From a virus: a stretch of 64,000 bases of DNA. The stretch lies in the IMG/VR virus record IMGVR_UViG_3300042991_000780, positions 1 through 64,000 of that record. One strand, given 5' to 3'. Shown here piece after piece: positions 1 to 64,000 of this stretch. The notes under the pieces were generated by a model. That model was not told the DNA's origin. It saw only the letters and a list, made by a program, of their open reading frames with translations, and searched no databases. Made by a program: the position numbers and the translations under genes. Within the stretch, counting starts at the first letter, position 1. The number at the start of each line of letters is the position of its first letter.

Positions 1-702
1 AGTACCACCGCCTAATGCAGAAATTGTAATATAATTACCATTTGGCGTTATGGTTACATTGCTGCCACCACTTAATGACTTGAATTGTAAATTATTGTCA
101 ACAGTACTCACATAAAGTCCAGCACCTGTTCCAAGATTTGTTGCACCATTAACAACACCACTATTAGTTATAGCACCAGCAACAATCAAATTACCACCCA
201 TTGTAGTATTACCACCAATGGCTGCGCTACCACCTAAATTAAAATTACCACCAACATCCAGTGTACCATTAACACCACATATCGCACCAGTTGTTTTAAT
301 ATCACCAGTCACTGTGCCACCAGTATTATTAAATTTAGTATCAGTTATACCAGTAAGTGCATTAGGTATTTGTTGACCACTTAATGTTATATTTCCATTA
401 ATGTTAGTCATACTGTTTAAACCAACATTTGCATAATTTTCCAAAATTAAATATTGTTCAGGTGTTGGAACATCTGGTATTAATCTAATTATTTCACATT
501 TAATCTGTGCATCCATTAATCCTGCAAGACTACCATAATCATTCCAATAAACAATAGAAGAAATGTTAGTATAATCAGTTGGAGTGCTACCAGTATCTGC
601 GATTGCCATGAAAGCAGTGTTTCCGCTTAACATAACATCATCCCATGATGTAATATCAATACCTATTGTTTGACCACTTATTGTATATGCTAATAGTTTC
701 AT
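1..702 (-). CDS. Virion fibre/decoration protein, 3'-truncated by the window; paralog of 702..1451
   Basis: Not in the ORF track. The ATG at 702-700 overlaps the upstream TAA (TAATG), and the frame is open to position 1. It begins MKLLAYTISGQTIGIDITSWDDVMLSGNTAFM, closely matching the N-terminus of 702..1451, and later contains the GATNLGTG...NNLQFKSL module. Confidence 0.85.
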   Translation of the reverse strand, partial: MKLLAYTISGQTIGIDITSWDDVMLSGNTAFMAIADTGSTPTDYTNISSIVYWNDYGSLAGLMDAQIKCEIIRLIPDVPTPEQYLILENYANVGLNSMTNINGNITLSGQQIPNALTGITDTKFNNTGGTVTGDIKTTGAICGVNGTLDVGGNFNLGGSAAIGGNTTMGGNLIVAGAITNSGVVNGATNLGTGAGLYVSTVDNNLQFKSLSGGSNVTITPNGNYITISALGGGT

Positions 703-1451
703 TATGCTACTCTTATTATTTCAATCACTGCATCACTTATTGTTGTACTACCAGCAGAGTTCCAACAATTCAAAGTAACTGTATGTTGACCAGCAGTTAA
801 TGTAATGTAAATTATTCTTGACGCTGCTCTTAAATCAGCAGTATTTGAAACTCTGTATGTTAATGTAGGTCTTGTTCCCTGTGCAGCACCATTAACCGTC
901 ATTGAAAAATACGTACTGGCATTCGTTGAACTTCTACTCCAAACCCAACTTGCAGTTATTTTATATGTTCCAGCCTTTGTAACATCAAATAATGTTGCAA
1001 TCTTTGGCATTGCCGATGTATTACTCATTGTTGTGCTTGCCAACGCTTCATATTTTTGATATTCCGTACCATATATAATTGAATCTGAAGTACCAGTTAA
1101 TGATGTTGTACCTGTGATAACATCCCCAAACATTGTGGTATCACCAATTTTAGTAACACCATTGATCCCAACATTTATATATTTCTCTAACACACGAAAT
1201 TGTGCTTCGGTTGGCGTACCGGGAATGAGTTTGATTATTTCATCTTTTATAAATGCCTCTGTTTGTCCTGCAGCATTTCCAAAATTATCCCAATTGTCAA
1301 CCGATGATATATCCGTATAATTTGTTGGTAATGTGCCAGTGTTGGCAAAAATCATAAATGCGGTATTTCCACTTAACATGGCTGCATTCCATGATTTAAT
1401 GTCAATGCCTATTTTTTGACCACCGATTGTATATGCTAATAATCTACTCAT
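702..1451 (-). CDS. Putative virion structural/fibre protein with beta-sandwich C-terminus
   Basis: 249 aa, Thr/Gly/Ser-rich; C-terminal AGTYKITASW...LTAGQHTVTL pattern; tightly packed in the operon. Confidence 0.7.
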   Translation of the reverse strand: MSRLLAYTIGGQKIGIDIKSWNAAMLSGNTAFMIFANTGTLPTNYTDISSVDNWDNFGNAAGQTEAFIKDEIIKLIPGTPTEAQFRVLEKYINVGINGVTKIGDTTMFGDVITGTTSLTGTSDSIIYGTEYQKYEALASTTMSNTSAMPKIATLFDVTKAGTYKITASWVWSRSSTNASTYFSMTVNGAAQGTRPTLTYRVSNTADLRAASRIIYITLTAGQHTVTLNCWNSAGSTTISDAVIEIIRVA

Positions 1452-1452
1452 T

Positions 1453-2529
1453 TTATATTCTTCTTATTCTAATTGATGCAAATATTGCACATGCAACACC
1501 GCCACCATTCCAGTAATATGTATCAAAACAATTAGTTCCTGCTGGTAAAATAACGTCTCTTGAAAGTGTGTTAGTGAATGTAAAATTAGTTACATTCATT
1601 TTTAATAAGAAATCACTACCCTGTGTAACACCATTAATCGTAAATCTACCAAATACACAGTTATTTGAACTCGCCTGTCCCACTTGTTCAGTAAAGTCAA
1701 CTTGATATGTACCTGCTGGCATTGATGTACCAGTATATCCCAAATACTTTACTGGTGTTATACTCGTTGTAGTTAAAGTTGTTGCGCATTCACTATAATA
1801 ATAATTAGTACTACCACCTGATGCTAATTTTGCTGTAACTTGTTTTGTCGTTGGATTCCAAAACATTGTATAATCAGTACCAACGGCAACTGTTGGTGTT
1901 GAAACTAAACAAAGTGTTGAACCTAACTTAGTAACACCACTTACATTAAGTGTTGATGCAGCAGTTGTTGCACCCACCAATCTTGTAGTTCCTATTGAAC
2001 AAAGACATGTTGATGCAGAAAGAATTGGTGAAGATACGCTTGTTGAACCTAAAATAACTGGTGATATTACACAAGTTTTACCACAAGTTATTGGTGCTTG
2101 AATACAAGAACTACCACTTATTATTGGTGAATGAATCCAGACGCTACCATAAACCGATGAACCAGATACTTGACCCGATGCATGCAGATTAGACAACGTT
2201 GTTAATGTGCCAGTCATAGTATCACCAGTAACATTTACATATGTTGCAGGTGCTGTTATATCAGTATAGCCAGTAAATGCTCCTATTGTAAGATAATCAT
2301 CATAATTTGGCGGTGATACAATATCATTAACAAATTCTTCAATTGTTTCTTGGCTGTTGTATATTATAGTACCACCACTTTCACGATATAGATATAGTGA
2401 TTGTATTTCGGGAATGAAATAATCAATATATATTTCCCCATATGGTGGAGAAGGAGCAAAACTTGTGTTGCTCCTTTCCATCAATGTATTACTATATCCT
2501 GTGTGATATAAAAAATACTCTGCAGCCAT
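1453..2529 (-). CDS. Putative fibre protein, Cys-rich stalk
   Basis: 358 aa; N-terminal DYFIPEIQSLYLYR shared with 2534..5209; VTGDTMTGTL fibre motif; short SP-I/V-I repeats. Confidence 0.7.
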   Translation of the reverse strand: MAAEYFLYHTGYSNTLMERSNTSFAPSPPYGEIYIDYFIPEIQSLYLYRESGGTIIYNSQETIEEFVNDIVSPPNYDDYLTIGAFTGYTDITAPATYVNVTGDTMTGTLTTLSNLHASGQVSGSSVYGSVWIHSPIISGSSCIQAPITCGKTCVISPVILGSTSVSSPILSASTCLCSIGTTRLVGATTAASTLNVSGVTKLGSTLCLVSTPTVAVGTDYTMFWNPTTKQVTAKLASGGSTNYYYSECATTLTTTSITPVKYLGYTGTSMPAGTYQVDFTEQVGQASSNNCVFGRFTINGVTQGSDFLLKMNVTNFTFTNTLSRDVILPAGTNCFDTYYWNGGGVACAIFASIRIRRI

Positions 2530-2533
2530 TTTA

Positions 2534-5209
2534 TTATGCTAATCTATTTATTACAAAAAATACTGAATTTGGTACAGTAAGAACACTACCACTATTAGTT
2601 ACTCTAAATGCGATCACATGTAATATGTCATTTGCATTCAATGATACTATCACTGGTGGTACTGTCAATACTTCTTTAGCATTTGATATTATTAACACAG
2701 CACCACTTGCTGTTGTGTCAATCGTAGTTGTACTATTAAGTGACACGTATGAACCAACAGATCGTGATGTAGCACCTGCGCCATTTGCAACAGTAACGTG
2801 ATAATAAATTTCATACAAACCAGTTTCTTTAATTAACACTCCACCACTACCACCTGTCCATGCATAAGTATCTGATGTACCAGTAATTACAGCACCTGTT
2901 GCATCATATAATGTTGCACTATTCCAAGGAATCGGTGTTGATGCAACAGTATTAACATTGGTTGCTGCACTTGAAACCAATATGATTTTCTTATCCTTGT
3001 TTTTTGTACTTGCGGTATATCCGGTAAATAATTCAAAATTTGCCTGAATTGCTGCAGTGTTGGCAGTTGTCGCTGCTGAAATAAAATCAATTTGTGACTG
3101 TAAACCAGCAGTTAAACCAGTTACATATTCAACATCAACAAGTGAACGTGCTGTAAAACCTGAACTATAATCATCACCATATTTTAAACCACCAGTATCT
3201 TCAAAACTAACAGAACCGCCAGAAAATATGAATGTTAATCCAACATTATCAACACCAAATACTGTTGAATTTCCGCTTGTATTAATTTGGAATTCATCAA
3301 TATTTGCAATTGTCAAATCATGTAATCCCAAACCATCAATTATTGTATTTCCAGTTAAATTACCACCAAGTCCAACTCTACGTGTACCATCATAATGCAA
3401 TCCATTTGTAGCACCCGTAAGAGCAGCATCAATTATTGGTTGAGTTGTGGCTGTATAGCCAGTAAATATAATTGTATCAAGTTTAGTTGCTGTTGCAGCA
3501 GTTGTACCAGTCAATATATTCCATAAATCGGTTTGGTTTGAAATACTGCCAGTAATGTTTCCCCAAACAGCAGAAATTTCAGTATTATCGATTTTTAACC
3601 AACCACCTGATGTTTTAACTGCCAAATCACCAACCTGCCAGTCAGTAATACCACCTAAATTAGTTATACCACTTGCTGATACTCTCCAAGCAAAACCAGT
3701 TGTTATTCCAGTAACAGTTAAATCTGGTGTATTTGTACCCGCATTCCAATCTCCCTGCAATATAATATATCCAGAAATTGCATTATTAATTGCTTCTCTT
3801 ACTGCTTGTTCAGTCGGAACATATGAATCTGTTGCAGCACTTAATGGTCGTACATCCACTCTGATTTGCACACCACTATCAGCAACTTCACCGCCAACAC
3901 CAAATATTACAATATCATTTTGTGTTGCACCAGTTACTTTAGTAACTTTAGAATTAATTAAGGTTTGTGTTGTACCAGTATAACCGCTAAATGTTAATAT
4001 ATCAAGTTTTGTTGCTGTTTCAGCAGTCATTCCAGTTAATGTATTCCATAAATCAGTTTGATCTGAAAGTGTGCCTGTTATATCACCCCAAGCAGGTGTT
4101 ACATTAGTATCACCACTAATTATTAACGTATCACCAGTACCACTAATTATTTGTAATCCACCAGTAACATCAATTGATTTAAGTGTTACATTTCTGCCTA
4201 AATAGTTACCCAATGTAGTACCTGTTCCCAAATTGGTAACTCCTGTTAATGCTGCATCTAAAATTGGTTGTGTTGTTGCAGTATAACCAGTGAATACTGA
4301 AGTATCTAATTTTGTTGCTGTATCAGCAGTCATACCAGTTAACACATTCCACAAATCAGTCTGACCTGAAAGCGAACCAGTAATATCACCCCATTCAACG
4401 GTTGACATACCACCAGTACCACCACTAATTATTATGGTATCACCAGTACTGATAAACGATAAACCACCTACAACAGATATTGTTTTAAGAACAACTTCTC
4501 TATCAACAATACCACTAATCAATGTGATTCCAGTTCCAGCATCTGTTGCTCCAGTTAACGCACCATCAATTATTGGTTGTGTTGACGCAGTATATCCAGT
4601 AAATAAATTATAGTTTGCCTGAATTGCTGCAGTATTGCCAGTTGTTGCACCACTTAGATATGTTAAATTATCCCATAAATCTGTTTGGTTTTGAATATTA
4701 CCAGTAATATCACCCCAAGCAACACTTGTACCTGTTGGGGGTGTTGAATAAATCGTTATTGAATTACCAGTTTGGGTAACACTTGTTCCACCACCACCAG
4801 CAAAAGTATAGGTAGTAAGACCCGTTAATTCTGGAATGGTATAACCACCATCTTGAAGATTTCCATCCGCAGTGAAAATTGCTATATTATCAGTTGCTCC
4901 GGTAACTTTATCAATTTTTTGCGATGTTGCACCAGTTAGATCATCCCACAAAACCACATCATTAGGTGTATGTGGCGGTGCAATACTATCTAAGTATGCT
5001 TCTATATTTGCATCAGTATTTGGTATTAGTGTTGATGGACTAACCAAACTATCTACTCGCCAAAGATACAACGGTTGAATCTCAGGAATCATGAAATCCG
5101 TTTGATACGATGCAGTAAATGCTGATGGTGCTGGTAATGTTATACTTTCTGCGAATATTGTACCCGCAAATGTAGTGCCTGTGCTGTAAATTACATATCT
5201 AAGTGCCAT
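2534..5209 (-). CDS. Putative tail/head fibre protein with internal repeats
   Basis: 891 aa; four WG(D/N)ITG..S/Q.QTDLW repeats; YIILQGDWNAGTNTP motif; C1q/BclA-like C-terminus. Confidence 0.75.
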   Translation of the reverse strand: MALRYVIYSTGTTFAGTIFAESITLPAPSAFTASYQTDFMIPEIQPLYLWRVDSLVSPSTLIPNTDANIEAYLDSIAPPHTPNDVVLWDDLTGATSQKIDKVTGATDNIAIFTADGNLQDGGYTIPELTGLTTYTFAGGGGTSVTQTGNSITIYSTPPTGTSVAWGDITGNIQNQTDLWDNLTYLSGATTGNTAAIQANYNLFTGYTASTQPIIDGALTGATDAGTGITLISGIVDREVVLKTISVVGGLSFISTGDTIIISGGTGGMSTVEWGDITGSLSGQTDLWNVLTGMTADTATKLDTSVFTGYTATTQPILDAALTGVTNLGTGTTLGNYLGRNVTLKSIDVTGGLQIISGTGDTLIISGDTNVTPAWGDITGTLSDQTDLWNTLTGMTAETATKLDILTFSGYTGTTQTLINSKVTKVTGATQNDIVIFGVGGEVADSGVQIRVDVRPLSAATDSYVPTEQAVREAINNAISGYIILQGDWNAGTNTPDLTVTGITTGFAWRVSASGITNLGGITDWQVGDLAVKTSGGWLKIDNTEISAVWGNITGSISNQTDLWNILTGTTAATATKLDTIIFTGYTATTQPIIDAALTGATNGLHYDGTRRVGLGGNLTGNTIIDGLGLHDLTIANIDEFQINTSGNSTVFGVDNVGLTFIFSGGSVSFEDTGGLKYGDDYSSGFTARSLVDVEYVTGLTAGLQSQIDFISAATTANTAAIQANFELFTGYTASTKNKDKKIILVSSAATNVNTVASTPIPWNSATLYDATGAVITGTSDTYAWTGGSGGVLIKETGLYEIYYHVTVANGAGATSRSVGSYVSLNSTTTIDTTASGAVLIISNAKEVLTVPPVIVSLNANDILHVIAFRVTNSGSVLTVPNSVFFVINRLA

Positions 5210-5228
5210 TTTTTTTGTTTTTATATTT

Positions 5229-6485
5229 CTATATTATTTTGTTTATTTTTATCCATGTTCCGTTTCCAATTGTGGTAACAATACCCGCATCACCAATTCT
5301 AAATGCCATTAATTCAATATAATCACCATTCGAGAGTGATACCATATATTCGGGCATCATATTAGTGCTTGAGTCATTTGCAGTATTTAAATTAAATGAA
5401 GCACTACTCATTGGTGTTATATCAGAATTCCCATTTTTTCTAATTATAGTCCCAATGTTTTTTGGACTACTACTATCACTATTAACATTTAGAACATATG
5501 AAATGCCGTATAAACCATTTCTTTGTATATAAATACGAGAACCACCAGTAAAATTTAAACTTGTTCCGGTTGTTCCCGTTGTCCATTGAATTGCTGTTGC
5601 TGCTATATTATTTACATTAACACCACCAACAGTATCCAATAATTGCATTGGTTTTGGTATTCCTGTTAAGTTTTCATATGAGTGCGTGTGTCCTGTTTGA
5701 AATTCTTCTAACGTTAATGCACTTAACCATGCTGGTTTATTGGTAATATTACTCCAAGATACTGACGATGAACTGCCTGAAGGAATATAAATGTTAATAT
5801 TATCACCAACTTGTGTAATAACGGTTATACCTGATTGTGTAAATGTGTGTCCGGTAAAGTGTATGCTACCACTACCAGTTTGTCCGGTGTGACTATTAAA
5901 GGCTGCTGTTAATCCGGTTACTTCTTCATCAAGCAAAAGAACATAATCTTCAATATCTTGAATGCGTATATCTGTTACACCAGTATAATTATTAATTTCG
6001 ATTTTATTATAATAATTTGCTGGCAGTGTTGTTCCGGTGAATGTATTGAATAACGATTGATCAACTTTTGTGTTTAAATCCGTTAAATATGCAATTGTAC
6101 CACTCGAATCTTGAATCTTTAAATTTCGAAATATGCCCGATGTTAATCCTGATGTAACAAACTTAATCCCTTTGGTATTATCAATGCCATCGTAAATTTG
6201 AAAATTTAAATTATTAAAATATGACGGAATATCACCTAATCTTACCCATGCTGCACCATTTGAATAATATAATCCGGCATCATGCCTATTAACCAACCAA
6301 AAACCACTACTTTTTAAAACAACATATATTAAACCCGCATAATCGGAAGCGGGTAATGGTAAATCATCATAATATTCAACTTGGGGATATGTTGCACCAG
6401 TAGTTGGAGTACTTCCACTACCATTAAAATCACCAGTAAATAAATATATTTCGCCAGTTAATAGATCGACTGTAAAGGTTGCCAT
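5229..6485 (-). CDS. Putative fibre protein
   Basis: 418 aa; VSWSNITNKP and HTHSY fibre motifs; C-terminal domain similar to that of 2534..5209 (LMAFRI/VIAFRV). Confidence 0.7.
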   Translation of the reverse strand: MATFTVDLLTGEIYLFTGDFNGSGSTPTTGATYPQVEYYDDLPLPASDYAGLIYVVLKSSGFWLVNRHDAGLYYSNGAAWVRLGDIPSYFNNLNFQIYDGIDNTKGIKFVTSGLTSGIFRNLKIQDSSGTIAYLTDLNTKVDQSLFNTFTGTTLPANYYNKIEINNYTGVTDIRIQDIEDYVLLLDEEVTGLTAAFNSHTGQTGSGSIHFTGHTFTQSGITVITQVGDNINIYIPSGSSSSVSWSNITNKPAWLSALTLEEFQTGHTHSYENLTGIPKPMQLLDTVGGVNVNNIAATAIQWTTGTTGTSLNFTGGSRIYIQRNGLYGISYVLNVNSDSSSPKNIGTIIRKNGNSDITPMSSASFNLNTANDSSTNMMPEYMVSLSNGDYIELMAFRIGDAGIVTTIGNGTWIKINKII

Positions 6486-6541
6486 TAATTATACATTTTT
6501 TATAAATACTTTTGAAGTAGGATTAGATTATGGTTAATAAC

Positions 6542-6568
6542 AAAAAAAGGGAAAATATATATTCCCTT
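6542..6568 (-). terminator. Intrinsic terminator
   Basis: AAGGGAA/TTCCCTT hairpin followed by a T-run on the minus strand, downstream of 6599..6997. Confidence 0.6.
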
Positions 6569-6598
6569 ATTTCAATCAATTATAATATGTGTGTTTAA

Positions 6599-6997
6599 CT
6601 ATGCTGCCGGAGCAACATAAACTGTTAAATGATCTGTTATATCCTGTCCGTTAATCCAACTCTCATCGGCAGGGAAATATGTTCCACCAATAGGAACAAC
6701 ATAATATGATGTATGATCTGTAATATCCTGAGTATTTTTACTACCAGACTGAATAAGATATGTTCCGTCTGTTGAGAGAACAAAATATGTTAATTGATCC
6801 GTAATGTCTTGAGTATTGTCAAATGTTTGAATTTTCGGAAAATAAGTTGTACCTGTTAAGATAGTATAAACAGTTAACTGATCGGTAATATCTTGACCAT
6901 TAACAGTACCTTCTTTTGGAAAATACTTTCCACCAGTAGGAATCACATAACAAACAATGCGATCAGTAATATCCTGTGTATCCGCAAAACAACTCAT
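6599..6997 (-). CDS. Small repeat protein (5x QDITD repeat)
   Basis: 132 aa with five QDITD-x-...-Y...G-x-Y units about 27-28 aa apart. Confidence 0.75.
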   Translation of the reverse strand: MSCFADTQDITDRIVCYVIPTGGKYFPKEGTVNGQDITDQLTVYTILTGTTYFPKIQTFDNTQDITDQLTYFVLSTDGTYLIQSGSKNTQDITDHTSYYVVPIGGTYFPADESWINGQDITDHLTVYVAPAA

Positions 6998-6999
6998 TA

Positions 7000-7269
7000 T
7001 TATTTATATGTATAACTACTTGATCTATTATCCCAAACAAATGTAAAATCTTCATTGCCATTAGGAAAACCAAAATGCCAAACACTGCCAATTTTCCATA
7101 TTTTCTTTATGCGCCAAATTGGTTTTGAAGTGTTTACACCGTTTTTTGAATTGCCAATAAAATATTCGGTTGATGATCTTTCATCGACCAACATATTATG
7201 TGTACGATCATAACCCGGACGCTGTGCAAACGATCCAACATCACTAATATCTTGAGTATTTTTGCTCAT
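7000..7269 (-). CDS. Hypothetical phage structural protein
   Basis: 89 aa; WRIKKI...F.FVWDNR pattern typical of small phage proteins found near fibre genes. Confidence 0.65.
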   Translation of the reverse strand: MSKNTQDISDVGSFAQRPGYDRTHNMLVDERSSTEYFIGNSKNGVNTSKPIWRIKKIWKIGSVWHFGFPNGNEDFTFVWDNRSSSYTYK

Positions 7270-7281
7270 TTTTAATTTATT

Positions 7282-7566
7282 TTATGCGTCAACTGCGCCT
7301 TTAAATTCAGGTAATGTTTTTGCAAAATCATATGCTTGTTTAATGATATTTTCAGCGTCATTTGAAAGATTTGGTTTAAATTCAAAATCAAAATCTGCAA
7401 TTTTTTCTTTATTTAAATTTGCATTTTTCTTGTTTCTGAAACAATTCATTCTTACACGAATTTTTGATTTACCGCCAACAATACCATTCTCATCCTCAAT
7501 TTTCCAATAACAATCTGTTAAGGTTATGTTGAATTTTTTTATGTATTGATTTTTTAAAAGTGCCAT
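7282..7566 (-). CDS. Hypothetical protein, possible fibre assembly factor
   Basis: 94 aa, directly downstream of the S74 fibre; ends in QAYDFAKTLPEFKGAVDA; has its own upstream GTATTTATA motif. Confidence 0.65.
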   Translation of the reverse strand: MALLKNQYIKKFNITLTDCYWKIEDENGIVGGKSKIRVRMNCFRNKKNANLNKEKIADFDFEFKPNLSNDAENIIKQAYDFAKTLPEFKGAVDA

Positions 7567-7592
7567 TTCTTTCTATTTTATATATAAATACT

Positions 7593-10583
7593 TTATCCGC
7601 CCAATTGAATTATTCTTTCACATAAATTGTTGATCTGTGCCTGTTGTTCCTGTATTGCTTTTACAAGTAATGGAACTAAATGACCATCATTAATGCTTCT
7701 GATGTCTTCAATTACACAATTACCAATTTTCTCACAACCAATTGCTACGTATTTTGGAAATACTTGTTCAAATTCTTGTGCGACAAATCCATAATTACAA
7801 ATTCTTTTGCAACAATCCCAACTCATTTTTTCTGAATAATTTTCAGTATAATCAAATATAACCGGATTAAGTTCAGTTAATGTGTTAATTGCACATGATA
7901 TTGTGACAACATTTTCTTTAATTCTTGCATCTGATGTTGTATTCCATGCTGTTGAATTTGTGCCATTACAAATTGTACAATCACTGAAGCATCCCTTAAT
8001 TAAGAACGCATTAGCGCAATTAGCAAGAACGAACTTATTGCTTGTTGTTCCACTTGCAGTATTGTAACCAGCACATGTTCCAATCATAATATTTCCAGAG
8101 CCATTACACGTATTATATCCTGCCTCTCTACCGATATATACATTACAAGTACCACCAGTAAGTAATCTTCCTGCAGCAGAACCAATTGCAATATTATTAG
8201 ATAATGTTTGTGCTTGTTCAAGTGAAAGACATCCCATTGCAATATTATAACAACCCGTTCCAGTACTATTTAATGCAAAAGAACCAAGTGCAATATTATA
8301 GCAACCAGTTGTAATATTAGGTGCAGTAGATTGACCAATTGCGGTGTTATAACAACCAGTGGTAATTGAAGTTGATGCACCGTGACCAACAACCGTATTA
8401 CCATCGCCACTCGTTAAATTACAAAGAGCATACTGACCAATACCAATATTAACGCTACCAGTAACAATACAATTACTCATGGCATATCTTCCAATTGCAA
8501 TATTTACCACACCCGTAGTTGCTCCGCATAATGTACCTGTTCCAATTGCAATATTGTATCCACCACTCGTATTAGAATACAATGCATTACTACCAATGGC
8601 GATATTATTTACGCCACTGGTTAGAGTATATAACGTACAATCACCAATTGCAATATTTTTTGTTCCAGTTGCTGTTCCAGAAGTTCCTCTTATGGCATAA
8701 CAACCCATACCAACATTATCGCTACCAGTAATGTAACATCCTGCTCTATATCCAAAAACAATATTATTACTACCAGTTTGATTTGCTGATAATGAATAAT
8801 ATCCAAAAGCAAAATTATTACTACCAGATGTGTTAGCAGCCATACTACTCAAACCCACAGCAAAATTATCATTACCACTTTGCGTGTTACACATTGCATT
8901 CGAACCTATTGCAACATTAGCACGACCAGTTACAGGACCTATTTCAAATGTACCGTTACCTATTGCCACATTTGCTTGTGCGGAAGTAATACCCATACCT
9001 GCTTGATATCCAATAGCAACATTATATGTTCCAACATTTACTTTACATAATGTATTTGATCCTACCCCAACATTACCACTACTACCACTAACATTCATTA
9101 ACGAATATACACCAATACCTATATTATCATTATCATTTCGTGATTTACATATCGCATAACGTCCAATTGCAATATTAGTACAGCCACTTATGCCATTATA
9201 AAATGCATGATATCCAATCGCCACATTAGCATCACCACAAGTTAAACTTGAAGCAGCACAAACGCCATAAATTGTATTATCACATAAAGTTGAACCACTT
9301 GCAACTGTTCCGCAACCAGCAACAGTTGAACCATTAGTTAAATTAGACCAACCAATTCCACCGCCAGTTCCACCAGTTGAAGCAGGACCGCAACTCAATT
9401 TACCCGAACCATCAACATAAACAACACAACCTTCGCCACTTCTTGCTGGAAGTCCTGTAATACACATACAACCATCAACCTTAACCATTTTAGTATCAAA
9501 TTCACCATAAATTAATGAACAGTTACAACAATTTCCTATGTGTAATTTATTTGAACCAGTTTCGTTATATCCAGCACCAACACCAAGTGCAACATTACCA
9601 CTACCACCCGTATTAGAATAAAGTGATAAATTACCAACAGCAACATTATAATTACCTGCTATTTTATTTTTAAGTGATTCTGAACCAAGAGCAAGATTAT
9701 GAAAGCCAGTATTACAACAAAGTGCCTGTGTACCAAGAGCAATATTATTTATGTTAGTTGTTCCAGTGGCAAATGCCATTGCATAATAACCAAGAGCAAT
9801 ATTATAACTGCCAGTAGTATTACAACACAACGCTTCAAACCCTATTGCAATATTATCACTACCCGTTAAATTATTTACAAGTGCTTGATTTCCTAATCCG
9901 ACATTACCACAACCACATGTACTCTGAAGTGCGTTATTACCAAGTGCTATGTTATTACAACCACATGCGCCATAACGAAGTACTTGATAACCAATACCAA
10001 TATTACAACTACCACAAGTATTGCTGGCAAGAGTGTAACAGCCAACACCAATATTATGACTACCCGTTGTAACGTTATAAAGTACTTGATAGCCAATTCC
10101 AGTATTATCTTCACCCGTTGAAGTATTATTTAATACTTGATATCCTAATGCTAAATTTCCAAAACTGAAACTTTTACGTGGCACGCATAGAAATGTAGTA
10201 CCACTAATATTATAATCATTATAACTATCAAACCCATTACCTGTTGCACCAGAAGAAATTACACTACCATTATTGAAAATTAAGGAATTTGATGCTAAAT
10301 TAATAATCGTATTATTTGCTAATATGCCACCAAGACAAACTCTACATCCTGATGTTGTTCCAATACCATTTGTTGCACCAGTTATGCCACCACCAGTTGC
10401 ACCGGAAATTAATATTTTTTCATCTGTTTGAAATATTTGAATTGAACTTCCCGTTGAAGATATTGTTCTAAATTGTAAATTATTTCCACCAGATTTACAT
10501 TTAAAAACACAGGCATCTCCTGCACCAAGATTCTGACCTTGTGTTGTATTGCCAACTAAATTTATGTTTGATCTGTTTCCCAT
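7593..10583 (-). CDS. Tail fibre with C-terminal peptidase S74-type intramolecular chaperone
   Basis: 996 aa; many N-x-A-[IL]-G-x-x-A-L-x-x-N-T-x-G repeats; C-terminal TSDARIKENV...LNPV.FDY...YGFVAQE...LLVKAIQE chaperone signature. Confidence 0.85.
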   Translation of the reverse strand: MGNRSNINLVGNTTQGQNLGAGDACVFKCKSGGNNLQFRTISSTGSSIQIFQTDEKILISGATGGGITGATNGIGTTSGCRVCLGGILANNTIINLASNSLIFNNGSVISSGATGNGFDSYNDYNISGTTFLCVPRKSFSFGNLALGYQVLNNTSTGEDNTGIGYQVLYNVTTGSHNIGVGCYTLASNTCGSCNIGIGYQVLRYGACGCNNIALGNNALQSTCGCGNVGLGNQALVNNLTGSDNIAIGFEALCCNTTGSYNIALGYYAMAFATGTTNINNIALGTQALCCNTGFHNLALGSESLKNKIAGNYNVAVGNLSLYSNTGGSGNVALGVGAGYNETGSNKLHIGNCCNCSLIYGEFDTKMVKVDGCMCITGLPARSGEGCVVYVDGSGKLSCGPASTGGTGGGIGWSNLTNGSTVAGCGTVASGSTLCDNTIYGVCAASSLTCGDANVAIGYHAFYNGISGCTNIAIGRYAICKSRNDNDNIGIGVYSLMNVSGSSGNVGVGSNTLCKVNVGTYNVAIGYQAGMGITSAQANVAIGNGTFEIGPVTGRANVAIGSNAMCNTQSGNDNFAVGLSSMAANTSGSNNFAFGYYSLSANQTGSNNIVFGYRAGCYITGSDNVGMGCYAIRGTSGTATGTKNIAIGDCTLYTLTSGVNNIAIGSNALYSNTSGGYNIAIGTGTLCGATTGVVNIAIGRYAMSNCIVTGSVNIGIGQYALCNLTSGDGNTVVGHGASTSITTGCYNTAIGQSTAPNITTGCYNIALGSFALNSTGTGCYNIAMGCLSLEQAQTLSNNIAIGSAAGRLLTGGTCNVYIGREAGYNTCNGSGNIMIGTCAGYNTASGTTSNKFVLANCANAFLIKGCFSDCTICNGTNSTAWNTTSDARIKENVVTISCAINTLTELNPVIFDYTENYSEKMSWDCCKRICNYGFVAQEFEQVFPKYVAIGCEKIGNCVIEDIRSINDGHLVPLLVKAIQEQQAQINNLCERIIQLGG

Positions 10584-10613
10584 TTTATTTCATTTTATAT
10601 AAATACTTCATTC

Positions 10614-12701
10614 TTATCCTATTATTATTACACAATAATTTGTACCTGTTGCTGGTGCTGTATCGAATAAAACACAAACACAATTTGCGTTTACTCTTTG
10701 AACATCAGTATAAACTGTTGCGTATGGCGATGCTGCTTGTATCACTTGAACCATTACAAATTGTTTATTTAATGCATGGTTTACTGTAAATCCAGTATTA
10801 GAACTATTACCAGTTATTAGTAAACTACAACATTTTCCAAGACTTGCTGTTAAACCAGTCACATAACCAGCGTTAACAAGTGAAAGACATGTATAATTCA
10901 AAGAATAATCATCATAATATTCAACACCCCTAAACCCACTCGTACCCTCAATTCTAATATAATCATTACACATGTCGATTATAGTACACGTTGCACCAGA
11001 AACAGCACCAAGGGATAAATTATTTGCATTTAGTCCTACTTGAGAACACATTGTACCTATCTGACTATCAATACTTATTAATTCATTGGTGGCAAGAAAA
11101 ACTGCACAACCATTTGCCGTGATATTACCTATACACGTAGAACCACTTGACCACATACAAATATTTGTAAGCGGACTTGCACCACCATCACAAGTACCAA
11201 TTGTTAAATCCTGACCAGCACCAAGTATGGTTGTTGTTTCGCATAATGTTCCACCAAGAACTACTTGATTCGTACCATTTACTGATAAACCATTTGTTGC
11301 ACCAGTAATTGTAATACTCGTATCACCACTGACATAAGGAACTTTTTTAACTAATCCACCTGTACTCCACACCAAAATGCTATCAGTACAAGCACCATTT
11401 GTAACTCCGGTGATTTTTAATTGACCGTTAATAACTAAACACTGAGCGGTAAAATCACCATAAACTAAAGGTAATGTTGCATTGTTTGCGATATATAATT
11501 TATTTGAACCAGTTTCGTTTTGACCAGCAAGATAACCGATTGCAACATTACCACAACCAGTCTCGTCACTATATAATGCCCTGTATCCTAATGCTGTATT
11601 ATGATTACCACTAATATTATTATAAAGAACTTCTGTACCAACACCAGTATTGCAGTTACCAATAGTTGTATCATTTAACGCCATTGTTCCGATTGCAACA
11701 TTATTACAACCAATTCCAATATTTTTTCCTGCTTCAACACCATAAAATGAGTTATTACATATTGTCGTTGCACTTGCTGGTGTTCCGCAACCTGCAACCG
11801 TTGATCCATTCGTTAAATTTGACCAACCAAGGCAGACTGCTGCTGTTTGTCCGGTTACATAAGCAACATCAGGAATTGAACGTGCTACATAATTACCACA
11901 ATAATTATCAGCATATCTTAAACCACCGTTTGTGCCACCATCTGTTATTGTTGAAACATTATCAAAACCTAAATTAAAAGAATCTAAATTTGTTATCGAT
12001 AAATCATACGCACCACTATTTCCATCAATGATCGTATTGTTACATAATAATCCACCAAGGCAAACGCTAACCGCATCATCAGTTAAACCATTGCAAGCAC
12101 TAAGACTACCACCAGTAGAGCCAGTTGTTATTATATATCCCGGATACGGTAAAACATATCCGCTTGAACTTGATGTTGCAATAAAAACAGATTTACTAAC
12201 ATGAGAATCACCTGTTGGTGCAATGGCTGTCATTAAACCGTCTGTTAAATCACTTAAAAAATACGTACAACTTGTTTGTAAGCCAGTTAATCCGGTTATG
12301 AATCCGGCTTGTGTTACACAGAATGTGTTTATGTTAACACAACAACTTACAACACCAATTACCTCACCATCATATGTACCATCAGCAATTGCTTTATTAT
12401 ATGTACCGCCACTAAATCCAATGATATCACCAGCAACAAATCCATGTGATGATTGTGTGATTTCTTTTGTTATATTTTCACCTGACGATAATGTTATATT
12501 TTGCCATGTTGCAACACCCTGAGAGTCTGACGTTAAAACTTTGCCACTACCGGGATTTGTTAATATTGATAATGTTGCACCACTGTCAAGTGTAAACTCA
12601 CCATAATTGTGTATGATTGTACAACCAGATAAATGTAATGTTTCACCGGAAAGTTGTTCAAATTTACTATCGCTTAGATTGGGTTTTGTATCTACTGCCA
12701 T
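10614..12701 (-). CDS. Modular fibre protein
   Basis: 695 aa; GSGKVLTSDSQGVATWQ, NxAIG repeats and TGATNGL modules; C-terminal VNHALN...VMVQV domain. Confidence 0.75.
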   Translation of the reverse strand: MAVDTKPNLSDSKFEQLSGETLHLSGCTIIHNYGEFTLDSGATLSILTNPGSGKVLTSDSQGVATWQNITLSSGENITKEITQSSHGFVAGDIIGFSGGTYNKAIADGTYDGEVIGVVSCCVNINTFCVTQAGFITGLTGLQTSCTYFLSDLTDGLMTAIAPTGDSHVSKSVFIATSSSSGYVLPYPGYIITTGSTGGSLSACNGLTDDAVSVCLGGLLCNNTIIDGNSGAYDLSITNLDSFNLGFDNVSTITDGGTNGGLRYADNYCGNYVARSIPDVAYVTGQTAAVCLGWSNLTNGSTVAGCGTPASATTICNNSFYGVEAGKNIGIGCNNVAIGTMALNDTTIGNCNTGVGTEVLYNNISGNHNTALGYRALYSDETGCGNVAIGYLAGQNETGSNKLYIANNATLPLVYGDFTAQCLVINGQLKITGVTNGACTDSILVWSTGGLVKKVPYVSGDTSITITGATNGLSVNGTNQVVLGGTLCETTTILGAGQDLTIGTCDGGASPLTNICMWSSGSTCIGNITANGCAVFLATNELISIDSQIGTMCSQVGLNANNLSLGAVSGATCTIIDMCNDYIRIEGTSGFRGVEYYDDYSLNYTCLSLVNAGYVTGLTASLGKCCSLLITGNSSNTGFTVNHALNKQFVMVQVIQAASPYATVYTDVQRVNANCVCVLFDTAPATGTNYCVIIIG

Positions 12702-12773
12702 TTGTTTCTACTTTATTTATAATAAATACTCAAATAGGTGTCAATGCTTTTTATTTTTAAATTATTATAAAGT

Positions 12774-15278
12774 TTATCCAGCAAATGAACCCTTACAAGT
12801 CCAAGTACCAGTTATTCTTCTTTCAAATACCAAATTAGTTCCGCCACTTACATACATTCTCCAACTATTGTTTGTATCTTTATCACCCAAATAGAAATAA
12901 TTTATTCCTGAATTATTTACAATTTCAGTAGTACCACTTACCACTAATCTTTTGTTATTAAATTCACCATAAATTAATGAACAATTTCTACTGTTTGCAA
13001 TATGTAATTTACTTGAACCAGTTTGATAATATCCTGCTTCATAGCCAATACCAACATTATAATTTCCACTATTATTTTGATGCAATGCTTCAAAACCATT
13101 TACAGTATTGCCACTTCCAATAGTATTATAATAAAGTGCACCAGAACCATTTGCAGTATTTTTATTTCCACTTGAATTTGAAATAAGTGAAGTGTATCCA
13201 TTTGCAGTATTATCACATCCAATATTATTACCCCAAAGTGCATACATTCCGGTTGCAACATTTCTAAATCCACTTACATTATTATAAAGTGCAATATGAC
13301 CAATGGCGGTATTTAAACTTCCAAGAGTATTTGAATAAAGTGCGGACTTACCAATAGCAGTATTATAACATCCAGAACTATTTAAAATAAGTGTACAACT
13401 ACCAATGGCAGTGTTACCACTTCCTGTTGTATTACTATAAAGTGCACCTGTACCAATAGCAACATTATCATGACCAGTACTTATACTTAGTCCCGCATAT
13501 ACACCATAAAAAGTATTATTACATATCGTAGTTCCACTACTACATGTTCCACAACCAGCAATAGTTGTACCCAATGATAAACATGACCAACCAATACCAC
13601 CACTTGTACTACCACTTATGAGACCATAACTTAATTTACCCAATGAACTTATATAAATTCCACATGTTTCACCCGATTTTGCAGGAAGTCCACTTAATAT
13701 AATATCTTTTTTTGTTGTTAAACAAATACTACCACCATTTGTTGTTCCACTTCCATTACCTGATTCAATTAAAATATCACCACCATCACAATTAGCAGAA
13801 TTACCTGCACAAATTATTGCATCACCACCACAATCATAAGTTGAACATCCACCTAAAAGTGAAATATATCCACCCTCTTTTCTGCACGAGCATCCCCCAC
13901 AAATTTGAATAGAACCACCAGCACCTGCGGGGTTGAAAGAATATATGTTATTACCACCACATATAAGAACAAATCCACCTGAAGCATTTCCAGTTGACAT
14001 ACCACCTTCAAGCCAAATTTCACCACCAAAACTACAAGCATTTCCCCCGCATAAACGAACACCACCACCCTGTGAACTACAATAATTACAGCCACCAAAA
14101 ATATACACATCACCAGCATCAACCCCAAAAGTCACTGAACAACTACCACAAATATTAAGTATCTGATTACCGCTTGTGCCAGTCATCATAGTAATGCATT
14201 TATTTCCATTAGCAAATTCTAATTTTGAACCATTATATGTTAAACCCGGTTCACTACAAACATGTGTTGAATCAACATAAGTAGCAATTCCATCTGTCGT
14301 TGAACCACACCAAGATATACCACCAGTTCCACCAGTACTTGTACCACCAGTTGTTATTATATATCCCGGATATGGTAAAACCCATCCTGCTGATGTACAT
14401 GTTGCTATTAATACTGCTTTATTAATATGTGTATCTGCTGTTGGTGCAATAGTTGTTAATAAACCCGGTGTTACATCACTAAGAAAATATGTGGTGCTTG
14501 CACTTAAACCCGTTAAGCCAGTTACATAACCTGCTTGTGTTAATTCAAAAGTATTTATGCCACAACACTTGCTTACAATACCAATTACTTCACCATCATA
14601 TGTACCATCGGCAATTGGTTTATTATAAGCACCGCCACTGAAACCAATAACTGTTCCACCTGAAAATCCATGAGATGGTAATGTTATTGATCGGCTAATT
14701 TTTTCTGTTAGTGGTATTGATATTGTACCACCTGCTGTTTTGCCGATTTTTCCTACACTATCAACACATAAATAACAACCAGTACCTGATGGAATATTTA
14801 AAATTGCAAGATTTGGAACAACAACATAATTATTATATGCTGAATTATCTAAACAATATGTATTACCTTCCGGTGGTACATTTCCAATTAATGTTGCGCC
14901 AGTAACATTACTACAAATCACATTATCATTACCACCTAAAATACCACTTCCTTTACCACAAGAAACATTGGTATCTCCAATTGAAATACTATCATTACAA
15001 CATGCTGCAGAACCACAACCAATTGAAATTGAACGTAATCCGGTTGCACATGTGTTATAACCAATTGCTGTAGAATATGAATTAGTATTAGCGTTTAATC
15101 CTATTCTTATTGATGTTGATCCATTGCCAGCATAAAAAAATGGATAACAATTAATTTGATAACCTAATTGTGAGTTAAGAATACCACAGAAATAATTTGA
15201 TCCTGAAAAAATAAAAGTATCACCTGTTTCCTGTATAAATTGTCTGCAACTTATATTGGGTCTGTTATCGTATGCCAT
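12774..15278 (-). CDS. Modular fibre protein, Gly/Cys-rich
   Basis: 834 aa; GGxVxLxGG glycine repeats, NTAIG repeats, and a module shared with 10614..12701. Confidence 0.75.
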   Translation of the reverse strand: MAYDNRPNISCRQFIQETGDTFIFSGSNYFCGILNSQLGYQINCYPFFYAGNGSTSIRIGLNANTNSYSTAIGYNTCATGLRSISIGCGSAACCNDSISIGDTNVSCGKGSGILGGNDNVICSNVTGATLIGNVPPEGNTYCLDNSAYNNYVVVPNLAILNIPSGTGCYLCVDSVGKIGKTAGGTISIPLTEKISRSITLPSHGFSGGTVIGFSGGAYNKPIADGTYDGEVIGIVSKCCGINTFELTQAGYVTGLTGLSASTTYFLSDVTPGLLTTIAPTADTHINKAVLIATCTSAGWVLPYPGYIITTGGTSTGGTGGISWCGSTTDGIATYVDSTHVCSEPGLTYNGSKLEFANGNKCITMMTGTSGNQILNICGSCSVTFGVDAGDVYIFGGCNYCSSQGGGVRLCGGNACSFGGEIWLEGGMSTGNASGGFVLICGGNNIYSFNPAGAGGSIQICGGCSCRKEGGYISLLGGCSTYDCGGDAIICAGNSANCDGGDILIESGNGSGTTNGGSICLTTKKDIILSGLPAKSGETCGIYISSLGKLSYGLISGSTSGGIGWSCLSLGTTIAGCGTCSSGTTICNNTFYGVYAGLSISTGHDNVAIGTGALYSNTTGSGNTAIGSCTLILNSSGCYNTAIGKSALYSNTLGSLNTAIGHIALYNNVSGFRNVATGMYALWGNNIGCDNTANGYTSLISNSSGNKNTANGSGALYYNTIGSGNTVNGFEALHQNNSGNYNVGIGYEAGYYQTGSSKLHIANSRNCSLIYGEFNNKRLVVSGTTEIVNNSGINYFYLGDKDTNNSWRMYVSGGTNLVFERRITGTWTCKGSFAG

Positions 15279-15333
15279 AATATATAATTCTTATTTATAA
15301 ATACTTTATGATAAGACTTAATTTATTATAAAC

Positions 15334-15362
15334 AAAAAAAACCCATCAATTTAGATGGGTTT
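15334..15362 (-). terminator. Intrinsic terminator
   Basis: ACCCATC/GATGGGT stem plus a T-run on the minus strand after the GT9-like gene. Confidence 0.7.
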
Positions 15363-15391
15363 AGAAAATAACAAAATTAAACTACAAACAA

Positions 15392-16303
15392 CTACTTCTG
15401 CTTATTCACGGCTTCAATAATTTTATTTATGTCGAAAAGATTAACTGTATCATATGGAAATTGTTGAATTTGACCCGAAATATCGAATTGTTCAAGATAA
15501 CTGAATTTATTCAATTCCCTAACATAATTTGCATTTGGGGTTACATTGATATGTTCGGGATATCCGAACACTTCAGGTTTATTTCCAATCCAAACAACAG
15601 TACTTTGAAGATCAAGTGCTGCTGCAACATGCTGTGCAAAACTATCAATAAATAGTCTTTTTGTTGAAAGTGGAAATACCGCATAAAGTTCCCTGTATGG
15701 TAAAGTTAATTGTTCTACCCCCTGTAAATTTGGTTGTTCAGGAGATTTAACATGCAAAATTCTATATGATTTGGCGAAATAATTCACAAGTTTTTGTGCA
15801 ATTTCAATCGGCATATCCCTAAACCATGATTTTTTACTGTATTGCCCCGTAGGAGACCCGCCATGCGTTTGTAACAACATAATTGGTCTGTTATTAGGCT
15901 TAATTTTATCTCTCGCTATTTCGAGTTCTCTGGGGTTTAAATAGATTTTTGGTTTATAACCATCATAAGGAATTCCATACATATCACACCAAGATTGTGT
16001 CAAATGTTTTCTTTGAAGAATGTGGTCTTCCGTATGATAAACTTCCTGACGATATATGATTGTATCTGGATTAATAAAATCATCAAAGAAATATTGCATC
16101 TGACCAAATGTATAAAAGCGAAAAATATCGGGATTATAAAAATAACCACCATCCCAAGCACAAACCACAATTAATTTTCTATCTGGATGTGCTTTCTTTA
16201 TTGCTCTGCAAACTGCCGTAGCCATCACGTTTTTTCCGTGGCCCCCCTCAACATGAAATATAACAAATTTATCGCCTTCTTTTATCGTACCATCGTTCTT
16301 CAT
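15392..16303 (-). CDS. GT9-like (heptosyltransferase-family, GT-B) glycosyltransferase
   Basis: N-terminal GGHGKNVMATAVCRAIKKAHPDRKLIVV and C-terminal FIDSFAQHVAAALDLQSTVVW match the two GT9 signature regions. Confidence 0.75.
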   Translation of the reverse strand: MKNDGTIKEGDKFVIFHVEGGHGKNVMATAVCRAIKKAHPDRKLIVVCAWDGGYFYNPDIFRFYTFGQMQYFFDDFINPDTIIYRQEVYHTEDHILQRKHLTQSWCDMYGIPYDGYKPKIYLNPRELEIARDKIKPNNRPIMLLQTHGGSPTGQYSKKSWFRDMPIEIAQKLVNYFAKSYRILHVKSPEQPNLQGVEQLTLPYRELYAVFPLSTKRLFIDSFAQHVAAALDLQSTVVWIGNKPEVFGYPEHINVTPNANYVRELNKFSYLEQFDISGQIQQFPYDTVNLFDINKIIEAVNKQK

Positions 16304-16315
16304 AACATACTTTAT

Positions 16316-17026
16316 TTAATTTAAATTATTTTTATATTCCCACTTATAACCATTTGTTTGTGAATAAGTTGGGATTCTTAAACTTTTATTTATTAATTTT
16401 GCACTAATTCCTGTCACTCTTTCTGCTTCGCCTTGACCAATGTATTCAGCAACAAATTCACCTTCCAATGTTTTCTGAATAATCGGAATATTTCTTCTGG
16501 CTGCTCTTCTAAATACAATATTTTCTTTTTTTTGTAAACTTGTAAACCAATAATAATTAGCAGCACTTTTATTAATTCTTTGATTCAATGCTAATGATAT
16601 TTTTGAAATACTAACACCAATATCATTTGATGCTTCAGTAATTGAATCATATTTTCTTACGAAATTACCATATTCATTATAACAATAAACACTTTTTGTT
16701 GGATGAATATAATTACCTTCCATTTCCCCACCATCAGTAACGTTTAGTAATCTATTGGATTTTCGTAATAATGAGATATATTTTCTTTCAAATTCCTTCC
16801 AATTGCTTTCATCACATTCTTCAAGTATAATATAAATGGGTCTTTGTTCATCAATTTTTAATTTACGTATCCATTTATGGACTGGTGCAATTCCCCTTTT
16901 ACTGTCTTGAACATGTTTACATAATCTTTTCCAAACAAATTGTTTTGTTTTTCCAACATATCGAACATTTTCAAGTATTAATTCATTTCTTGGATCAATC
17001 AAACCATAAATATAAACAACACCCAT
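16316..17026 (-). CDS. GIY-YIG homing endonuclease with NUMOD1-like repeats
   Basis: VYIYGLIDP...RYVGKT catalytic motif; two repeats of the form GNFVRKYDSITEAS / GEFVAEYIGQGEAER. Confidence 0.85.
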   Translation of the reverse strand: MGVVYIYGLIDPRNELILENVRYVGKTKQFVWKRLCKHVQDSKRGIAPVHKWIRKLKIDEQRPIYIILEECDESNWKEFERKYISLLRKSNRLLNVTDGGEMEGNYIHPTKSVYCYNEYGNFVRKYDSITEASNDIGVSISKISLALNQRINKSAANYYWFTSLQKKENIVFRRAARRNIPIIQKTLEGEFVAEYIGQGEAERVTGISAKLINKSLRIPTYSQTNGYKWEYKNNLN

Positions 17027-17086
17027 TATAATTTTTTATATTTTTTTATAAATACGAAAGTAATCAGAAAAAACCTTACATACAAG

Positions 17087-17118
17087 AAAAAAAATGGGAA
17101 TTATTACATTCCCATTTT
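17087..17118 (-). terminator. Intrinsic terminator
   Basis: AAAATGGGAA/TTCCCATTTT inverted repeat with a T-run. Confidence 0.65.
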
Positions 17119-17141
17119 ATTAATGAATTTTAAATTAAATT

Positions 17142-17591
17142 TTATCCGGTTATCAGTTTAACAATACTAATAATTAAACCGCCAAGAGCGATACCCCCAG
17201 CAAACATAGCACCCATCACCTTTTTAACAGATTTGGTTGATAAATTTGTGTCTTCCAAAACTCTTAAACGTTTTTCTTGTGGACAAGTTTGAACTCTATT
17301 CTCAACGTGATTTTCGAAATCTTTAACAACCAATGCACGTTCATTGATTATTTTTTCATGTTCAGCAACCTTACCGTTTAGACTTTTTAAATGATCTTCA
17401 ATATTTTTTAATGTGTTATTAGTTATGAGATTTTGAGCATCAACTTTAGCGTGATAACCAGCCATACAGGTATGCATGTATTCCTTCAAATCTTTTTTTT
17501 CTTCAGGATCAAGTTTTGCCTTAAAATTTATTAATTTTTTATCGACAATTTCATTAATTATTTCTCTTTGCATTTCTGTTAATTTTTCCAT
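17142..17591 (-). CDS. Coiled-coil protein with C-terminal transmembrane helix
   Basis: 149 aa; hydrophobic C-terminus MGAMFAGGIALGGLIISIV. Confidence 0.65.
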   Translation of the reverse strand: MEKLTEMQREIINEIVDKKLINFKAKLDPEEKKDLKEYMHTCMAGYHAKVDAQNLITNNTLKNIEDHLKSLNGKVAEHEKIINERALVVKDFENHVENRVQTCPQEKRLRVLEDTNLSTKSVKKVMGAMFAGGIALGGLIISIVKLITG

Positions 17592-17658
17592 TTCTCGATT
17601 TAATTTAATTAAAATTAGGGTGGAGTGGTTTTTTTACCACCCCACCATTATTTAATTA

Positions 17659-20600
17659 TTAGTTAACAAAACTCATTACAAGCCACTTGTCAAGTGCTGT
17701 GTTGAACAATAATTCAAGAGCACCATAATCAGTATTAATAACTGCTGTTGGATCACCGTCAATATTATTACCATTACCACTAATTGTAATATTATATGTT
17801 AATGCCTGACCACCAGCATCTTTAAATTTAAACGCCTGTCCGTCAAACGGAGTTGCTGGTAATGTAATTGTTCTTGCTACCGTTGGTGAATTAGCGAGGA
17901 TTGCATATGTACTACCTGTTGTTAATGTTGTATTACCTGTAACAACAGTCATACTGTAATCATTATTGTCTTCACCAAGACTTGTTGCAGGTATTTGCTT
18001 GATTTGTTTATCACTTGAATTCCAAACAAGAACGGCATCTGTTGTTACAGAACCAGTTGCAGGTGTTGATTGAAGTGTTACTATACCTGTTATATCAACT
18101 GTTGTTCCACCAAGATTAAGGTCAGTCAATCCAGTTAAACTGAATATTTGTGAATTACCCGGTATTACTGTTGTTTCACTTAACTGAGTACCACCAAGTT
18201 TAGCACTATGAGCACCAACTTTTGTTAAACCATTGGTTACACCAGTGATTGATTGTAATGTAAATCCAGATATTGCACCAAGTGCTGAAATATCTGCAGT
18301 ATTAGCAGCAGTTATACCTGAAATATAATCAATATCATTACAAATTTGTGTAATATCTGCTTGTATACCCGATGTTAAACCAGTTACATATCCAACATTT
18401 ACAAGTGAAAGACATGTGTAATTTGTACTATAATCATCATAATATTCAAGACCATGTGCTGTAGTACCAGTTCTACTATCAACAAAAACAGCACCATAAG
18501 TAGCATCACTTAAAATAAAACCAGTATCTTTACCACATAAATATGTTGTACAAGATTTCAATGTTGCTTCGGTTGGCATAAGACAGAAACAAGTACAAGT
18601 ACCCGTAACTTGTAAATCAAATGCACCAAGTGATATTGCAGTATATTTTGTTAATAAACCACCAAGTTCAGCATCCTGACCAACCTTACACAAACCATTA
18701 GTTGCACCAGTTATTGCATTTCCGGTTATACCAGAAATTTGTGATGTAACATATTTCTTAGTGATAAGTGAGTTATCAACAAATGTTGCACTATAATCCG
18801 CAGCATATGTTAAACCTGAAGGTGTTCCATTTCCATCAGTGATTATACCTGCAGTTAAGTATATATCAAGTGAATTGTTAGCACTCAAACAAATATCATC
18901 ACCAGCAAACATTGATATATTATCATCTTTAGTTTGCATTGTAATACCACCACTGTTAACATCTAAACATGTACCCGGATTACCATCAAAATATTTTATA
19001 CTTGTACCATCACCATGAGAAAAAGTACTATAATTTAAACCACCAAGAGGGGTACATAAATTAAACGAACCCCCAGAAGTAATTATTGTTGTTTCGCCTG
19101 TCAATGTGCCACCAAGAACGACATTCTGACCAAGTTTTGTTAAACCATTGTTTGCTGTTGTTATTGCACCAGTTATACCTGAAGTTGCTTCACATAGGTC
19201 TTGACATGTGATAAGTGAAAGTGCTACGTAGTTGTCTGAATAATCACTATCATAAACTGCTCCCCTCTGACTACAAGTATCGGTAATACAAAGTCCATTG
19301 CAGTCAACATAAAGTGTTGTTCCACTACCATAAATTAATAATCCTGATGCAGAATCAATTGTACCAGTACACGATCTTACTTCAAAATTATCAATTCGAC
19401 TTGCAGTAACACCTAATAATAAATCGTAGTCAGTACCACCACTAATAGTTGTATCTTCACTTAATATACCACCCAATTTAACAATCCTACCGTCATCGGT
19501 AAGTCCGTTTGTTGAACCAGTTAACGCACCTGCAAGTATTGCTTCATTCAATGCTGTTAAACTAACGGTATGGCAATCGGTTTTGTAAATACCACCAGTT
19601 GCACCAGTTACATAATCTGCTTCAATTGTATCGAGTCTTACATCCAAGCCTGAAGTTAAACCAGTTACATAATCAGCATCAACAAGTGAACGAGCAACAT
19701 AATCATCACTATAATCATTAGCATATACAATACCAGTTCTTGCACCAGCAAGATGTGCGTCAGTTATTGTTAAACCACCAGTTGCTGCAATACTCAAGTT
19801 GGTTACTGTTGATATTGAACCACCAAGAATTACAGTACCTTCAGGACTTTCGGTTAAACCATTTGTTGCACCAGTAATAACACCACCAAGAGCAGTGCTA
19901 ATATCTGCTTTATTAACAACAAGACAAGTATCACCAACATTATATCTAACTGGTATTCCAGAAGTACCACCACTACAAACATTTGCATTAATAACACCAG
20001 CACTCCAAGATAAACCAATACCAGCAATTGTATCAGCAACAGCCAATTCAGTTGTACAAATTGCAAGACCGCCATTAGTCATTAAATCAACAGAAACTGT
20101 CTGATTTGAACCATTTGGCGTTACATCAATACCATCACCAGCAACAATTCCTAATAATCTTGAGAATAATGTGAAGTCTAATGAAGAAGTACCCACAGTA
20201 ATCGGGTCAGATGTTGTTAACACCCAAATTGTATTAGCCTGTGTAGCACCAGTGAATACAGGAACTAAGTCACCATTTACAACTTCACCTGTTGGTGTAC
20301 CATCGAAGTCTGTTGCACGTGTCCAAGCACCTGCAGTATTAACCACATAAATACCATTTGTTGAACCAGTTGTCTGATTTTTAACAAGAACTCTATCACC
20401 AGTTGTTACTGCAATACCGTCAATTGTTTCAGCACCATTAAGGTCAATATTTGTAGTTGTTGCAACCTTAACAACATCATGAGGATGTAATCCGGCAGCA
20501 ACTGTATCAACATAACATTTTGTTACAAGTGAACTTGGAACAAATGACGTACTGTAATCAGAAGCATATTGAATACCAGTTCTACCAGTTCCTGCCCTTA

Positions 20601-23505
20601 AATCAGTAAATGTAGCACCACTTTCAAATATTCCTAAAGTACCACCACAAATTGTTGAAGCACCTGCAGCATTAACCGCAAATACATCTAATTTACTTGC
20701 AGGAGTACCTAAATTTAAATCAAATCCAGCACCACATATTTGTGTATCTTCAATTAATGCACCACCAAGTCCAAGATTTTGACTTCCAAAACAATCAGTA
20801 ATACCATTAGTACCACCAGTTATACCACCAAATGCTGATAATGATGTTTGACATACTCGACCACCAGCACCAATACAAAGTAATCCACCAGAACCCGGAA
20901 TGGTTGCTGGTATATATAAACCAGCACCACCAATTGAAACACCGCTTGATGCACCAGTAAGATTAATTTCATTAACATTTATTGAAAATTCTTGTGCACC
21001 TGTTATTAATGTTGGTTCAGTTATTATACCACCAAGTTTTGCACAATGTGAACCAACTTTTGTTAAACCATTGGTTACACCCGTAATTCCATTATCAATT
21101 ATACAAATTGCTGTTGTATCGAGACAAACATTACGTCCACCACTTGTACCAAGATGTGTACCTGTTGTGCCCGTTAATGCAGTATTAAGTACTGCCTGTG
21201 ATGCAGCAGCAAGACAAACATTATGTGCATCATATTTGACAATACAACCAGTAGCACCAGTTACATAATCTGCTTCAATTGTATCTAATCTTATATCAGT
21301 TGCTCCCGTGTAACTATTAATCTGTGCTTTTGAATATGTATTGCCAGTTACTGTTGAGAAAGGAACTATTGCAACTTCACCAGTTGAACATCTGGTAAGA
21401 ATTGAATCAGCAGCACTACCAGTAGGTGGTGTTGCAACCAACATAACATCAGGACTGTTAATACCAATACATGTACTACCACTTAAATTAAGTGTTGTTG
21501 ATTTTAATGTGAATGGGAATGCACCAGCAATTGATGTCGGTTCGGTTAATGCACCACCAAGTTTAACTTCATGAGAAGTTGGACTCGTCTTTGTAATACC
21601 ATTTGTACCACCAGTCACATAATCTGCTTCAATTGTGGCAACTCTACCACTTAATGCAGATGTCATACCCGTTACATATGCTGCATCAACAAGAGAATCA
21701 CATACAAACTCACCACGATAAATACCGCCATATCTAAGACCCACTGTATCTGTACGTGTATCACCAATAACACCCGAACCTGTTTGTGTTAAATTACCAC
21801 CAAGACAAACATCATGAACACCAACTTTGGTTAAACCTTCGGTTGCACCAGTAATATAGTCTGCTTCAATCGTATCGAGTCTTATATCTGTTGCACCCGT
21901 ATATGCATTTATACATGCTTTTGAGTATGTATTTCCAGTAACTGTTGATACTGAAAGTGTTTGAATAACACCTGTCGTATCTCTAACAAGAATTAGATCA
22001 TCAACAGCACCAGCACCCGGAGCAGTTACTAAACAAACTGCTGAACTACCATTAATTTTAATTGTAGCACCAGTTAGGTTGATTGCATTAGCGTTTATTC
22101 CTAACAAACATGTGCCACTACCAATTACCGTATTACCAGTTAATCCGCCACCAAGAACAACATTTGTTCCTAATTTTGTTAAACCATTATTTGCTGATGA
22201 TATACTACCACTTGAAAGAGTATTAAAACATGTAGCATATGCATCACTTAATGTCTGTAAGTTTGTCTGTGTGAATGGTGACAAAGGAGTAACAGAAACG
22301 TTACCTGCGGTTACTGAACCAGCACCCGGAGTTGTGGATGTTTGATTAAATTTAGCACCAGTTAAAACACTCCATGCTTCAATTCTAACATCATTTGTTG
22401 AAGTATAACCACTATCAGTATGTAAAGTTATTCTTTCTATAAGCACAAATTCTGCTGCTAAATTTGTAAAGTTACCAAGATTAATTGTTAATGGACTTTC
22501 TGCTTGTGCTGCTTCAAGTGAGCCATATTTAAATTGTGGCTGAAGTACAACTGCTCTATATAACTGTGAACCAGAATCTGCAGCAACCGGAATTCTAATA
22601 ACATACCAGTTAGCATATTCGTTATGTAACATTTCAGTTTCAGTAAACGCCGTACCATTCCAAGGATTAATTTTTGGATATGATGCACCAACCCTAAATA
22701 AATTAGACTGTGCTGCTGCTAAATTAACAGTACCAGTGCTTGTAAAATATAATTGAGTATAACTACCTTCTGACCATGCAGATAATGATGTTTGCAAATC
22801 TTCGTCAGCAATATTACCAGCATCAAAACCCGGAGTGTTATTTGCATCAGTAGGACTCACTGGCTGTAATACAAATGTGCCGGGTGTTAAACCAAATCCG
22901 CTTACACGATATGTTCCAATCGTTCTATGAAGTTCTTCATGTACTTCCCAAGGCATTGTTCCATGAACTTCACGAATTGCCCATGTTGTATTTGCTGGTC
23001 TTGCTGCAACATGTACATTATCAAAATCCCAAACAGCAGTACTCCAAGCAAATGTAGTACCATCATTACTATATAAATACCATGCCTGTGTATCATTAGT
23101 ATGTGCTGTACTTGTCCAAGGAGATGCTAACGTATATTTTTTACCTCTCCAATAGTACACAATACCACCAGCATGTGTTAATGTAATAGTCCTTGCAGTC
23201 GTACTATAAGTTACAACAATATTTTCATTATCTATAAATCCAGTTGGATCACCAACGTCATTATACATGGTCTGAGTTGCACCTGTATAACCATTAAATA
23301 TTGAAGTATTAAGTTTGTTTGCTGTTTGACCAGTTACATAATCAACATCGGTAATTGTATTTTTATTATAATTATTGGTCATACCTGTTGAGTATGCAGC
23401 ATTAGTACCAAATAGTGTACTACCAGATAAATGTAATGTGTCGCTTAAACATGAAATAACATGAGCATCGTTAATCCATATTTTTGTTTGTGTCGTAAAA
23501 GCCAT
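17659..23505 (-). CDS. Very large fibre/decoration protein
   Basis: 1948 aa; repeated TGATNGL..LGG.L and RLDTIEADYVTG units; VKVATT.NI.L.G..TIDG...GDRVLVKNQT...NGIY..GAWTRATD domain common in phage fibres; C-terminal TITLPATP..G...KD..G.A..NITI domain. Confidence 0.8.
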   Translation of the reverse strand: MAFTTQTKIWINDAHVISCLSDTLHLSGSTLFGTNAAYSTGMTNNYNKNTITDVDYVTGQTANKLNTSIFNGYTGATQTMYNDVGDPTGFIDNENIVVTYSTTARTITLTHAGGIVYYWRGKKYTLASPWTSTAHTNDTQAWYLYSNDGTTFAWSTAVWDFDNVHVAARPANTTWAIREVHGTMPWEVHEELHRTIGTYRVSGFGLTPGTFVLQPVSPTDANNTPGFDAGNIADEDLQTSLSAWSEGSYTQLYFTSTGTVNLAAAQSNLFRVGASYPKINPWNGTAFTETEMLHNEYANWYVIRIPVAADSGSQLYRAVVLQPQFKYGSLEAAQAESPLTINLGNFTNLAAEFVLIERITLHTDSGYTSTNDVRIEAWSVLTGAKFNQTSTTPGAGSVTAGNVSVTPLSPFTQTNLQTLSDAYATCFNTLSSGSISSANNGLTKLGTNVVLGGGLTGNTVIGSGTCLLGINANAINLTGATIKINGSSAVCLVTAPGAGAVDDLILVRDTTGVIQTLSVSTVTGNTYSKACINAYTGATDIRLDTIEADYITGATEGLTKVGVHDVCLGGNLTQTGSGVIGDTRTDTVGLRYGGIYRGEFVCDSLVDAAYVTGMTSALSGRVATIEADYVTGGTNGITKTSPTSHEVKLGGALTEPTSIAGAFPFTLKSTTLNLSGSTCIGINSPDVMLVATPPTGSAADSILTRCSTGEVAIVPFSTVTGNTYSKAQINSYTGATDIRLDTIEADYVTGATGCIVKYDAHNVCLAAASQAVLNTALTGTTGTHLGTSGGRNVCLDTTAICIIDNGITGVTNGLTKVGSHCAKLGGIITEPTLITGAQEFSINVNEINLTGASSGVSIGGAGLYIPATIPGSGGLLCIGAGGRVCQTSLSAFGGITGGTNGITDCFGSQNLGLGGALIEDTQICGAGFDLNLGTPASKLDVFAVNAAGASTICGGTLGIFESGATFTDLRAGTGRTGIQYASDYSTSFVPSSLVTKCYVDTVAAGLHPHDVVKVATTTNIDLNGAETIDGIAVTTGDRVLVKNQTTGSTNGIYVVNTAGAWTRATDFDGTPTGEVVNGDLVPVFTGATQANTIWVLTTSDPITVGTSSLDFTLFSRLLGIVAGDGIDVTPNGSNQTVSVDLMTNGGLAICTTELAVADTIAGIGLSWSAGVINANVCSGGTSGIPVRYNVGDTCLVVNKADISTALGGVITGATNGLTESPEGTVILGGSISTVTNLSIAATGGLTITDAHLAGARTGIVYANDYSDDYVARSLVDADYVTGLTSGLDVRLDTIEADYVTGATGGIYKTDCHTVSLTALNEAILAGALTGSTNGLTDDGRIVKLGGILSEDTTISGGTDYDLLLGVTASRIDNFEVRSCTGTIDSASGLLIYGSGTTLYVDCNGLCITDTCSQRGAVYDSDYSDNYVALSLITCQDLCEATSGITGAITTANNGLTKLGQNVVLGGTLTGETTIITSGGSFNLCTPLGGLNYSTFSHGDGTSIKYFDGNPGTCLDVNSGGITMQTKDDNISMFAGDDICLSANNSLDIYLTAGIITDGNGTPSGLTYAADYSATFVDNSLITKKYVTSQISGITGNAITGATNGLCKVGQDAELGGLLTKYTAISLGAFDLQVTGTCTCFCLMPTEATLKSCTTYLCGKDTGFILSDATYGAVFVDSRTGTTAHGLEYYDDYSTNYTCLSLVNVGYVTGLTSGIQADITQICNDIDYISGITAANTADISALGAISGFTLQSITGVTNGLTKVGAHSAKLGGTQLSETTVIPGNSQIFSLTGLTDLNLGGTTVDITGIVTLQSTPATGSVTTDAVLVWNSSDKQIKQIPATSLGEDNNDYSMTVVTGNTTLTTGSTYAILANSPTVARTITLPATPFDGQAFKFKDAGGQALTYNITISGNGNNIDGDPTAVINTDYGALELLFNTALDKWLVMSFVN

Positions 23506-23600
23506 AGTTTATGTTTTTTGTATATGTTTAGTTATTTTTCTGTTTATTATAAATAGTATTTTTTTTTTATTAAGTTTAATCTAACAACAAAATATTCTCA

Positions 23601-25073
23601 TTAATTAACAAATGATATTGGACTCCAGAAATACCCATTATATAAAAGCGTTATTGAACCATAATCAGTATTAATAACAGCACAACCAGTATTATTAATG
23701 TTTTTGCCAGCACCATCAATTATAATTCTATTAGTTAATGCTTCACCACAAACATCAGCAATTGTAATTTTTCTGCCAATACACAATGATGTACCGCTTG
23801 GTAAGTAAACACGATCTTCGGTAACGCCTGAAACACCAACATAAACAATATCAAGACCTGTTATATAATAAGGATCAGCATCAGTTACAACAACGCAAAC
23901 ATGTGATTTGCTGTTGTCAACATATTCTTTATCAACAAGTGTACGATCAGTATAATTATTATGATAACATCCTGTATATGTTGCACCAGAAGGTGCTGTA
24001 ATTATCATATTGCCATTCGTATTATAATTTAAATTACCGCCTTTTGAACATGTTGTTATTGATGTACCCGTAATATCAATATATGCCCAATTAGTTGTTG
24101 AAACTTTCTCTAATGAAACACAACTGATTGAAACTGAAGCACAACTATATGATGTTGGAGTACCAATAAATGACGATATTGATCCTGTTGTTCCAGATAA
24201 ATTTAAATTATAACCATTGGGGTTAATTGTTGTATCATTTAATAATGATCCACCAAGACAAACATCCTTATTAATATAGCCTAAACCATTTGTACCGCCA
24301 GTTATTGTTCCAGTAATTCCTGAAGTATAACCAGTTACCCAACCAACATCAGGAATTGAACGTGCCACATAATTTAGACTATAATCTTCATCATATTGAA
24401 TTCCGGTAAAATTAGGTTCACCAAGTGTACAAACAGTTATCCCACTATGTTCAACAACGATTGTGCTATATCCACTACCACTAATTGCATAGATTTGTGC
24501 CTGTTGTGGAAGTGCTTGAAACATTGAAAATTGATTTGGAGATGATGTTTCATCTGATTTGATTTCAATCTGTGCACCGCTAACACATGAAATTGCATCA
24601 GTACCACCAAAACAAACAGTTGCATTTGCTGGATCAAGAAATAATCCGGTCTGATAATCATCACAAATTCTTAAACTATAATATGTGCTACCACTTCCAA
24701 GACAAATGGTTGTATTTTGTGTTAATGGACTACCTAATCCAACCGATGTTCCACTGCTAAAAAGACTTAAACCATTTGTTGCTCCGGTTAAAGTACCAGC
24801 ACCACCAGAAGCAAATTCTTCCCAGCCAGCAGGATTATCAATATTACTAACATCTTTTAATACATAGTATTTACTATCACCCGTAACATAAACAATAGTA
24901 GCATATTCTTTTACCTGACCTGCTGCTGATGGCTCATCAGTTTTTCCTGAAAGAGCATATAGGTCATTTACACTTCCAACCGCAGTTCTGAAACCACCCT
25001 TAACAAAATCACTATCAACAACCGCTAAGTTTGGATTATTATGTATTTGTATGTCTGATTGTCTTAATGCCAT
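23601..25073 (-). CDS. Fibre/decoration protein
   Basis: 490 aa; TGATNGL and Y..DYS.NYVARSIPD modules; C-terminal domain shared with 17659..23505 (INTDYG). Confidence 0.75.
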   Translation of the reverse strand: MALRQSDIQIHNNPNLAVVDSDFVKGGFRTAVGSVNDLYALSGKTDEPSAAGQVKEYATIVYVTGDSKYYVLKDVSNIDNPAGWEEFASGGAGTLTGATNGLSLFSSGTSVGLGSPLTQNTTICLGSGSTYYSLRICDDYQTGLFLDPANATVCFGGTDAISCVSGAQIEIKSDETSSPNQFSMFQALPQQAQIYAISGSGYSTIVVEHSGITVCTLGEPNFTGIQYDEDYSLNYVARSIPDVGWVTGYTSGITGTITGGTNGLGYINKDVCLGGSLLNDTTINPNGYNLNLSGTTGSISSFIGTPTSYSCASVSISCVSLEKVSTTNWAYIDITGTSITTCSKGGNLNYNTNGNMIITAPSGATYTGCYHNNYTDRTLVDKEYVDNSKSHVCVVVTDADPYYITGLDIVYVGVSGVTEDRVYLPSGTSLCIGRKITIADVCGEALTNRIIIDGAGKNINNTGCAVINTDYGSITLLYNGYFWSPISFVN

Positions 25074-25100
25074 TTTATATCTGTTTTAAAATTTTATAAT

Positions 25101-28100
25101 TTATGAAATTACAATATCATCTGTTGAACTATATGCTTGTGTTGCATTGGTTCTCCATACTTTATAATTTAATGCTTCTAAATATGTATTTGTAACACTT
25201 ACTTGTGAAAGTTGTTGCCATGAACCAAAGTCCTGATTAACACCATTTTTAATAACACTTGTAAAATCGGGATATGTCGAAGGATATGCATAATATGTAT
25301 AGTTACTAACTGGTGAATTAATATTATTCCACGTTAAATTATCATCGGTCAAGAAATTCTTATTAGCAAGTGCCTCAATATCTGATTCGGTTAATGTTAC
25401 ACTTGTATTAAATCCCCAAAATGAGAAATATTTAAATGTTATTAGTGATGTACTACCATAATTACTTGTGTATTCATCAGTATAACCAATTCTATAATCA
25501 ATTGATGTTGCACTTGTTGGGACAGTATTATCAAGTGTTGATGATATAGTAACTGTTTGGGTTTCCAAACCACTTGCAGATGCTAATACAGTCCAACCAC
25601 CACCATTATATCTTCTCTCTAAAGTCCATGCAGTAATATCAACTAATGATTGTGTTGCATTTGTTGAACCCGAAGGACTGCTAATAACATTACCCTTTTC
25701 TCTTACTGTTTGTGTTTCAGGTGAAACAACAGTACCGTTTAATGCAAGTGATATTGATGGAGCAGTATATGCTAAAGGTGTTCTATCATATGTTACTGTT
25801 GTTGACGCTGCTGCAGTATCAGTTACAGTATATCTATAATTTATTACTGCCGTATTAAATCTATTAGCCTCATAGATCGTATGATTATATGTTGTCGCAC
25901 CAGTGTTTGTTGTTAATCCACTCCAAGCACCAGTATTTCCCCTTCTCCACTCAAGCAAAACAGTATCAACCGTTGCACCCTGAGTATTAATAGTATATGA
26001 GAATGTTAAATTAACTGTTTTAGCGGATAAACCAAATGTAAGATTTTGACTTGAAGAACTTAAATTAACTGTTGGTGGAAGTGCTTCGATTAGTGCCATC
26101 ATAATCACTTCTGCAGGTGTTTTTCCACTTGCTGGAATTAAATCACCATTTTCATATTTTCCAAATGTTTTATTTGCTGCAATACTTACAAGAATATCGT
26201 CAGTAAACACTTCAACACCAGTTCCACCACTTGAATAAATTATAATAGTATTACCACTATTTGTAACAACAGTAGCACCACTTCCAACAAATGTTGGCTT
26301 ATCAAGTATTGTACTACCTGTATATGAATGCGTATGTCCCGTTCCACTTTTTCCATCTAATTGTAATTGAATTGGACTTGTAACGTCATCAACATAACCA
26401 AGTTCAACTGATGTTAATGTTGATGGTATACCATCAAGCACATTTATTTCAACAGCACTTGCAGTAATCCCTGCAACTAATTGATTTTGTGCACAAGTGA
26501 TATGGTAACGTTCATTTGCATTACCACCTTGTAGACCAGCAAGGTCATTGTGTACAGTAACTAATGGTGATTTAAAATAAGATGCAAATGTAGTACCATT
26601 ATATGTTGCAACAATATATCTTTCTGTTGCAGCATCGGTTGTTGCAAATCCTATTTGACCAAGTTTGTCAGCAGTCCCAATAACAAATGCTGGTTGTACT
26701 ATTGTTCCAGTATAACATGTGAGTGATGTTGTTAATGTCGGTGTGTTGACACCAAATAATTTATTCCAGAAAGTGCTACCAGTTATGCCAGATGAATTTG
26801 CAAAACCTGTTGGTACTACAATGCATACCTGATTAGTGTTTATTCCAGCACATATTTGATATACGCCTGATGGTATTTGTAACCATGATGCTGTTGTATT
26901 TATCGTACTTCCAGTAAAATAACTTCCAGTAAATTGATTTGAAGTTATTATTGCTGTACGTGCATTACCAGAACCACTGATATCAACAGTACTTCCACTT
27001 ATCGGAACTACCTGATATATTTGACGTGTACCATATGTTATGCTCCCACCCAGAACACTATTAACACTTGCATATGAAGTAAATGTCCACGTACCTGATT
27101 CAATAACCGTCTTTCCAATAGCATTTGGATAACACCATGCAATAAAAGCACGTGTGTCTAATGTTGCAGCACCACAAACATATTGTGTACCACCACTTGT
27201 AACAGGTATTTTTGATAATGTTGCTATTTGAACTCCATTACCAGCAGTACCATCCTGACTAATACCAGCAGGTTGTGTTCTTGAATTAATTACAGGTGTT
27301 GCATTATAAAAATCAACACCAGCACCTGCAGATATCGAACCCACAGTTCCATTAACCCATTCTAATCCATTAAATTTAAGTACGTCATCAAGTGATGGTG
27401 ATGGTATGTTAACATCACCCAAATCGCCAAGACGATATAATGAACGAATTTCAATAAATATTCTACCATTAACTGCATCTTTAATAACTAAACCACCAAG
27501 AACTATTCTTAGATTTGGTGCTGCTGGTGGAACATTAGTTATTCCACCTTCTATTGTTGGTGATAAATATAATGTATCACCAACTGTCATACCTGAATAT
27601 TGACTATTTGTAAGTGTGTTAAGGTCATTAACATATCCTCTTGTGGTGATAAAACCATAACCATTTATTGCAATTTCTTGTGTTGTAACACCGATTACTG
27701 CTGCTGTTGTTGCACCACTCGCAATCGCCAATCCAATTGCAACTGTTACAGAACTTGAACCACCAACACCAGTTGAACGAACTACAGTGCCATTTGGTAT
27801 AATTGCACCAGATGCATTATAAACATAACGCAATTCTTCCTGTCCAATTTGAAGTGTAACACTGTTTCCACTAACATCCACATCACCGATTTGAACTGCT
27901 AATGTTTCGAAATTATTATCATAAAATAACTTTCCTTTTGTGTGTCCAGTAAGTGATGAAGGTAATGGAGTGTCATGAATTATTAATCCTTCATGGAAAA
28001 ATGGTTGACCATTACAAACGTCTTGAGGTATTGTCTGGTCGAGTTTTAAGAAATTATTTGCTGTATGTCCTGTCACAAAATTAGCATCAACCAATGATTG

Positions 28101-28607
28101 TGCAGTAAAGCCTGAACTATAATCACCATCATATGTTAAGCCAGCATTACTATCAAAACTAACTGATTGTCCTGAAAACGCTAAAGTAATTCCAGCAGGT
28201 TCAATCATAAGCTGTGCAGTACTACCACTCGTTGAAACCTGAAAACCACTGAGATTAATAAAATCTAATTCATGTGATCCCAAGCCATTAATTGTCGTAC
28301 CAGTAATTAAATCACCACCTAATACAACTTCTTTATCATTTACACCATTAATGTGAAGACCATTTGTTGCACCAGTAATTGTACCACCACCAGTAAATAT
28401 TTTTTCTACTAAATCACCGTCACCAACCCCATCTTTCCACCAATATTCAACACCAGCAATATTAACAGTTAAACCAATATATCTATATGTTGGAATACCA
28501 GCAAGAACTGCTGGAATATCTGTCCAAGGCGTATCAATATTCAAATATCTTGCATCAAATGGTTTATTTGCAGCAAGGTCGTAGTTATCATTAATTAAAA
28601 TTGCCAT
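25101..28607 (-). CDS. Large structural/fibre protein
   Basis: 1168 aa; N-terminal LAANKPFDARY; LGDLGDVNI.SP...DVLKFNG..WVN linker; HNDLAGLQGG and GHTHSY motifs. Confidence 0.75.
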   Translation of the reverse strand: MAILINDNYDLAANKPFDARYLNIDTPWTDIPAVLAGIPTYRYIGLTVNIAGVEYWWKDGVGDGDLVEKIFTGGGTITGATNGLHINGVNDKEVVLGGDLITGTTINGLGSHELDFINLSGFQVSTSGSTAQLMIEPAGITLAFSGQSVSFDSNAGLTYDGDYSSGFTAQSLVDANFVTGHTANNFLKLDQTIPQDVCNGQPFFHEGLIIHDTPLPSSLTGHTKGKLFYDNNFETLAVQIGDVDVSGNSVTLQIGQEELRYVYNASGAIIPNGTVVRSTGVGGSSSVTVAIGLAIASGATTAAVIGVTTQEIAINGYGFITTRGYVNDLNTLTNSQYSGMTVGDTLYLSPTIEGGITNVPPAAPNLRIVLGGLVIKDAVNGRIFIEIRSLYRLGDLGDVNIPSPSLDDVLKFNGLEWVNGTVGSISAGAGVDFYNATPVINSRTQPAGISQDGTAGNGVQIATLSKIPVTSGGTQYVCGAATLDTRAFIAWCYPNAIGKTVIESGTWTFTSYASVNSVLGGSITYGTRQIYQVVPISGSTVDISGSGNARTAIITSNQFTGSYFTGSTINTTASWLQIPSGVYQICAGINTNQVCIVVPTGFANSSGITGSTFWNKLFGVNTPTLTTSLTCYTGTIVQPAFVIGTADKLGQIGFATTDAATERYIVATYNGTTFASYFKSPLVTVHNDLAGLQGGNANERYHITCAQNQLVAGITASAVEINVLDGIPSTLTSVELGYVDDVTSPIQLQLDGKSGTGHTHSYTGSTILDKPTFVGSGATVVTNSGNTIIIYSSGGTGVEVFTDDILVSIAANKTFGKYENGDLIPASGKTPAEVIMMALIEALPPTVNLSSSSQNLTFGLSAKTVNLTFSYTINTQGATVDTVLLEWRRGNTGAWSGLTTNTGATTYNHTIYEANRFNTAVINYRYTVTDTAAASTTVTYDRTPLAYTAPSISLALNGTVVSPETQTVREKGNVISSPSGSTNATQSLVDITAWTLERRYNGGGWTVLASASGLETQTVTISSTLDNTVPTSATSIDYRIGYTDEYTSNYGSTSLITFKYFSFWGFNTSVTLTESDIEALANKNFLTDDNLTWNNINSPVSNYTYYAYPSTYPDFTSVIKNGVNQDFGSWQQLSQVSVTNTYLEALNYKVWRTNATQAYSSTDDIVIS

Positions 28608-28636
28608 ATTGTTTTATTTTTCTTTAAATATCATTA

Positions 28637-30520
28637 TTAATAATATAAACACATTGGAATACCAGTAGCCGTTGTGGTTATACCGCATGTCACATATACA
28701 TCATACAAACAGTTTGACCAGCAACTCTGTGCAGATGTAACACTAACACTACATGCTGCTGCCCATAAATTACCAACACCACCAATATTACCCGCATTTG
28801 CTGCACAAACCCACCATTTTGTTTTCGCTGCAGTACCAGCAGGTGCTGCAAACCACAAATATTGTGTTGTTGCATTAAATGTAATTGGAGTACTTGCTCC
28901 AACAACAGCAACTGTTTTTATTCCTGCTGCCACATTTGCACCAGTAATTATGTTCGATGCACTCGTGCCCCAATACCAAGGCAAAATACCTGTAACTGAT
29001 GCACTTGCACCTAATGTACTTCCTGATGGCAATGCTGCACAATATTCAGTACCTTTACTACCTAATGCTGGACTACCTGCATCATATCTTGTGCAAACAC
29101 TCCATGTTTTTGTTCCAGCAGATATAATATATGGATTAACTATTTGATTTGCTGATGGTAATACACATGCTTGCCAACCCAATGGCATTCCATCGCCAAC
29201 AAAACAATACGCATTAGCACTACCGCTTCTACTTGATGAGATGCTACAATATTGAGGATTAATGCAACCATCATCAAAATTACCACTAACCTGTTGTGAA
29301 ATCGAACAACCAATTTCCAGATTACCAGAATTACTTAATACAATTCCTGTAAACGGTTCAGTTATACTACCACATAATTCAGGAACTAATAATTGTTCAA
29401 ACAATTCAAAAGCAGTTTTTCCAGTTAATGGTGTTCCTATATCAATTCCACCAACACATACTGATGCTGGTGAACTCAAATTATATGTTCCACCACCAGT
29501 TCCGCCAGTACCACCTGATGAATACACAATTAAAGTGCCCCCAGATGTACTTACAACAGTATCACCACTACCTCTAATTCTCTTAAAATATAATGTTGTT
29601 CCTGTTTGTCCCAAGAAAATATTTTCACCAACACCAGCATTTGCACCTGCTAATACTGCACTTGCGCCTGATAAGTGAATCAATGAATCATTATCATCCC
29701 AAACTTTAATTAAACCAGTTGTATCAGATACTATTGTTCTGAAATGTAAATTATTATGTCCTGCGCATGCAAATGAACGTGCACCTATTGTTAATGTTGT
29801 GCCTGATGTTAAACTACCTATAACTGTATCAACAACGACATACGATCCCACTCCGCAATTATAATAATTTCCTGTTACCCATCCTGTTTCAGTATATACT
29901 TTTGTTGCGCCAGTATAATATATTGATACTATTGGAGATGTTCCAATTTGATCACAAATATATCCATTTGCTAAAATCCAGCCTCTTAATTCACCACTAC
30001 AAATACGTTCATTCCAAATCCATGATTTACAATTTAGATTTGAAATTGTTGGTGGTTTTATATATCCTCTTCTCCCAATGTTATCACTTGGTGGTTCACC
30101 AATACGAATTATACCATTACTATCCCTATAATAATTATTATATAGGGAATAATAATCACCATCAAAATTGTTATCAATTGTGTGATTTATTGGTAATATC
30201 TGTACTGCTGTTGTTCCACTAAAATACCCAAGATTTGTTGCACCAGTTACAAAATCACCTGTTGGTATTACTGAATCGTATTTCTTTTCAACTAAATCAC
30301 TATTATCCACACCTTCCTTAAACCAAAATTCAAGATTTGTCCCACCTGTACTGATAAGTACAGTTAAACCAGTATATCTTACTGCGTCTGATATTGTTGT
30401 CGTTACTTCAGTACAAGAAGAATATGGTAATTGACTACCAGCCAATGTCCTATTACTTAAATAACGTTTATCTAAGGGATTTGGTGCTGCGAGTGTTATA
30501 TTTTCATTAAATTGTGCCAT
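28637..30520 (-). CDS. Structural/fibre protein
   Basis: 627 aa; N-terminus paralogous to 25101..28607 (LAAPNPLDKRY); C-terminal half paralogous to 30531..31646 (VGG..GT.LTG.T, PW.WG.S, Y.WFA.P). Confidence 0.75.
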   Translation of the reverse strand: MAQFNENITLAAPNPLDKRYLSNRTLAGSQLPYSSCTEVTTTISDAVRYTGLTVLISTGGTNLEFWFKEGVDNSDLVEKKYDSVIPTGDFVTGATNLGYFSGTTAVQILPINHTIDNNFDGDYYSLYNNYYRDSNGIIRIGEPPSDNIGRRGYIKPPTISNLNCKSWIWNERICSGELRGWILANGYICDQIGTSPIVSIYYTGATKVYTETGWVTGNYYNCGVGSYVVVDTVIGSLTSGTTLTIGARSFACAGHNNLHFRTIVSDTTGLIKVWDDNDSLIHLSGASAVLAGANAGVGENIFLGQTGTTLYFKRIRGSGDTVVSTSGGTLIVYSSGGTGGTGGGTYNLSSPASVCVGGIDIGTPLTGKTAFELFEQLLVPELCGSITEPFTGIVLSNSGNLEIGCSISQQVSGNFDDGCINPQYCSISSSRSGSANAYCFVGDGMPLGWQACVLPSANQIVNPYIISAGTKTWSVCTRYDAGSPALGSKGTEYCAALPSGSTLGASASVTGILPWYWGTSASNIITGANVAAGIKTVAVVGASTPITFNATTQYLWFAAPAGTAAKTKWWVCAANAGNIGGVGNLWAAACSVSVTSAQSCWSNCLYDVYVTCGITTTATGIPMCLYY

Positions 30521-30530
30521 ATCTTAAATT

Positions 30531-31646
30531 TTAATTACAAAATGTCATACCGTAATTTATACTTGTTTTATAACTGCTAACATAAATTTTATAACAGGTA
30601 CTACCCCAACAAAGTTCCGGTGAAATAATATTTACACATGCTGGATTTCCAAACAATGCACCGGGAATTAAACCATTATTCGATGGATTATTTGCTCCTT
30701 GCCAACAAGTTTTTGAACATGATGCATATGGTGTTGCAAACCAAATATATTCATCAGTAACATTAAAATTATCAACAACAATAGTTGCATTGCCATTATC
30801 AACACATTTACAAGTATATCCACTAATTAATGTTTGACCAGTTGCTGGTGTTGTTGCACTTGAACCCCAAAACCAAGGATACGTACCACATACATATCTT
30901 GAAATTGCTGCTGTCGAACCGGAAGGAAGTGGAGAACACCAACAAGTTCCATCACTTTTCAACACACAACATGTTGCTGCAGAATAAAACACTTGTCCAG
31001 ATACTGATTGACTTGGATTATTAATTGGATATGGTGTAAATGCGATTGAATTAGTTAAACTACTTGTTGTACATGTAACATATGAACCCCAATTACCGTA
31101 ATAATGATAATCAGGTAATCCACTTCTCTTATCGCATGAACCACAATATGCCGGACAAATACATCCTTGATTAAATATTGAACAACCAGTAGCACAAACA
31201 ACGCTACCCATTTCATAATAACCAGTAAATGTTATTGGTAAGCAACTTACTGTAAATGTACTTGATGGTGATGTTAATGTTGGACACACAACTGGTGCTA
31301 ATACTTCTTCAAGAATATTAGCAATTGTTCTTCCAGTAAGTGTTGTTCCGCATACTAATCCACCAACAGTACATGTTGCTGGCGTTCTACAATCATAATA
31401 ACCCGTACTTGTACCACCAGTCGATACTTGCCCCAAAACAATACAACCACTAACATACTTTAAAACATTTTGTTCTGATGCACCACTACTCAAAATAACA
31501 ACCGGAATATTTGTTCCATTTTCATCAGCAAATGTTAAACCACCATCATATTTACTAAATATGGTTGTACCTGATAATGTTAATGTTGTTCCACTTAACT
31601 GCTTAAATTGAGTATTATCTAAATTTGGTCTTGCGAAAAATGGCAT
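30531..31646 (-). CDS. Cys-rich structural protein, first gene of the fibre operon
   Basis: 371 aa; N-terminal RPNLDNTQFKQLSGTTLTLSG shared with 10614 and 12774. Confidence 0.7.
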   Translation of the reverse strand: MPFFARPNLDNTQFKQLSGTTLTLSGTTIFSKYDGGLTFADENGTNIPVVILSSGASEQNVLKYVSGCIVLGQVSTGGTSTGYYDCRTPATCTVGGLVCGTTLTGRTIANILEEVLAPVVCPTLTSPSSTFTVSCLPITFTGYYEMGSVVCATGCSIFNQGCICPAYCGSCDKRSGLPDYHYYGNWGSYVTCTTSSLTNSIAFTPYPINNPSQSVSGQVFYSAATCCVLKSDGTCWCSPLPSGSTAAISRYVCGTYPWFWGSSATTPATGQTLISGYTCKCVDNGNATIVVDNFNVTDEYIWFATPYASCSKTCWQGANNPSNNGLIPGALFGNPACVNIISPELCWGSTCYKIYVSSYKTSINYGMTFCN

Positions 31647-31788
31647 ATTTTTTTAATTTAATTCTCTTATTTTATTTTTCTAAACGGCTAACAACATAAC
31701 CGTCCAGTTAATTACCTAAACCGAACTTTTCTGTTCGGTTTTATTTATAATAAATACAAAAGAATATGATTAAAAACTACCGGAAATA

Positions 31789-31821
31789 AAAAAACCCCGA
31801 AGAATATTTTCTACGGGGTTT
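31789..31821 (-). terminator. Intrinsic terminator closing the Ro60-like/ARPP-1 unit
   Basis: AAAACCCCG/CGGGGTTTT stem plus a T-run on the minus strand. Confidence 0.75.
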
Positions 31822-31845
31822 TGACTAACATTATGAATGATTTCC

Positions 31846-32946
31846 CTAAAGAGTAAACCTATCTTGTTTACGAGCCTTTTTACGAAGTTCGTTTACTGTT
31901 CTGAGAGCATCTGGATCAAATCTTTCCCTTTTAACGACACTCACCATATGGTTGAATTCGTTTTCGGTGATAACCTGACCAATATATCCTTCGGTCTTGA
32001 GTACATAACTCTTTGGTGCTTTACTTGAAGCAGAAGGGTTACCTTCTGTATCAAGAGTTGCTTCAAAGGTCAACTCAAGAAGTTCCTGAATCTTTTCCTG
32101 AACACTTGCGGTCATACCCTGTTTTGTTTTCTTCAATGACCTTTCAAGCAAATCAACAATATTTTCCTGATGCTTTACTTTCAACTCATTATAAGTTTCG
32201 GTAAAATTCTGCATTGTTGATCTATTTTTCAACTCACTGATAATTGCAAGTGAACCATAGCAGTCACGGATCATCAAGTCCCATACCTGTTCTGCGTAAG
32301 TGAATGAAGGGAATTTGTCTATTGCAACAATTTCACCATCAACAAGTACGATGATACCGATAAGATTGCTTGGACGTTCAAAGTGAGCAATAAACTGTTC
32401 AAGTTTCTTGTCGTACTTTTCAAAGTAAACGTTCAAGTAGTTACCAGCGTTTGACTGAGTATCCTGACCCAATTTCTGAATAGCAGGATAAATCCTATGA
32501 TATGAACTTGGCTGTCCAACAGTGTCAAACACCATTTCACGCATGGTTACTGGAAGCATACGGAACTCCTGAGTACCACGAAAATGTCCGGTCTGTCCAC
32601 CCTGAACACAACCAGCATCGTGATAAGTAACGTTACCGTACTTTTCAACGTAACCTGCTTTGGTCATACCATGATTCTGAGCACTCTGCTTGGTCATAAC
32701 AGCCATCTGGGTAGGAAGAATAACTTCCTTATCAGCCTTATTAGCAAAACTAATCTGACCGTAAGAACTGTTACCAGCCTGAACCGAAGTCAATGGATTA
32801 GCAAAACGTTCATCCAAAGAATATTCCTTGTCAGTTGTCAAACATACGATCTGCATGTTCAAAATTGACTGAACGATAATGTTACCGTTTTTGTCTTTGA
32901 CTGGACGGCAACCTTTAAGCAATTCTGTAAATTCTCTTTTATTCAT
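31846..32946 (-). CDS. ARPP-1/DUF6569-like protein
   Basis: Motifs FANKADKEVILP...AQNH...GCVQGGQ and LIGIIVLVDGEIVAIDKFPS resemble the N..v.l..G..Q.R...CVE.G.W and vG.iv.i.G.v...D.F patterns of this family. Confidence 0.65.
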   Translation of the reverse strand: MNKREFTELLKGCRPVKDKNGNIIVQSILNMQIVCLTTDKEYSLDERFANPLTSVQAGNSSYGQISFANKADKEVILPTQMAVMTKQSAQNHGMTKAGYVEKYGNVTYHDAGCVQGGQTGHFRGTQEFRMLPVTMREMVFDTVGQPSSYHRIYPAIQKLGQDTQSNAGNYLNVYFEKYDKKLEQFIAHFERPSNLIGIIVLVDGEIVAIDKFPSFTYAEQVWDLMIRDCYGSLAIISELKNRSTMQNFTETYNELKVKHQENIVDLLERSLKKTKQGMTASVQEKIQELLELTFEATLDTEGNPSASSKAPKSYVLKTEGYIGQVITENEFNHMVSVVKRERFDPDALRTVNELRKKARKQDRFTL

Positions 32947-32957
32947 GATATGAAATA

Positions 32958-34592
32958 TTAAGCATTAATACTAATTTTTTTGTTCCTTTTAACAGGTGCT
33001 GCTTCAAGAGCAAGAACCTGATTTTCAAGCCACCTTTTGGTGTCAATTTCAAGCAACCTTGCGTTGATTTGTGGCTGCAAAGCAACGGGGTTATTTATTG
33101 CCATTGTGACAACTCCTGCACCAAGTTTCCTTACATTAGCACCCATTTCAGCACTCACGATTGGTGAAATTTGAAACATAGGTATATTTCTTCCGGTTTC
33201 TGCCTTCCAAATGTTGATAACTTCATTGGTAAGACCATCGTATGCGTTTTCGTATCCATCGGTTAAGATGAAGATTGCATCATATGGTTTTGAAGCATTT
33301 TCTGCTTTCAAAAGTCCAATAAATGAACTTGCCAAGTCAGTAACCTCACCATCAGTGTATTCAATACTGCAACTATTGGTTGCAGATTTGCTCAATACCC
33401 TTGCGGTAAAGTCAGCAATTGCCTTTGGAGTGTTCTTTGATTCAGCCTGATGACCACTCATTGAATTACTCATATCGACAATAATACCGATATTTGGGTA
33501 GAAGAATCCTACGATTTTCTTCTTGTCTGCAAGTTTGTCAATAGCACCCATTATTTCAGGAGTGAATTTTGTTTCATAACCTGTCTTGTAAAGTGCCAAG
33601 AAATCAGTTGCTTTTTCAAGATCAACATGTTTTTCAACACCCAACTTTGCAGTTGATTTTGTCTGACGAACCTGCTGGTTTACAGAAGTAACCTCAACAT
33701 TTTTCCTAATCAAAGCCTTTGTTGCTTCTCTCTGGATTTTTGTTGACCACATTGAATGATACTGAGGATGCTTTACGCTTGAAATCAAGCCAAGCAATAC
33801 TTCTTCAGGTACTTTCTTTGATGCAGTAATATCAGTCTTTGCTTTCTGATATTCACTCAAAAGAGGGAATACATTAGCATTAAACGTAACACCAGCATCT
33901 TTCTTGAAGATGAAAAGCATAAGTTTGAATGCTTTCATTGGATCACCATTGTAATACCTTAATATGTATTCATTCAAAATCTTCATTTCCTTTTCAGTTC
34001 CAACAACGAATTCACCAACGTTAGCAGCCTTGCCAGTAATTGAAAGCAACACAGATGTCATTTTCTTTCCATATGCGTGCCTCAAAGTATCGGCAATCTT
34101 GTTACGATATTTCATTGCATAGAATTCAAGGTTTTCCTGACCCCAGATGAAGCCAAGCATGATTTTCCTTGACCTTTCGTTGTTGATCTTTGCATTTTTC
34201 AATGAAACAAACAAACGAAGAACATATGGTAGACCACTTTCGCCAAGGTTGTTCAATGCTGAAAGCACTGCCTTATCGCTTAATCCGTTATCATACCAGT
34301 CAATTGGATTAACAATATTGCATGCTCCACCCTTTAAGGTACTTTTAAATTCATTAAACAATACCTCTGATACGAACTGACCAGTCGCACCCTTCTGAGT
34401 TGCAACTATCAACGGGAGTTCCTTTGAAAGTTTATACAAACTCTTAACCTGAGTCTGAATAGCCTTCACCTGTTCGTCACCCTTGTGGTAATAGGTAGCA
34501 CTACCTTTTGCACCACTTGCAATGGTAAGACCATCGATAAGTGACTGCTTTACCTTACTGAGCATGTTGTTTGCTAATACCAACTTTTCCAT
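32958..34592 (-). CDS. Divergent Ro60/Rsr-like (TROVE + vWA) RNA-binding protein
   Basis: 544 aa, close to Ro60 size. N-terminal GSATYY resembles Ro60 GGTYY; the middle is helical and Lys-rich; the C-terminal vWA has MIDAS IVDMSNSM, VTDLAS and DAIFILTDGYE (Ro60: VDVSxSM, GTDCSL, DVFIVFTDNE). The vWA call is firm and the TROVE call is likely. Confidence 0.65.
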   Translation of the reverse strand: MEKLVLANNMLSKVKQSLIDGLTIASGAKGSATYYHKGDEQVKAIQTQVKSLYKLSKELPLIVATQKGATGQFVSEVLFNEFKSTLKGGACNIVNPIDWYDNGLSDKAVLSALNNLGESGLPYVLRLFVSLKNAKINNERSRKIMLGFIWGQENLEFYAMKYRNKIADTLRHAYGKKMTSVLLSITGKAANVGEFVVGTEKEMKILNEYILRYYNGDPMKAFKLMLFIFKKDAGVTFNANVFPLLSEYQKAKTDITASKKVPEEVLLGLISSVKHPQYHSMWSTKIQREATKALIRKNVEVTSVNQQVRQTKSTAKLGVEKHVDLEKATDFLALYKTGYETKFTPEIMGAIDKLADKKKIVGFFYPNIGIIVDMSNSMSGHQAESKNTPKAIADFTARVLSKSATNSCSIEYTDGEVTDLASSFIGLLKAENASKPYDAIFILTDGYENAYDGLTNEVINIWKAETGRNIPMFQISPIVSAEMGANVRKLGAGVVTMAINNPVALQPQINARLLEIDTKRWLENQVLALEAAPVKRNKKISINA

Positions 34593-34632
34593 AATGACAA
34601 TTTTTAATTATTAAAACTTATTTTTCATTGTG

Positions 34633-34663
34633 CAATGTTACACATTATTTTTTAATATCCAAA
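34633..34663 (-). promoter_or_regulatory. Bacteroidota-type sigma70 promoter of the Ro60-like gene
   Basis: TTTG (34663-34660), 19 nt spacer, TAACATTG (34640-34633; one mismatch to TAnnTTTG). Confidence 0.45.
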
Positions 34664-34671
34664 AAAATTAT

Positions 34672-34722
34672 AAAAAAAATCGGGTAAGTCGATAGATTTC
34701 TCAATCAAGTCCCCACCCGATT
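34672..34722 (-). terminator. Terminator-like hairpin ending the ncRNA operon
   Basis: AATCGGGT/ACCCGATT stem enclosing GATT-GAGA-AATC, followed by a long T-run on the minus strand. Confidence 0.6.
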
Positions 34723-34753
34723 CGTTTTTTGGAATAACTCTTCTTCAAATTAA

Positions 34754-34847
34754 AGAAGAAGTGCGGTTGTATTGCCTGTAGTTTGTCTCCCTTCTCACAC
34801 GGGGGAGATTACATTTTTCAATTACTGTAAACACAGCCAGTTCTTCC
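34754..34847 (-). ncRNA. Y-RNA-like structured RNA, copy R1 (GC-rich hairpin insert)
   Basis: GGAAGAA-CT-GGCTGTGTTT-ACAGTAA...ACAGG-CAATACAACC-GCAC-TTCTTCT; insert hairpin TCTCCC/GGGAGA. Confidence 0.7.
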
Positions 34848-34927
34848 ATAAAAATTTATATTTTTTGAAAAAAATGCCACACACCTGTGACCAAAAAACC
34901 ATTTTTAACCGTCAAATGTTAGGATTC

Positions 34928-34997
34928 CAAGTGGGGATTTGGATTAATATTACTTGATTTATCAAATTTGTCTGCAATCCGCATATCGCTCCACTTG
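34928..34997 (-). ncRNA. Additional structured RNA candidate
   Basis: Nested stems CAAGTGG/CCACTTG, GGATT/AATCC and TTGAT/ATCAA, lying between R1 and R2. Confidence 0.4.
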
Positions 34998-35006
34998 TAT
35001 AATTTC

Positions 35007-35144
35007 GGGAATAATTTAAAAGTATTTGTTGTTTTTAATCAAAGTTTAAGAGACTTCTGACTTAACCGCTTGTCTATTTTTCAATTTTGGCTGAAAAAGA
35101 TGGATTCGAACCACCGTATTACTGTAAACACTTTTCGTTTTCCC
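35007..35144 (-). ncRNA. Y-RNA-like RNA R2 containing a circularly permuted tRNA-Lys(CUU)
   Basis: GGGAAAA-CG-AAAAGTGTTT-ACAGTAA, then T-arm, acceptor hairpin with GCCA in its loop, D-arm and anticodon arm, then ACAAC-AAATACTTTT...TTCCC. Confidence 0.8.
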
Positions 35145-35173
35145 TCAATATTTTAAAGAACTTCAATAAGTTT

Positions 35174-35253
35174 AGAAGAAATTCGTTGGTCTTGTTGTCG
35201 TTATTAGTTTGATTTCAAGTCAAATTGTTACTGTAAAAACCACCAGTTCTTCT
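35174..35253 (-). ncRNA. Y-RNA-like RNA R3 with an isolated anticodon-like stem-loop (UGA, Ser)
   Basis: AGAAGAA-CT-GGTGGTTTTT-ACAGTAA...TTTGA-CTTGAAA-TCAAA...ACAAC-AAGACCAAC-GAAT-TTCTTCT. Confidence 0.7.
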
Positions 35254-35303
35254 TTATATTTTAAATTTGTAGCAGGTTATTGTTTCAAATTTGAAATTTC
35301 AAA

Positions 35304-35312
35304 GTATTTATA
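35304..35312 (+). promoter_or_regulatory. GTATTTATA putative phage late-promoter motif (plus-strand copy)
   Basis: 13 nt upstream of the ATG of the only credible plus-strand gene; the same motif precedes more than 10 minus-strand genes. Confidence 0.6.
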
Positions 35313-35325
35313 ATAAATAGTACTT

Positions 35326-36003
35326 ATGAAACCAAATTATACCGAATCTGAATTTGACACAGCAACATCTACAAGTTTATTATCTTGTTTTTGTTATAAT
35401 TGTAACACCCTTTTTAATGTAATGAAGAAAAATATTGTACAGGAATTAAAGCATAAAAGAGGAAGAATAAAATTTTGTTCAAAGAAGTGTCATGATATTT
35501 ATCAATCAAATCAAATCTCCGTTATTTGTAATAATTGCGGTAAAACATTTACTAAAATAGCATCTGAAATTAAAACAAATAATTTTTGTTCAAATTCATG
35601 CGCTGCAATATATAATAACACACATAAAACAAAAGGCAATCGTAGGTCTAAACTTGAAACATATCTTGAAACACAACTCGCTGCACAATTTCCAAATTTA
35701 GAAATATTATTCAACGATAAAAAAACAATTAATTCCGAACTGGATATTTACATACCCAGACTTCACCTTGCTTTTGAACTTAATGGTATTTTTCATTACG
35801 AACCTATCTATGGTCAAAATAAATTGAGTCAAATTCAAAATAATGATAATCGTAAATTTCAAGCCTGTTTAGAACAAGAAATTGAATTGTGTATTATTGA
35901 TGTTTCACATCAAAAATATTTTAAAGAAAACACTTCAAAAAAGTATTTAGACATTCTCATTACAATTATAAACAATAAGTCAATGAACATGTTAAACATT
36001 TAG
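35326..36003 (+). CDS. Zn-finger + Vsr/PD-(D/E)XK-like putative homing endonuclease
   Basis: CxxC...FCSxxC zinc motifs twice; ELDIYIP...AFELNGIFHY nuclease motif; antisense to the ncRNA operon. Confidence 0.75.
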   Translation: MKPNYTESEFDTATSTSLLSCFCYNCNTLFNVMKKNIVQELKHKRGRIKFCSKKCHDIYQSNQISVICNNCGKTFTKIASEIKTNNFCSNSCAAIYNNTHKTKGNRRSKLETYLETQLAAQFPNLEILFNDKKTINSELDIYIPRLHLAFELNGIFHYEPIYGQNKLSQIQNNDNRKFQACLEQEIELCIIDVSHQKYFKENTSKKYLDILITIINNKSMNMLNI

Positions 36004-36059
36004 TCAATCTATCGATTGTGCAGTAATTACCACGTGCAGGTAGTTTAACTTTAATTACT

Positions 36060-36133
36060 TAGCGGGAGATGGATTCGAACCACCGACCTTAACGTTATGA
36101 GCGTCACGAGCTAACCACTGCTACTACCCCGCA
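36060..36133 (-). tRNA. tRNA-Met(CAU)
   Basis: TGCGGGG-TA-GTAGC-AGTGGTTA-GCTC-G-TGACG-CTCATAA-CGTTA-AGGTC-GGTGG-TTCGAAT-CCATC-TCCCGCT-A; no encoded CCA. Confidence 0.85.
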
Positions 36134-36573
36134 ATATGTTTTTCCAATAAATCCCATGCTTCTCTATATTCATGAGATTTTGGCTTTCTCTGTCTGGATA
36201 CTTTTTCATGTAATGTTATTGAACCCGCAAATGAATTAAAAATATTAACAGGTACAACATAAAACACTTTTAGTTCTGAAATGAAAATTATTGCAAAATT
36301 AAAATCATTATTGGAATATTTTTCTCTTTTCATCACACGTCTATTTGTTTTGGTTCTTCTCACATCAATCAAATAAACTCCTTCTTCTTTTGATAACCAC
36401 GCTGACTTAACTTGTATCTTAATAAATTTATTATTAATAACAATGACCAAATCATATGGTAATCTATCACCTACCGGAATTAAAACATCCCATCCCAATT
36501 GAAGTGCTTTTAATTGTACTTCAATCTCCGCAATATCACCTTTCATTTTAGTATCCATAATCTCAAAGAACAT
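36124..36573 (-). CDS. PD-(D/E)XK homing endonuclease, I-Ssp6803I-like; real start probably 36558
   Basis: KGDIAE...GWDVLIPVGDRLPYDLVI...IKIQVKS motif; the last codons and stop overlap the tRNA-Met 5' end; the first ATG lies in a boxA-like site. Confidence 0.8.
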   Translation of the reverse strand: MFFEIMDTKMKGDIAEIEVQLKALQLGWDVLIPVGDRLPYDLVIVINNKFIKIQVKSAWLSKEEGVYLIDVRRTKTNRRVMKREKYSNNDFNFAIIFISELKVFYVVPVNIFNSFAGSITLHEKVSRQRKPKSHEYREAWDLLEKHIAG

Positions 36574-36586
36574 TTAATAAGATAAA

Positions 36587-36718
36587 AAAGGAAAATTTGT
36601 TTGTTATTTCTGTTATAAACAATGATGGAATTGAACCACCAACATTCTGCTTGACGTGCAAACACTCTAACCAGTTGAGTTAATTGTAATTTACTGTAAT
36701 AACAACACCGTTTCCTTT
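36587..36718 (-). ncRNA. Y-RNA-like RNA R4 containing a near-complete tRNA-Asp(GUC)-like body
   Basis: AAGGAAA-CG-GTGTTGTTATT-ACAGTAA, cloverleaf at 36687-36619, then ACAGA-AATAACAAAC-AAAT-TTTCCTT. Confidence 0.75.
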
Positions 36719-36723
36719 TTTTG

Positions 36724-36810
36724 TGGGGAGAACAGGAATCGAACCTGTAATCAATTGTGTTTAAAACAATTTGCTTTACCTTATTTACTGTAAACACTTC
36801 AAGTTCTCCC
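36724..36810 (-). ncRNA. Y-RNA-like/tRNA hybrid RNA R5
   Basis: GGGAGAA-CT-TGAAGTGTTT-ACAGTAA...TAAACAC...ACAGG-TTCGATT-CCTGT-TCTCCCC-A; the terminal helix directly follows a canonical T-arm. Confidence 0.7.
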
Positions 36811-36873
36811 TTACGGGAGCAATGAGATAGTATTTTCGTTATTTTGATTTGCTATCTCCCCATTTAAAAGTTT

Positions 36874-36885
36874 GTTCAAAGAACA
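36874..36885 (-). promoter_or_regulatory. boxA-like antitermination element (other copies at 36563-36571, 35980-35988, 35153-35161)
   Basis: TGTTCTTTGAAC just downstream of the predicted transcription start; GTTCTTTGA, GTTCATTGA and GTTCTTTAA recur along the operon. Confidence 0.55.
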
Positions 36886-36904
36886 TTTTGTCATTCAGAC
36901 GTTG

Positions 36905-36936
36905 CAAATATAAAACACCTTTTTTAATTGTGCAAG
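36905..36936 (-). promoter_or_regulatory. Bacteroidota-type promoter of the ncRNA operon
   Basis: CTTG (36936-36933), 20 nt spacer, TATATTTG (36912-36905), an exact TAnnTTTG match. Confidence 0.7.
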
Positions 36937-37041
36937 CATTTTATAAAATATTTTCTAAAAAAATTAAAATATTTTTATCTGCACGTCTGGAATAATAAAT
37001 ACGATGATATTTCAAAAAAGTTATAAAAAAGTATAAAAAAA

Positions 37042-38949
37042 TTAATCTTTTTTCATAATATCCTGACTCTTAGCATTTTTGCGGATATGTTCAAGTACAC
37101 TTAAAACATTACTATTATCACTTTCAAGACTATCTGGATCAGTTAAAATAATTTTATTTTCTTTTGGTAATTGTGGTTTTTCTTCTTCAATTATGATAAG
37201 ATCATCAGTTTTTACCACTGGAATTTCACCAGTAAGTTCAGTTTTTGTCTCACCACTCTCGCCATTCCAGTCAAAATAATCACCACTTGGTTTAATATTT
37301 TCATTATTGGTCATTATAATCGGTTGTAATGTTTCGGGAATTTCTGAGACATTACCTGTAACAATAAGTGGTTCTTTTTCAACCTTTGGTACTTCAACGT
37401 ATTCCCTATTCCACGCTGCCTTAAATTCCTCAAGTTCATTTTTCTTTTCAATTATAACATCATCATTAACATTATCCAGATGATCCGCATATTTTTCCGA
37501 TATGACTTGAGCAATTTTTTGTTGCGATGATACTTTATTTGCAATATCTTCAATATTTTCAACATCAGTAGTCTTAATACCAGTTGTTTTAATTGGATAC
37601 CTTTCATCTTCAATAACAATTTCCATTGTATCATTATTGAACCTACTATCCCTAAAAGTTTGACCATCTTGTGCAAATCTTGCTTTTATTATTCTGATGT
37701 TTGCAAGACCTGCTTCTTTCTGATCTGCAGTTTTTGCAACTGACATAAAGAAGTGTGCTTTTTGAACACGTTTAATGCTACCACCAGTTTGGTATGCTTC
37801 AACATATTCTGAATCAAATCCACTTCTGTTTGTCTGTATTGCAGTCCATGCCGGAATGTTAAAATCGGCAGCAAGTGCTTCAAACGATTTAATAACCTGA
37901 AGTTCTGCTTCCGTTCTATCAGTTGTTTTCTTATTTGATTCAAGACAATCAAGATAATCAACAATAAGCATATCAAACTTAAAACCCCATTTTTTCTCGT
38001 AACGAATCATCCAGTTCCTAATGTCAGTCATTGTTGTATTTTCCTGACTAAACTTCTTTATTACAAGATGTCCCTTACCATTTAATTTTTGTTTCTTTTG
38101 TTCAACTTTCTCAGCAACTTCGCTTAGATGTTCATCCATTTTACTTAATTGAACACCAGTCCATATGGTAAAATGTTTTCTCTGTATTTGTTCTATCGTA
38201 TCCTCAAAAACTATTTGTGCAACATTTTTCCCGGCAAAATCATATGCAGTATTTGCAATTTTGGTAAGCATCGTAGTTTTCCCAACCCCGGATGGTGTTA
38301 ATATAACACCAATTTCACCCTTACCAAGACCACCATCAGTTACAATATCAATAACACGAATACCTGTTGGTATTGTCTGACGGAATTCTTTTCTCAATAC
38401 TCTATCGATGTTATCAATTACTTCAGTTCCAAAATCTTCTTCTTCTCCAATATGTGATATTTTCAGTAGTTTTTCATCAATCTCACCAAGTACATGTTTT
38501 TTTCGTATTTCTCCAGTTTTTGTTTTATCAATTATAAATTCAGCAAATTTTCTCCATTCTTGTTGTTTAATGAATGTTGTTGTTGTCTTTCGAATAGCCT
38601 CACCGTCATAATCAAGTTCCTTGTTAATGATTCGTTCATTCCATAATTGAACTTTCTTTATTACGGCAAATAACGATTCTTCCTCAATCTGATTGTTGGG
38701 TGCTTTAAATTGATTGATTGCTTGTTGAATACTTTGATTCTGTAAATTTGGTACTTTACCAAATTCTTTATAATACTCCAATATTATAATGAAGAGTCTC
38801 CTATAATTTGGATCATCAAAATATTCAACAGATAAATTAGATAATGTTTTTTCGGCAAACTCTGGTTCGACAAGCAATTGCCACATAAGACGCAATTGAA
38901 ATTCCGGTCCGAGATATGCCGTAAATGTATTTTCTGTAACTTCTGCCAT
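37042..38949 (-). CDS. dnaB: Replicative DnaB/gp41-like helicase
   Basis: Walker A TPSGVGKTT, Walker B LIVDYLD, WTAIQTNR, and IIKARF arginine finger; acidic C-terminal extension. Confidence 0.9.
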   Translation of the reverse strand: MAEVTENTFTAYLGPEFQLRLMWQLLVEPEFAEKTLSNLSVEYFDDPNYRRLFIIILEYYKEFGKVPNLQNQSIQQAINQFKAPNNQIEEESLFAVIKKVQLWNERIINKELDYDGEAIRKTTTTFIKQQEWRKFAEFIIDKTKTGEIRKKHVLGEIDEKLLKISHIGEEEDFGTEVIDNIDRVLRKEFRQTIPTGIRVIDIVTDGGLGKGEIGVILTPSGVGKTTMLTKIANTAYDFAGKNVAQIVFEDTIEQIQRKHFTIWTGVQLSKMDEHLSEVAEKVEQKKQKLNGKGHLVIKKFSQENTTMTDIRNWMIRYEKKWGFKFDMLIVDYLDCLESNKKTTDRTEAELQVIKSFEALAADFNIPAWTAIQTNRSGFDSEYVEAYQTGGSIKRVQKAHFFMSVAKTADQKEAGLANIRIIKARFAQDGQTFRDSRFNNDTMEIVIEDERYPIKTTGIKTTDVENIEDIANKVSSQQKIAQVISEKYADHLDNVNDDVIIEKKNELEEFKAAWNREYVEVPKVEKEPLIVTGNVSEIPETLQPIIMTNNENIKPSGDYFDWNGESGETKTELTGEIPVVKTDDLIIIEEEKPQLPKENKIILTDPDSLESDNSNVLSVLEHIRKNAKSQDIMKKD

Positions 38950-39053
38950 TTTAAAATTTTCTTATAAAAAGGCAGTTGTTGCTATATATGAAATATGAAA
39001 ATGAAGTATCAAAAACAAAGATTCACGCAACAACCGCCCAATATCAAACAGAC

Positions 39054-39656
39054 TTAGTTTTTCCTAAGTCTTCTCAACATCTCTTCTCTCTTAGCCGGAG
39101 AAAGTTCTCTGATCTGATTAATGGATAAACCTTTAATATTAATCAAATCATAATCGTCCCACATGTTTTTAATATCGTTCCTTTTAATAAGATTGAAAAT
39201 GTTATCAGCAACATCAACAACAGCATTAACCATATCGGCAGAAAATTTTGCAACCGGATTAAATCCGTCAACATAAAACATTCTTTCAACAATTGGTTTA
39301 TCATTAATATAAAAACCAATTTTACATTCAACACCCCTAATTGTTTTATCTTCAATTTGTTGTACGATTGGTGTTGGATTATAATACATTTCTTTTCTCC
39401 ACTCCTGCGGATATTTGCTAATCATCTTCTGATTATGTTGAAAAAAATCGAGTTCATTTGAAAACTGAGTTTCATATGATCGCTTCGATAATACCTTTTG
39501 TATTCTGGTGATTGCTTTTGGAAGAATTTCTCTTATGTCAATTGAATACCTTGTGAAAGGATTAAACTGATCGGCACTAAACACTTTTTCACACATCAAC
39601 GTATTTTCCTGATATAGTGAAAACCTAAACATGTTATTAAATTCTTTCTCGTTCAT
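39054..39656 (-). CDS. Hypothetical protein in replication module
   Basis: 200 aa ORF; upstream TATATTTG promoter box at 39691-39698. Confidence 0.75.
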   Translation of the reverse strand: MNEKEFNNMFRFSLYQENTLMCEKVFSADQFNPFTRYSIDIREILPKAITRIQKVLSKRSYETQFSNELDFFQHNQKMISKYPQEWRKEMYYNPTPIVQQIEDKTIRGVECKIGFYINDKPIVERMFYVDGFNPVAKFSADMVNAVVDVADNIFNLIKRNDIKNMWDDYDLINIKGLSINQIRELSPAKREEMLRRLRKN

Positions 39657-39727
39657 ATAATTTTTTTTAAATTGTTAAATCGTATCAATACAAATATAAA
39701 TAGAATCCGGGTAACGTAAAAGAGTTT

Positions 39728-40780
39728 TTATAAATATTGTTTACTATTTTTATAATACTCTTTATATAAGTCTCTTTCACGACTCACAACAGTGAAAAAT
39801 GGATCAACATATTGCACATATGTGCTTCCATAAATTGATAAAAAGTCATCTTCTCTCATCATAGGCAACAAGTTTTTACCACCCCTGTTTTTAATATCCA
39901 ATGGAACATCAAGATCAGATAATGCTGAAACTGCTTGTTCATTAAGCATTGGTTCTCTTAAATTCACCAGTTTGTAATTGGTTTTTAGTCTTTCAATATT
40001 GCCCAATAAGTTTTCAAACGCTTTTAATGGTTTTAGTTTCTTGCTTACCCTTTCCTTATTAATTTGATCCGCTTTTCCACAAACTTCTCTAACTGTAAGA
40101 TGTTTGAATTTCAATTCCGGGAAGTGTTCCAGTAATGTTTTTTCTTTTATCCCACCAACACCTTTTATATTATCAGATGTGTCACCACATATTATTTTCA
40201 ATATTAATGCATTTGAATAGTGATGATCAAAATACATCATATAATTTGTTTTGGTAACTGGTTGGTCAAGATTTGGAAATATAATCGTAATATTTAAATC
40301 CAGAAGTTGTGCAAAATCCCTATCGTTAGAATATAGAAAGATTTCTTCTTTATTGTTATATTTCAAACAATATGCTGCAATAATATCATCGGCTTCAATA
40401 TCGTCAATTTCAATTTGTCTGAAATATAATTCTTCAGCATATGCTTGAATTCTAAGTCTTTGTTTTAAAATAGATTCTTCTTTCTCTCTTTCTCTGCGTA
40501 TTTCAGCAGCAGTCATTTCAATTCTTCTATACCATTCTTTATTTTTTCGATTGGCTTTGTATTCTTTATCAATATAATGACGCATAACACCCCCACCTTC
40601 GCCATCCCAGACCAATACAACCTTATTAATCATATGATCTTTAATTAACTTACGAATGGTTGTCATAAAAGAATAAAGTCCACCTATATGTCCATATTTA
40701 GACGTATAGGTGTCCTTTGCTCCGTGAAATGAACGTTGCAAGAGATAAGAAGAATCTACCAACAAAGTTCTGATTTTCAT
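39728..40780 (-). CDS. 5'-3' exonuclease / flap endonuclease (Pol I N-terminal, T4 RNase H-like)
   Basis: LLVDSS, VWDG, YKANR, EADDII, SNDRDFAQL and GDTSDNIKGVGGIKEKT motifs. Confidence 0.92.
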   Translation of the reverse strand: MKIRTLLVDSSYLLQRSFHGAKDTYTSKYGHIGGLYSFMTTIRKLIKDHMINKVVLVWDGEGGGVMRHYIDKEYKANRKNKEWYRRIEMTAAEIRREREKEESILKQRLRIQAYAEELYFRQIEIDDIEADDIIAAYCLKYNNKEEIFLYSNDRDFAQLLDLNITIIFPNLDQPVTKTNYMMYFDHHYSNALILKIICGDTSDNIKGVGGIKEKTLLEHFPELKFKHLTVREVCGKADQINKERVSKKLKPLKAFENLLGNIERLKTNYKLVNLREPMLNEQAVSALSDLDVPLDIKNRGGKNLLPMMREDDFLSIYGSTYVQYVDPFFTVVSRERDLYKEYYKNSKQYL

Positions 40781-40783
40781 AAA

Positions 40784-41908
40784 TTAATTGATTTCTTCAA
40801 GAAGGTCTTGTGTGTTATATTCTTCTTCGTTGCTTTCTTCGGTATATTCAACATCATCAATGTTACCACCACCCAATATTTCCATAAACATATCAGCATG
40901 TTCCTTAAAATACTGCTTTGCAAGTACATCTTTGGGTGAATCTGGAATGAATCCATGTGGTGTGGCAATAAGTTTCGTATTTAATGATATACCAGTAACA
41001 TGGTTTTTTGCAATATTAACCTTAGTTCTTGTTGCATATGTTACTTCTACACCGTTTTTTTTAACCTTTAGTTTTGAAATACCTGAATTGGTAACATTTC
41101 CGAAAACAACCTGTATTGTTGAATTGAATGGAATTGTATCACCACCTTTTGCAGCAATCTTTGGTAAGCCTCTAAATACTTCCGGTTTCCTAACCCAAAC
41201 CTGACAAATGATTGCCATGTAATTATTGTGTGGATAACCATCTTTTTTGCACATATTAAGTTTGGGAATTAAATTCTTTCCGAATACCCTTGATATTGCA
41301 CCAGCATCCCATTCATTATTCTGACTATCACTTGTGAAACTTAAATTAGATTGTATTGTACCAATACTATCAATTAAAATACATAGATCACGCTGTAACT
41401 TTCCGTCTGCTTGGAGTTTAAATAATTGACTTATTTTATCTCCCATTTCTTCAATAGTATTAAACCTTGACCTGTCGATGAATAAGAAATCACCCTTATA
41501 TTCGATCATACCAGTTTCTTCATCAACTTCTTCGGTAAATTCAATACCCATTGTTTTTAAATGCTCCCAAGCAAATTTTAACTCAGTAATAATAAACACA
41601 GGTAAAACATTATCAGGTGATTGCTGACATGAATATGCTATTTCATATAAAAGTGTACTTTTTCCACTATCTGTATGCCCAATGATATTCATCATTTCAT
41701 TTGCGGGAATTCCGGGCAATCCAGTTGCCTTACAAAATGCACTTTGACCCAATACATTTGTTATTGGTAGCCATTTCCTTGGTTTAAATTTAACTGTTGC
41801 ATCAAACTTATAATCCTTTTTAAAATTTTCTAACGAAAATTCTTTTTTTGCTATTGGTTTCCTTGCTGGATTTGCAGGAACTTCATTATCTGTAACATTC
41901 TTTGCCAT
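40784..41908 (-). CDS. recA: RecA/UvsX-like recombinase
   Basis: Walker A GHTDSGKST, ILIDSIG, ICQVW, KGGDTIPF and KNHV motifs. Confidence 0.85.
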   Translation of the reverse strand: MAKNVTDNEVPANPARKPIAKKEFSLENFKKDYKFDATVKFKPRKWLPITNVLGQSAFCKATGLPGIPANEMMNIIGHTDSGKSTLLYEIAYSCQQSPDNVLPVFIITELKFAWEHLKTMGIEFTEEVDEETGMIEYKGDFLFIDRSRFNTIEEMGDKISQLFKLQADGKLQRDLCILIDSIGTIQSNLSFTSDSQNNEWDAGAISRVFGKNLIPKLNMCKKDGYPHNNYMAIICQVWVRKPEVFRGLPKIAAKGGDTIPFNSTIQVVFGNVTNSGISKLKVKKNGVEVTYATRTKVNIAKNHVTGISLNTKLIATPHGFIPDSPKDVLAKQYFKEHADMFMEILGGGNIDDVEYTEESNEEEYNTQDLLEEIN

Positions 41909-41928
41909 AATATTTTTATTTTTTTGTT

Positions 41929-41957
41929 AAAAAAGGGGGACGAGAATCCCCCTTTTA
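41929..41957 (-). terminator. Intrinsic terminator
   Basis: AAAAGGGGGA/TCCCCCTTTT stem after the SSB gene. Confidence 0.75.
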
Positions 41958-41973
41958 GTTAATTACCAATACC

Positions 41974-43206
41974 TTAGAAGGGTAAATCGTCATAGTTGTC
42001 ATCACCTGAACTTTCCGGTTCTGGTTCGGATTGTGTTGCTGGTTGTGATGATGTCATAACCGATGCATGACTCATATCAACAGCATCATCCTTATAAGTA
42101 CCAACGTTTTGTTCAGTAATATTACTGATTGTAACACGTGGGTATTCTTCATCAATAAGATCAGATGCCTGTTCAAATTCTTCTTCACCATCAGCATCAA
42201 GATTACGCTTGCGTGTATTTGCTGCTTCTTCCAGTTCTGGATTGCCCGGAAATACCCAATGCTTGTTGTTTGCATCGCTATCATCCCAATAAGGATTATT
42301 GCCATTTGCAACCATATCAAGGAATTGATATGCATCAATACCGGGTGCTTTCTTAGGTGGATACACATCTCTCCAAGTTGTGTCATCTTCAAGCCAAGTC
42401 CTAACAACAGCAGGGTCATCATGAAGTTTTGACTTACCACTAAACATAATTGCAGATATTGTCTTGTAAGTTGTGTTCTTCCAAGGCGTATCTGTCATAA
42501 GAATGTTTAAATCAGTACCGTTCTCAGGATGTGAGAAGTCGGCTTGTTGAGTACTCATGTACTGTTCCAAGATTGGAAGTAACTTGTCGAGAGTACCTTG
42601 ATTCTTGAAATTGTGTTTAAATCTCCAGAATTTAACACCGTCTTTCATTTCACCCTTATCGATACCACGAACAATGTAGAATTTTTTTGCTTCCCAAGTG
42701 TTTGCTTCCAAGAAAATTTCCTTATTTTTTTCGAAAATTTTCAATTCATCAGCATTGAGAGATTCTTTCTTCCTACCTTTTAATGCAGGATTCTGTTGTA
42801 CAAGAATTTTCTTTGCTTTGGCACATAACGGACATGGTGCTGGAATCATGATCGGCTGACCATTCGTATCCAAATACGGCTGACCTTTAGTATCCAATTT
42901 CTTTACTTTTGGATCATTGTGTGCCGGACAATAAATAATTGTTCCGTGTTTCTTCTTACCACCAGTAGTGGTTGTAGGAACAACATGGAAGAATGCTTCC
43001 TCAATGTGTTTCTTTCCGGGTTTTGGGGGTAAAATTCTGAAGATTTCTTTGTTGTTGCGGGGAACAAAATACTTAGATAAAATTTCCTCACGTGATTTTC
43101 TTCTCGATGACTGTGCTTGTGATTTTTTTGCGAAGTCAGAGAACATTCTTTTCAAATTTGACAAATCTCCACCTTGTGGGTTTGTCATTTCATTTTGGTT
43201 TTCCAT
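41974..43206 (-). CDS. gp32-like single-stranded DNA-binding protein
   Basis: FRILPP, YCP...PCPLC zinc site, G.K.WRF and GTDL motifs; acidic tail ending DDLPF; adjacent to the recombinase and exonuclease. Confidence 0.75.
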   Translation of the reverse strand: MENQNEMTNPQGGDLSNLKRMFSDFAKKSQAQSSRRKSREEILSKYFVPRNNKEIFRILPPKPGKKHIEEAFFHVVPTTTTGGKKKHGTIIYCPAHNDPKVKKLDTKGQPYLDTNGQPIMIPAPCPLCAKAKKILVQQNPALKGRKKESLNADELKIFEKNKEIFLEANTWEAKKFYIVRGIDKGEMKDGVKFWRFKHNFKNQGTLDKLLPILEQYMSTQQADFSHPENGTDLNILMTDTPWKNTTYKTISAIMFSGKSKLHDDPAVVRTWLEDDTTWRDVYPPKKAPGIDAYQFLDMVANGNNPYWDDSDANNKHWVFPGNPELEEAANTRKRNLDADGEEEFEQASDLIDEEYPRVTISNITEQNVGTYKDDAVDMSHASVMTSSQPATQSEPEPESSGDDNYDDLPF

Positions 43207-43325
43207 TTCAATTAAAATTTCAATAAAATTATTTTTTTCAATTATAAAAATTGCAATACAAAAATACAGTGCATTTTATATAAATACAAGGATTTTTAAA
43301 AATAAACTCAGTGATTTTATCAACA

Positions 43326-44774
43326 TTATGGTTTTAATATACCATCAGAAACTACTGTAAATGAAAGGGTTTGTTTATTTTCATAATAATTTCCGTTTTT
43401 CATTCTTATTTGTAGAAAATAATCTTGAGGTATTAACCATGATGTGTCAAGGGTGAATTCATAACCCTTATTTGTCCTGTCAACAGGGGTAAACGGTATA
43501 ACATCAATCTCATATTTCTTGCCAAGTGTTGTGAATAATCGATATTCAATATCCAAAGGTAAGAAATTATTCTGATTTGCATACAATTCTTTGATTGTTA
43601 ACTTAATCTTTCTGATATTCCCGGCAGTAATATTTTCTTTTTCACCTATTCCCCAGAAATAAAAGAAATAATTATCAAACTCAATCTGATTTGAATTATC
43701 AAAAGTGTAATACTTGTCAGATGATATTAAATAGAACTGACCAGTATATGTTGTTGGTCTACCGTTAATTGTTACATTCCAAGTATCTTCAAATATTATG
43801 GCATCATTAAGTAATTTACCTTCATATATCTCAGAATCAACCTGATAATTAATATAATATACACCCTTTGAAACACCTGTAATATCAGTGATTGTGTCAA
43901 CCAATGTACCTTGATTATCACGTATTTCAACGCTATCAACAGTAATATTAAAGTCTGCTGAGTTGCCAACATTCACATATAGATATAATCTATTTTCTTT
44001 ATCCAAGTAGAAATAGTTTCGATCATCAACAATAGTGTCATCAATTATTGTTTCAATATAAGGTTCATACCAAGTATTTGTATTTTTAGCATGAAATGCG
44101 ACAGATTGTCTATATTCCGTTTTACCGGATTCAATATATTCAGCAAATTTAATTCCTAAACCAAATGAATTACCAGTATATGCTGTTGTTCCAGTATAAT
44201 CATCACCAAATAATCTTTGATTAATATAATCAGTTATATCAATTTCAATATTTTCATTACCCTTTTCAAATGTTTGACCGGATATTATGATTTGAGTTCC
44301 GCCAGTGTATGCACCCTCGTTAGTCCAAGGCGTATTTGTTTTTCTATCAAACCAGTTTGAAGGTGGATCAATAATGTTGTTGCTTACTACATCAACATAA
44401 GGATATACGGTATCATTGAATATAAAATCATATCCACTACCTTCATCCCAATCCTCATCGATATTAAACAGGTCTAATTCGAAACTGCTTGCTCTTTCTA
44501 TATTTACAGAATATGATTTTCTTCCAAGATATTGCGGAGCATAACTAATTGTGTTGGTCATATGCAATACGTGCCTAACAATACGATTAGGGTTAATAAA
44601 CCCATCCTCAATCCTTTTCTTCAATTCACTTAGTTCAACGTCAAAGATAAATCTGCTTGGCTGTTTGTTTAACGTGCCATAAGATATCTCAGTCACTGGA
44701 TTTTGTGAATTGTTGGTAAGGTTGTTGCTTATCAACGTATTGTTTTTTGAAAAGTATGACCTAAAAACTGACAT
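43326..44774 (-). CDS. Putative virion structural protein
   Basis: 482 aa, beta-rich; SRFIFD, WDEGSG and IEIDITDY motifs; several TGxT sites; upstream GTATTTATA motif at 44787-44795. Confidence 0.6.
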   Translation of the reverse strand: MSVFRSYFSKNNTLISNNLTNNSQNPVTEISYGTLNKQPSRFIFDVELSELKKRIEDGFINPNRIVRHVLHMTNTISYAPQYLGRKSYSVNIERASSFELDLFNIDEDWDEGSGYDFIFNDTVYPYVDVVSNNIIDPPSNWFDRKTNTPWTNEGAYTGGTQIIISGQTFEKGNENIEIDITDYINQRLFGDDYTGTTAYTGNSFGLGIKFAEYIESGKTEYRQSVAFHAKNTNTWYEPYIETIIDDTIVDDRNYFYLDKENRLYLYVNVGNSADFNITVDSVEIRDNQGTLVDTITDITGVSKGVYYINYQVDSEIYEGKLLNDAIIFEDTWNVTINGRPTTYTGQFYLISSDKYYTFDNSNQIEFDNYFFYFWGIGEKENITAGNIRKIKLTIKELYANQNNFLPLDIEYRLFTTLGKKYEIDVIPFTPVDRTNKGYEFTLDTSWLIPQDYFLQIRMKNGNYYENKQTLSFTVVSDGILKP

Positions 44775-44804
44775 CTTCTATTTTAATATAAATACCTAAC
44801 AAAC

Positions 44805-44833
44805 AAAAAAGACTACCAGTTCGATAGTCTTTT
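44805..44833 (-). terminator. Intrinsic terminator
   Basis: AAAAGACTA/TAGTCTTTT stem plus a T-run. Confidence 0.65.
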
Positions 44834-44863
44834 ATTGTTAAATTCAATCATTATTTTTTCAGT

Positions 44864-46408
44864 TTACTTCTCAGAACCCTTAAATTGTTTCCAAAGTTCG
44901 AAGTATTCATCTTTTTCGTCATCACTTAAATTATCAAAATCTTTTTGAGAGTATTCCATATACTTATTATGTGCATCTTTGTCTTCATATCCAGTTTCTG
45001 CTGCAGCATAATCAAATTCTTCACCAACATTTTTTGGTTCATACCCAAGAAGGACATCAGTTAATTCATTATCAACAGCCTTGTCATCCATTTTTTCAGC
45101 ATCTGCTGTTTGTACACCCTGTTCAACCTGATCAGCATATGGATCAAATGACATACCATCGTCTTCTTTTAGTTTAATCTTCTTTGATTTACGTTTTTTC
45201 TTTTGTCTGGGATATTTGGCTTTATCGGGTTCAAATTCTTTTCCCATTCCTTCCGGGTAACTGTAACTACTATCTTCACTTTCATTTAAATGTGTTAATC
45301 CAAAATAATCAAAAAACATTGCAACAGCAACTTCTTTAATTCTTGCTTTATATGCTAAAGGTTCTTGAAATTTTCTCATTTCCCAATCCTCAGTATTATC
45401 AACAAATTTCTGTGCAGCAAGAACAATTGCTTTTTTTCTTTCTGATTCATCAGGTAACATATCATATTGTTTTCCAATTGATTTTTCAACACCTGCTGCT
45501 TCAACGTTTTCTTCGAATTTCATTCCTTTTTCTTTCACAAGTTTATTGGCTTCGATCATAACTTCATTGTGAGTCGGAGAATAGTTTGGATTTCTTGGTG
45601 ATTTGTTCTTTGCGACAAGATTATCGTATGCCTGATATATCAAATCCACCTTTTCTTGTGATAATTCACCAGAATCATCATCGTCATCTTCTTCATCAGG
45701 AACATTCTTATCTGATGCTGGTAAAATTTGAACTGGACGACCAGTATTATACCTACTTAATGCACCTGCTTCAGTATCAAAACTATCCCACATTTCTTCA
45801 TTCACAAATTTTTCCAATTCATCTGCTTTTACTCTCACATCTGCATTTGTTGGTTTTTCATCAGCATATTGCTTATGTGTTTGCATTTGTTCAGAACCTG
45901 CCTTGTATGGTATCTTATCGATCAAACCAATAGCATCTTCATATAATGATGTATTTACTGGTTCTTCTTCTTCAACATCAACATATCCATCAACAAGATC
46001 AAACATTTCATTTTCATGCTGTTGATTGAAATTAACAAGTCCATGTTCATCCATTTCAACAGATTCTTCTGTATCTACGGCATCAAATGAAAATGCAAAT
46101 AATTCCACATTACTGATTTCGTGAACACCTTCCTGATCACCTTCCTGACTATCCACTTTGAAAGTAAATGTTACATTATTACCTTCTCTGTCAGTACGAA
46201 CTAATACAACATATGTCTGATCGCCATTAACTTCAACTCTGTTTTCTTCTTCTTTAAGTCTGCCGTTTTTTAAATCATCAAATGCAACATCCAAAACTTT
46301 TTTTGGATTTAGGTTTAATCCAAAATCTTCATTTAATTTAACTTTATTGACCTTCTGAAAAACTTCAACAAGTCTTTCTTTGCTACCTATGTCTTTATAA
46401 ACTTTCAT
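44864..46408 (-). CDS. Acidic hypothetical protein (possible internal head protein)
   Basis: 514 aa, very E/D-rich; several L/I/V-x-E sites; N-terminus shared with 46421..46867. Confidence 0.7.
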   Translation of the reverse strand: MKVYKDIGSKERLVEVFQKVNKVKLNEDFGLNLNPKKVLDVAFDDLKNGRLKEEENRVEVNGDQTYVVLVRTDREGNNVTFTFKVDSQEGDQEGVHEISNVELFAFSFDAVDTEESVEMDEHGLVNFNQQHENEMFDLVDGYVDVEEEEPVNTSLYEDAIGLIDKIPYKAGSEQMQTHKQYADEKPTNADVRVKADELEKFVNEEMWDSFDTEAGALSRYNTGRPVQILPASDKNVPDEEDDDDDSGELSQEKVDLIYQAYDNLVAKNKSPRNPNYSPTHNEVMIEANKLVKEKGMKFEENVEAAGVEKSIGKQYDMLPDESERKKAIVLAAQKFVDNTEDWEMRKFQEPLAYKARIKEVAVAMFFDYFGLTHLNESEDSSYSYPEGMGKEFEPDKAKYPRQKKKRKSKKIKLKEDDGMSFDPYADQVEQGVQTADAEKMDDKAVDNELTDVLLGYEPKNVGEEFDYAAAETGYEDKDAHNKYMEYSQKDFDNLSDDEKDEYFELWKQFKGSEK

Positions 46409-46420
46409 GTTTTTAATTAT

Positions 46421-46867
46421 TTATTCAAATATTATTGGGTTTTGTTGTCCAAATTCTCTTAACAGTACCCCGGCAAGTGCGTTTGCTTCATTTTCAATTT
46501 CACTGCCAGTATCGTTTGAATCTGGTTTGAGTTTGTTATCTTTTCTTTGTTTGTGATGAACTAATTCATGTGCTAATGTTCTTAAAATATCAGCCAAATT
46601 TCTGTTTACGGCAACAACTCTTAATTCATTGGTTTCCGGTGTGTATTTACCAAATGATTTCATTGTGGTTGCTTCATCAGGGTCTTGTGAAATTTTTAAA
46701 TCCGGCATGTCACCATCTAATTCAAGTTTTTCGTTAGCAAAATCAATAAACTCATTGATAACACTCATCTTTTCTTCCATTGGAAGTAATGATTCATTAA
46801 TGTTATTAACTCTTTTCATCATTTCAAAGAGTCTTTCTTTGCTACCATGTGAATGAAAAACTTTCAT
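46421..46867 (-). CDS. Zincin-like metallopeptidase domain protein
   Basis: LRTLAHELVHHKQ (HExxH) with a downstream ENEANALAG third ligand. Confidence 0.75.
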   Translation of the reverse strand: MKVFHSHGSKERLFEMMKRVNNINESLLPMEEKMSVINEFIDFANEKLELDGDMPDLKISQDPDEATTMKSFGKYTPETNELRVVAVNRNLADILRTLAHELVHHKQRKDNKLKPDSNDTGSEIENEANALAGVLLREFGQQNPIIFE

Positions 46868-46869
46868 TT

Positions 46870-47604
46870 TTAAACCATATCATTAAAACTACTCTGGACA
46901 TCAATTTTAGAAATTTCGGGTAAATCATCGAAATCAGCGACAAATGATCCATCTGGTAATTCTCTGATTCCTTTTTCCATCACATCATCACGTTTTTCGT
47001 TAAACCAATTTCCTTTCCAGAAATCATTTAAATTAAAATAATATGGATATGAAACATTCTTTTTGCTCATAAGTTTCTCAGAATTCGTTGGTTCACGAAC
47101 TTCTTCAACATCGGCATTTAGTTTCGATAATTGACTGTTTAAACTATTAACGCTATCTTCCAATGATTTAAGTTCACCATGAATGCCTTTCATAGCCTCA
47201 ATATTGTGCTTAATAATATCATTCTGAATATCGTTAATTGGTGGTGTTGACATACCAGCACCCATACCCATTGGGTCAGTACTTACTGTTGGGTCTTCTT
47301 CACCACCCACTGGTGGCATTCCACCAGCAGCAGTTTCACCAGTCTCGGCATATTCTGGTACTGGTGCATCTTCCATGCCCATAGGTTGATCGTTAGATGG
47401 TTCAGTTGGTGTTGTTCCACCACCCGGAATCTCAGCGTCTTCTTGTTCTCCCGCCTCATTGGTCAGTACTGGAACATTATCAAATTCCTCACCATCACTA
47501 ACCAATGGACGATATCGTGGCGATTCACCAATCACATAATCGTTACGATATAAAATCCTTCTAAGATGATCCTCGGAAAGATTAGTTTTCTTATCATTTT
47601 TCAT
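46870..47604 (-). CDS. Acidic hypothetical protein with coiled coil
   Basis: 244 aa; disordered P/G/E/M-rich middle, heptad segment, SYPYYFNLNDFW motif. Confidence 0.7.
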   Translation of the reverse strand: MKNDKKTNLSEDHLRRILYRNDYVIGESPRYRPLVSDGEEFDNVPVLTNEAGEQEDAEIPGGGTTPTEPSNDQPMGMEDAPVPEYAETGETAAGGMPPVGGEEDPTVSTDPMGMGAGMSTPPINDIQNDIIKHNIEAMKGIHGELKSLEDSVNSLNSQLSKLNADVEEVREPTNSEKLMSKKNVSYPYYFNLNDFWKGNWFNEKRDDVMEKGIRELPDGSFVADFDDLPEISKIDVQSSFNDMV

Positions 47605-47617
47605 TAGACAATAATTA

Positions 47618-47809
47618 TTAATACCACTCTCTTAGTAATTGTTTACCATCTTTGGTAACAAACACACGGTCAATTCTTTCGATCAAACCTTCTCTCTCAT
47701 CAAGAACAACCTTTTTTACTGCTTCTTTTTTTTCCTTCTCTATCAATTCTTCTTCTGTTAAAGGAGTTTCAATAAAATTGTTAAGTGCTTTTTCTACATT
47801 ATTTTCCAT
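47618..47809 (-). CDS. Small hypothetical protein
   Basis: 63 aa ending GLIERIDR..VTKDGKQLLRE; preceded by the GTATTTATA motif at 47829-47837. Confidence 0.65.
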   Translation of the reverse strand: MENNVEKALNNFIETPLTEEELIEKEKKEAVKKVVLDEREGLIERIDRVFVTKDGKQLLREWY

Positions 47810-47855
47810 AACATTATATTTTATTTATTATAAATACTCAATAAACATATAAATA

Positions 47856-48641
47856 TCATTTGGATATTGAGAATCTTTTTCTGCTTCCAATACCACCAGT
47901 CTTTCTCTTATTTAAACCAATCCAACCATCATTAAGATATTTCGATAAAAATTCACCTTCTAATCTTATCGCATCATCAACAAAAATATAATCAGTTAAT
48001 TGTTTTCTTATTGGATGTAAGCCAGTGTTTATTGTATGTTTGGTAACTGCATCCGATAAATTCTTATTTCTACTTTTTTGACGAATATCAATATTGCAGG
48101 TTAATCCAACATACACATGATTATCAGGAAATTCATAAGAATAAATACATTTATTAAATCTATCACCAATCGGTTTCATATGTTTACAAATATCATCAAG
48201 CCAATTGTTTTTTAACGCAATATGATAAACATGTTGTGAACCTTTCACAAATTCTGTCTTCGTTGAATATTTCAATGCTTCTTTTTTACAATTTTCAAAA
48301 TTATGCCAATACCCATTTGGTAATTTTTTGTAAGTCATGTGTTGACATATTTCGTCAAGCCATCCATTATACATTGCAGAGTAATATGCGTTTTTATTTT
48401 CCTTTTGAAATTCTTTTCTATGTTTGTAATTTAATGCAAGTAAATGACATTTTTCGAAACTCCATTTGAATTTTATTTCGTATTTAATTTTCATATGCTT
48501 ACACGCATCATCAAGCCAATTATTTTTTCGCAATATCTCATATGCTGTGCATGATCTTCGACAGAATTTTGTTCTTGTATCATATTTTAATGCTTCTTCA
48601 AAACACTTTTCTTTAGTCCAATAATTTCTATTTTTTCTCAT
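47856..48641 (-). CDS. GIY-YIG-like endonuclease with three N-terminal repeats
   Basis: Three W..E.C...AL.Y....F......Y......WLD..C.HM repeats; C-terminal CIYSYEF...VYVGLT. Confidence 0.75.
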   Translation of the reverse strand: MRKNRNYWTKEKCFEEALKYDTRTKFCRRSCTAYEILRKNNWLDDACKHMKIKYEIKFKWSFEKCHLLALNYKHRKEFQKENKNAYYSAMYNGWLDEICQHMTYKKLPNGYWHNFENCKKEALKYSTKTEFVKGSQHVYHIALKNNWLDDICKHMKPIGDRFNKCIYSYEFPDNHVYVGLTCNIDIRQKSRNKNLSDAVTKHTINTGLHPIRKQLTDYIFVDDAIRLEGEFLSKYLNDGWIGLNKRKTGGIGSRKRFSISK

Positions 48642-48700
48642 AATAAAAAATCGTTTAATATAAATACTAAACGACTTGATAAAATCCTTTTAATTTATTA

Positions 48701-49333
48701 TTATTTTAATATCACAACCAGATATCTTTTAAGATGTATAAAATTTGGAAAGATTTTATATTGATTGAGATACATTTGACCGTCCATATCATACATATAA
48801 TGTGCTGAACGTATTGAAATATTTTCTTTTATTTCATTAATATTAAACTTGAAATACTCATACATTTTTAAGTTTACGCCCCATATCTTATTCTCCTTTA
48901 AAACATAGATCATTTCATCCTTAAAATTGTAGGCAACATCAATTTCTTTTGGTAAAACACCCATCAAGTCTTCTATTTCTACGATTTGAAAGAATACCGG
49001 GTCTAAATTAACATATAAATATTTGGGAGCAAAATAAAATTGTGGAACATAATTTACAAAATTTTCAACACCCTTTACATGAGATGTCTTACTTTCCTTA
49101 AAACTGAATTCCCAATATAACTCATTGGTTATAATCTTCTTCTTGAGGATATCAGCATTTAGTATGATCTCATTTCCGGGATTACAATCTTTCATGAATG
49201 ACCAACCAACATATAATGTTGGCAGCGACTTATCGAGTTTATCATACTCAATGGGTTCATTGTAATAATTAATGTACTCCGCTTTAGTGTGATTTACAAG
49301 TTCCTTTTCATGAATGATGTTAGCAATTTTCAT
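48701..49333 (-). CDS. Hypothetical protein
   Basis: 210 aa ORF overlapping the hldD stop; LPTLYVGW motif. Confidence 0.7.
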   Translation of the reverse strand: MKIANIIHEKELVNHTKAEYINYYNEPIEYDKLDKSLPTLYVGWSFMKDCNPGNEIILNADILKKKIITNELYWEFSFKESKTSHVKGVENFVNYVPQFYFAPKYLYVNLDPVFFQIVEIEDLMGVLPKEIDVAYNFKDEMIYVLKENKIWGVNLKMYEYFKFNINEIKENISIRSAHYMYDMDGQMYLNQYKIFPNFIHLKRYLVVILK

Positions 49334-50279
49334 TATTTAGTTTTTTTATATAGTTAGAAACACCTTCTTCCAATTCATAAAATTTCTTATTGTAACCCGT
49401 TAATTTCAATTTAAGCATTTTTGCCTCAGTAAAATACTGATACTTATCTCTTATTTTTTTTGGGATGTCAATATATGAAATATTTTGCATAGTTCCAAGA
49501 CTTTTAAAAACTGCATACACAAGATCATTAAATGTGCGTGCTTTGCCTGTGCCAACATTGTATATACCGGATATTGGTTTATTCTCATAAAGCCAGATAC
49601 ATACATCGACTACATCATCAACATAAATAAAATCTCTTGCCTGTTCGCCATTCTTATAATCTGGACGGTGAGATTTAAATAAATTAACATATAAACTGCC
49701 AAAAAAACCACCATCGGCTTCAAAGCAATCATTTACATATTCATCATTCGCTTTGACTTCAAGATATTTTTGATATACAACTGAAGCCATCTTACCTTTA
49801 TGTGCTTCGCCATAACCATAAACATTGAAAAACTTTAAACCGTACCAACTTTCAGGTTGTTTTTCCTGTGTTTCAACCCAAACATCAAATTGTTGTTTCG
49901 ACCAACCATATGGATTTAATGGTTTTAGTCTGATAATATCTTTTTCATCATCAAAACCATCTTCGCCATCACCATACGTGGCTGCTGAACTTGCATAAAT
50001 CAGTGGTATATTATATTGTGCACATAAATTCCAGATAAATATTGAAGCGTTTACATTAAATTCATCGAAAAGATTTCTGTCCATAACTGTTGTATCGGTT
50101 ATTGCACCAAGATGAAAAATGCAATCAATCTCCTTGGCGTGATTCATAAGCCAAGAAAACATGGAATCAAGTGATTCGCTTTTTGTGTCAAGCGATACAA
50201 CACCAACATATCCACGCCTTGTTAATTCTTTAACAAGATTGCTGCCAATAAAACCTTCACCACCAGTTACTACTATCAT
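49320..50279 (-). CDS. hldD: ADP-L-glycero-D-manno-heptose 6-epimerase
   Basis: IVVTGGEGFIGSNLV, FHLGA, YASSAATYG, PLNPYGWSK, FFNVYG..E.HKG.MASV and YQYFTEA motifs. Confidence 0.92.
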   Translation of the reverse strand: MIVVTGGEGFIGSNLVKELTRRGYVGVVSLDTKSESLDSMFSWLMNHAKEIDCIFHLGAITDTTVMDRNLFDEFNVNASIFIWNLCAQYNIPLIYASSAATYGDGEDGFDDEKDIIRLKPLNPYGWSKQQFDVWVETQEKQPESWYGLKFFNVYGYGEAHKGKMASVVYQKYLEVKANDEYVNDCFEADGGFFGSLYVNLFKSHRPDYKNGEQARDFIYVDDVVDVCIWLYENKPISGIYNVGTGKARTFNDLVYAVFKSLGTMQNISYIDIPKKIRDKYQYFTEAKMLKLKLTGYNKKFYELEEGVSNYIKKLNNENC

Positions 50280-50707
50280 AATTTTTTTATCTTTTCAATA
50301 ATATTTGTCGTTGATCTGTTATCTGTTATATAAAATGCTGCACCGTATTTCGCATTTTCAGCACCAATGACTTCCTTGTTTCGATAATGATCGCCAACAA
50401 TTAAATAGTCAATATTACAATTTTTAACTAACTGTCTTAACTCATCATCAGTACTAAATATAAATACTTTATCAACCATTCTTAAATTGGACATTATTGT
50501 TACCCTTGTGTTAATGTTATTTATTGGACGATTTTCTCCTTTCAATTGCTTTACTCTTTCATCACTATCAAGTCCAACATACAGTTTATTTTGACATCTA
50601 ACTGGCAAAATTTCATTTTCATCAGTACCATATAGTTTTGCAAACCATAACAAATCTATATGCCCGGTATGTAAAATATCAAAACAACCATTTACCCAAA
50701 TATTCAT
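50276..50707 (-). CDS. hldC: Heptose-1-phosphate adenylyltransferase (HldE/RfaE domain II)
   Basis: NGCFDILHTGH, VGLDSDERVKQLKGENRPIN and STTNII motifs. Confidence 0.85.
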   Translation of the reverse strand: MNIWVNGCFDILHTGHIDLLWFAKLYGTDENEILPVRCQNKLYVGLDSDERVKQLKGENRPINNINTRVTIMSNLRMVDKVFIFSTDDELRQLVKNCNIDYLIVGDHYRNKEVIGAENAKYGAAFYITDNRSTTNIIEKIKKL

Positions 50708-51009
50708 AACTCTTCAATTCTCATGCTCTTATCATCGATGATGCGGTCATACGCTGGTTTTGAATTCATTACAACATCGTGGTACTTACAACCCCAAGCC
50801 GTCAATTGGCGTGCGGTCAGGTCAGTCCAATTTAATCCAGTTACTTTACCCCTTGCAGTCCAGTAAATAATAGTATGACCCTCATCGAATAATTTATTTA
50901 TTTTTGCAATGTTTTCTGGTATCGGTTTGGCATTTTCATAACCACCTTCTGTATGACAGATAGTACCATCAATATCCACAAATATTACTTCACGCTTTTT
51001 TTCATTCAT
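50704..51009 (-). CDS. Small HAD-family phosphatase
   Basis: FVDIDGTIC, YWTARG and KP.YD.IIDDK motifs. Confidence 0.85.
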   Translation of the reverse strand: MNEKKREVIFVDIDGTICHTEGGYENAKPIPENIAKINKLFDEGHTIIYWTARGKVTGLNWTDLTARQLTAWGCKYHDVVMNSKPAYDRIIDDKSMRIEEL

Positions 51010-52154
51010 TTTTGACTATCTCCTTTCTCTATTCTTATTGAATCTTCGGGAAAATCTGTTGTTGAGACTTCCACAATTATTGAATTTGTTATTGCCATTA
51101 ACTGATGTTCAATATTTGGCATGATTTCAATTTTATCACCTGCTTTAAATTTAAAATAATCAAAATGTTCACTATTTTCTGTATTTATTATACATTCAAA
51201 ACTACCCCACATACAAAACCAAAGTTCTTGTTTTATCTCGTGTTTATGCCAACTAAACTTTCTTCCTTTAAAGAAAACCAGATACTTCAAACAATACTTA
51301 TCATTATTAACAAAATGAATTTCAAATCCCCATCCCTTTTTCACTATTTTAGAATTTGAATTTAATCCAATTAAAACTTGTGTCCAAAAACCTCGATTGT
51401 AATTGGTTATTCCATGACACTTCCTGCATAATGTTATGAGATTATTTTCCTCATTGTTGTTTTTATCATAATCAATATGATGAACTTCTAATTTTTTTGT
51501 TTCACCACATAATTGGCAACAATTTCCATCCCTCTCTTTTATATTATTTTTCAGTTTTTTATTAAATCCAAACCCATATTTATGTTCACAACCAACATTA
51601 TCAGTAATTTCTTTATTATTACCATTATTTCTCGAACAATTTAAAGAACAAAACACTGGTTCTTGTCCTTTATGTAAATTTCTTCTTGTATATTCAAATT
51701 CCTTTCCACATCTCGCACATATCTTCTTTTCTTTATTGGCAATCCACGCTGGATTGTTCTCATTTAATCTTTGTTGTGACATGTACTTGGCAAGACATTC
51801 TCTGGAACACACAATTTTCTCACCATAATGCTTAAATTCCTTGCCACAAATCTTACAGTTTGATATTGTTCTTATATCTGTTCTTTCAATTGCTTTTACT
51901 TGACATGTTCTCGAACAATACAGTCTATCTTTTTCCCATGTTGGTGCATTAAATTCTTTTCCACATTTTTTACAAACCAAAGTTAATTTACAATTTTCGT
52001 TGTTTTGTTTTTGATTAAGATTTCGTTTACAAGCATAGCAGACACCAGTATTCACATATCTTTTATCGATATGCCCATTTTGACATGGTTCACCAGTATA
52101 ATACCATTTCTGACCAATCTTTTTGGCTTCTTCTCTTGTAATTACTTCTCTCAC
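51006..52154 (-). CDS. Zn-finger/HNH endonuclease fused in frame to a cupin sugar-isomerase-like domain
   Basis: Three CxxCGKEF...CSxxC fingers; RDGNCCQLCG...LEVHHIDY..NN..NLITLCRKCH HNH; C-terminal KIVKKGWG.E...FSWHKH..KQE...H.L cupin (about 51006-51350). Confidence 0.8.
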   Translation of the reverse strand: MREVITREEAKKIGQKWYYTGEPCQNGHIDKRYVNTGVCYACKRNLNQKQNNENCKLTLVCKKCGKEFNAPTWEKDRLYCSRTCQVKAIERTDIRTISNCKICGKEFKHYGEKIVCSRECLAKYMSQQRLNENNPAWIANKEKKICARCGKEFEYTRRNLHKGQEPVFCSLNCSRNNGNNKEITDNVGCEHKYGFGFNKKLKNNIKERDGNCCQLCGETKKLEVHHIDYDKNNNEENNLITLCRKCHGITNYNRGFWTQVLIGLNSNSKIVKKGWGFEIHFVNNDKYCLKYLVFFKGRKFSWHKHEIKQELWFCMWGSFECIINTENSEHFDYFKFKAGDKIEIMPNIEHQLMAITNSIIVEVSTTDFPEDSIRIEKGDSQK

Positions 52155-52912
52155 ACTTTTACTTTATTTAAATCAACAACCACCACGCCTTTTTGTGTCA
52201 CTACCCATGCTGAACATTTATTGGCAAACCTAATTGCTTCACAAATATCGTTATTTTCTATGTATTTTGCAACAAGTGCTGCAAGAAAAGTATCACCAGC
52301 ACCACTTAAATCTCTAACGTCATGCTCATTTTCAATTGGAAATTTCTGATCAAAATTTAAAACAGCACCATCCTTGCCTTTTGTTACAATCAGATTTCCC
52401 GGATAATAATTCCTTAAATAATCTTCGTTTGCTTTGAATTCCTTATTATTGATCTTTAAAAACTTAATATCCTCACACCAAGGACCTAATTCTTTTTTGG
52501 TGTCCATGAAAGTTAATGGATGATTTTCAGCAATCCACATGATATCATCATCACTTAAATAACCTTTATTATAATCACTTATAACAACAGCAACGTAATT
52601 TTCTAAATTAAAAAATTCCAATTCTTCAGAAGTTATTGGTTTGATCTCATCTTTTTCGTCAACTCTGATTAACATTTGATTTGAAACTTCATCAACATAT
52701 CTTGTTTTCACTGGTCTGATATCATTTGTCATAACATCACATTCAATACCTAATGCTTTTAAATTTTCTGCAACATTTATTGCCATCCCGCCATTTCCGG
52801 TTGTTCTTGATGGTAAAAATATTGGTACAGGTGCTTCTGGACTTAATCTTTCACATTTACCATACCTGAATACGTCTGAACAACCATCACCAATTACTAA
52901 AACTTTTTTCAT
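52151..52912 (-). CDS. hldA: Heptose-7-phosphate kinase (HldE/RfaE domain I, PfkB family)
   Basis: VLVIGD, RLSPEAPVP, ISDYNKG and DLSGAGDTF motifs. Confidence 0.9.
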   Translation of the reverse strand: MKKVLVIGDGCSDVFRYGKCERLSPEAPVPIFLPSRTTGNGGMAINVAENLKALGIECDVMTNDIRPVKTRYVDEVSNQMLIRVDEKDEIKPITSEELEFFNLENYVAVVISDYNKGYLSDDDIMWIAENHPLTFMDTKKELGPWCEDIKFLKINNKEFKANEDYLRNYYPGNLIVTKGKDGAVLNFDQKFPIENEHDVRDLSGAGDTFLAALVAKYIENNDICEAIRFANKCSAWVVTQKGVVVVDLNKVKV

Positions 52913-53907
52913 TTAATCATATATTTAAAAATCCACATTATTTTTTCTGCAGCATGTCCATCGCCAAAGGGACAATCATAATTTATTACATAATCGTCTA
53001 TGTGTTTTGTAAATACTTCATTTAATTCTTCTGGACTTTTAACCATAAATGAACTTTGACCAATTGCTTCTGGACGTTCAGTTACTTTTCTACAAACCAA
53101 GCATTTTTTATTAAAAAATGAACATTCTTCCTGTAAACCACCACTATCCGTTATTACTAATCTTGTTTTAACCAATAGTTCAAGCATATCTTCATATGAT
53201 AATGGATCAATAACAACAATATTTTTTAATAAAGGCTTATGTTTTTGTACGTTTGGATTCGGATGTATTGGTAATATAAATGTAAATTTTGGATATTGTA
53301 ATGCCAATTTATCTAACTCAATAAACCATTTATCCATCCAATGATGATTTTCACGTCTGTGCATTGTAATTAATATTTTATCCGTATATGCACATTCATT
53401 TTTGTATGATAATAAATTATCAATTACTGTATTACCAACGACATAACTTTCAGTATATATTTTTTCATTAATAATATTTTTTTGTGCCTGTTTTGTTGGA
53501 CAAAAATGAATATTAGCAATTTGAGATATGATTCTGCGATTTATTTCTTCTGGAAACGGATTTTCACGATCAAATGTACGTAACCCTGCCTCTAAATGAA
53601 TAACTTTTATTCCATTATGAAATGCAGATAATGCAAGTGCTAATGCAGATGTAGTATCCCCCTGAACCAATATATGTGTAATCGGCTCACTAAATAATGG
53701 TAATACATCCATTAATGATTTAATGATTGTATCCAATCTATTATTACCTTCTTGAATTTTTACGATATAATTATATTCAAATTGTCCAATATGTTCTTGC
53801 TGTCCGGTAAATAATATTTTAAAAGGATAATTATTCTTTCTAAATTCCTCAATTAATGACTTTATTTTAATCCATTCTGGTCTTGTTCCATAACATAATA
53901 GTATCAT
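52909..53907 (-). CDS. wecB: UDP-N-acetylglucosamine 2-epimerase (non-hydrolysing)
   Basis: GTRPEWIK, VQGDT, HLEAGLRT, PFPEE.NR, TMHRREN, TDSGGLQEE and TERPE motifs. Confidence 0.93.
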   Translation of the reverse strand: MILLCYGTRPEWIKIKSLIEEFRKNNYPFKILFTGQQEHIGQFEYNYIVKIQEGNNRLDTIIKSLMDVLPLFSEPITHILVQGDTTSALALALSAFHNGIKVIHLEAGLRTFDRENPFPEEINRRIISQIANIHFCPTKQAQKNIINEKIYTESYVVGNTVIDNLLSYKNECAYTDKILITMHRRENHHWMDKWFIELDKLALQYPKFTFILPIHPNPNVQKHKPLLKNIVVIDPLSYEDMLELLVKTRLVITDSGGLQEECSFFNKKCLVCRKVTERPEAIGQSSFMVKSPEELNEVFTKHIDDYVINYDCPFGDGHAAEKIMWIFKYMIK

Positions 53908-53908
53908 A

Positions 53909-54523
53909 TTATTCTTCTTTTTTTATGTGTAGTAAAACTACACTCAGTTCATTTTTATTTAAAATTCTATTACTAAAATTTAATGGAGTTGCATCAATTC
54001 TTTTATTTATTATATTTAAATTAACATCTGGATAATCAAACGTTAATATTAAATGTCCACCAGAATTAACCTGATTATATAAATTATCGAATGCCAATAA
54101 TATATCATCACCATTTAAATGTTCGATTGTTGAAATATTTAACACCACATCAAAGGAATTACTATTTGGTACTAATATATCATAAAAAATAAAATTTTCT
54201 TTTTCTGGTTTTTTTTCAATTCCAATATAATTCAATCTACCCCAAACATCTGAATGTATTACATTATTTGAATATTGTTCAATGTCATTACAGAATGTTA
54301 AATGCAGACAATCACCATAATTAAGTCCACCACAAGCAGTATTATGTATTGAATTGGGTTTGATTTCCTTTAATTTATCAAGAACATATTTCCATTCATA
54401 TATGCGTGACCAATGAATATACTTCAGTTCAATTGGATAATCATTAGTTATAAATTCATATTTTATTATTTCAAAATTATTCACGGCTATATGGATGATA
54501 TTCAAACATTTTAACAAATGCAT
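53909..54523 (-). CDS. SAM-dependent methyltransferase-like; real start possibly GTG at 54484
   Basis: WSRIYEW and FDVVLNISTIEHL...GGHLILTFD motifs. Confidence 0.7.
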   Translation of the reverse strand: MHLLKCLNIIHIAVNNFEIIKYEFITNDYPIELKYIHWSRIYEWKYVLDKLKEIKPNSIHNTACGGLNYGDCLHLTFCNDIEQYSNNVIHSDVWGRLNYIGIEKKPEKENFIFYDILVPNSNSFDVVLNISTIEHLNGDDILLAFDNLYNQVNSGGHLILTFDYPDVNLNIINKRIDATPLNFSNRILNKNELSVVLLHIKKEE

Positions 54524-55217
54524 CGAATGTAATGTTATTTTTTTTCATAAAATAATTTTTATGTTCATGAGCAAACGATTGTAAAACTTTATTTCTTGTA
54601 ACGCCACCATAATGACAAACCCAAGACAAGCCAGTACTTTTAATTTTCAAACCATTTTTTAATATTCTATAAACCAAATCATCATCTTCACATTGTTGTG
54701 GTGAAAAATTTTCATCATAATATCCACCAATTTCATTAAGTTGATTTAATTTAATTAACCAAGGATGAACCTGACGACATTTGTTATATGTTTTATCATA
54801 TTTTAATGATTCAATTTTTTTCTCTAAATAATTAACATCAATAATACTTTGGGGTAAATAAATGTGTGGTTGTAATATTCCAGTTTCAATATCATCAATA
54901 TTTAATAAAGGCTCTAACCATATCTTTGGAAATAGCATATCGGAATGTAATTCCAATAAAAAATCAAAATTTTCCTTAATTATTTCATTATAAACTTTAA
55001 TTCTTGGCATAACAATTCCCTCATTTATAATATTAAATATTATGTATTTATCAACATTTATTGATTTTAAATATTCTTTTAAATCATTATTTGAATTATT
55101 ATCGCAAACAAATAATTTAAATTCATGCTGATTTATATCCGAATTAAATAATGATTCTAAGCATGGTTTTAAATACGTTAAATCATTATGTGTTATTAAT
55201 GATATTGCTATTCGCAT
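54477..55217 (-). CDS. GT2-family glycosyltransferase
   Basis: ITHN...CLESL, CDNNS, LHSDM and IGGYYDENF...EDDDL motifs. Confidence 0.85.
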   Translation of the reverse strand: MRIAISLITHNDLTYLKPCLESLFNSDINQHEFKLFVCDNNSNNDLKEYLKSINVDKYIIFNIINEGIVMPRIKVYNEIIKENFDFLLELHSDMLFPKIWLEPLLNIDDIETGILQPHIYLPQSIIDVNYLEKKIESLKYDKTYNKCRQVHPWLIKLNQLNEIGGYYDENFSPQQCEDDDLVYRILKNGLKIKSTGLSWVCHYGGVTRNKVLQSFAHEHKNYFMKKNNITFDAFVKMFEYHPYSRE

Positions 55218-56248
55218 TTATTTACTTGTTTATTAATCCAATTATATGTTTTTTCGAGTCCAACAATTAATGGTTGACTAACTTCCCAGCCAATTCTTTC
55301 ACGATAAAGTTTATTATCCGAATTTCTACCACGCACACCTAAAGGACATTTAAATCCATATTTATCAATAAATTGCTGACCATCAATATTATATATTTTA
55401 ATATTTTTTCCAGAAATATTAATAGCCATTTGTGCAAGTTGATTAATGTTGACCATTTCTTCCGAACCAATATTAACTGGTTCAGTAAAATCACTTGCCA
55501 TTAGTTTTTGAATTGCTTCTATACATTCGTCAACATATAAAAATGAACGAGTTTGTTGACCATCGCCCCAAACTTCAATAGTTCCACCATCTGGTGTTTC
55601 TGCTGCTTTTCTACACATTGCTGCGGGTGCTTTTTCTTTTCCACCAGTCCAAGTTCCATGTGTGCCAAAAATATTATGAAACCTTGCAATCCTAATATTT
55701 AAACCATAATTTCTTTCAAATGCTTTATATAATCTTTCACTGAAAAGTTTTTCCCAACCATATTCACTATCTGGTGCTGCAGGATATGCAGAATCTTCAG
55801 AACATTTTGGATTATTAGGGTCTAATTGATTGTACGCAGGATACATACATGCAGATGAACTATAAAACAATTTTTTAACACCCTTTTTAACCGCTTCTTT
55901 TGCAACATTTAAATTAATTAATCCAGAATTATGCATAACATCAGCATCGTGTTCACCAGTAAAAATATAACCAGCACCGCCCATATCTGCTGCAAGTTGG
56001 TATACCTCATCAAAAGCATTTGGGTCATTTCTTTCTGTACTTTGCTTTGGTGAGAACATAATTCGTGATACTAACATTGGATCACGTAAATCACCACTGA
56101 TATATTCATCACATATTATATTATGGTCAAAATATTCATGACATGGTTTAATATCCACTATTCTTACCCAATCACCTTGTGATTTAAAGAATTTTCCTAA
56201 GTGACCACCAATAAAGCCACCCCCACCTAAAATTAAAATTCGTTTCAT
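55208..56248 (-). CDS. NAD-dependent epimerase, GDP-mannose 3,5-epimerase-like
   Basis: GGGGFIGGH, LAADMGGAGYI, YSSSACMYP, YGWEKL, EKAPAAMCRK and GVRGRNSDN motifs. Confidence 0.88.
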   Translation of the reverse strand: MKRILILGGGGFIGGHLGKFFKSQGDWVRIVDIKPCHEYFDHNIICDEYISGDLRDPMLVSRIMFSPKQSTERNDPNAFDEVYQLAADMGGAGYIFTGEHDADVMHNSGLINLNVAKEAVKKGVKKLFYSSSACMYPAYNQLDPNNPKCSEDSAYPAAPDSEYGWEKLFSERLYKAFERNYGLNIRIARFHNIFGTHGTWTGGKEKAPAAMCRKAAETPDGGTIEVWGDGQQTRSFLYVDECIEAIQKLMASDFTEPVNIGSEEMVNINQLAQMAINISGKNIKIYNIDGQQFIDKYGFKCPLGVRGRNSDNKLYRERIGWEVSQPLIVGLEKTYNWINKQVNKCE

Positions 56249-56829
56249 AATTTTTCCAATATTTTATCATATGATAAACCATCTGAAATCAATTTCAAAT
56301 ATTTATCTTTATTTAAATACTTTGGATTTATCCACCAATCTTCAAATGGATTTGGTGTTATTGTAACATTTGAACATAACAAAAAATATCCCCTTTCTGT
56401 TAAAAATTGTCTTTGTGTTGTTCTTTCAGTATCACCATAACCTCTATATGCGTCATGTTCAATTGTTATTATTTTAAACTCTACATTTGCTTCAAAAATT
56501 TTTTTTAATGCTAAAAATCTCAATCCATTACCTTCAATATCTAAACTTAAATAATCAATTACTTTGGGTATATTATGCGTTTCAAGTAATTTTTCATAAT
56601 CACATTCCAACGCATTAATGCATACAAAAGGCGTATTGCGTACTTTCCATTCATTAGTTAAATTATTAATGTCCAATGAAACACCATGCCATCCATGTTC
56701 TTCCAATAACATAGTATTATTTATATCTTTTGGTAATGCACAGCCAATGTCTAAAAAATATCCAGCATAATCATCACCAAAAAATGATAATACAAATATG
56801 TCCTGTCCTGCCTGTGAATATGTTTTCAT
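56245..56829 (-). CDS. FkbM-like methyltransferase
   Basis: YSQAGQD, FLDIG and IDYLSLDIEG motifs; the start at 56829 is coupled (ATGA) to the upstream stop. Confidence 0.8.
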   Translation of the reverse strand: MKTYSQAGQDIFVLSFFGDDYAGYFLDIGCALPKDINNTMLLEEHGWHGVSLDINNLTNEWKVRNTPFVCINALECDYEKLLETHNIPKVIDYLSLDIEGNGLRFLALKKIFEANVEFKIITIEHDAYRGYGDTERTTQRQFLTERGYFLLCSNVTITPNPFEDWWINPKYLNKDKYLKLISDGLSYDKILEKL

Positions 56830-57605
56830 AATGTCCAATGTTTTAATAATCTTTTTGCTCTTTGAACGCACATCATTTTATCTTCATACCAATGTTCCAC
56901 AAAGGGATGTGTTTCAATAATATTATATTTATATTTATGTATCATCCAACTATGTGCTGTTTGTTCACAAACATGCCAAACATGTACACCCAGATCAGAC
57001 ACGGGAAAAATATCAACATTAATCATTTGATTTGTTATATTATAAAATTCTTTCATTGGGTAGTTTTTTGGCAATCCCAATGTACCAATATTATATTCTT
57101 TAAAATCAATATTATTTAATATTGTCTGACACACTAAAATTTCACCCATTTTTGGATTTCCTTGTCTAACAATTCTTTCGTATTTCCATACAAACATGTC
57201 TTTTTCTTCATCAATGTTTGTTGGTAATGGTGCTTTCCAAATTAAATCATTATCAATTCTAATAAGATATTCATTTGGATCATTTGTATACATTTGCCAC
57301 TCAAGTATTGAATTAAATGCAAACCAATGTTTTCTCCACTCACTTATTTTTTCACCAATATTCATATATGAAACACTTGATAAATTTACATTATATTGTT
57401 CCATACGTTCTTTTATCATTTCAACATCATTTGTATAAATAATTAAGGGGATATCTGGGTTTTGTTCAACAAATGTTGCATATGATGCAGCAGAATATCC
57501 AAAAATATCTTTAGGAATTCTGCTATATACTTTGTCAGCCCAAAATCTTCCTGTTGCTTTAACTTTATCGATATCAAAATCGAACACTAACGACATTGCC
57601 CTCAT
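56826..57605 (-). CDS. Putative GT-A fold glycosyltransferase
   Basis: IIYTND, RIDND (DxD), YNIG and EQ motifs; cluster context. Confidence 0.55.
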   Translation of the reverse strand: MRAMSLVFDFDIDKVKATGRFWADKVYSRIPKDIFGYSAASYATFVEQNPDIPLIIYTNDVEMIKERMEQYNVNLSSVSYMNIGEKISEWRKHWFAFNSILEWQMYTNDPNEYLIRIDNDLIWKAPLPTNIDEEKDMFVWKYERIVRQGNPKMGEILVCQTILNNIDFKEYNIGTLGLPKNYPMKEFYNITNQMINVDIFPVSDLGVHVWHVCEQTAHSWMIHKYKYNIIETHPFVEHWYEDKMMCVQRAKRLLKHWTL

Positions 57606-57610
57606 ATTTA

Positions 57611-58372
57611 CTATTTTTTTGTTGCTATAAAATAGAACATATCTTTACCATGTTTTATTTGAATTATTTTATGTTTAAAACCAAGAATATCAAGTCTTGG
57701 TATTATTATTTTATTAAGCCATTCTATGTTATTTTCTTGTTGAAACATGCCACCCATTGCAATGAAAATATTTTTACATTCAAATAATTTAAGATTTTCT
57801 AATAATATTGCTCTTTCATTTATTGGTACTTCAGAAATTGACCATAAACCAATAAATAATGAATTTCCACTAATATTTTTTATTGTATCAAATTCCTGCA
57901 TAAAATAAACATTATTAATCACATTATTTTCATTTAAATAGTATTTTTGAATTTGTATTAATTCTGGAATATCGTAAGAATAATATGGTTTATTATGATC
58001 CCACGCCTTAAATAATCGACACACATTTCCATATCCACCACCAAATTCAACAACATCGTCAAATTCATTTAATTTATATCCAGTCTCTTCCATCATTCTT
58101 TGTAGTGAATATGCATGATGCAAATTATTTGTCGATGATTCAGAGCATATTGAATGTGAATTAGGTTTTAATTTGGTTTCTTTAATTTTATTCTTCCATG
58201 ATTCCCATCTTCCATTACTTATTAAATATTCATATTCAACATTTTGAATTCCCGCAATCATCGTTTTTTGAATTTCATTCCAATTGAAAAATGTTGCGAT
58301 ATTTTCATGTGCTAAATGATTTCGTATCCCATTTCGAAGAGTTTCCCAAAATCCTAATTTTATTTCACTCAT
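57611..58372 (-). CDS. Putative sugar O-methyltransferase
   Basis: VVEFGGGYG SAM motif, YDIPE and WSISEVP. Confidence 0.75.
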   Translation of the reverse strand: MSEIKLGFWETLRNGIRNHLAHENIATFFNWNEIQKTMIAGIQNVEYEYLISNGRWESWKNKIKETKLKPNSHSICSESSTNNLHHAYSLQRMMEETGYKLNEFDDVVEFGGGYGNVCRLFKAWDHNKPYYSYDIPELIQIQKYYLNENNVINNVYFMQEFDTIKNISGNSLFIGLWSISEVPINERAILLENLKLFECKNIFIAMGGMFQQENNIEWLNKIIIPRLDILGFKHKIIQIKHGKDMFYFIATKK

Positions 58373-59079
58373 AATATTCCTCTTTTATTCACATCAATAT
58401 TATTTTCACTCAAAATATTATTCAATTCATTTCCATATTCTTTCATATCCCATTTTCCCCTAACCAATGCTGTTGCAATATATGGATATACGTTGCTATC
58501 ATAATGTGATCCACCACGCTTATTTTCACCATCATAGTGATAAGCACCCATCATATTAAGACTAATCATTTTACTACGATAATCCGCATCAGTTTCCAAC
58601 CACCCATTACTTTTAACAATATTCATTAACTTAATATAATCAGAACTTCTCCAAATCGTTGCTTGCATTGCAAATATATTCGTATTGGTATATTCAATTT
58701 CATATAAGGTTTGTGATAACTGTTTGTTATATAAGTTGCCAGATTTTAATAATCTAACAAATGAATATTCTGAATGATCATGTAAAAATTTAATATATTC
58801 ATTTATTTTTTCCTCATTTACATCATTATATAATATAAAATCTTCTTGTAAATAAATAAAGTAATCGCCACCAAATTTTTTAACAGCGTTTATCCAGACC
58901 TGATAATACGGGTCTTTATTATCATAAACCAATTGTTTATCAACATCATAATTTTCAATAATTTTATCAGATGTAAAATATAATGGTAAATTAGTATGCT
59001 TCTGATTTTGTTTAATAAACATTTCCCAAACATCAGAACAATTTGAATTAGTATATGCTATTTGTGTTACCATATGCAA
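58369..59079 (-). CDS. Putative glycosyltransferase
   Basis: FIYLQEDF, QATIWR and LVRGKW motifs; cluster context. Confidence 0.6.
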   Translation of the reverse strand: MHMVTQIAYTNSNCSDVWEMFIKQNQKHTNLPLYFTSDKIIENYDVDKQLVYDNKDPYYQVWINAVKKFGGDYFIYLQEDFILYNDVNEEKINEYIKFLHDHSEYSFVRLLKSGNLYNKQLSQTLYEIEYTNTNIFAMQATIWRSSDYIKLMNIVKSNGWLETDADYRSKMISLNMMGAYHYDGENKRGGSHYDSNVYPYIATALVRGKWDMKEYGNELNNILSENNIDVNKRGIL

Positions 59080-59798
59080 GTCTTATTTAATGTATCAGCA
59101 CCTTTTAAATAACCTCTTGTTGCACCAAGATGCATCATGCTATCTAATGTTGATCCAGCATCAAGATATGTATTATTTGGTGATGATTTAAAACATTCGA
59201 GAATTAATATATTAGTAAAAGGTCCTGCACAAATTAAGAACATATGATTTTCAATATGATTATCCTCAACATATTTTTTCATTTCATAAACAAGTTCATA
59301 ATTTGACATCCATGCATTTGTACCAACATAAAATGTTTTCACAATTTTATCTCTAAACGGTAAATCATATGTAATTGCCAATTTATTCACAACCATAACA
59401 ATATTATAATTATTGAATTCTGGTATTATTTGTTTTACAAATAACGGATAATTCGAATTAACAAAAATGTTTCCCCAAGTTAAATGTTCTTCATCTTGTC
59501 CGGTTAATTTTTTTAATTTCATATGCTTATCATTACCAACACAACACCTACAAGCAATTCCCACATAATAATTATCCGCTTTATATTGTGTTGACTCTAA
59601 TAATTTCTCTCTAAAAAACTTATGCTGCTCTTGTTGTGGATCATATATGAATTCACCATTTAATTTTTGTCTTAGATCAATAAATTCATTAAATAATATT
59701 ATCATCTCACCATCATTTGCTCTTGATATAGCAAATGGTTGATGATTTTTTATCATATTATAAAATTTGGTGAAATCTTCTTTAAATGTTTTCATCAT
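59067..59798 (-). CDS. GT-D fold (DUF1792-like) glycosyltransferase
   Basis: FAISRANDGE, LICAGP and YLDAGSTLD resemble the GT-D signatures RFGDGE, LGP and DIG. Confidence 0.6.
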   Translation of the reverse strand: MMKTFKEDFTKFYNMIKNHQPFAISRANDGEMIILFNEFIDLRQKLNGEFIYDPQQEQHKFFREKLLESTQYKADNYYVGIACRCCVGNDKHMKLKKLTGQDEEHLTWGNIFVNSNYPLFVKQIIPEFNNYNIVMVVNKLAITYDLPFRDKIVKTFYVGTNAWMSNYELVYEMKKYVEDNHIENHMFLICAGPFTNILILECFKSSPNNTYLDAGSTLDSMMHLGATRGYLKGADTLNKTCIW

Positions 59799-60882
59799 AT
59801 TTAAAATTATTTGCTAATGTTAGTGCTCTATCAACAGTTTCATCCATATTAAGATATTTATATGAACCTAATCTACCACCAAAAATATATTTCTTATTAT
59901 CAACATTTTCAGCATATTTCTCATAAATAATTTGATTTTTATTATTATTAAATGGATAATATGCTTGAACACCTATTTTCCAATCTTGTGGATATTCTCT
60001 GGTAATAATTGTAAAGTCTTGTTTGCCAAATTCAAAATGTTTATGTTCAATGATTCTGGTAAATTCATATTTTTTTTCAGGATATGAGACAACGCAAACA
60101 CCTTGAAAATCTTTAACTGGTCGTGTTTCATTTTCAAATTTTAATGACCTGTATTCAAGTGCACCAAATTCATAATTAAAAAATTCATCTATTGCACCAG
60201 TATATATAATTTTATCATATTTGTCATTAAAATATTCTTTATTGTTTAAATAATCAACGTTTAGATCAACAGGTATTGCTTTTAATAATGAATTAAATAA
60301 TTTTGTGTAATCTGGCATACCTTGATAGATATCATAATAATAACTATCATTATAATCCATACGAATAACTTGTCGAGCAATTATTTCAGCCGGAATTTCT
60401 TTTGGGTTTTTATGCCACTGTTTTTCTAAATATTGTTTATAAAAAATATCATATATTTCTTTTCCAACATTTCCAAGTGCCCATTCTTCAGCATTATCAT
60501 AAAAATTTCTTTTATATTCTTTGGTCACTTCAGTAATCTTTTTTTCCGCTTCTGTCGGAGTTGTTATATTCCACAATTGATTTAATGTCATTAAATTAAT
60601 TGGTAGTGAATATAATCTATCCCCAAATCTTAATTTCATTCTCAATGAAAATTGATTAATTGTGGTATGTTTTAACAAAAATTTCCACACCAAATCATTT
60701 GATGTGTGAAAAACATGAGCACCATACACATGAACATTAATACCATTCACATTTTCAGTATAACAATTACCACCAATATGATTTCTTCGATCAATAACGT
60801 GACATTTATATCCAACATCAGTTAATTCTCTTGCTATTACTGACCCAAACAGTCCTGATCCAACAATTAATATTTTTTTCAT
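59782..60882 (-). CDS. glf: UDP-galactopyranose mutase
   Basis: IVGSGLFG, HIGGNCY, VHVYGAHVFHT, LEYRSL, TRIIEHKHF and GRLGSYKYLNMD motifs. Confidence 0.93.
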   Translation of the reverse strand: MKKILIVGSGLFGSVIARELTDVGYKCHVIDRRNHIGGNCYTENVNGINVHVYGAHVFHTSNDLVWKFLLKHTTINQFSLRMKLRFGDRLYSLPINLMTLNQLWNITTPTEAEKKITEVTKEYKRNFYDNAEEWALGNVGKEIYDIFYKQYLEKQWHKNPKEIPAEIIARQVIRMDYNDSYYYDIYQGMPDYTKLFNSLLKAIPVDLNVDYLNNKEYFNDKYDKIIYTGAIDEFFNYEFGALEYRSLKFENETRPVKDFQGVCVVSYPEKKYEFTRIIEHKHFEFGKQDFTIITREYPQDWKIGVQAYYPFNNNKNQIIYEKYAENVDNKKYIFGGRLGSYKYLNMDETVDRALTLANNFKYDENI

Positions 60883-60885
60883 TAC

Positions 60886-61569
60886 TTATTTCACGTATTT
60901 CTTTATTATTTTCTCAGTATATCCTTCAGGTATAATGTTTAAATGTTGTAATATCATTTTAGTGGCAATTGACAATTCTGGAAAATCATTAATGTTTGAA
61001 TCAACAAATTTAATTTTTGCTTTAATATTTAGTTGTTTTGCAATTAAATTCACAATTTCAATAACATAAAGTTTTTCGATAAATGGAAATTCAACATATG
61101 TGTTTTTATCTTTCCATTTTTTTAATAAAATATCAATAATTCCCTTTACATCATCCACATCAATTAAACTTTTATATGTGTTTTTATATACAGTAATTTC
61201 ATTATTTGTTTTAATGCTATTCACAATATAATTAACCAATTCGTGATTATTTCCCCCAAATCCAATTGCTTGAGGTAGTTTTAATATTGTATAAAAATTA
61301 TTAGAATCTTTTATAATGTTTTCGATATTTAATTTATGTTCAGCATATTTTCTTTTTAAAATGTTTGAATCGATAAATGATGAGAAATATACAAGATGTT
61401 TATCTTTATGTTCATGTAATATCTTAATAAGCAAGTCCCTTTCTCTTTTAAATTCATTTGTATTGGTCTCAAAAGAATTTGAAACTCCGGCAGCAAATAT
61501 TATATAATTGTCATCATTTTTATAATCATTTATAAATGCAGATGCTATTAACCCATTACCAATTACCAT
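60886..61569 (-). CDS. NAD(P)-dependent epimerase/dehydratase-like
   Basis: IGNGLIA, FAAGVSNS, YFSS and YAEHK (YxxxK) motifs. Confidence 0.75.
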   Translation of the reverse strand: MVIGNGLIASAFINDYKNDDNYIIFAAGVSNSFETNTNEFKRERDLLIKILHEHKDKHLVYFSSFIDSNILKRKYAEHKLNIENIIKDSNNFYTILKLPQAIGFGGNNHELVNYIVNSIKTNNEITVYKNTYKSLIDVDDVKGIIDILLKKWKDKNTYVEFPFIEKLYVIEIVNLIAKQLNIKAKIKFVDSNINDFPELSIATKMILQHLNIIPEGYTEKIIKKYVK

Positions 61570-61570
61570 T

Positions 61571-62305
61571 TCATTTTATATTATTAACCGTTTTCCAACC
61601 ACGATTCATGTAAAATATACAAATTTTATTTCTAATCTCCAAGTGATTTTGAATTTTCCATGATGCGTTATCGTCACTACCTATATTAAGACCATCGCTA
61701 TAATTCGTACACCAAACATTCAAATTACTATCTGGGTGAGGTGGAACAAATGTATTTATGTTACCATATTTTTGTGCTAAATATGAAAATGTGATATCTT
61801 CACCATTCTCAAGAGTATATGGTTTTTCATACCAAATATATTTTGACCATTCTTGCCTAAAAAACCAAGCATGACCAACAAGATCAACACGTATTGGTTT
61901 ATCTGAGTGTGTTCCATTCCATCCAATCTTTATGTGTGGAACATATCCAGTATTTTGTAAAATAATGCCACTACCGCCAAGAATTCCATTCGTTTCTGGT
62001 TTTTCGATTGTTTCTAAGCAATTCTTTAACCAATCTTTTTGTGGAATAATATCGTCATCAAATATTGCAACATATGGTGTGTTTAAAAATAATGGTATTG
62101 TAAATCTACCAAAAAACTTAGTGTTCCAATTACAAACATATGTTTTTATTTTTTCATCTTTAGGGTACACTTGCACGATATTGCTTTTATTATACCAAAC
62201 ATGAATATTCTCACTCTTTATTGGGATCGACTGGTTCTTTATTGCTTGAATTTGTCTTTCAAGCATTCCCGGTCTTCTATATACATTTAATACAACACTT
62301 ATCAT
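61571..62305 (-). CDS. GT-A fold glycosyltransferase
   Basis: ISVVLNVYRR, AIFDDDIIP and GEDI motifs. Confidence 0.8.
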   Translation of the reverse strand: MISVVLNVYRRPGMLERQIQAIKNQSIPIKSENIHVWYNKSNIVQVYPKDEKIKTYVCNWNTKFFGRFTIPLFLNTPYVAIFDDDIIPQKDWLKNCLETIEKPETNGILGGSGIILQNTGYVPHIKIGWNGTHSDKPIRVDLVGHAWFFRQEWSKYIWYEKPYTLENGEDITFSYLAQKYGNINTFVPPHPDSNLNVWCTNYSDGLNIGSDDNASWKIQNHLEIRNKICIFYMNRGWKTVNNIK

Positions 62306-62306
62306 A

Positions 62307-62984
62307 TTAAATTAATTTTTTAAATGTATTATTTATTAAATTATCAATTTCTTTATATGGATTATTTCCCCAAATAGTTTTATCATTTGTTAGTAATGGT
62401 TTTAACCACATACTTTCTCTTTTAATAGAAATAATTGAAATTTTTTGTTTTAACAAAAAATAACCCAAATACGGATCAGACATATTTGAAATTTTAAAAT
62501 CTTCCAAATTTATTTTAACCAATCCTTTATAAAAACAAGAAGTTCCAACACCGGGTATCATTACTTTTGTGTCTTCCTTTAATTCTTTTTTAAAATGATA
62601 TACTGTTCTTCCCCTTTTATAATAATCAACACTTTGCTGTAAATTGATGTTACACCCATGAACACAACACACTACTTTATTTTCATATTTTTTCATATTT
62701 TCTATGAGTCTTTCAGCATAATTTTTAGGATATAATATATCGTCATCAATGGTAAAATAATATGTATCATCCTCACAACAATTATAATAAAAAAATCTTA
62801 ATTCAGAACCACCTTTTGTAATTTTAGATATTATTAAATTGTTATTTAATAATATATCTGGAATTTTATTAAATCCTATAAGATTAACATATAATAAATC
62901 ACATTGATCTAAAATGTTTGGAAGTATTATTTTCAAATTACTTTCCCTTGATGAAATAATATTAAGACTAAATATTTTTTTCAT
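62307..62984 (-). CDS. GT-A fold glycosyltransferase
   Basis: YFTIDDDILYP..Y and PGVGT motifs. Confidence 0.75.
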   Translation of the reverse strand: MKKIFSLNIISSRESNLKIILPNILDQCDLLYVNLIGFNKIPDILLNNNLIISKITKGGSELRFFYYNCCEDDTYYFTIDDDILYPKNYAERLIENMKKYENKVVCCVHGCNINLQQSVDYYKRGRTVYHFKKELKEDTKVMIPGVGTSCFYKGLVKINLEDFKISNMSDPYLGYFLLKQKISIISIKRESMWLKPLLTNDKTIWGNNPYKEIDNLINNTFKKLI

Positions 62985-63523
62985 AAAACGGCAATAATAT
63001 TATTGTGTATATATTCTATTTTATATTCTTTTAATTCTAATCTTCTAACCAAACTTTCAATTTCTGTAGAATTAGATAAGATATTATTTTCAAATTGAAT
63101 TCTATTGGGTACTATATCAACTTCATCAAAAAAATTATTTAATATAATTGCATCATGACCTTCAGTGTCAATTTTTAGAAAATCAATAAAATTAATGTTA
63201 TATTTTTCAATAATTTTTTTAATTTTTGTTACTTTTACAATATCTATTATAATATCTTCCCTTTTAAAATACTGTAAAAGTCTTGGATGATAATCATACA
63301 TAGAACAACAACCTCTTAACCAATTTGGTGCATTATATTTTTTTATTATCTTTTCAGTAACATAATACATTTTCGCAAATCCTTCATAATTGGAAATTGC
63401 AACATTTTCTTTAATACAATTATTTGGAAGTCTGTCAAAATAATATTTTACAGGCTCTATAAATATACCCGGCTCAATTCCTGCCAACGTATTAAAATCA
63501 GATGTCCCAATTTCTATGATCAT
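62981..63523 (-). CDS. FkbM-like methyltransferase
   Basis: IEIGTSDF, IEPV, NVAIS and IDFLKIDTEGHD motifs. Confidence 0.8.
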   Translation of the reverse strand: MIIEIGTSDFNTLAGIEPGIFIEPVKYYFDRLPNNCIKENVAISNYEGFAKMYYVTEKIIKKYNAPNWLRGCCSMYDYHPRLLQYFKREDIIIDIVKVTKIKKIIEKYNINFIDFLKIDTEGHDAIILNNFFDEVDIVPNRIQFENNILSNSTEIESLVRRLELKEYKIEYIHNNIIAVL

Positions 63524-64000
63524 TTGTAAAAAATTAATCTTTTACAGGTTGTGTCCTGCCTAATAAGTTTACATTTTTTAAAATTATTCAATAATATATT
63601 TTTAATTTCATTTGTATTATCCCTAACATCTAATATTAAAAATCCATCAGATTTAAGTGTTTTTTCAATAAAATCAGAATATGTTGAATATGGATAATGA
63701 AATGATAACGAAAAAAAAGAGATAATAACATCATATTTTTCATTAAAGGGTAATTTGTCTTTATTAACATTAATGAATTTAACTATATTAATTGGAATAT
63801 CATTTTCGATCAATAAATTCTTCGTTAATTCAAATTCATTATAATAGGAGGCTTCTTTTTTAAAACCATAATAAATTTTATCTGACTGACCGTTTTTATC
63901 AATTAATGTCATATTTTTTATATTAAAATTCTTATATAATAAAATATCAACAGCACCAACACCACAACCAATATCACAAATATTTAAATTTTGATTATTA
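63520..64000 (-). CDS. SAM-dependent methyltransferase, 5'-truncated by the window
   Basis: The frame of 63520..63912 stays open to the window edge and reads ICDIGCGVGAVD (SAM motif I) upstream of the called Met. Confidence 0.8.
   Translation of the reverse strand, partial: NNQNLNICDIGCGVGAVDILLYKNFNIKNMTLIDKNGQSDKIYYGFKKEASYYNEFELTKNLLIENDIPINIVKFINVNKDKLPFNEKYDVIISFFSLSFHYPYSTYSDFIEKTLKSDGFLILDVRDNTNEIKNILLNNFKKCKLIRQDTTCKRLIFYK

What the first reader, a model, noticed from the sequence alone, without database searches (positions are those of the whole stretch)
31846..36936. Candidate new system: Ro60-like protein + ARPP-1 + operon of scaffold RNAs each displaying a different tRNA-derived cargo
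Seen: one locus with a promoter, boxA-like sites, five related structured RNAs, tRNA-Met and a terminator, followed by a TROVE/vWA-like gene, an ARPP-1-like gene and a second terminator. Known: Ro60/Rsr binds the terminal stem of Y RNAs encoded beside it, and bacterial YrlA RNAs carry a tRNA-mimic domain lacking a true anticodon loop. Different here: the conserved core (AAC...UUACAGUAA) is not the canonical Y motif I recall, and the cargo varies in topology and keeps anticodon-like loops (Lys CUU, Ser UGA, Asp GUC, possibly Leu UAA). Inference: a modular RNP in which the protein holds a constant handle and displays interchangeable tRNA mimics. These could be decoys or inhibitors of host anticodon nucleases and tRNA-modifying toxins, or adaptors for RNA repair/decay, with ARPP-1 as partner.
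Basis: partly seen in the sequence, partly recalled or inferred. Interest (0 to 1): 0.95.

Follow-up and report, generated by a model that had tools for sequence, protein, structure and literature searches.

The report
Phage Ro60-like particle with tRNA-mimic RNAs
A fragment of a giant phage encodes five small RNAs that mount tRNA look-alikes on one shared stem, next to a very diverged cousin of the RNA-surveillance ring protein Ro60 and an enzyme-like partner (ARPP-1); the same three-part module sits beside tRNA gene arrays in many bacteria and looks like an undescribed branch of the Ro60/Y-RNA machines.

Summary
On the minus strand, 36,912-31,786 holds a promoter, five RNAs that share one handle, tRNA-Met, two inserted homing-endonuclease genes, a terminator, a 544-aa gene, an ARPP-1 gene and a second terminator. 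No sequence profile recognises the 544-aa protein. Its confident model matches only Ro60/Rsr over its full length (Z 18.3), and it has an invariant MIDAS motif. ARPP-1 follows it in every phage locus with enough sequence and in about 50 of 62 bacterial loci, and a complex model docks it on the MIDAS face (0.61, best control 0.00). The handle (closing helix, GGRAACU, second helix, U(U/A)CAG ... AAC) covaries. A model built only from bacterial RNAs hits window RNA R2 end to end (45 bits, E 6e-11) and 48 of 57 phage loci. Cargoes are tRNA-like in several circular permutations, with hypervariable anticodon loops. The RNAs fail Rfam YrlA (22.9 bits; cut-off 69). In bacteria the module lies at tRNA gene arrays. 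Best reading: a new, widespread variant of the Ro60/Y-RNA particle tied to tRNA conflicts or repair. RNA binding, expression and function are untested. This scan found the same module earlier on other DNA (at least 22 genomes). I found no paper describing it.

The parts
36905..36934 (-). Promoter-like region of the RNA operon (TTGCAC ... TATATTTG, Bacteroidota-type TAnnTTTG box at 36912-36905)
   Evidence: Sequence and promoter scan row 36934-36907. Assignment by consensus only; not tested.
36876..36886 (-). boxA-like element ATGTTCTTTGA, first copy
   Evidence: GTTCTTTRA is enriched about 45-fold in the RNA regions of 59 related loci. Function (antitermination or processing) is inferred.
36724..36861 (-). 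RNA R1 (class A): tRNA-like RNA with a 7-bp acceptor (GGGGAGA/UCUCCCC) and a T arm; the handle is inserted as a closed hairpin in the D-arm region
   Evidence: z -3.9. Partial Rfam tRNA match of 26.5 bits. Partial hit of model R2, 23.9 bits. 11 distinct orthologues in related phages.
36585..36720 (-). RNA R2 (class B): terminal handle enclosing a complete D-anticodon-T tRNA-like body (anticodon loop with GUC); the universal member of the family
   Evidence: Rfam tRNA match of 44.5 bits on the cargo. The bacteria-only model R2 matches end to end at 45.4 bits, E 6e-11. Orthologues in 48 of 57 phage loci.
36563..36573 (-). boxA-like element ATGTTCTTTGA, second copy
36124..36573 (-). Inserted PD-(D/E)XK_5 endonuclease gene (149 aa); its stop overlaps the 5' end of tRNA-Met
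   Evidence: PF11645, E 4e-42. Present in only 2 related loci, L035 and L071.
36059..36134 (-). tRNA-Met (CAU), without an encoded CCA
   Evidence: ARAGORN; Rfam 33.2 bits. A tRNA-Met is present in nearly all related loci.
35326..36003 (+). Inserted HNH-type homing-endonuclease-like gene (225 aa) on the opposite strand
   Evidence: phrog_559, E 2.9e-14. Only weak, partial matches (23-28% identity) in 3 relatives; none in the rest.
35175..35252 (-). RNA R3 (class C): handle plus a single 5-bp/7-nt hairpin
   Evidence: Alignment A6 of 30 RNAs: 92% of cells paired against 39-57% in the slid controls; pair 12-71 is GC 15 / AU 13. Model R1 scores 80.6 bits.
35007..35144 (-). RNA R4 (class D): handle plus a circularly permuted tRNA (T arm, closed 7-bp acceptor with G-CCA in its loop, D arm, anticodon arm with CUU); the handle sits at the variable-loop position
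   Evidence: Alignment A3. 24 of 34 orthologues carry N-CCA in the loop; 19 distinct anticodon loops.
34872..35000 (-). Unassigned structured stretch and a terminator-like hairpin (34891-34876) between R4 and R5
   Evidence: Fold and terminator scan. Not analysed further.
34755..34847 (-). RNA R5 (class E): handle plus a G+C-rich hairpin
   Evidence: Model R1 scores 39.3 bits, E 5e-6, with both handle strands aligned. 9 distinct orthologues.
34672..34723 (-). Intrinsic terminator after the RNA array (long hairpin and a U run)
   Evidence: Sequence. Also found after class E in related phages, where stem and loop bases differ but the hairpin persists (by eye; pairs not counted).
32958..34592 (-). 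Ro60-like protein (544 aa): alpha-helical ring plus a C-terminal vWA domain with a MIDAS motif (D373, S375, S377, D445)
   Evidence: AF2 model with pLDDT 92.6. The Foldseek top 12 are all Ro60/Rsr. VIA Z 18.3 over 408 residues. MIDAS residues D373, S377 and D445 are invariant and S375 is at least 90% conserved in 70 homologues. No Pfam, PHROGs, NCBIfam or PADLOC match at the cut-offs used, apart from one NCBIfam chance-level row.
31846..32946 (-). ARPP-1 protein (366 aa), predicted enzymatic partner
   Evidence: PF20208 at 52.8 bits. Invariant residues include Q26, Q90, H92, C113, Q118, R136 and E190. It lies immediately downstream in all phage loci and most bacterial loci. Complex score 0.61 against 0.00 for the best control.
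31786..31821 (-). Intrinsic terminator after ARPP-1 (CCCCG ... CGGGG plus a U run)
   Evidence: Sequence.

Best explanation
The locus encodes a diverged Ro60/Y-RNA-type ribonucleoprotein. SHOWN: The 544-aa protein has a Ro60 fold (ring plus vWA). Five RNAs made from the operon just upstream share one handle: closing helix h1, an internal loop with GGRAACU, helix h2, and the junction U(U/A)CAG on the 5' side with AAC on the 3' side. The handle carries interchangeable cargoes. These are a whole tRNA-like body (R2), a circularly permuted tRNA with CCA in a closed acceptor loop (R4), a tRNA-like RNA with the handle inserted as a hairpin (R1), and simple hairpins (R3, R5). The gene pair and handle RNAs recur together in phages and in several bacterial phyla, mostly at tRNA gene arrays. 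INFERRED: The Ro60-like ring binds the constant handle, as Ro60 binds the stem of Y RNAs. ARPP-1, a predicted enzyme with invariant Cys, Gln and His residues, docks on the MIDAS face of the vWA domain. The tRNA-like cargoes, whose anticodon loops change rapidly between close relatives, act as tRNA mimics. They would bring tRNA-directed factors (anticodon nucleases, modification or processing enzymes) or damaged tRNAs to the particle. The module would thereby protect or police the tRNA pool during phage-host conflict.
For: Fold: AF2 pLDDT 92.6, pTM 0.91. The Foldseek top 12 are all Ro60/Rsr, including the Thermus phage phiLo Ro60. VIA Z is 18.3-12.1 for the ten Ro60 entries, while the next rows (vWA domain only) are below 9. 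The MIDAS DxSxS and DG motifs are conserved in 70 homologues of 20-77% identity: D373, S377, D445 and G446 invariant, S375 in at least 90%.

Partner: ARPP-1 lies directly downstream in every phage locus with enough 3' sequence (65-92% identity) and in about 50 of 62 bacterial loci (24-34% identity). Both proteins are far better conserved than their neighbours. Complex prediction gave 0.61 (runs 0.59, 0.61, 0.64) with a best control of 0.00. The runs agree in at least 78% of contacts and the partner pLDDT is at least 83. That mark was reached by 58 of 80 solved complexes and 2 of 110 mismatched pairs. The interface includes MIDAS residues 375-377 and 445-454 and ARPP residues 184-192, which contain the invariant E190.

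RNA: five TTACAGTAA motifs are clustered on one strand. There are 114 distinct motif instances upstream of the gene, on its strand, in 73 related loci. Handle helices covary: class C pair 12-71 is GC 15 / AU 13, with 92% of cells paired against 39-57% in slid controls. In 22 bacterial RNAs, 20 of 28 RNAalifold pairs show compensatory changes. A covariance model built only from bacterial RNAs matches window R2 end to end (45.4 bits, E 6e-11). It finds full-length matches in 43 of 61 bacterial loci and 48 of 57 phage loci, all on the strand of the gene.

Mimicry rather than decoding: the acceptor-like strand UUACAG is constant whatever the anticodon. In nine near-identical Pirellulales RNAs, 5 of 7 anticodon-loop columns vary against 12 of 111 elsewhere (Fisher p = 6e-4). 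Orthologous class B cargoes in related phages carry about 17 different anticodons. Class D has 19 distinct loops in 32 RNAs, and 13 of the 32 lack U33.

Precedent: Rsr with YrlA/YrlB, where the RNAs lie within 4 kb on the same strand and carry a tRNA-like domain (PMC4201824). Phage phiLo Ro60 binds Yrl1 and Yrl2 (PMC12135203).
Against: The Ro60 relationship rests on a predicted structure only. No sequence profile links the protein to TROVE. A strong terminator separates the RNA array from the protein genes, so they may be separate transcription units. R2-type cargoes score as genuine tRNAs (44-56 bits). Most class D RNAs encode CCA after the acceptor strand (24 of 34), which would also fit production of functional tRNAs. 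ARPP-1 has no structural relative (best Z 3.6), so its chemistry is unknown. The complex prediction is a model's own confidence, made with my own alignments, not a measurement.
Confidence: 0.68

Rival explanations
1. The handle is a maturation signal, not a stable protein-binding stem. The RNAs would be precursors of working tRNAs encoded in unusual forms: permuted (R4), interrupted (R1), or with a paired leader and trailer (R2). The handle would be cut away, or would hold two halves together as a split tRNA. The Ro60-like/ARPP-1 pair would act as chaperone and processing or joining enzyme.
For: R4-type RNAs have a perfect 7-bp acceptor hairpin, and 24 of 34 have N-CCA in its loop. R2-type cargoes exceed the Rfam tRNA cut-off and ARAGORN calls them tRNAs, including suppressor anticodons UCA and UUA. 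The module sits in true tRNA arrays. Permuted and split tRNA genes are known in algae and archaea (own knowledge).
Against: R3 and R5, and the second RNA of Planctomycetota loci, carry the same handle but no tRNA body. In bacterial RNAs the handle itself replaces the acceptor stem; it has conserved mismatches and no CCA. The same acceptor-like sequence serves about 17 anticodons, which is hard to reconcile with aminoacylation identity. 13 of 32 class D loops lack U33. Related complete phages already carry 36-65 ordinary tRNA genes elsewhere.
Confidence: 0.17
2. The RNAs are ordinary or decaying tRNA genes of a tRNA cluster. The gene pair works on cellular or array tRNAs in general and has no specific link to the handle RNAs. 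The shared motif would reflect common descent by local duplication.
For: tRNA arrays duplicate and decay readily, and archaeal tRNA clusters often carry a TROVE gene (20 of 29 clusters; PMC6333295). Folding energies of single RNAs are mostly unremarkable.
Against: The handle is conserved with compensatory changes from phages to Planctomycetota, Myxococcota, Bacteroidota and a gammaproteobacterium, while the proteins have diverged to 20-30% identity. Its position is fixed just upstream of the gene on the same strand, with 2-3 copies per locus. Decay would not preserve this.
Confidence: 0.08
3. The repeated element belongs to mobile DNA. It would be target or recognition sites of the homing endonucleases inserted in the array, or attachment-type repeats, rather than functional RNA.
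For: Two homing-endonuclease-like genes lie inside the array.
Against: Relatives lack an endonuclease gene at this place (PD-(D/E)XK_5 in 2 loci; weak HNH-like matches in 3) yet nearly all (71 of 74) keep the handle motif. Covariation preserves RNA pairing, not DNA sequence. All copies are on one strand.
Confidence: 0.03

Closest known systems
Bacterial Ro60 (Rsr) with YrlA/YrlB or Yrn1 Y RNAs (Salmonella rsr-yrlBA-rtcBA, D. radiodurans, mycobacteriophages; PMC4201824)
   Same: A ring plus vWA protein. Small RNAs are encoded within a few kb on the same strand. Each has a terminal stem plus a variable module, and at least one has a tRNA-like domain. A second RNA lacks the tRNA-like domain, as YrlB does. 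There is a link to tRNA damage and repair.
   Different: No detectable sequence similarity to TROVE. The handle motif is GGRAACU ... U(U/A)CAG instead of GNCGAAN0-1G. Rfam YrlA scores only 22.9-34 bits against a cut-off of 69. The cargo keeps an anticodon arm and occurs in at least three permutations. The obligate neighbour is ARPP-1, not RtcB/RtcA. The module is embedded in tRNA arrays.
Thermus phage phiLo Ro60 with Yrl1/Yrl2 (PDB 9KOP, 9L5Y; PMC12135203)
   Same: A phage-encoded Ro60 homologue with phage-encoded Y-like RNAs. It is a structural match to the model (Z 14.4-14.7).
   Different: The paper's abstract describes a canonical doughnut-shaped Ro60 homologue that binds two Y-like RNAs and host PNPase; it reports no ARPP partner and no array of handle RNAs with tRNA cargoes (abstract only read).
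TROVE genes in archaeal tRNA gene clusters (PMC6333295), and ROT/TROVE proteins noted in some jumbo phages (PMC7824862)
   Same: A Ro-type protein is associated with tRNA gene clusters and with jumbo phages.
   Different: Those reports concern annotated TROVE-domain proteins. The passages I read mention no handle RNA family and no ARPP partner.
ARPP in ARG/rhodanese-phosphatase conflict systems (PMC9503650)
   Same: The same Pfam family (PF20208), with conserved Cys and Gln residues suggesting catalysis on ribose-containing substrates.
   Different: The published contexts are ARG systems, HIRAN, WYL and a deacetylase. A Ro60-like partner and tRNA-like RNAs are a new context.
Circularly permuted and split tRNA genes (red alga Cyanidioschyzon, Nanoarchaeum; own knowledge)
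   Same: In R4 the 3' half (T arm, acceptor 3' strand, CCA) comes before the 5' half (acceptor 5' strand, D arm, anticodon arm).
   Different: No bulge-helix-bulge splice motif is evident. The ends are held by the conserved handle that is shared with non-tRNA cargoes. The context is bacterial or phage.

Membership tests
Ro60/Rsr (TROVE + vWA) proteins | Ring of alpha-helical (HEAT-like) repeats followed by a vWA domain | tested here: met
   AF2 model with pLDDT 92.6. VIA Z 18.3, rmsd 4.3 A, 408 residues aligned to 2i91_A; all ten top entries are Ro60/Rsr. Foldseek E 5e-7, TM 0.40-0.51.
Ro60/Rsr (TROVE + vWA) proteins | MIDAS motif (DxSxS ... D) in the vWA domain | tested here: met
   D373, S377, D445 and G446 are invariant and S375 is at least 90% conserved in 70 homologues.
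Ro60/Rsr (TROVE + vWA) proteins | Match to the Pfam TROVE profile (PF05731), or sequence similarity to solved Ro60 proteins | tested here: not met
   TROVE was matched by none of the 70 family members at E <= 0.01. phmmer and a profile search against PDB sequences found no Ro60.
Ro60/Rsr (TROVE + vWA) proteins | Binds the stem of Y RNAs and the 3' ends of misfolded RNAs | not testable with these tools
   Needs EMSA, RIP or a structure.
YrlA (Rfam RF02553) | Score at or above the gathering cut-off of 69 bits | tested here: not met
   Best in the window is 22.9 bits. In six bacterial loci the best YrlA rows were 26-34 bits; the row overlapping a handle RNA (L117 4409-4464) scored 26.1 and covered the tRNA-like part only.
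YrlA (Rfam RF02553) | GNCGAAN0-1G motif near the 5' end (PMC4201824) | tested here: not met
   The handle consensus is GGRAACU-N5-h2-U(U/A)CAG.
YrlA (Rfam RF02553) | tRNA-like domain in T - closed acceptor - D order, with the Ro stem in place of the anticodon stem | tested here: inconclusive
   R4 has T, closed acceptor and D, but also an anticodon arm, and the handle sits at the variable loop. Myxococcota RNAs have anticodon - T - acceptor - D order. R2 and Planctomycetota RNAs have the normal D - anticodon - T order.
YrlA (Rfam RF02553) | Encoded within about 4 kb of the Ro gene on the same strand | tested here: met
ARPP-1 (Pfam PF20208) | Score above the Pfam cut-off, with conserved Cys and Gln | tested here: met
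   52.8 bits against a cut-off of 27. C113, Q26, Q90 and Q118 are invariant in 40 sequences.
tRNA (Rfam RF00005) | Cloverleaf score above 29 bits | tested here: met
   R2 cargo scores 44.5 bits and tRNA-Met 33.2 bits; R1 is below the cut-off at 26.5.
tRNA (Rfam RF00005) | Processed to a free acceptor end, aminoacylated and used in decoding | not testable with these tools
   Indirect signs against it: a constant acceptor-like strand for many anticodons, no CCA in R2-type RNAs, and U33 missing in 13 of 32 class D loops.
Circularly permuted tRNA genes | 3' half upstream of the 5' half, with acceptor ends joined by a short linker | tested here: met
   R4 and 33 orthologues.
Circularly permuted tRNA genes | Maturation through a circular intermediate at a bulge-helix-bulge motif | not tested
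   No RNA data were available.

The most novel reading that the evidence does not exclude
The particle is a programmable, tRNA-anticodon-directed machine. The Ro60-like ring holds the handle and ARPP-1 on its MIDAS site supplies catalysis. The exchangeable, fast-evolving anticodon loop of the cargo sets the specificity. It could do so as bait for particular anticodon nucleases or tRNA-modifying toxins, or as a short guide that pairs with complementary loops. This would be the first Ro60-family particle with its own enzymatic subunit, and a general accessory of tRNA arrays in bacteria and giant phages.
Probability: 0.25. Interest if true: 0.92.

Novelty: new variant of a known kind. Interest (0 to 1): 0.8.

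Why it matters
Ro60/Y-RNA particles are conserved from bacteria to humans. Yet the roles of the tRNA-like module of bacterial Y RNAs and of the MIDAS site of Ro60 remain open. This branch offers a natural experiment with three parts:
- a constant handle;
- cargoes reduced or rearranged in informative ways, with the anticodon loop as the hot spot of change;
- a dedicated enzyme-like partner predicted to sit on the MIDAS face.

It is invisible to current protein and RNA family libraries, so it is unannotated in hundreds of phage and bacterial genomes. Its RNAs are probably being called as tRNAs or missed. It also gives tRNA gene arrays a conserved protein and RNA accessory. That bears on the idea that such arrays are weapons or shields in tRNA-centred phage-host conflicts.

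Tried and rejected
- **Sequence libraries.** Pfam, PHROGs, NCBIfam, PADLOC and PDB sequence searches gave nothing for the 544-aa protein. The one NCBIfam row (a sigma-70 family, 20 bits against a cut-off of 188) is chance.
- **ARPP-1 fold.** No solved relative was found (Foldseek best E 0.03; VIA wide best Z 3.6). This is no evidence of a new fold.
- **Single-sequence folding energies.** Not informative except for R1.
- **Model R1 (built from class C).** It found only R3 and R5 in the window, so a handle model from one class does not generalise. Model R2, built from bacterial RNAs, did.
- **My greedy helix finder.** It was noisy in A/U-rich phage sequence: controls reached 30-60% of the observed counts. 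I rely on the alignment-based counts instead.
- **A local GAC/GUC hairpin inside the handle.** Considered and dropped, because L096 and L078 do not support it.
- **Literature.** The NAR 2016 paper on RNA repair systems (Burroughs and Aravind) is not held, so I could not check whether it mentions this association. Searches for Ro60 or TROVE together with tRNA arrays found only the archaeal report.
- **DNA search.** blastn of the region against phage records matched only tRNA-Met.

Full report
**Setting.** The window is part of a 95-kb fragment of a giant phage, about 31% complete. All long ORFs are on the minus strand. Relatives are IMG/VR contigs of up to 365 kb. The finding lies between a DnaB-like helicase gene (38949-37042) and two unannotated genes.

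**Observation.** Read on the minus strand, the region holds the following, in order:
- a TAnnTTTG-type promoter box (36912-36905);
- RNA R1 (36861-36724);
- RNA R2 (36720-36585);
- a PD-(D/E)XK_5 endonuclease gene (36573-36124; PF11645, E 4e-42);
- tRNA-Met (36134-36059);
- an HNH-like gene on the other strand (35326-36003; phrog_559);
- RNA R3 (35252-35175);
- RNA R4 (35144-35007);
- an unassigned structured stretch;
- RNA R5 (34847-34755);
- a strong terminator (34723-34672);
- a 544-aa gene (34592-32958);
- an ARPP-1 gene (32946-31846; PF20208, E 4.8e-14);
- a second terminator (31821-31786).

TTACAGTAA occurs five times in 34822-36793, all on this strand, against 1.5 expected in the whole window. 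T-arm-like GGTTCRANTCC occurs four times against 0.09 expected. The boxA-like ATGTTCTTTGA occurs twice. That is not significant here, but GTTCTTTRA is about 45-fold enriched in the RNA regions of 59 related loci.

**The protein.** No profile library recognises it. It has 324 relatives at E <= 0.001 among 50%-identity representatives. An alignment of 70 relatives (20-77% identity) shows conserved DxSxS (D373 and S377 invariant, S375 in at least 90%) and invariant D445-G446, a vWA MIDAS signature. A few members weakly hit vWA profiles; none hits TROVE. The AlphaFold model is confident (pLDDT 92.6, pTM 0.91). In the PDB the 12 best Foldseek matches are all Ro60/Rsr, over the full length. VIA gives Z 18.3 (408 residues, rmsd 4.3 A) to Xenopus Ro60, and the ten Ro60/TROVE entries score 12.1-18.3. 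These include human Ro60 and the D. radiodurans and Thermus phage phiLo proteins. The next rows are vWA-only matches below Z 9. So this is a Ro60-type ring protein that has diverged beyond sequence recognition.

**The partner.** ARPP-1 follows the gene directly in every one of the 73 phage loci that has enough 3' sequence (65-92% identity). The pair is much better conserved than its neighbours, which share 29-63% identity. Distant homologues of the Ro60-like protein occur in true bacterial chromosomes and MAGs. Examples are Rhodopirellula, Stieleria, Novipirellula, Minicystis, Haliangium, Saprospiraceae and Pseudohongiella. There too an ARPP gene follows in about 50 of 62 loci (24-34% identity).

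The ARPP alignment has invariant Q26, Y62, G63, N69, Q90, H92, C113, Q118, R136, E190 and R227. This fits the published prediction of an enzyme with a conserved Cys and Gln acting on ribose-containing substrates. The published contexts do not include Ro60 (PMC9503650). Its model (pLDDT 87) has no solved relative.

A complex prediction supports binding. The score is 0.61 (runs 0.59, 0.61, 0.64) against a best control of 0.00. The runs agree in at least 78% of contacts, and the partner pLDDT is at least 83. That mark was reached by 58 of 80 solved complexes and 2 of 110 mismatched pairs, and the counts hold only roughly because my own alignments were used. The interface lies on the MIDAS face (375-377, 414-429, 445-466) and on ARPP residues 18-29, 184-192 and 244-278, which include the invariant E190. 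An acidic ligand on a MIDAS site is the classic mode of vWA binding (established knowledge). Here it is a prediction.

**The RNAs in phages.** Upstream of the gene and on its strand, T[TA]ACAGTAA occurs in nearly all 73 loci. The 114 distinct instances share a 5' consensus: G(G/A)A(A/G)AAC, 5-7 nt, GU(G/U)U, then UUACAGUAA. They fall into five orthologous classes that correspond to R1-R5.
- **Class C (R3).** 30 RNAs give 92% paired cells against 39-57% in the slid controls. One helix-2 pair switches GC 15 / AU 13.
- **Class D (R4).** This is a circularly permuted tRNA: T arm, a 7-bp acceptor closed by a loop, D arm and anticodon arm. The loop carries N-CCA in 24 of 34 RNAs. The handle sits at the variable-loop position. 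Acceptor and T stems covary. There are 19 different 7-nt anticodon loops in 32 RNAs, and 13 of those lack U33.
- **Class B (R2).** The handle encloses a whole tRNA-like body. ARAGORN reads its orthologues as about 17 different tRNAs, including UCA and UUA anticodons, always next to a constant tRNA-Met.
- **Class A (R1).** The handle is a closed hairpin with its strands in swapped order, inserted into a tRNA-like RNA with a normal acceptor.

**The RNAs in bacteria.** The 5 kb upstream of the bacterial genes often holds large tRNA arrays: up to 20-34 T-arm motifs per locus and many Rfam tRNA hits of 50-70 bits. Between the last tRNAs and the gene lie 2-3 RNAs with the same architecture. The order is h1, GG(R)AACU, 5 nt, h2, U(U/A/C)CAG, cargo, AAC(A), h2', about 9 nt, h1'.

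In Planctomycetota one RNA carries a D - anticodon - T body in which UUACAG(C) takes the place of the acceptor 5' strand. A second RNA carries only hairpins, as YrlB does. In Myxococcota the body is permuted as anticodon - T - closed acceptor - D.

RNAalifold on 22 bacterial RNAs predicts h1, a middle helix, h2 and the three tRNA arms. 20 of the 28 pairs show compensatory changes; for example h1 column 6/119 is AU 11 / GC 11.

A covariance model built from these bacterial RNAs alone gave these results:
- it matches window R2 end to end (45.4 bits, E 6e-11), R3 in full (19.7 bits) and R1 in part;
- it finds full-length matches in 43 of 61 bacterial loci, most of which were not in the training set;
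- it finds full-length matches in 48 of 57 phage loci at 42-73 bits;
- every hit is on the strand of the gene.

The handle RNA and the gene pair have therefore travelled together across phyla.

**Not YrlA, not in Rfam.** YrlA reaches only 22.9 bits in the window and 26-34 bits in the six bacterial loci scanned (26.1 bits where a row overlaps a handle RNA), against a cut-off of 69. It aligns only the tRNA-like part. The published YrlA motif GNCGAAN0-1G (PMC4201824) is absent.

**Hot spot.** Nine Pirellulales RNAs of 118 nt differ at 17 columns. Five of these are consecutive in the anticodon loop (positions 34-38). That is 5 of 7 loop columns against 12 of 111 elsewhere (Fisher p = 6e-4). Together with the anticodon turnover in classes B and D, this points to diversifying selection on the loop while the handle and body stay fixed.

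**Interpretation.**
- *Shown:* the fold, the gene pairing, the RNA family and its covariation, and the co-occurrence with tRNA arrays.
- *Inferred:* the ring binds the handle, ARPP-1 binds the MIDAS site, and the cargoes are mimics.

I favour a Ro60/Y-RNA-type particle that works on or around tRNAs in conflict or repair (0.68). Three things support it: the precedent of Rsr with YrlA/YrlB and of phiLo Ro60, the non-tRNA cargoes on the same handle, and a constant acceptor-like strand that serves many anticodons. The main rival (0.17) is that the handle is a maturation device for oddly encoded but functional tRNAs. The CCA in the R4 loop and the tRNA-grade scores of R2-type cargoes keep that rival alive. 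Complete relatives carry 36-65 ordinary tRNA genes about 100 kb away, and RtcB in one of three. The locus is therefore not their main tRNA supply.

**Novelty.** Ro/TROVE proteins have been reported in some jumbo phages and in archaeal tRNA clusters (PMC7824862; PMC6333295). A phage Ro60 with Y-like RNAs has been characterised (PMC12135203). I found no description of this diverged branch, its handle RNA family or its ARPP-1 partner. One key paper could not be read. Earlier reports of this scan describe the same module in at least 22 other genomes and reach the same reading. I treated them as leads and re-derived the evidence here.

**Limits.** There are no expression or binding data. The fold and the complex are predictions. 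The promoter, boxA and terminator assignments rest on consensus.

Noticed in passing
window 36124-36573 (-): A PD-(D/E)XK_5 (PF11645) endonuclease gene sits inside the RNA operon, and its stop codon overlaps the first bases of tRNA-Met. Only 2 of the related loci (L035, L071) have it, so it looks like a recent homing-endonuclease insertion.
   Followed up: partly
window 35326-36003 (+): An HNH/zinc-finger homing-endonuclease-like gene lies on the opposite strand, between tRNA-Met and R3. In most relatives R3-type RNAs follow tRNA-Met directly.
   Followed up: partly
window 34872-35000 (-): A structured stretch with an 8-bp closing stem and a terminator-like hairpin lies between R4 and R5. It lacks the handle motif. 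Its role is unknown.
   Followed up: no
L001-L073, RNA regions; window 36876-36886 and 36563-36573: GUUCUUURA elements punctuate the RNA arrays (0.42 per kb against 0.009 per kb elsewhere on the same strand). They could be boxA-like antitermination sites or processing sites.
   Followed up: partly
L105 1412-1850 and 7575-7793: A Bacteroidales MAG contig of 204 kb, possibly a phage, carries the Ro60-like/ARPP pair. Nearby it also has a GOLLD RNA (165 bits), a group I intron and many tRNAs.
   Followed up: no
L074 (JBAZIW010000001.1) and L032: A 362,763-bp contig filed as a Candidatus Paceibacterota MAG has the same length as the IMG/VR giant-phage contig of L032, the same gene order around the locus and equal ARPP identity (74.3%). 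It is probably a phage genome binned as a bacterium; I did not align the two sequences.
   Followed up: partly
G001-G003 (complete relatives, 349-363 kb): Related complete phages carry 36-65 tRNA genes in arrays about 100 kb from the Ro60-like locus and on the other strand. One of the three encodes RtcB.
   Followed up: partly
window 28637-31646 (-): The two genes downstream of ARPP-1 (371 and 627 aa) have no family match. They are syntenic in most relatives but evolve fast (29-63% identity).
   Followed up: no
L078 (Minicystis rosea chromosome) 1661-4800 and 7500-10900: In Myxococcota the gene pair sits in the middle of the tRNA array, with tRNA genes on both sides. Some array members score better as tRNA-Sec-like or tmRNA-like fragments.
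   Followed up: no

What the first reader, a model, noticed from the sequence alone, without database searches (positions are those of the whole stretch)
34754..36810. Five-copy RNA family with fixed-spacing core and covarying stems
Seen, minus-strand 5' ends: GGAAGAA-CT-GGCTGTGTTT-ACAGTAA; GGGAAAA-CG-AAAAGTGTTT-ACAGTAA; AGAAGAA-CT-GGTGGTTTTT-ACAGTAA; AAGGAAA-CG-GTGTTGTTATT-ACAGTAA; GGGAGAA-CT-TGAAGTGTTT-ACAGTAA. The cores start at plus-strand 34822, 35119, 35228, 36691 and 36785. In R1-R4 the 3' side is ACA[AG]N, then the complement of helix 2, a roughly 4-nt bulge, and the complement of helix 1. Stem sequences change while pairing is largely kept (AAAAGT/ACTTTT, TGGT/ACCA, TTGTTATT/AATAACAA), which is the pattern expected of a functional RNA.
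Basis: seen in the sequence. Interest (0 to 1): 0.88.

Follow-up and report, generated by a model that had tools for sequence, protein, structure and literature searches.

The report
Phage Ro60-partner RNAs displaying tRNA mimics
The five repeats are real structured RNA genes of a huge uncultured phage that share one two-helix "handle" and each carry a different tRNA-derived part. They sit directly upstream of a hidden relative of the RNA-binding ring protein Ro60, so they are most likely an undescribed variant of Y RNAs.

Summary
All five 5' strings and coordinates are exact, and a covariance model finds exactly these five copies in the 95-kb virus record. The stems covary both between copies and across about 70 related phage contigs.

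The downstream 544-aa ORF matches no Pfam family but folds as Ro60/Rsr (pLDDT 91; Z 12.5-18.6 to the Ro60 structures). All 257 model hits in 73 related loci lie upstream of that gene on its strand. The same handle recurs beside Ro60-like genes only 27-30% identical.

R1-R4 are a handle plus cargo. The handle is a 7-bp helix, a C-K/4-nt loop, a 10-bp helix and UUU-ACA-GUA. The cargoes are:
- R4: a normal-order cloverleaf.
- R2: a circularly permuted cloverleaf with a closed acceptor stem and encoded NCCA.
- R3: an anticodon-arm-like hairpin.
- R1: another hairpin.

R5 is a tRNA-like RNA carrying only the 5' half of the handle. Anticodon-position triplets vary fast while the loop frame is kept.

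Best reading: Y-RNA-like partners of a Ro60-like/ARPP-1 module, a new variant of a known kind. Binding and function are inferred, not shown. The canonical CGAA motif and an Rfam YrlA match are absent. This scan has noted similar systems on other DNA.

The parts
36724..36812 (-). R5 (class E). A tRNA-like RNA with an acceptor stem, a T arm (ACAGG-UUCGAUU-CCUGU) and an anticodon-like hairpin (AAUUGU-UUUAAAC-ACAAUU). Only the 5' half of the handle (CU-UGAA-GUGUUUACAGUAA) is present, where a D arm would be.
   Evidence: Model R1 scores 25.8 bits, E 0.007. Rfam tRNA scores 26.5 bits, below the 29-bit gathering score. In the 12-orthologue alignment A8 the T arm and hairpin covary and there is no helix-2 3' strand.
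36586..36719 (-). R4 (class D). The handle encloses a normal-order tRNA-like cloverleaf (36616-36689) with anticodon-position loop ACGUCAA and no CCA.
   Evidence: Model R1 scores 55.9 bits and Rfam tRNA 44.5 bits. ARAGORN does not call it here but calls orthologues with 12 or more different anticodons. Alignment A6 holds 44 orthologues.
36059..36134 (-). Free-standing tRNA-Met(CAU) without a handle. It is a conserved member of the array, lying between class D and class B.
   Evidence: ARAGORN and Rfam, 33.2 bits. It is present at the same place in 28 of the 29 related loci scanned.
35172..35255 (-). R3 (class B). The handle carries only a 5-bp hairpin with a 7-nt anticodon-loop-like loop (UUUGA-CUUGAAA-UCAAA).
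   Evidence: Model R1 scores 76 bits. In alignment A3 (28 orthologues), handle helices 1 and 2 are 99.5% and 84% paired and GUA/UAC is 95% paired.
35005..35146 (-). R2 (class A). The handle carries a circularly permuted cloverleaf opened at the variable loop. Its parts, in order: T arm 35099-35115; acceptor 3' strand 35092-35098; G-CCA 35088-35091; linker AAAU 35084-35087; acceptor 5' strand 35077-35083; D arm 35059-35074; anticodon arm 35041-35057 with loop CUCUUAA.
   Evidence: Model R1 scores 63.5 bits. In alignment A1 (33 orthologues), the T, acceptor, D and anticodon stems are 99-100% paired with 17 of 20 compensatory pairs, and 0 of 500 shuffles reach this. NCCA is present in 25 of 33.
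34865..35004 (-). A conserved element without the handle: a variable 5' hairpin, an invariant CCUAACAUUUGA, an invariant GGUUAAGAAUGGUUUUU, then a covarying terminator hairpin (34876-34891) and a U-run. It probably marks the end of the first transcription unit.
   Evidence: Alignment A7 of 18 loci, the terminator scan and the fold.
34752..34849 (-). R1 (class C). The handle carries UUG/CAA and GUA/UAC mini-helices and a 6-bp hairpin with a conserved UGAGA-containing loop.
   Evidence: Model R1 scores 60.4 bits. In alignment A4 (22 orthologues), the hairpin is 99% paired with 4 of 6 compensatory pairs, and the mini-helices are 100% paired but invariant.
34672..34720 (-). Terminator-like hairpin (UCGGGUGGG...ACUUACCCGA) plus a U-run between R1 and the Ro60-like gene.
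   Evidence: Fold of -17.6 kcal/mol with z -2.0, and the sequence itself.
32958..34592 (-). Divergent Ro60/Rsr homologue: a helical-repeat ring plus a vWA domain with a MIDAS motif (DxSxS at 373-377, D445). It is the inferred protein partner of the handle.
   Evidence: No Pfam or PHROG hit. AF2 gives pLDDT 91.3 and pTM 0.90. The top 12 Foldseek PDB hits are all Ro60. VIA-align gives Z 12.5-18.6 over about 400 residues, against 9.9 or less for vWA-only chains. MIDAS residues are invariant in alignment A2.
31846..32946 (-). ARPP-1 domain protein, starting 11 nt after the Ro60-like stop codon. It is an obligate operon partner.
   Evidence: Pfam PF20208, E 4.8e-14. It lies downstream of the Ro60-like gene in 58 of 58 close loci and 55 of 58 distant loci that have room. 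Invariant residues include C113, Q115, Q118 and H92.

Best explanation
The five repeats are genes for small noncoding RNAs of a jumbo-phage clade. They work like Y RNAs, as RNA partners of the Ro60-like protein (and its fixed companion ARPP-1) encoded just downstream.

Each full member (R1-R4) has two parts:
- A shared handle formed by its 5' and 3' ends: a 7-bp helix 1, an asymmetric internal loop (C-K opposite 4 nt), a helix 2 of about 10 bp, and the conserved junction UUU-ACA-GUA(A) opposite (U)AC-A-R-N. I infer this is the protein-binding site.
- A cargo derived from tRNA: a whole cloverleaf (R4), a circularly permuted cloverleaf with closed acceptor stem, NCCA and an intact anticodon arm (R2), an anticodon-arm-like hairpin (R3), or another hairpin (R1).

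R5 is a tRNA-like RNA that carries only the 5' half of the handle.

Shown here: the RNAs' structure and conservation, the Ro60 fold of the neighbouring protein, and strict linkage in both directions across distant lineages.

Inferred: that the handle binds the Ro60-like ring. Also inferred, by analogy with M. smegmatis YrlA, is that R2 is cut by RNase P in its acceptor loop to expose the CCA end.

More speculative (about 30%): that the particles present tRNA or anticodon-loop mimics to tRNA-directed host or phage factors, as decoys, tethers or a repair platform in conflicts over tRNA. This would explain why the anticodon-position triplet changes fast while the loop frame is kept.
For: 1. The RNA family is real and structured.

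2. The neighbouring protein has the Ro60 fold. AF2 gives pLDDT 91.3. The top 12 Foldseek hits are all Ro60, including phage phiLo Ro60 and D. radiodurans Rsr. Z is 12.5-18.6 across both domains.

3. Linkage from protein to RNA: 257 of 257 model hits in 73 Ro60-anchored loci lie on the gene's strand and upstream of it.

4. Linkage from RNA to protein: 42 motif-pattern loci without the gene had no model hit, so they were chance matches. Every pattern hit with a nearby Ro60-like gene had it downstream on the same strand.

5. The pairing persists at 27-30% protein identity, with different but complementary helix sequences. It is seen in huge phage LR756500 (38.3 bits) and in Chitinophagales, Kapaibacterium, Bacteroidales and Saprospiraceae contigs (34-25 bits, all just upstream on the same strand). 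Some of those cargoes have the T arm - closed acceptor - D arm order of YrlA.

6. Precedents in the literature:
- Y RNAs lie next to Ro60 genes in more than 250 bacteria and phages and mimic tRNA, and M. smegmatis YrlA is cut by RNase P and gains CCA (PMC4201824).
- Thermus phage phiLo Ro60 binds two upstream Y-like RNAs (PMC12135203).
- Bas63 gp130, Ro60-like by structure and next to the phage's tRNA genes, counters a defence system (PMC11482910).

7. Variability peaks at the anticodon position. In class D, entropy is 1.5-1.8 bits at positions 34-36 with 16 triplets among 44 orthologues, while U33 is kept in 35/44 and A37 and A38 in 41/44 each. Class A has 11 triplets among 33.

8. Distant bacterial homologues of the protein sit beside dense tRNA arrays of 16-40 genes.
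Against: - No binding or transcript data exist.
- The canonical Ro60-binding motif of bacterial and phage Y RNAs (GNCGAAN0-1G, or CGAA) is not conserved here. R2 has CGAA, but its orthologues have CUAA, CGUA and CUGA.
- Rfam YrlA scores only 22.9 bits against a gathering score of 69, and on a mis-registered stretch spanning R5 and R4.
- Pfam TROVE does not detect the protein or 10 of its remote relatives.
- ARPP-1 is as tightly linked to the RNAs as Ro60 is, so co-occurrence cannot say which protein binds the handle.
- R5 lacks half of the handle.
- Within each orthologous class the handle hardly varies, so most scaffold covariation comes from comparing paralogous classes.
- Fast anticodon change could reflect relaxed constraint on three positions rather than selection.
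Confidence: 0.7

Rival explanations
1. They are unusual tRNA precursors. The paired flanks are processing stems, and the products are working tRNAs: R4 excised as a normal tRNA, and R2 matured into a split or re-joined permuted tRNA with its encoded CCA. The nearby Ro60-like protein would act only as a chaperone or quality-control factor for them.
For: - The R4 cargo passes the Rfam tRNA threshold at 44.5 bits, and ARAGORN calls its orthologues tRNAs.
- R2 has a perfect 7-bp acceptor stem, canonical T and D arms, a CU-CUU-AA anticodon loop and NCCA in 25 of 33 orthologues.
- A true tRNA-Met lies within the array.
- Distant homologues of the protein sit beside large arrays of ordinary tRNA genes.
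Against: - R1 and R3 carry no tRNA body, yet keep the same handle.
- One conserved class D body carries Asp, Ser, Leu, Lys, Arg, Glu, Ala, Ile, Cys, UCA and UUA anticodons in different phages. All have a short variable loop, which bacterial tRNA-Ser and tRNA-Leu do not have (established knowledge).
- The window's R4 has C33, only 5 clean acceptor pairs and no CCA, and ARAGORN does not call it.
- U33 is often lost in class A (21 of 33 keep it).
- 8 of 33 class A loops lack CCA.
- The handle is more strongly conserved than a leader-trailer stem would need to be.
Confidence: 0.15
2. The RNAs are a real family, but the handle is read by something other than the Ro60-like ring. Candidates are the always-linked ARPP-1 enzyme, or a nuclease that uses the helix as a cutting signal. 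Ro60 would then bind them, if at all, through its central cavity as substrates.
For: - ARPP-1 co-occurs as strictly as Ro60 (58/58 and 55/58 loci).
- The known CGAA Ro-binding motif is absent.
- ARPP is predicted to act on ribose or nucleotide moieties (PMC9503650).
- Complex prediction for the Ro60-like protein with ARPP-1 gave weak support, which suggests the two proteins may act as one unit. The score was 0.59 against a best control of 0.31. That mark was reached by 58 of 80 solved complexes and 2 of 110 mismatched pairs. At 0.60 or under, only 7 of those 80 solved complexes reached it, as did both mismatches that passed. The runs agree in at least 85% of contacts and the partner's pLDDT is at least 82.
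Against: In every characterised case, RNAs with paired 5' and 3' ends encoded beside a Ro60 gene bind Ro60 through that stem (PMC4201824, PMC12135203). No RNA-binding activity is known for ARPP.
Confidence: 0.1
3. The copies are non-functional repeats, such as remnants of tRNA duplication or traces left by the homing endonucleases in the region, or they are merely a structured leader of the Ro60 mRNA.
For: Two homing-endonuclease genes lie inside the array. The array is directly upstream of the Ro60-like gene.
Against: - The endonuclease genes are present in only 2-3 of 73 loci, whereas the RNAs are in essentially all.
- Class order is conserved, as seen in the hit coordinates.
- Compensatory changes occur in many helices.
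- Terminator-like hairpins separate the array from the Ro60-like gene.
Confidence: 0.03

Closest known systems
Bacterial and mycobacteriophage YrlA-type Y RNAs with Rsr/Ro60 (Rfam RF02553; Chen et al. 2014, PMC4201824)
   Same: - Small RNAs encoded next to a Ro60 gene, several per locus.
- The 5' and 3' ends pair into a stem and the interior mimics tRNA.
- R2, and the cargoes in L301 and L334, have the YrlA order of T arm, closed acceptor hairpin, then D arm.
- There is a precedent for RNase P cleavage and a CCA end in M. smegmatis YrlA.
   Different: - There is no GNCGAAN0-1G motif. The conserved element is UUU-ACA-GUA(A).
- The Rfam model does not match: 22.9 bits against 69.
- R2 keeps a full anticodon arm and attaches the stem at the variable loop, not at the anticodon-stem position.
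- The CCA is encoded rather than added.
- Cargo is wired in several different ways on one handle.
- The protein is too diverged for Pfam TROVE and always comes with ARPP-1.
Thermus phage phiLo Ro60 with Yrl1/Yrl2 (PDB 9KOP, 9L5Y; PMC12135203)
   Same: A phage-encoded Ro60 with Y-like RNA genes directly upstream. The predicted protein fold matches it with Foldseek probability 1.00 and Z 15.1.
   Different: The phiLo RNAs were identified by the CGAA motif and a stem-bulge-stem shape, and there are two of them. No tRNA-mimic cargo series or ARPP partner is reported in the passages read. Protein identity to the window's protein is about 12-14%.
Bas63 (Felix O1-like) gp130, Ro60-like by structure, next to the phage tRNA genes (PhageMaP preprint, PMC11482910)
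   Same: A phage Ro60-like protein recognisable only by structure and adjacent to tRNA-type genes. The authors guessed that some of those 'tRNAs' are Y RNAs and showed an anti-defence phenotype against ppl.
   Different: No RNA family was defined there. No sequence-level relation to the window's protein was found: tblastn against 50,697 phage records found only LR756500.
Circularly permuted tRNA genes of the red alga Cyanidioschyzon merolae (from my own knowledge, not checked here)
   Same: In R2 the 3' half of a cloverleaf (T arm, acceptor 3' strand) precedes the 5' half (acceptor 5' strand, D arm, anticodon arm).
   Different: Those genes are matured through a circular intermediate made at a bulge-helix-bulge motif by the eukaryotic/archaeal splicing endonuclease. 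Here the break lies in the variable loop, is bridged by a conserved 17-bp handle shared with non-tRNA cargoes, and no such motif or enzyme is evident.

Membership tests
YrlA / Y RNA-like (Rfam RF02553) | Scores at or above the family's gathering score (69 bits) with the Rfam covariance model | tested here: not met
   No hit at gathering in the window. The best permissive hit is 22.9 bits, E 0.089, spanning parts of R5 and R4 in the wrong register. There was also no YrlA hit in 14 distant loci.
YrlA / Y RNA-like (Rfam RF02553) | Conserved GNCGAAN0-1G (CGAA) motif in the Ro60-binding stem | tested here: not met
   Only R2 reads ACGAAAAG. Its orthologues have CUAA, CGUA and CUGA at that place, and the other classes have CU-GG or CU-UG.
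YrlA / Y RNA-like (Rfam RF02553) | Encoded beside a Ro60/Rsr gene | tested here: met
   The array ends 160 nt upstream of a protein with the Ro60 fold. All 257 model hits in 73 loci are upstream on the same strand.
YrlA / Y RNA-like (Rfam RF02553) | tRNA-like module with T arm, closed acceptor-like hairpin and D arm inside a stem formed by the RNA's ends | tested here: met
   Met for R2 (class A), with covariation in all arms, though R2 has an extra complete anticodon arm. R4 has a normal-order cloverleaf instead, and R1 and R3 have hairpins only.
Y RNA in the functional sense (an RNA bound by Ro60 through its terminal stem) | Physical association with the Ro60 protein | not testable with these tools
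Binding is inferred from two-way linkage across distant lineages.
tRNA (Rfam RF00005) | Cloverleaf scoring above gathering (29 bits), with a stable anticodon identity and an acceptor end usable for charging | tested here: inconclusive
   The R4 cargo scores 44.5 bits and R5 scores 26.5 bits, below threshold. ARAGORN does not call either in the window but calls class D orthologues with 12 or more different anticodons. There is no CCA in class D. R2 is permuted and so invisible to tRNA finders. Charging is not testable.
Ro60 / TROVE proteins (the neighbouring ORF) | Ring of helical repeats followed by a vWA domain with a MIDAS motif | tested here: met
   AF2 gives pLDDT 91.3. Ro60 chains fill the top 12 Foldseek ranks. 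Z is 12.5-18.6 over residues 12-532. DxSxS and D445 are invariant.
Ro60 / TROVE proteins (the neighbouring ORF) | Match to the Pfam TROVE domain profile | tested here: not met
   No Pfam family at E 0.01 or better for the protein or for 10 remote relatives, one of which had only a weak VWA_CoxE hit. There was no PDB sequence hit.
Permuted tRNA genes matured via a circular intermediate | Bulge-helix-bulge motif at the junction of leader and trailer | not tested
   The junction is a 7-bp plus 10-bp handle with a 2-nt/4-nt internal loop. I ran no formal bulge-helix-bulge search and looked for no splicing endonuclease.

The most novel reading that the evidence does not exclude
The Ro60-like/ARPP-1 pair and its handle-tagged RNAs form a distinct, widespread class of ribonucleoprotein, found in huge phages and beside tRNA arrays in Planctomycetota, Myxococcota and Bacteroidota. 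It would mount tRNA bodies or bare anticodon loops on a protein ring. The fast-changing anticodon triplets would be the working surface, acting as decoys, sensors or repair templates in the phage-host conflict over tRNA, for example against anticodon nucleases. ARPP-1 would supply a chemistry on RNA ends or ribose that has not been seen before.
Probability: 0.25. Interest if true: 0.9.

Novelty: new variant of a known kind. Interest (0 to 1): 0.72.

Why it matters
Ro60/Y RNA particles are known from animals, some bacteria and a few phages, but what their tRNA-like parts do is still open. This locus has four features that bear on that question:
- A natural series of RNAs in which one handle carries different tRNA-derived parts: a whole tRNA, a permuted tRNA with CCA, and an anticodon arm alone.
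- Variation focused on the anticodon position.
- A Ro60 branch invisible to sequence profiles.
- A fixed enzyme-like partner, ARPP-1, never before linked to Ro60 in the papers I could search.

Together these make the question of what the tRNA mimic of a Y RNA is for directly testable with swap and mutation experiments. They also point to a link between Ro60-type proteins and tRNA arrays or tRNA-targeting defences. For annotation, several 'tRNAs' called in such phages, including apparent suppressor tRNAs, are probably not decoding tRNAs.

Tried and rejected
- **Rfam.** The gathering scan of the whole window found only two tRNA hits. The permissive scan of the region found nothing convincing beyond tRNA.
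- **Phage catalogue.** A DNA search of the region against 50,697 phage records matched only the tRNA-Met.
- **Sequence annotation of the 544-aa ORF.** Pfam, PHROGs and a PDB sequence search found nothing. Only the fold search identified it.
- **Pfam on nine further neighbouring ORFs.** Nothing informative except a weak RecA-like hit.
- **RNAduplex screen.** A threshold of -11 kcal/mol was too loose to tell true elements from chance and was replaced by the covariance model.
- **MFE helix in R5.** GUGUUUA/UAAACAC is rejected because its 3' partner is not conserved in orthologues.
- **UUUAC/GUAAA hairpin in class E.** Not supported. An A-to-U change in 3 of 12 sequences breaks it without compensation.
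- **Bacteroidetes-type promoter pattern and the shared TTGCACAAT box.** Counts are not above chance, so this remains only a hint.
- **Distant homologues as queries.** P0124 and P0144 against the viral collection gave no loci.
- **Group I intron or homing-site reading of the endonuclease genes.** Not pursued. They are sporadic insertions present in 2-3 of 73 loci.


Full report
**1. The observation**

On the minus strand the five quoted 5' ends are present letter for letter. The core TTACAGTAA starts at plus-strand 34822, 35119, 35228, 36691 and 36785. The window holds 7 copies against 1.5 expected, five of them in this 2-kb stretch, and none of 100 shuffles reaches 7. A covariance model built from orthologues (R1) finds exactly these five places in the window and in the whole 95-kb virus record. 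The scores are 76, 63.5, 60.4 and 55.9 bits for R3, R2, R1 and R4. R5 was not used for training and scores 25.8 bits at E 0.007.

**2. Setting**

The window is part of an IMG/VR virus record that CheckV estimates to be 31% complete. All large ORFs are on the minus strand. A DnaB-like helicase and a 5'-3' exonuclease lie upstream of the array. No catalogued phage matches the region beyond a tRNA-Met.

The order on the minus strand is:
- R5
- R4
- a PD-(D/E)XK homing-endonuclease ORF
- tRNA-Met(CAU)
- an HNH-like endonuclease ORF on the opposite strand
- R3
- R2
- a conserved element without the handle, ending in a terminator
- R1
- a terminator-like hairpin
- a 544-aa ORF
- 11 nt later, an ARPP-1 domain ORF

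.

**3. The neighbouring protein is a hidden Ro60**

The 544-aa ORF has no Pfam, PHROG or PDB sequence match. It has hundreds of homologues, many on contigs of 300-365 kb, and remote relatives down to about 25% identity. Those remote relatives also lack a TROVE hit.

A structure predicted from a 76-sequence alignment is confident, with pLDDT 91.3 and pTM 0.90. Its top 12 Foldseek matches in the PDB are all Ro60 proteins: Xenopus, human, D. radiodurans Rsr and Thermus phage phiLo. VIA-align gives Z 12.5-18.6 over about 400 residues covering both the helical ring and the vWA domain. Chains that match only the vWA domain stay at 9.9 or below. The MIDAS residues are invariant.

**4. Linkage of RNA and protein**

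73 related viral loci were fetched with the protein as query. In them the model finds 257 elements, all on the gene's strand and all upstream of it, usually 3-5 per locus. By their coordinates they keep the class order E-D-tRNA-Met-B-A-C.

In the reverse direction, I scanned the viral collection for two 15-base handle patterns. Every hit near a Ro60-like gene had that gene 216-2005 nt downstream on the same strand. The 42 loci that had room but no gene had no model hit at all, so they were chance matches.

The pairing also persists far beyond this clade. It is found upstream of a 27.5%-identical gene in the 462-kb phage LR756500 (38.3 bits). It is also found upstream of roughly 29%-identical genes on Chitinophagales, Bacteroidales, Kapaibacterium and Saprospiraceae contigs (34-25 bits). 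In those cases the helix sequences differ but remain complementary, and the core reads GUUAUUACAG(U/C)A.

**5. Anatomy of the handle**

On a 38-sequence alignment of classes A-D, the arms align in register. Helix 1 (7 bp) and helix 2 (10 bp) are 92% and 87% paired, and 11 of 17 pairs show changes on both sides. The covariation score is 0.52, against 0.10-0.18 when the partner is slid, and no shuffle reaches it. The two measures that count pairs or pair types are not above the shuffles.

Within a single class the handle barely varies, so this covariation comes mostly from comparing paralogous classes.

The GUA of ACAGUAA pairs with a conserved UAC on the 3' side in classes B and C (95-100% paired). 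It is invariant, so it is consistent with the structure but not proven. The conserved core is therefore a small internal loop, ACA opposite A-R-N, lying between helix 2 and a short GUA/UAC helix. The cargo sits beyond that.

**6. The cargoes**

- **R2 (class A, 33 orthologues).** A circularly permuted cloverleaf. Its order is T arm, acceptor 3' strand, NCCA, a linker of 1-19 nt, acceptor 5' strand, U-A, D arm, then anticodon arm. The handle joins at the variable loop. The four stems are 99-100% paired, with compensatory changes in 17 of 20 pairs. NCCA is present in 25 of 33.
- **R4 (class D, 44 orthologues).** A normal-order cloverleaf without CCA. ARAGORN calls most orthologues tRNAs, but with Asp, Ser, Lys, Leu, Arg, Glu, Ala, Ile, Cys, UCA and UUA anticodons on the same short-variable-loop body.
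- **R3 (class B).** Only a 5-bp hairpin with a 7-nt loop.
- **R1 (class C).** A covarying 6-bp hairpin with a UGAGA-containing loop.
- **R5 (class E, 12 orthologues).** A tRNA-like RNA with acceptor stem, covarying T arm and anticodon-like hairpin. The 5' half of the handle stands where the D arm would be, and helix 2 has no 3' strand.

Variability is concentrated at the anticodon position. In class D, entropy is 1.5-1.8 bits at positions 34-36 with 16 different triplets, while U33, A37 and A38 are largely kept. Class A has 11 triplets among 33.

**7. Comparison with what is known**

- Chen et al. 2014 found Y RNAs next to Ro60 genes in more than 250 bacteria and phages. They carry a tRNA-like domain and a GNCGAAN0-1G motif. 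M. smegmatis YrlA is cut by RNase P in its acceptor-like hairpin and gains CCA.
- Thermus phage phiLo Ro60 binds two upstream RNAs that were found by their CGAA motif.
- A jumbo-phage survey notes TROVE proteins in a few jumbo phages.
- The PhageMaP preprint reports that Bas63 gp130, Ro60-like by structure and next to the phage's tRNA genes, counters the ppl defence system. Its authors guessed that some of those tRNAs are Y RNAs.

I found no paper describing this handle, the cargo series or a Ro60-ARPP link. The present RNAs fail the two sequence-level criteria for YrlA membership, namely the Rfam score and the CGAA motif. They share its logic and, for R2, its arm order. I therefore file them as working like Y RNAs but as a new variant, not as YrlA members.

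**8. ARPP-1 and tRNA arrays**

ARPP-1 follows the Ro60-like gene in 58 of 58 close loci and 55 of 58 distant loci that have room. These include Planctomycetota, Myxococcota, Bacteroidota, contigs binned as archaeal, and LR756500. ARPP is a predicted enzyme with a conserved Cys and Gln, thought to act on ribose moieties, and Ro60 is not among its reported neighbours. C113, Q115, Q118 and H92 are invariant in my alignment.

A complex prediction for the two proteins gave weak support. The score was 0.59 against a best control of 0.31. That mark was reached by 58 of 80 solved complexes and 2 of 110 mismatched pairs. At 0.60 or under, only 7 of those 80 solved complexes reached it, as did both mismatches that passed. 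The runs agree in at least 85% of contacts and the partner's pLDDT is at least 82.

In bacterial chromosomes, the distant Ro60-like/ARPP-1 pairs lie beside dense same-strand arrays of 16-40 ordinary-looking tRNA genes, and no YrlA was detected there.

**9. Reading and limits**

The best-supported reading is a Y-RNA-like family that partners the Ro60-like/ARPP-1 module (confidence 0.7). Binding, processing and function are inferred.

The main rival is that these are odd tRNA precursors. It is weakened by three observations: two handles carry no tRNA body, anticodon identities are unstable on one conserved body, and the window's own R4 has non-canonical features.

Earlier notes of this scan on the same genome proposed the same Ro60 reading. 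I reached the YrlA/Ro60 lead independently and tested it by fold prediction. The scan has also reported similar systems on other DNA. I did not test those reports beyond seeing the ACAGCAA handle variant and the ARPP coupling in my own distant loci.

Noticed in passing
window 34865-35004 (-): A conserved sixth RNA-like element without the handle lies between R2 and R1. It has a variable 5' hairpin, an invariant CCUAACAUUUGA, an invariant GGUUAAGAAUGGUUUUU, then a terminator hairpin that covaries among 18 loci. Rfam does not match it and its function is unknown.
   Followed up: partly
window 36124-36573 (-) and 35326-36003 (+): Two homing-endonuclease-type genes flank the tRNA-Met inside the array: a PD-(D/E)XK type (PF11645, E 4e-42) and an HNH-like, zinc-finger type on the opposite strand. 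They occur in only 2 and 3 of 73 related loci, so they are recent mobile insertions and not parts of the system.
   Followed up: partly
window 36059-36134 (-); related loci: A free-standing tRNA-Met(CAU) is conserved between class D and class B in 28 of the 29 related loci scanned, and some loci have two. Whether it is an initiator, an elongator or an Ile2-type tRNA was not examined.
   Followed up: no
L294-L354 (bacterial and archaeal-binned contigs), e.g. L313 Minicystis rosea CP016211, L298, L306: Distant homologues of the Ro60-like/ARPP-1 pair sit beside dense same-strand arrays of 16-40 tRNA genes in Planctomycetota and Myxococcota chromosomes. No canonical YrlA was detected there.
   Followed up: partly
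L293 (JBAZIW010000001.1, 362,763 bases): This contig is deposited as a 'Candidatus Paceibacterota' MAG scaffold. It has the same length as the viral contig IMGVR_UViG_3300029288_000055 and carries the phage Ro60-like gene at 76% identity with four handle RNAs. It is probably a jumbo-phage genome binned as a bacterium.
   Followed up: no
window 36927-36935 (-) and 34627-34635 (-): TTGCACAAT occurs on the minus strand only upstream of the array and upstream of the Ro60-like gene. It may be a promoter box, but the count in the window is not above chance (3 against 2.65 expected).
   Followed up: partly
window 36811-36863 (-): A stable hairpin (GGGAGAUAG...CUAUCUC) lies just upstream of R5. The 90-nt leader folds at -16.8 kcal/mol with z -2.7, and 0 of 200 shuffles fold as well. 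Its conservation was not checked.
   Followed up: no
class D orthologues in L017, L025, L045, L062, L073, L077 and others: ARAGORN labels several class D cargoes as tRNA-SeC(UCA) or tRNA-Stop(UUA). In alignment A6, 10 of 44 have UCA and 4 have UUA. Annotation pipelines could read these as suppressor tRNAs and infer stop-codon recoding. The long standard-code ORFs in this window give no sign of recoding.
   Followed up: partly

What the first reader, a model, noticed from the sequence alone, without database searches (positions are those of the whole stretch)
35041..35115. Complete circularly permuted tRNA-Lys(CUU) with NCCA inside a loop
Seen, minus strand: T-arm GGTGG-TTCGAAT-CCATC, acceptor 3' strand TTTTTCA, G-CCA-AAAT linker, acceptor 5' strand TGAAAAA, TA, D-arm GAC-AAGCGGTTAA-GTC, A, anticodon arm GAAGT-CTCTTAA-ACTTT. 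The tRNA is opened at the variable loop, where the scaffold stem attaches. YrlA has the same T-acceptor-D order but replaces the anticodon arm; here all four arms and CCA remain. Inference: either an uncharged Lys decoy (tRNA-Lys is a frequent target of anti-phage nucleases) or a precursor whose linker is cut to give a two-piece chargeable tRNA, as in permuted tmRNA.
Basis: partly seen in the sequence, partly recalled or inferred. Interest (0 to 1): 0.85.

Follow-up and report, generated by a model that had tools for sequence, protein, structure and literature searches.

The report
Whole-tRNA mimic on Ro60-like handle
A giant phage encodes a 138-base RNA that is a complete tRNA shape written in rotated order and hung by its variable loop on a stem shared with neighbouring small RNAs, next to a Ro60-shaped protein gene; it is a new variant of the known tRNA-mimicking Y RNAs, not a working or decoy lysine tRNA.

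Summary
Window 35007-35144 (minus strand) is a 138-nt RNA made of a two-helix handle, a T arm, a 7-bp acceptor stem closed by G-CCA-AAAU, a D arm and an anticodon arm. Orthologs occur in 71 of 73 related jumbo-phage loci, always upstream of a divergent Ro60-shaped protein gene. All six helices covary, and the tertiary 15:48 pair covaries without exception (G:C 44, A:U 6). All 50 distinct orthologs are called tRNA once re-joined, none in native order.

The lysine identity is not conserved. There are 26 different loops and 14 'anticodons', and complete relatives carry ordinary tRNA-Lys genes. CCA follows the acceptor stem in 34 of 50 orthologs, against 12 of 140 genuine phage tRNA genes. The junction copies the phage's pre-tRNA RNase P context (U-1, G+1).

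My reading is a YrlA-type Y RNA of new topology, possibly opened by RNase P as M. smegmatis YrlA is. Opening is not essential: 8 of 50 orthologs and a distant relative have capped acceptor stems without CCA.

This scan noted the same RNA family before on other phage genomes, where it was read as Ser or Tyr.

The parts
35007..35144 (-). Whole RNA (138 nt): handle plus permuted whole-tRNA module
   Evidence: Covariance model R1 scores it 150.6 bits. Orthologs above 113 bits occur in 71 of 73 related loci.
35140..35144 (-). Outer handle helix, 5' strand GGGAA
   Evidence: Pairs with 35007-35011. Invariant in 35 of 35 orthologs.
35007..35011 (-). Outer handle helix, 3' strand UUCCC
35126..35135 (-). 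Inner handle helix, 5' strand AAAAGUGUUU
   Evidence: 10-bp helix with 35018-35027. Three of its pairs show compensatory changes.
35018..35027 (-). Inner handle helix, 3' strand AAAUACUUUU
35119..35125 (-). Junction motif ACAGUAA, part of the UUACAGUAA shared by five RNAs of the array
   Evidence: 7 matches in the window against 1.5 expected, five of them in the 2-kb array on this strand. Nearly invariant in orthologs.
35116..35118 (-). UAC, equivalent to tRNA positions 46-48; C48 is at 35116
   Evidence: The 15:48 Levitt pair covaries: G:C in 44, A:U in 6, no violations.
35099..35115 (-). T arm GGUGG-UUCGAAU-CCAUC
   Evidence: Three of five pairs covary. The UUCRANU loop is conserved.
35092..35098 (-). 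Acceptor stem, 3' strand UUUUUCA
   Evidence: All 7 pairs covary and the stem is always 7 bp.
35088..35091 (-). Discriminator G73 plus encoded CCA
   Evidence: CCA is present in 34 of 50 distinct orthologs, while the linker interior is 4.4% C. Only 12 of 140 genuine phage tRNA genes encode CCA.
35084..35087 (-). Linker AAAU, the equivalent of an inter-tRNA spacer; U(-1) is at 35084
   Evidence: Linker length is 5-23 nt across orthologs. U(-1) occurs in 39 of 50, against 106 of 140 in genuine phage pre-tRNAs.
35077..35083 (-). Acceptor stem, 5' strand UGAAAAA; the predicted RNase P site lies 5' of 35083
   Evidence: Pairing. The cleavage site is inferred, not shown.
35059..35076 (-). U8-A9 and D arm GAC-AAGCGGUUAA-GUC
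   Evidence: U8:A14 is invariant, G18G19 is present in 34 of 35, and the D stem covaries.
35041..35058 (-). A26 and anticodon arm GAAGU-CUCUUAA-ACUUU (CUU at 35050-35048)
   Evidence: All 5 stem pairs covary and the loop is 7 nt in 49 of 50, but the loop sequence varies: 26 variants.
35028..35040 (-). 3' junction GAUUAAAAACAAC (positions 44-45, then the A/C-rich handle strand)
   Evidence: The 26:44 combinations are AC 27, AG 10, GU 9 and GA 4. The ...ACAAC block is conserved.
32958..34592 (-). Gene of the 544-aa Ro60-shaped protein (helical-repeat ring plus vWA); inferred binding partner
   Evidence: No Pfam, PHROG or PDB sequence hit. The AF2 model (pLDDT 72.9) matches only Ro60/TROVE structures at full length: Foldseek top 12, E 7e-6 to 9e-4, and VIA Z 11.4-14.6 with about 400 aligned residues. 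Binding itself is not shown.

Best explanation
This is a small non-coding RNA of the Y-RNA kind. A two-helix handle with the conserved UUACAGUAA / ACAAC junction is shared with four neighbouring RNAs. It most likely docks the RNA on the Ro60-shaped ring protein encoded 0.4 kb downstream. The cargo is a complete L-shaped tRNA mimic attached through its variable-loop region, so that the elbow, the anticodon arm and the acceptor end are all displayed. The mimic is generic, not lysine-specific. Like YrlA, it probably recruits a tRNA-binding factor to the Ro60-like particle. These phages carry 36-65 tRNA genes, so tRNA or RNA quality control is the likeliest setting (inference).

In this clade the acceptor end is built like a junction between two tandem tRNA genes: R73-CCA, an A/U spacer, then U(-1) and G/U(+1). 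I think it somewhat more likely than not that RNase P cuts before +1 and exonucleases trim back to CCA. That would give a two-piece, CCA-ended RNA still held together by the handle, as shown for M. smegmatis YrlA.

Shown here: sequence, fold, conservation, context, and the Ro60-like fold of the neighbouring protein. Inferred: binding, cleavage and the effector.
For: - Structure and tertiary covariation.
- Orthologs in 71 of 73 loci, always on the protein's strand and 0.2-2 kb upstream.
- Handle shared with other cargo RNAs.
- Ro60-only full-length structural matches for the neighbouring protein.
- Anticodon loop not conserved.
- Canonical tRNA-Lys(CUU and UUU) present in three complete relatives, and no special similarity of this RNA to them.
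- Invariant 7-bp acceptor stem.
- CCA in 34 of 50 orthologs against 12 of 140 genuine tRNA genes. U(-1) 78% against 76%, and G(+1) 78% against 75%.
- Precedent: M. smegmatis YrlA has a 7-bp acceptor stem, is cut by RNase P in vivo and in vitro, gains CCA, and both halves stay with Rsr (PMC4201824).
- A CCA-adding-family enzyme is encoded in 5 of 5 complete relatives.
Against: - No expression, binding or cleavage data exist.
- The protein's Ro60 likeness rests on a medium-confidence model (TM about 0.36) and no sequence-level link to TROVE, even for distant family members.
- 8 of 50 orthologs have a C-NNN-G capped acceptor stem without CCA, and a distant relative (L104) caps it with a GUAA tetraloop. 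Opening therefore cannot be essential to the family.
- N73 and N(-1) can pair in 45 of 50, so U(-1) may simply extend a closed stem.
- CCA has decayed several times, to CAA, CUA, UCA and CCC.
Confidence: 0.55

Rival explanations
1. Same Ro60-like particle and same tRNA mimicry, but the RNA stays in one piece. The acceptor stem is really 8 bp (N73 pairs with N-1). The looped CCA serves as a recognition element for a CCA-reading protein, or as the known anti-determinant that keeps RNase Z from cutting after N73.
For: - 73:(-1) can pair in 45 of 50 orthologs.
- Capped CCA-less forms occur in 8 of 50 orthologs and as a GUAA-capped form in the distant L104.
- Most YrlA RNAs are closed (10.1101/312249).
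Against: - The stem is kept at exactly 7 bp plus the discriminator.
- The long (17-23 nt) unconserved A/U linkers look like spacers.
- U(-1)/G(+1) frequencies equal those of genuine pre-tRNAs.
- The M. smegmatis precedent shows cleavage.
Confidence: 0.3
2. A lysine-specific decoy: an uncharged tRNA-Lys(CUU) look-alike that soaks up host anticodon nucleases aimed at tRNA-Lys.
For: - The CUCUUAA loop is present in the window and in 9 of 50 distinct orthologs, some with only 71-78% identical proteins.
- tRNA-Lys is a known target of defence nucleases (general knowledge).
Against: - 26 loop variants and 14 triplets, read as Lys, Asn, Ser, His, Thr, 'stop' and others. U33 is missing in 15 of 49.
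- No special similarity to phage tRNA-Lys.
- G73 here against A73 in the phage tRNA-Lys genes.
Confidence: 0.05
3. A true permuted tRNA gene. The handle is excised and the ends ligated to a circle, then RNase P and 3' trimming release a functional tRNA, as in red and green algae and Thermofilum pendens.
For: - The gene order matches: 3' half, CCA, short intervening sequence, 5' half.
- T. pendens permuted tRNAs also encode CCA (PMC3978253).
Against: - No bulge-helix-bulge motif at the junction. The handle is a 10-bp helix, a 4/6 internal loop and a 5-bp helix.
- No junction of this type (variable loop) is known.
- Bacteria lack the splicing endonuclease (10.1101/312249).
- The anticodon is not conserved, and the phages already have full tRNA sets.
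- The same handle carries non-tRNA cargo.
- RtcB is present in only 1 of 5 complete relatives.
Confidence: 0.04
4. The handle is not a Ro60 handle. It binds another protein or is a processing signal of a polycistronic RNA array, and the adjacency to the Ro60-shaped gene is only synteny.
For: - The YrlA 5' motif GNCGAAN0-1G is not conserved.
- Rfam YrlA does not match.
- The RNAs abut one another and are probably co-transcribed.
Against: - Linkage holds in 71 of 73 loci across proteins 59-97% identical, and again in a relative with a far more divergent protein.
- The structural matches are to Ro60 only.
Confidence: 0.06

Closest known systems
YrlA (Y RNA-like A, Rfam RF02553), especially Mycobacterium smegmatis YrlA
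   Same: - Encoded next to a Ro60-type gene, on the same strand.
- T arm, acceptor stem-loop and D arm in that order.
- tRNA tertiary nucleotides conserved, including a covarying 15:48 pair.
- The M. smegmatis form has a 7-bp acceptor stem, is cut by RNase P and ends in CCA (PMC4201824).
   Different: - In YrlA the 5' and 3' strands form the anticodon stem and run on into the Ro60-binding stem, so there is no anticodon loop and CCA is not encoded (10.1101/312249).
- Here the anticodon arm is a closed 5-bp/7-nt hairpin, the handle leaves from the variable loop, and R-CCA is encoded in most members.
- The handle lacks the GNCGAAN0-1G motif and RF02553 does not match.
- The protein is not recognisable as TROVE by sequence.
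Deinococcus radiodurans Yrn1
   Same: A Y RNA with tRNA-like parts, including a possible 5-bp 'anticodon arm' (PMC4201824).
   Different: Yrn1 is in ordinary (non-permuted) order, with the Ro stem at the acceptor position, a 6-nt loop and no clear D arm. It resembles the neighbouring RNA at 36590-36715, not this one.
Circularly permuted tRNA genes of Cyanidioschyzon, green algae and Thermofilum pendens
   Same: The 3' half lies upstream of the 5' half, and a short intervening sequence closes the acceptor stem. The T. pendens genes encode CCA (PMC3978253).
   Different: Those have BHB splice motifs, junctions at 20/21, 37/38, 50/51 or 59/60, and mature into real tRNAs. Here there is no BHB, the junction is in the variable loop, and the anticodon is not conserved.
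Two-piece (permuted) tmRNA
   Same: Acceptor 3' piece with CCA encoded upstream of the 5' piece. The two pieces stay paired after processing.
   Different: There is no tag reading frame here, and ARAGORN's tmRNA search finds nothing. The partner protein and the handle are different.
Tandem (dimeric) tRNA transcripts, proposed ancestors of YrlA (Sim and Wolin 2018, as cited in 10.1101/312249)
   Same: The module reads exactly like the junction of two tandem tRNAs: T arm, acceptor 3' strand, CCA, spacer, acceptor 5' strand, D arm and anticodon arm. The model built from it also hits a real tRNA pair in L104.
   Different: Both acceptor strands are complementary, the outer halves are replaced by the handle, and the whole is conserved as one unit.

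Membership tests
YrlA (RF02553) | Encoded beside a Ro60/Rsr gene | tested here: met
   The 544-aa neighbour has a Ro60-only full-length structural match. The linkage holds in 71 of 73 loci. The similarity is at the fold level only.
YrlA (RF02553) | T arm, closed acceptor stem-loop and D arm in this order, with tRNA tertiary nucleotides | tested here: met
   U8:A14 is invariant, G18G19 is present in 34 of 35, and 15:48 covaries 50 of 50.
YrlA (RF02553) | Anticodon stem formed by the RNA's 5' and 3' parts and continuing into the Ro-binding stem, with no anticodon loop | tested here: not met
   A closed 5-bp/7-nt anticodon hairpin is conserved and covarying. The handle leaves from the variable loop.
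YrlA (RF02553) | 5' motif GNCGAAN0-1G | tested here: not met
   The invariant 5' block is GGGAAAAC. The following CGAA of the window is CUGA, CGUA or CUUA in orthologs.
YrlA (RF02553) | Reaches the Rfam gathering score (69 bits) | tested here: not met
   No RF02553 match on this RNA even at E<=10, and none in five orthologous loci at E<=0.1.
Functional tRNA (RF00005) | Contiguous cloverleaf detected by tRNA finders | tested here: not met
   ARAGORN and Rfam do not call it in native order. 0 of 50 orthologs are called in native order.
Functional tRNA (RF00005) | All four arms and the core tertiary pairs | tested here: met
   All 50 re-joined orthologs are called tRNA. Tertiary pairs.
Functional tRNA (RF00005) | Anticodon and U33 conserved among orthologs | tested here: not met
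   14 triplets and 26 loops. U33 is present in 34 of 49.
Functional tRNA (RF00005) | Aminoacylation | not testable with these tools
   Needs acid-gel or charging assays.
Permuted tRNA genes (algae, archaea) | [quoted passage not shown] | tested here: met
Permuted tRNA genes (algae, archaea) | Bulge-helix-bulge motif at the junction of the termini | tested here: not met
   The consensus structure is a 10-bp helix, a 4/6-nt internal loop and a 5-bp helix. This was judged by inspection; no dedicated BHB scan was run.
Permuted tRNA genes (algae, archaea) | Circular intermediate and mature tRNA | not testable with these tools
   Needs RNA analysis.
Two-piece tmRNA | Tag-peptide reading frame and tmRNA pseudoknots | tested here: not met
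   ARAGORN's tmRNA mode on the whole 95-kb contig finds none.
Ro60/TROVE protein (the partner) | Pfam TROVE domain by sequence | tested here: not met
   No Pfam hit for the window protein or for ten distant family members. No PDB hit by profile.
Ro60/TROVE protein (the partner) | Helical-repeat ring followed by a vWA/MIDAS domain | tested here: met
   The AF2 model aligns over residues 16-530 to Ro60 structures only, Z 11.4-14.6. The DxSxS motif is invariant.

The most novel reading that the evidence does not exclude
After RNase P opens the linker, the two-piece CCA-ended RNA is a real substrate of the translation apparatus. It would be charged by a synthetase or bound by EF-Tu or the CCA-adding enzyme while riding on the Ro60-like ring. 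That would make it a phage-made, protein-tethered tRNA whose fast-changing anticodon loop tracks host factors such as tRNA-targeting defence nucleases.
Probability: 0.08. Interest if true: 0.85.

Novelty: new variant of a known kind. Interest (0 to 1): 0.6.

Why it matters
Y RNAs that mimic tRNA are known, but their tRNA-like domain has no assigned partner or function. This family differs in four useful ways.
- It keeps the whole tRNA: anticodon arm, 7-bp acceptor stem, and mostly an encoded CCA.
- It attaches the protein handle at a new point, the variable loop.
- It occurs in more than 70 jumbo-phage genomes beside a Ro60-shaped protein family that no sequence model recognises.
- Natural variants exist with CCA plus a short spacer, CCA plus a long spacer, or a capped stem without CCA.

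That gives a ready-made comparative series for asking what the acceptor end does. It offers a visible intermediate for the proposed origin of YrlA from tandem tRNAs. It also widens the Ro60/Y-RNA system to phages that carry near-complete tRNA sets.

Tried and rejected
- Rfam at gathering and at E<=10 found no family for this RNA; a weak YrlA hit (22.9 bits) lies on a neighbouring RNA.
- A distant-mode search of the annotated phage collection matched only the tRNA-Met gene.
- Pfam, PHROGs, and PDB sequence and profile searches of the 544-aa protein gave nothing.
- Pfam on ten distant family members gave no TROVE hit.
- The sigma-70 promoter scan was not above shuffles: 15 found against 13.8 expected.
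- The mismatched-halves control for ARAGORN was uninformative, with 31 of 48 still called.
- Mapping the CCA and linker classes on the protein tree gave no clean clades, so I could not count independent losses.
The contexts of most distant protein relatives could therefore not be fetched.
- `search for related loci` seeded with P0139 returned the same loci as before, and with P0152 returned nothing.
- The review PMC10870794 is not held.
- Rejected readings: chance resemblance, working tRNA-Lys, Lys-specific decoy, algal-type permuted tRNA gene, and tmRNA. Reasons are under the rival explanations and the membership test.

Full report
**1. What is there**

On the minus strand, window 35144-35007 reads as follows (exact coordinates are in the parts list):
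- outer helix GGGAA, then AAACG, then inner helix AAAAGUGUUU
- junction ACAGUAA-UAC
- T arm GGUGG-UUCGAAU-CCAUC
- acceptor 3' strand UUUUUCA, then G-CCA, then linker AAAU, then acceptor 5' strand UGAAAAA
- UA, then D arm GAC-AAGCGGUUAA-GUC, then A
- anticodon arm GAAGU-CUCUUAA-ACUUU
- junction GAUUAAAAACAAC, then AAAUACUUUU, then AAAUUA, then UUCCC

No sizeable ORF overlaps it. ARAGORN and Rfam do not see it in native order. Re-joined as 5' half, 4-5 flanking bases as variable loop, then 3' half, it is called tRNA-Lys(CUU).

**2. Context**

The stretch 34750-36870 holds five minus-strand RNAs with the motif UUACAGUAA. The window has 7 matches against 1.5 expected, and five of them are in this array. 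All five have the same two-helix handle but different cargo.

Interspersed are a tRNA-Met gene, a PD-(D/E)XK endonuclease ORF and an HNH endonuclease ORF. Flanking genes are phage-like: DnaB-type helicase and 5'-3' exonuclease. The assembly is a 95-kb fragment, 31% complete, of a virus record.

Directly downstream lies a 544-aa ORF (34592-32958).
- It has no Pfam, PHROG or PDB sequence match.
- It has an invariant DxSxS vWA motif.
- Its AlphaFold model (pLDDT 72.9) matches only Ro60/TROVE structures over its full length. Foldseek's top 12 have E 7e-6 to 9e-4 with TM about 0.36. VIA-align gives Z 11.4-14.6 with about 400 residues aligned, and only vWA-domain matches follow below.

I accept 'Ro60-shaped' and not 'TROVE family member'. 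Ten distant members of its family also lack any TROVE hit (the family has 376 clusters at 50% identity). The next gene carries an ARPP-1 domain. One distant relative is a Ro60-like/ARPP-1 fusion (P0267).

**3. Comparative evidence**

The protein has relatives in 73 IMG/VR loci, on contigs up to 365 kb.

A covariance model built from a MAFFT alignment of 35 orthologs finds this RNA at more than 113 bits in 71 of the 73 loci. It is always on the protein's strand and upstream of the gene. The other handle-bearing RNAs score 46 bits or less. Fifty of the orthologs are distinct.

RNAalifold independently returns the six helices. On that alignment:
- 98.7% of cells pair.
- 20 of 35 pairs and 179 cells carry double changes.
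- 0 of 500 shuffles reach the observed values.
- Slid controls pair 38-56%.
- Every pair of the acceptor and anticodon stems covaries.

Tertiary positions behave like a real tRNA:
- U8:A14 is invariant.
- G18G19 is present in 34 of 35.
- The T loop is UUCRANU.
- The Levitt pair is G15:C48 in 44 and A15:U48 in 6, with no exception. Nucleotide 48 is the base just 5' of the T stem.

The module therefore folds as an L and is opened between positions 45 and 47.

All 50 distinct orthologs are called tRNA when re-joined, none in native order, and none of 1000 shuffles.

**4. Lysine identity**

The 7-nt loop has 26 variants among 50 sequences, giving 14 triplets. The commonest are CUU 11, GUU 8, AUU 6, UUA 5, UGA 5 and AUG 4. 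U33 is kept in 34 of 49. Only U35, A37 and A38 are fairly constant.

Complete relatives carry 36-65 tRNA genes. These include ordinary tRNA-Lys(CUU) and tRNA-Lys(UUU) with A73, whereas the window RNA has G73. The re-joined modules are 63-70% identical to assorted tRNAs (median 55-58%), and tRNA-Lys is not among the best matches.

A lysine tRNA or a lysine-specific decoy is therefore not supported. The arm is conserved as a shape.

**5. The acceptor end**

The stem is always 7 bp. After it, 34 of 50 orthologs have CCA (GCCA 19, ACCA 14, UCCA 1), although the rest of the linker is 4.4% C.

Linkers fall into three classes:
- 7-10 nt in 23 orthologs
- 17-23 nt in 19
- a 5-nt C-NNN-G cap without CCA in 8

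As a control I took 140 genuine tRNA genes from three complete relatives.

| Feature | This RNA (50 orthologs) | Genuine phage tRNA genes (140) |
|---|---|---|
| Full CCA encoded | 34 (68%) | 12 (9%) |
| U at -1 | 39 (78%) | 106 (76%) |
| G at +1 | 39 (78%) | 105 (75%) |

Most genuine genes (119) encode only N73-C74 followed by an A-rich trailer. Their nearby upstream T content is 30%.

So the junction copies the phage's RNase P context, and the 3' side goes beyond the genuine genes. All five complete relatives encode a CCA-adding-family domain.

Chen et al. showed that M. smegmatis YrlA, the one YrlA with a 7-bp acceptor stem, is cut by RNase P in vivo and in vitro. It acquires CCA, and both halves remain with Rsr (PMC4201824). 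This makes cleavage of the window RNA plausible.

Four things count against it as a core function:
- the capped class
- repeated decay of CCA to CAA, CUA, UCA or CCC, scattered over the protein tree
- possible N73:N(-1) pairing in 45 of 50
- a distant relative

That relative is L104, at 43% GC with a much more divergent protein. Its RNA has the same order, the same ACAGU junction and a GUAA-capped 7-bp acceptor stem. It folds alone with z = -4.5.

**6. Comparison with the known**

[quoted passage not shown] Its anticodon stem is made by the 5' and 3' parts and leads to the Ro60 site (10.1101/312249).

The present RNA shares the concept, the neighbourhood and the T-acceptor-D order. It fails three defining features: the anticodon-stem topology, the 5' GNCGAA motif and the Rfam model. 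It adds a closed anticodon arm, a variable-loop attachment and an encoded CCA.

Known permuted tRNA genes have BHB motifs and junctions at 20/21, 37/38, 50/51 or 59/60, and are limited to algae and archaea (PMC3978253).

Phage Ro60 with Y-like RNAs is known from mycobacteriophages, CcrColossus, Bacillus phage G and Thermus phage phiLo (PMC4201824; PMC12135203). TROVE proteins have been noted in some jumbo phages (PMC7824862). I found no description of this topology in the held literature.

The module looks exactly like the junction of two tandem tRNAs. The model also picks up a genuine tRNA pair in L104. This fits the dimeric-tRNA origin proposed for YrlA.

**7. Verdict**

It is a new variant of a known kind. 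Earlier notes of this scan reached the same reading for the same family on other phage genomes, where the module was read as Ser(GCU) or Tyr. That agrees with the variable loop found here.

Noticed in passing
window 36590-36715 (-) and L063:4700-4830: A handle RNA whose cargo is a tRNA in ordinary order, joined through a shortened acceptor stem with no CCA. The window copy has an Asp-like GUC loop with C33 (44.5 bits to Rfam tRNA). The L063 counterpart scores 61.8 bits.
   Followed up: partly
window 36724-36861 (-): A tRNA-like RNA with normal ends (GGGGAGA/UCUCCCC acceptor stem). It carries the same handle, closed by a GUAA loop, as an insertion in its D loop. In many relatives its 3' end directly abuts the 5' GGG of the RNA studied here.
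   Followed up: partly
window 35174-35253 (-) and 34754-34850 (-): Two further handle RNAs. One has only a 5-bp/7-nt hairpin as cargo, the other a GC-rich hairpin. The first is hit weakly by the model (30.6 bits).
   Followed up: no
window 34870-35000 (-): A stretch between two handle RNAs has a long-range pairing CAAGUGGAG...CCCCACUUGG and a terminator-like hairpin (34891-34876) followed by U7. It may be another small RNA or the end of a transcription unit.
   Followed up: no
window 36059-36573 (-) and 35326-36003 (+): A PD-(D/E)XK_5 endonuclease ORF has a stop codon that overlaps the 5' end of a tRNA-Met gene. An HNH homing-endonuclease-like ORF lies on the other strand. Both are lodged inside the RNA array, and a tRNA-Met is also present in the arrays of relatives (L010:4114-4185, L063:4850-4937).
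   Followed up: no
L074-L080 (tRNA clusters of complete relatives G001, G003, G004): Genuine phage tRNA genes mostly encode N73-C74 and then an A-rich trailer (ACAA 44, UCAA 14, GCAA 13 of 140). 76% have U at -1. Full CCA is rare, at 12 of 140.
   Followed up: yes
L076/L078/L080 (G003, G004, G001): Each complete relative carries a tRNA with anticodon CUA, which ARAGORN labels 'Pyl(cta)'. This is an amber suppressor and hints at TAG read-through or recoding in these phages.
   Followed up: no
G001-G005 (for example G003:C1:60144-60530): The CCA-adding/poly(A)-polymerase-family domain lies in very long open frames of 749-2259 aa in all five complete relatives.
   Followed up: no
P0267 (884 aa) and window 31846-32946 (-): A distant family member fuses the Ro60-shaped protein to an ARPP-1 domain. 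In the window the two are adjacent genes, so they probably act together.
   Followed up: partly
upstream of the RNA, window 35145-35165 and about 17 of 50 orthologous loci: A shared A/T-rich block, GUUCUUUAAAAAUAYWAA, sits directly before the 5' GGG. A similar block precedes the neighbouring RNA at 35253. It may be a phage promoter or a processing signal.
   Followed up: partly
Ro60-like protein tree against RNA classes: The three acceptor/linker classes (capped, GCCA with short spacer, ACCA with long spacer) are interspersed on the protein tree. This suggests exchange of RNA modules between phages, or repeated change.
   Followed up: partly
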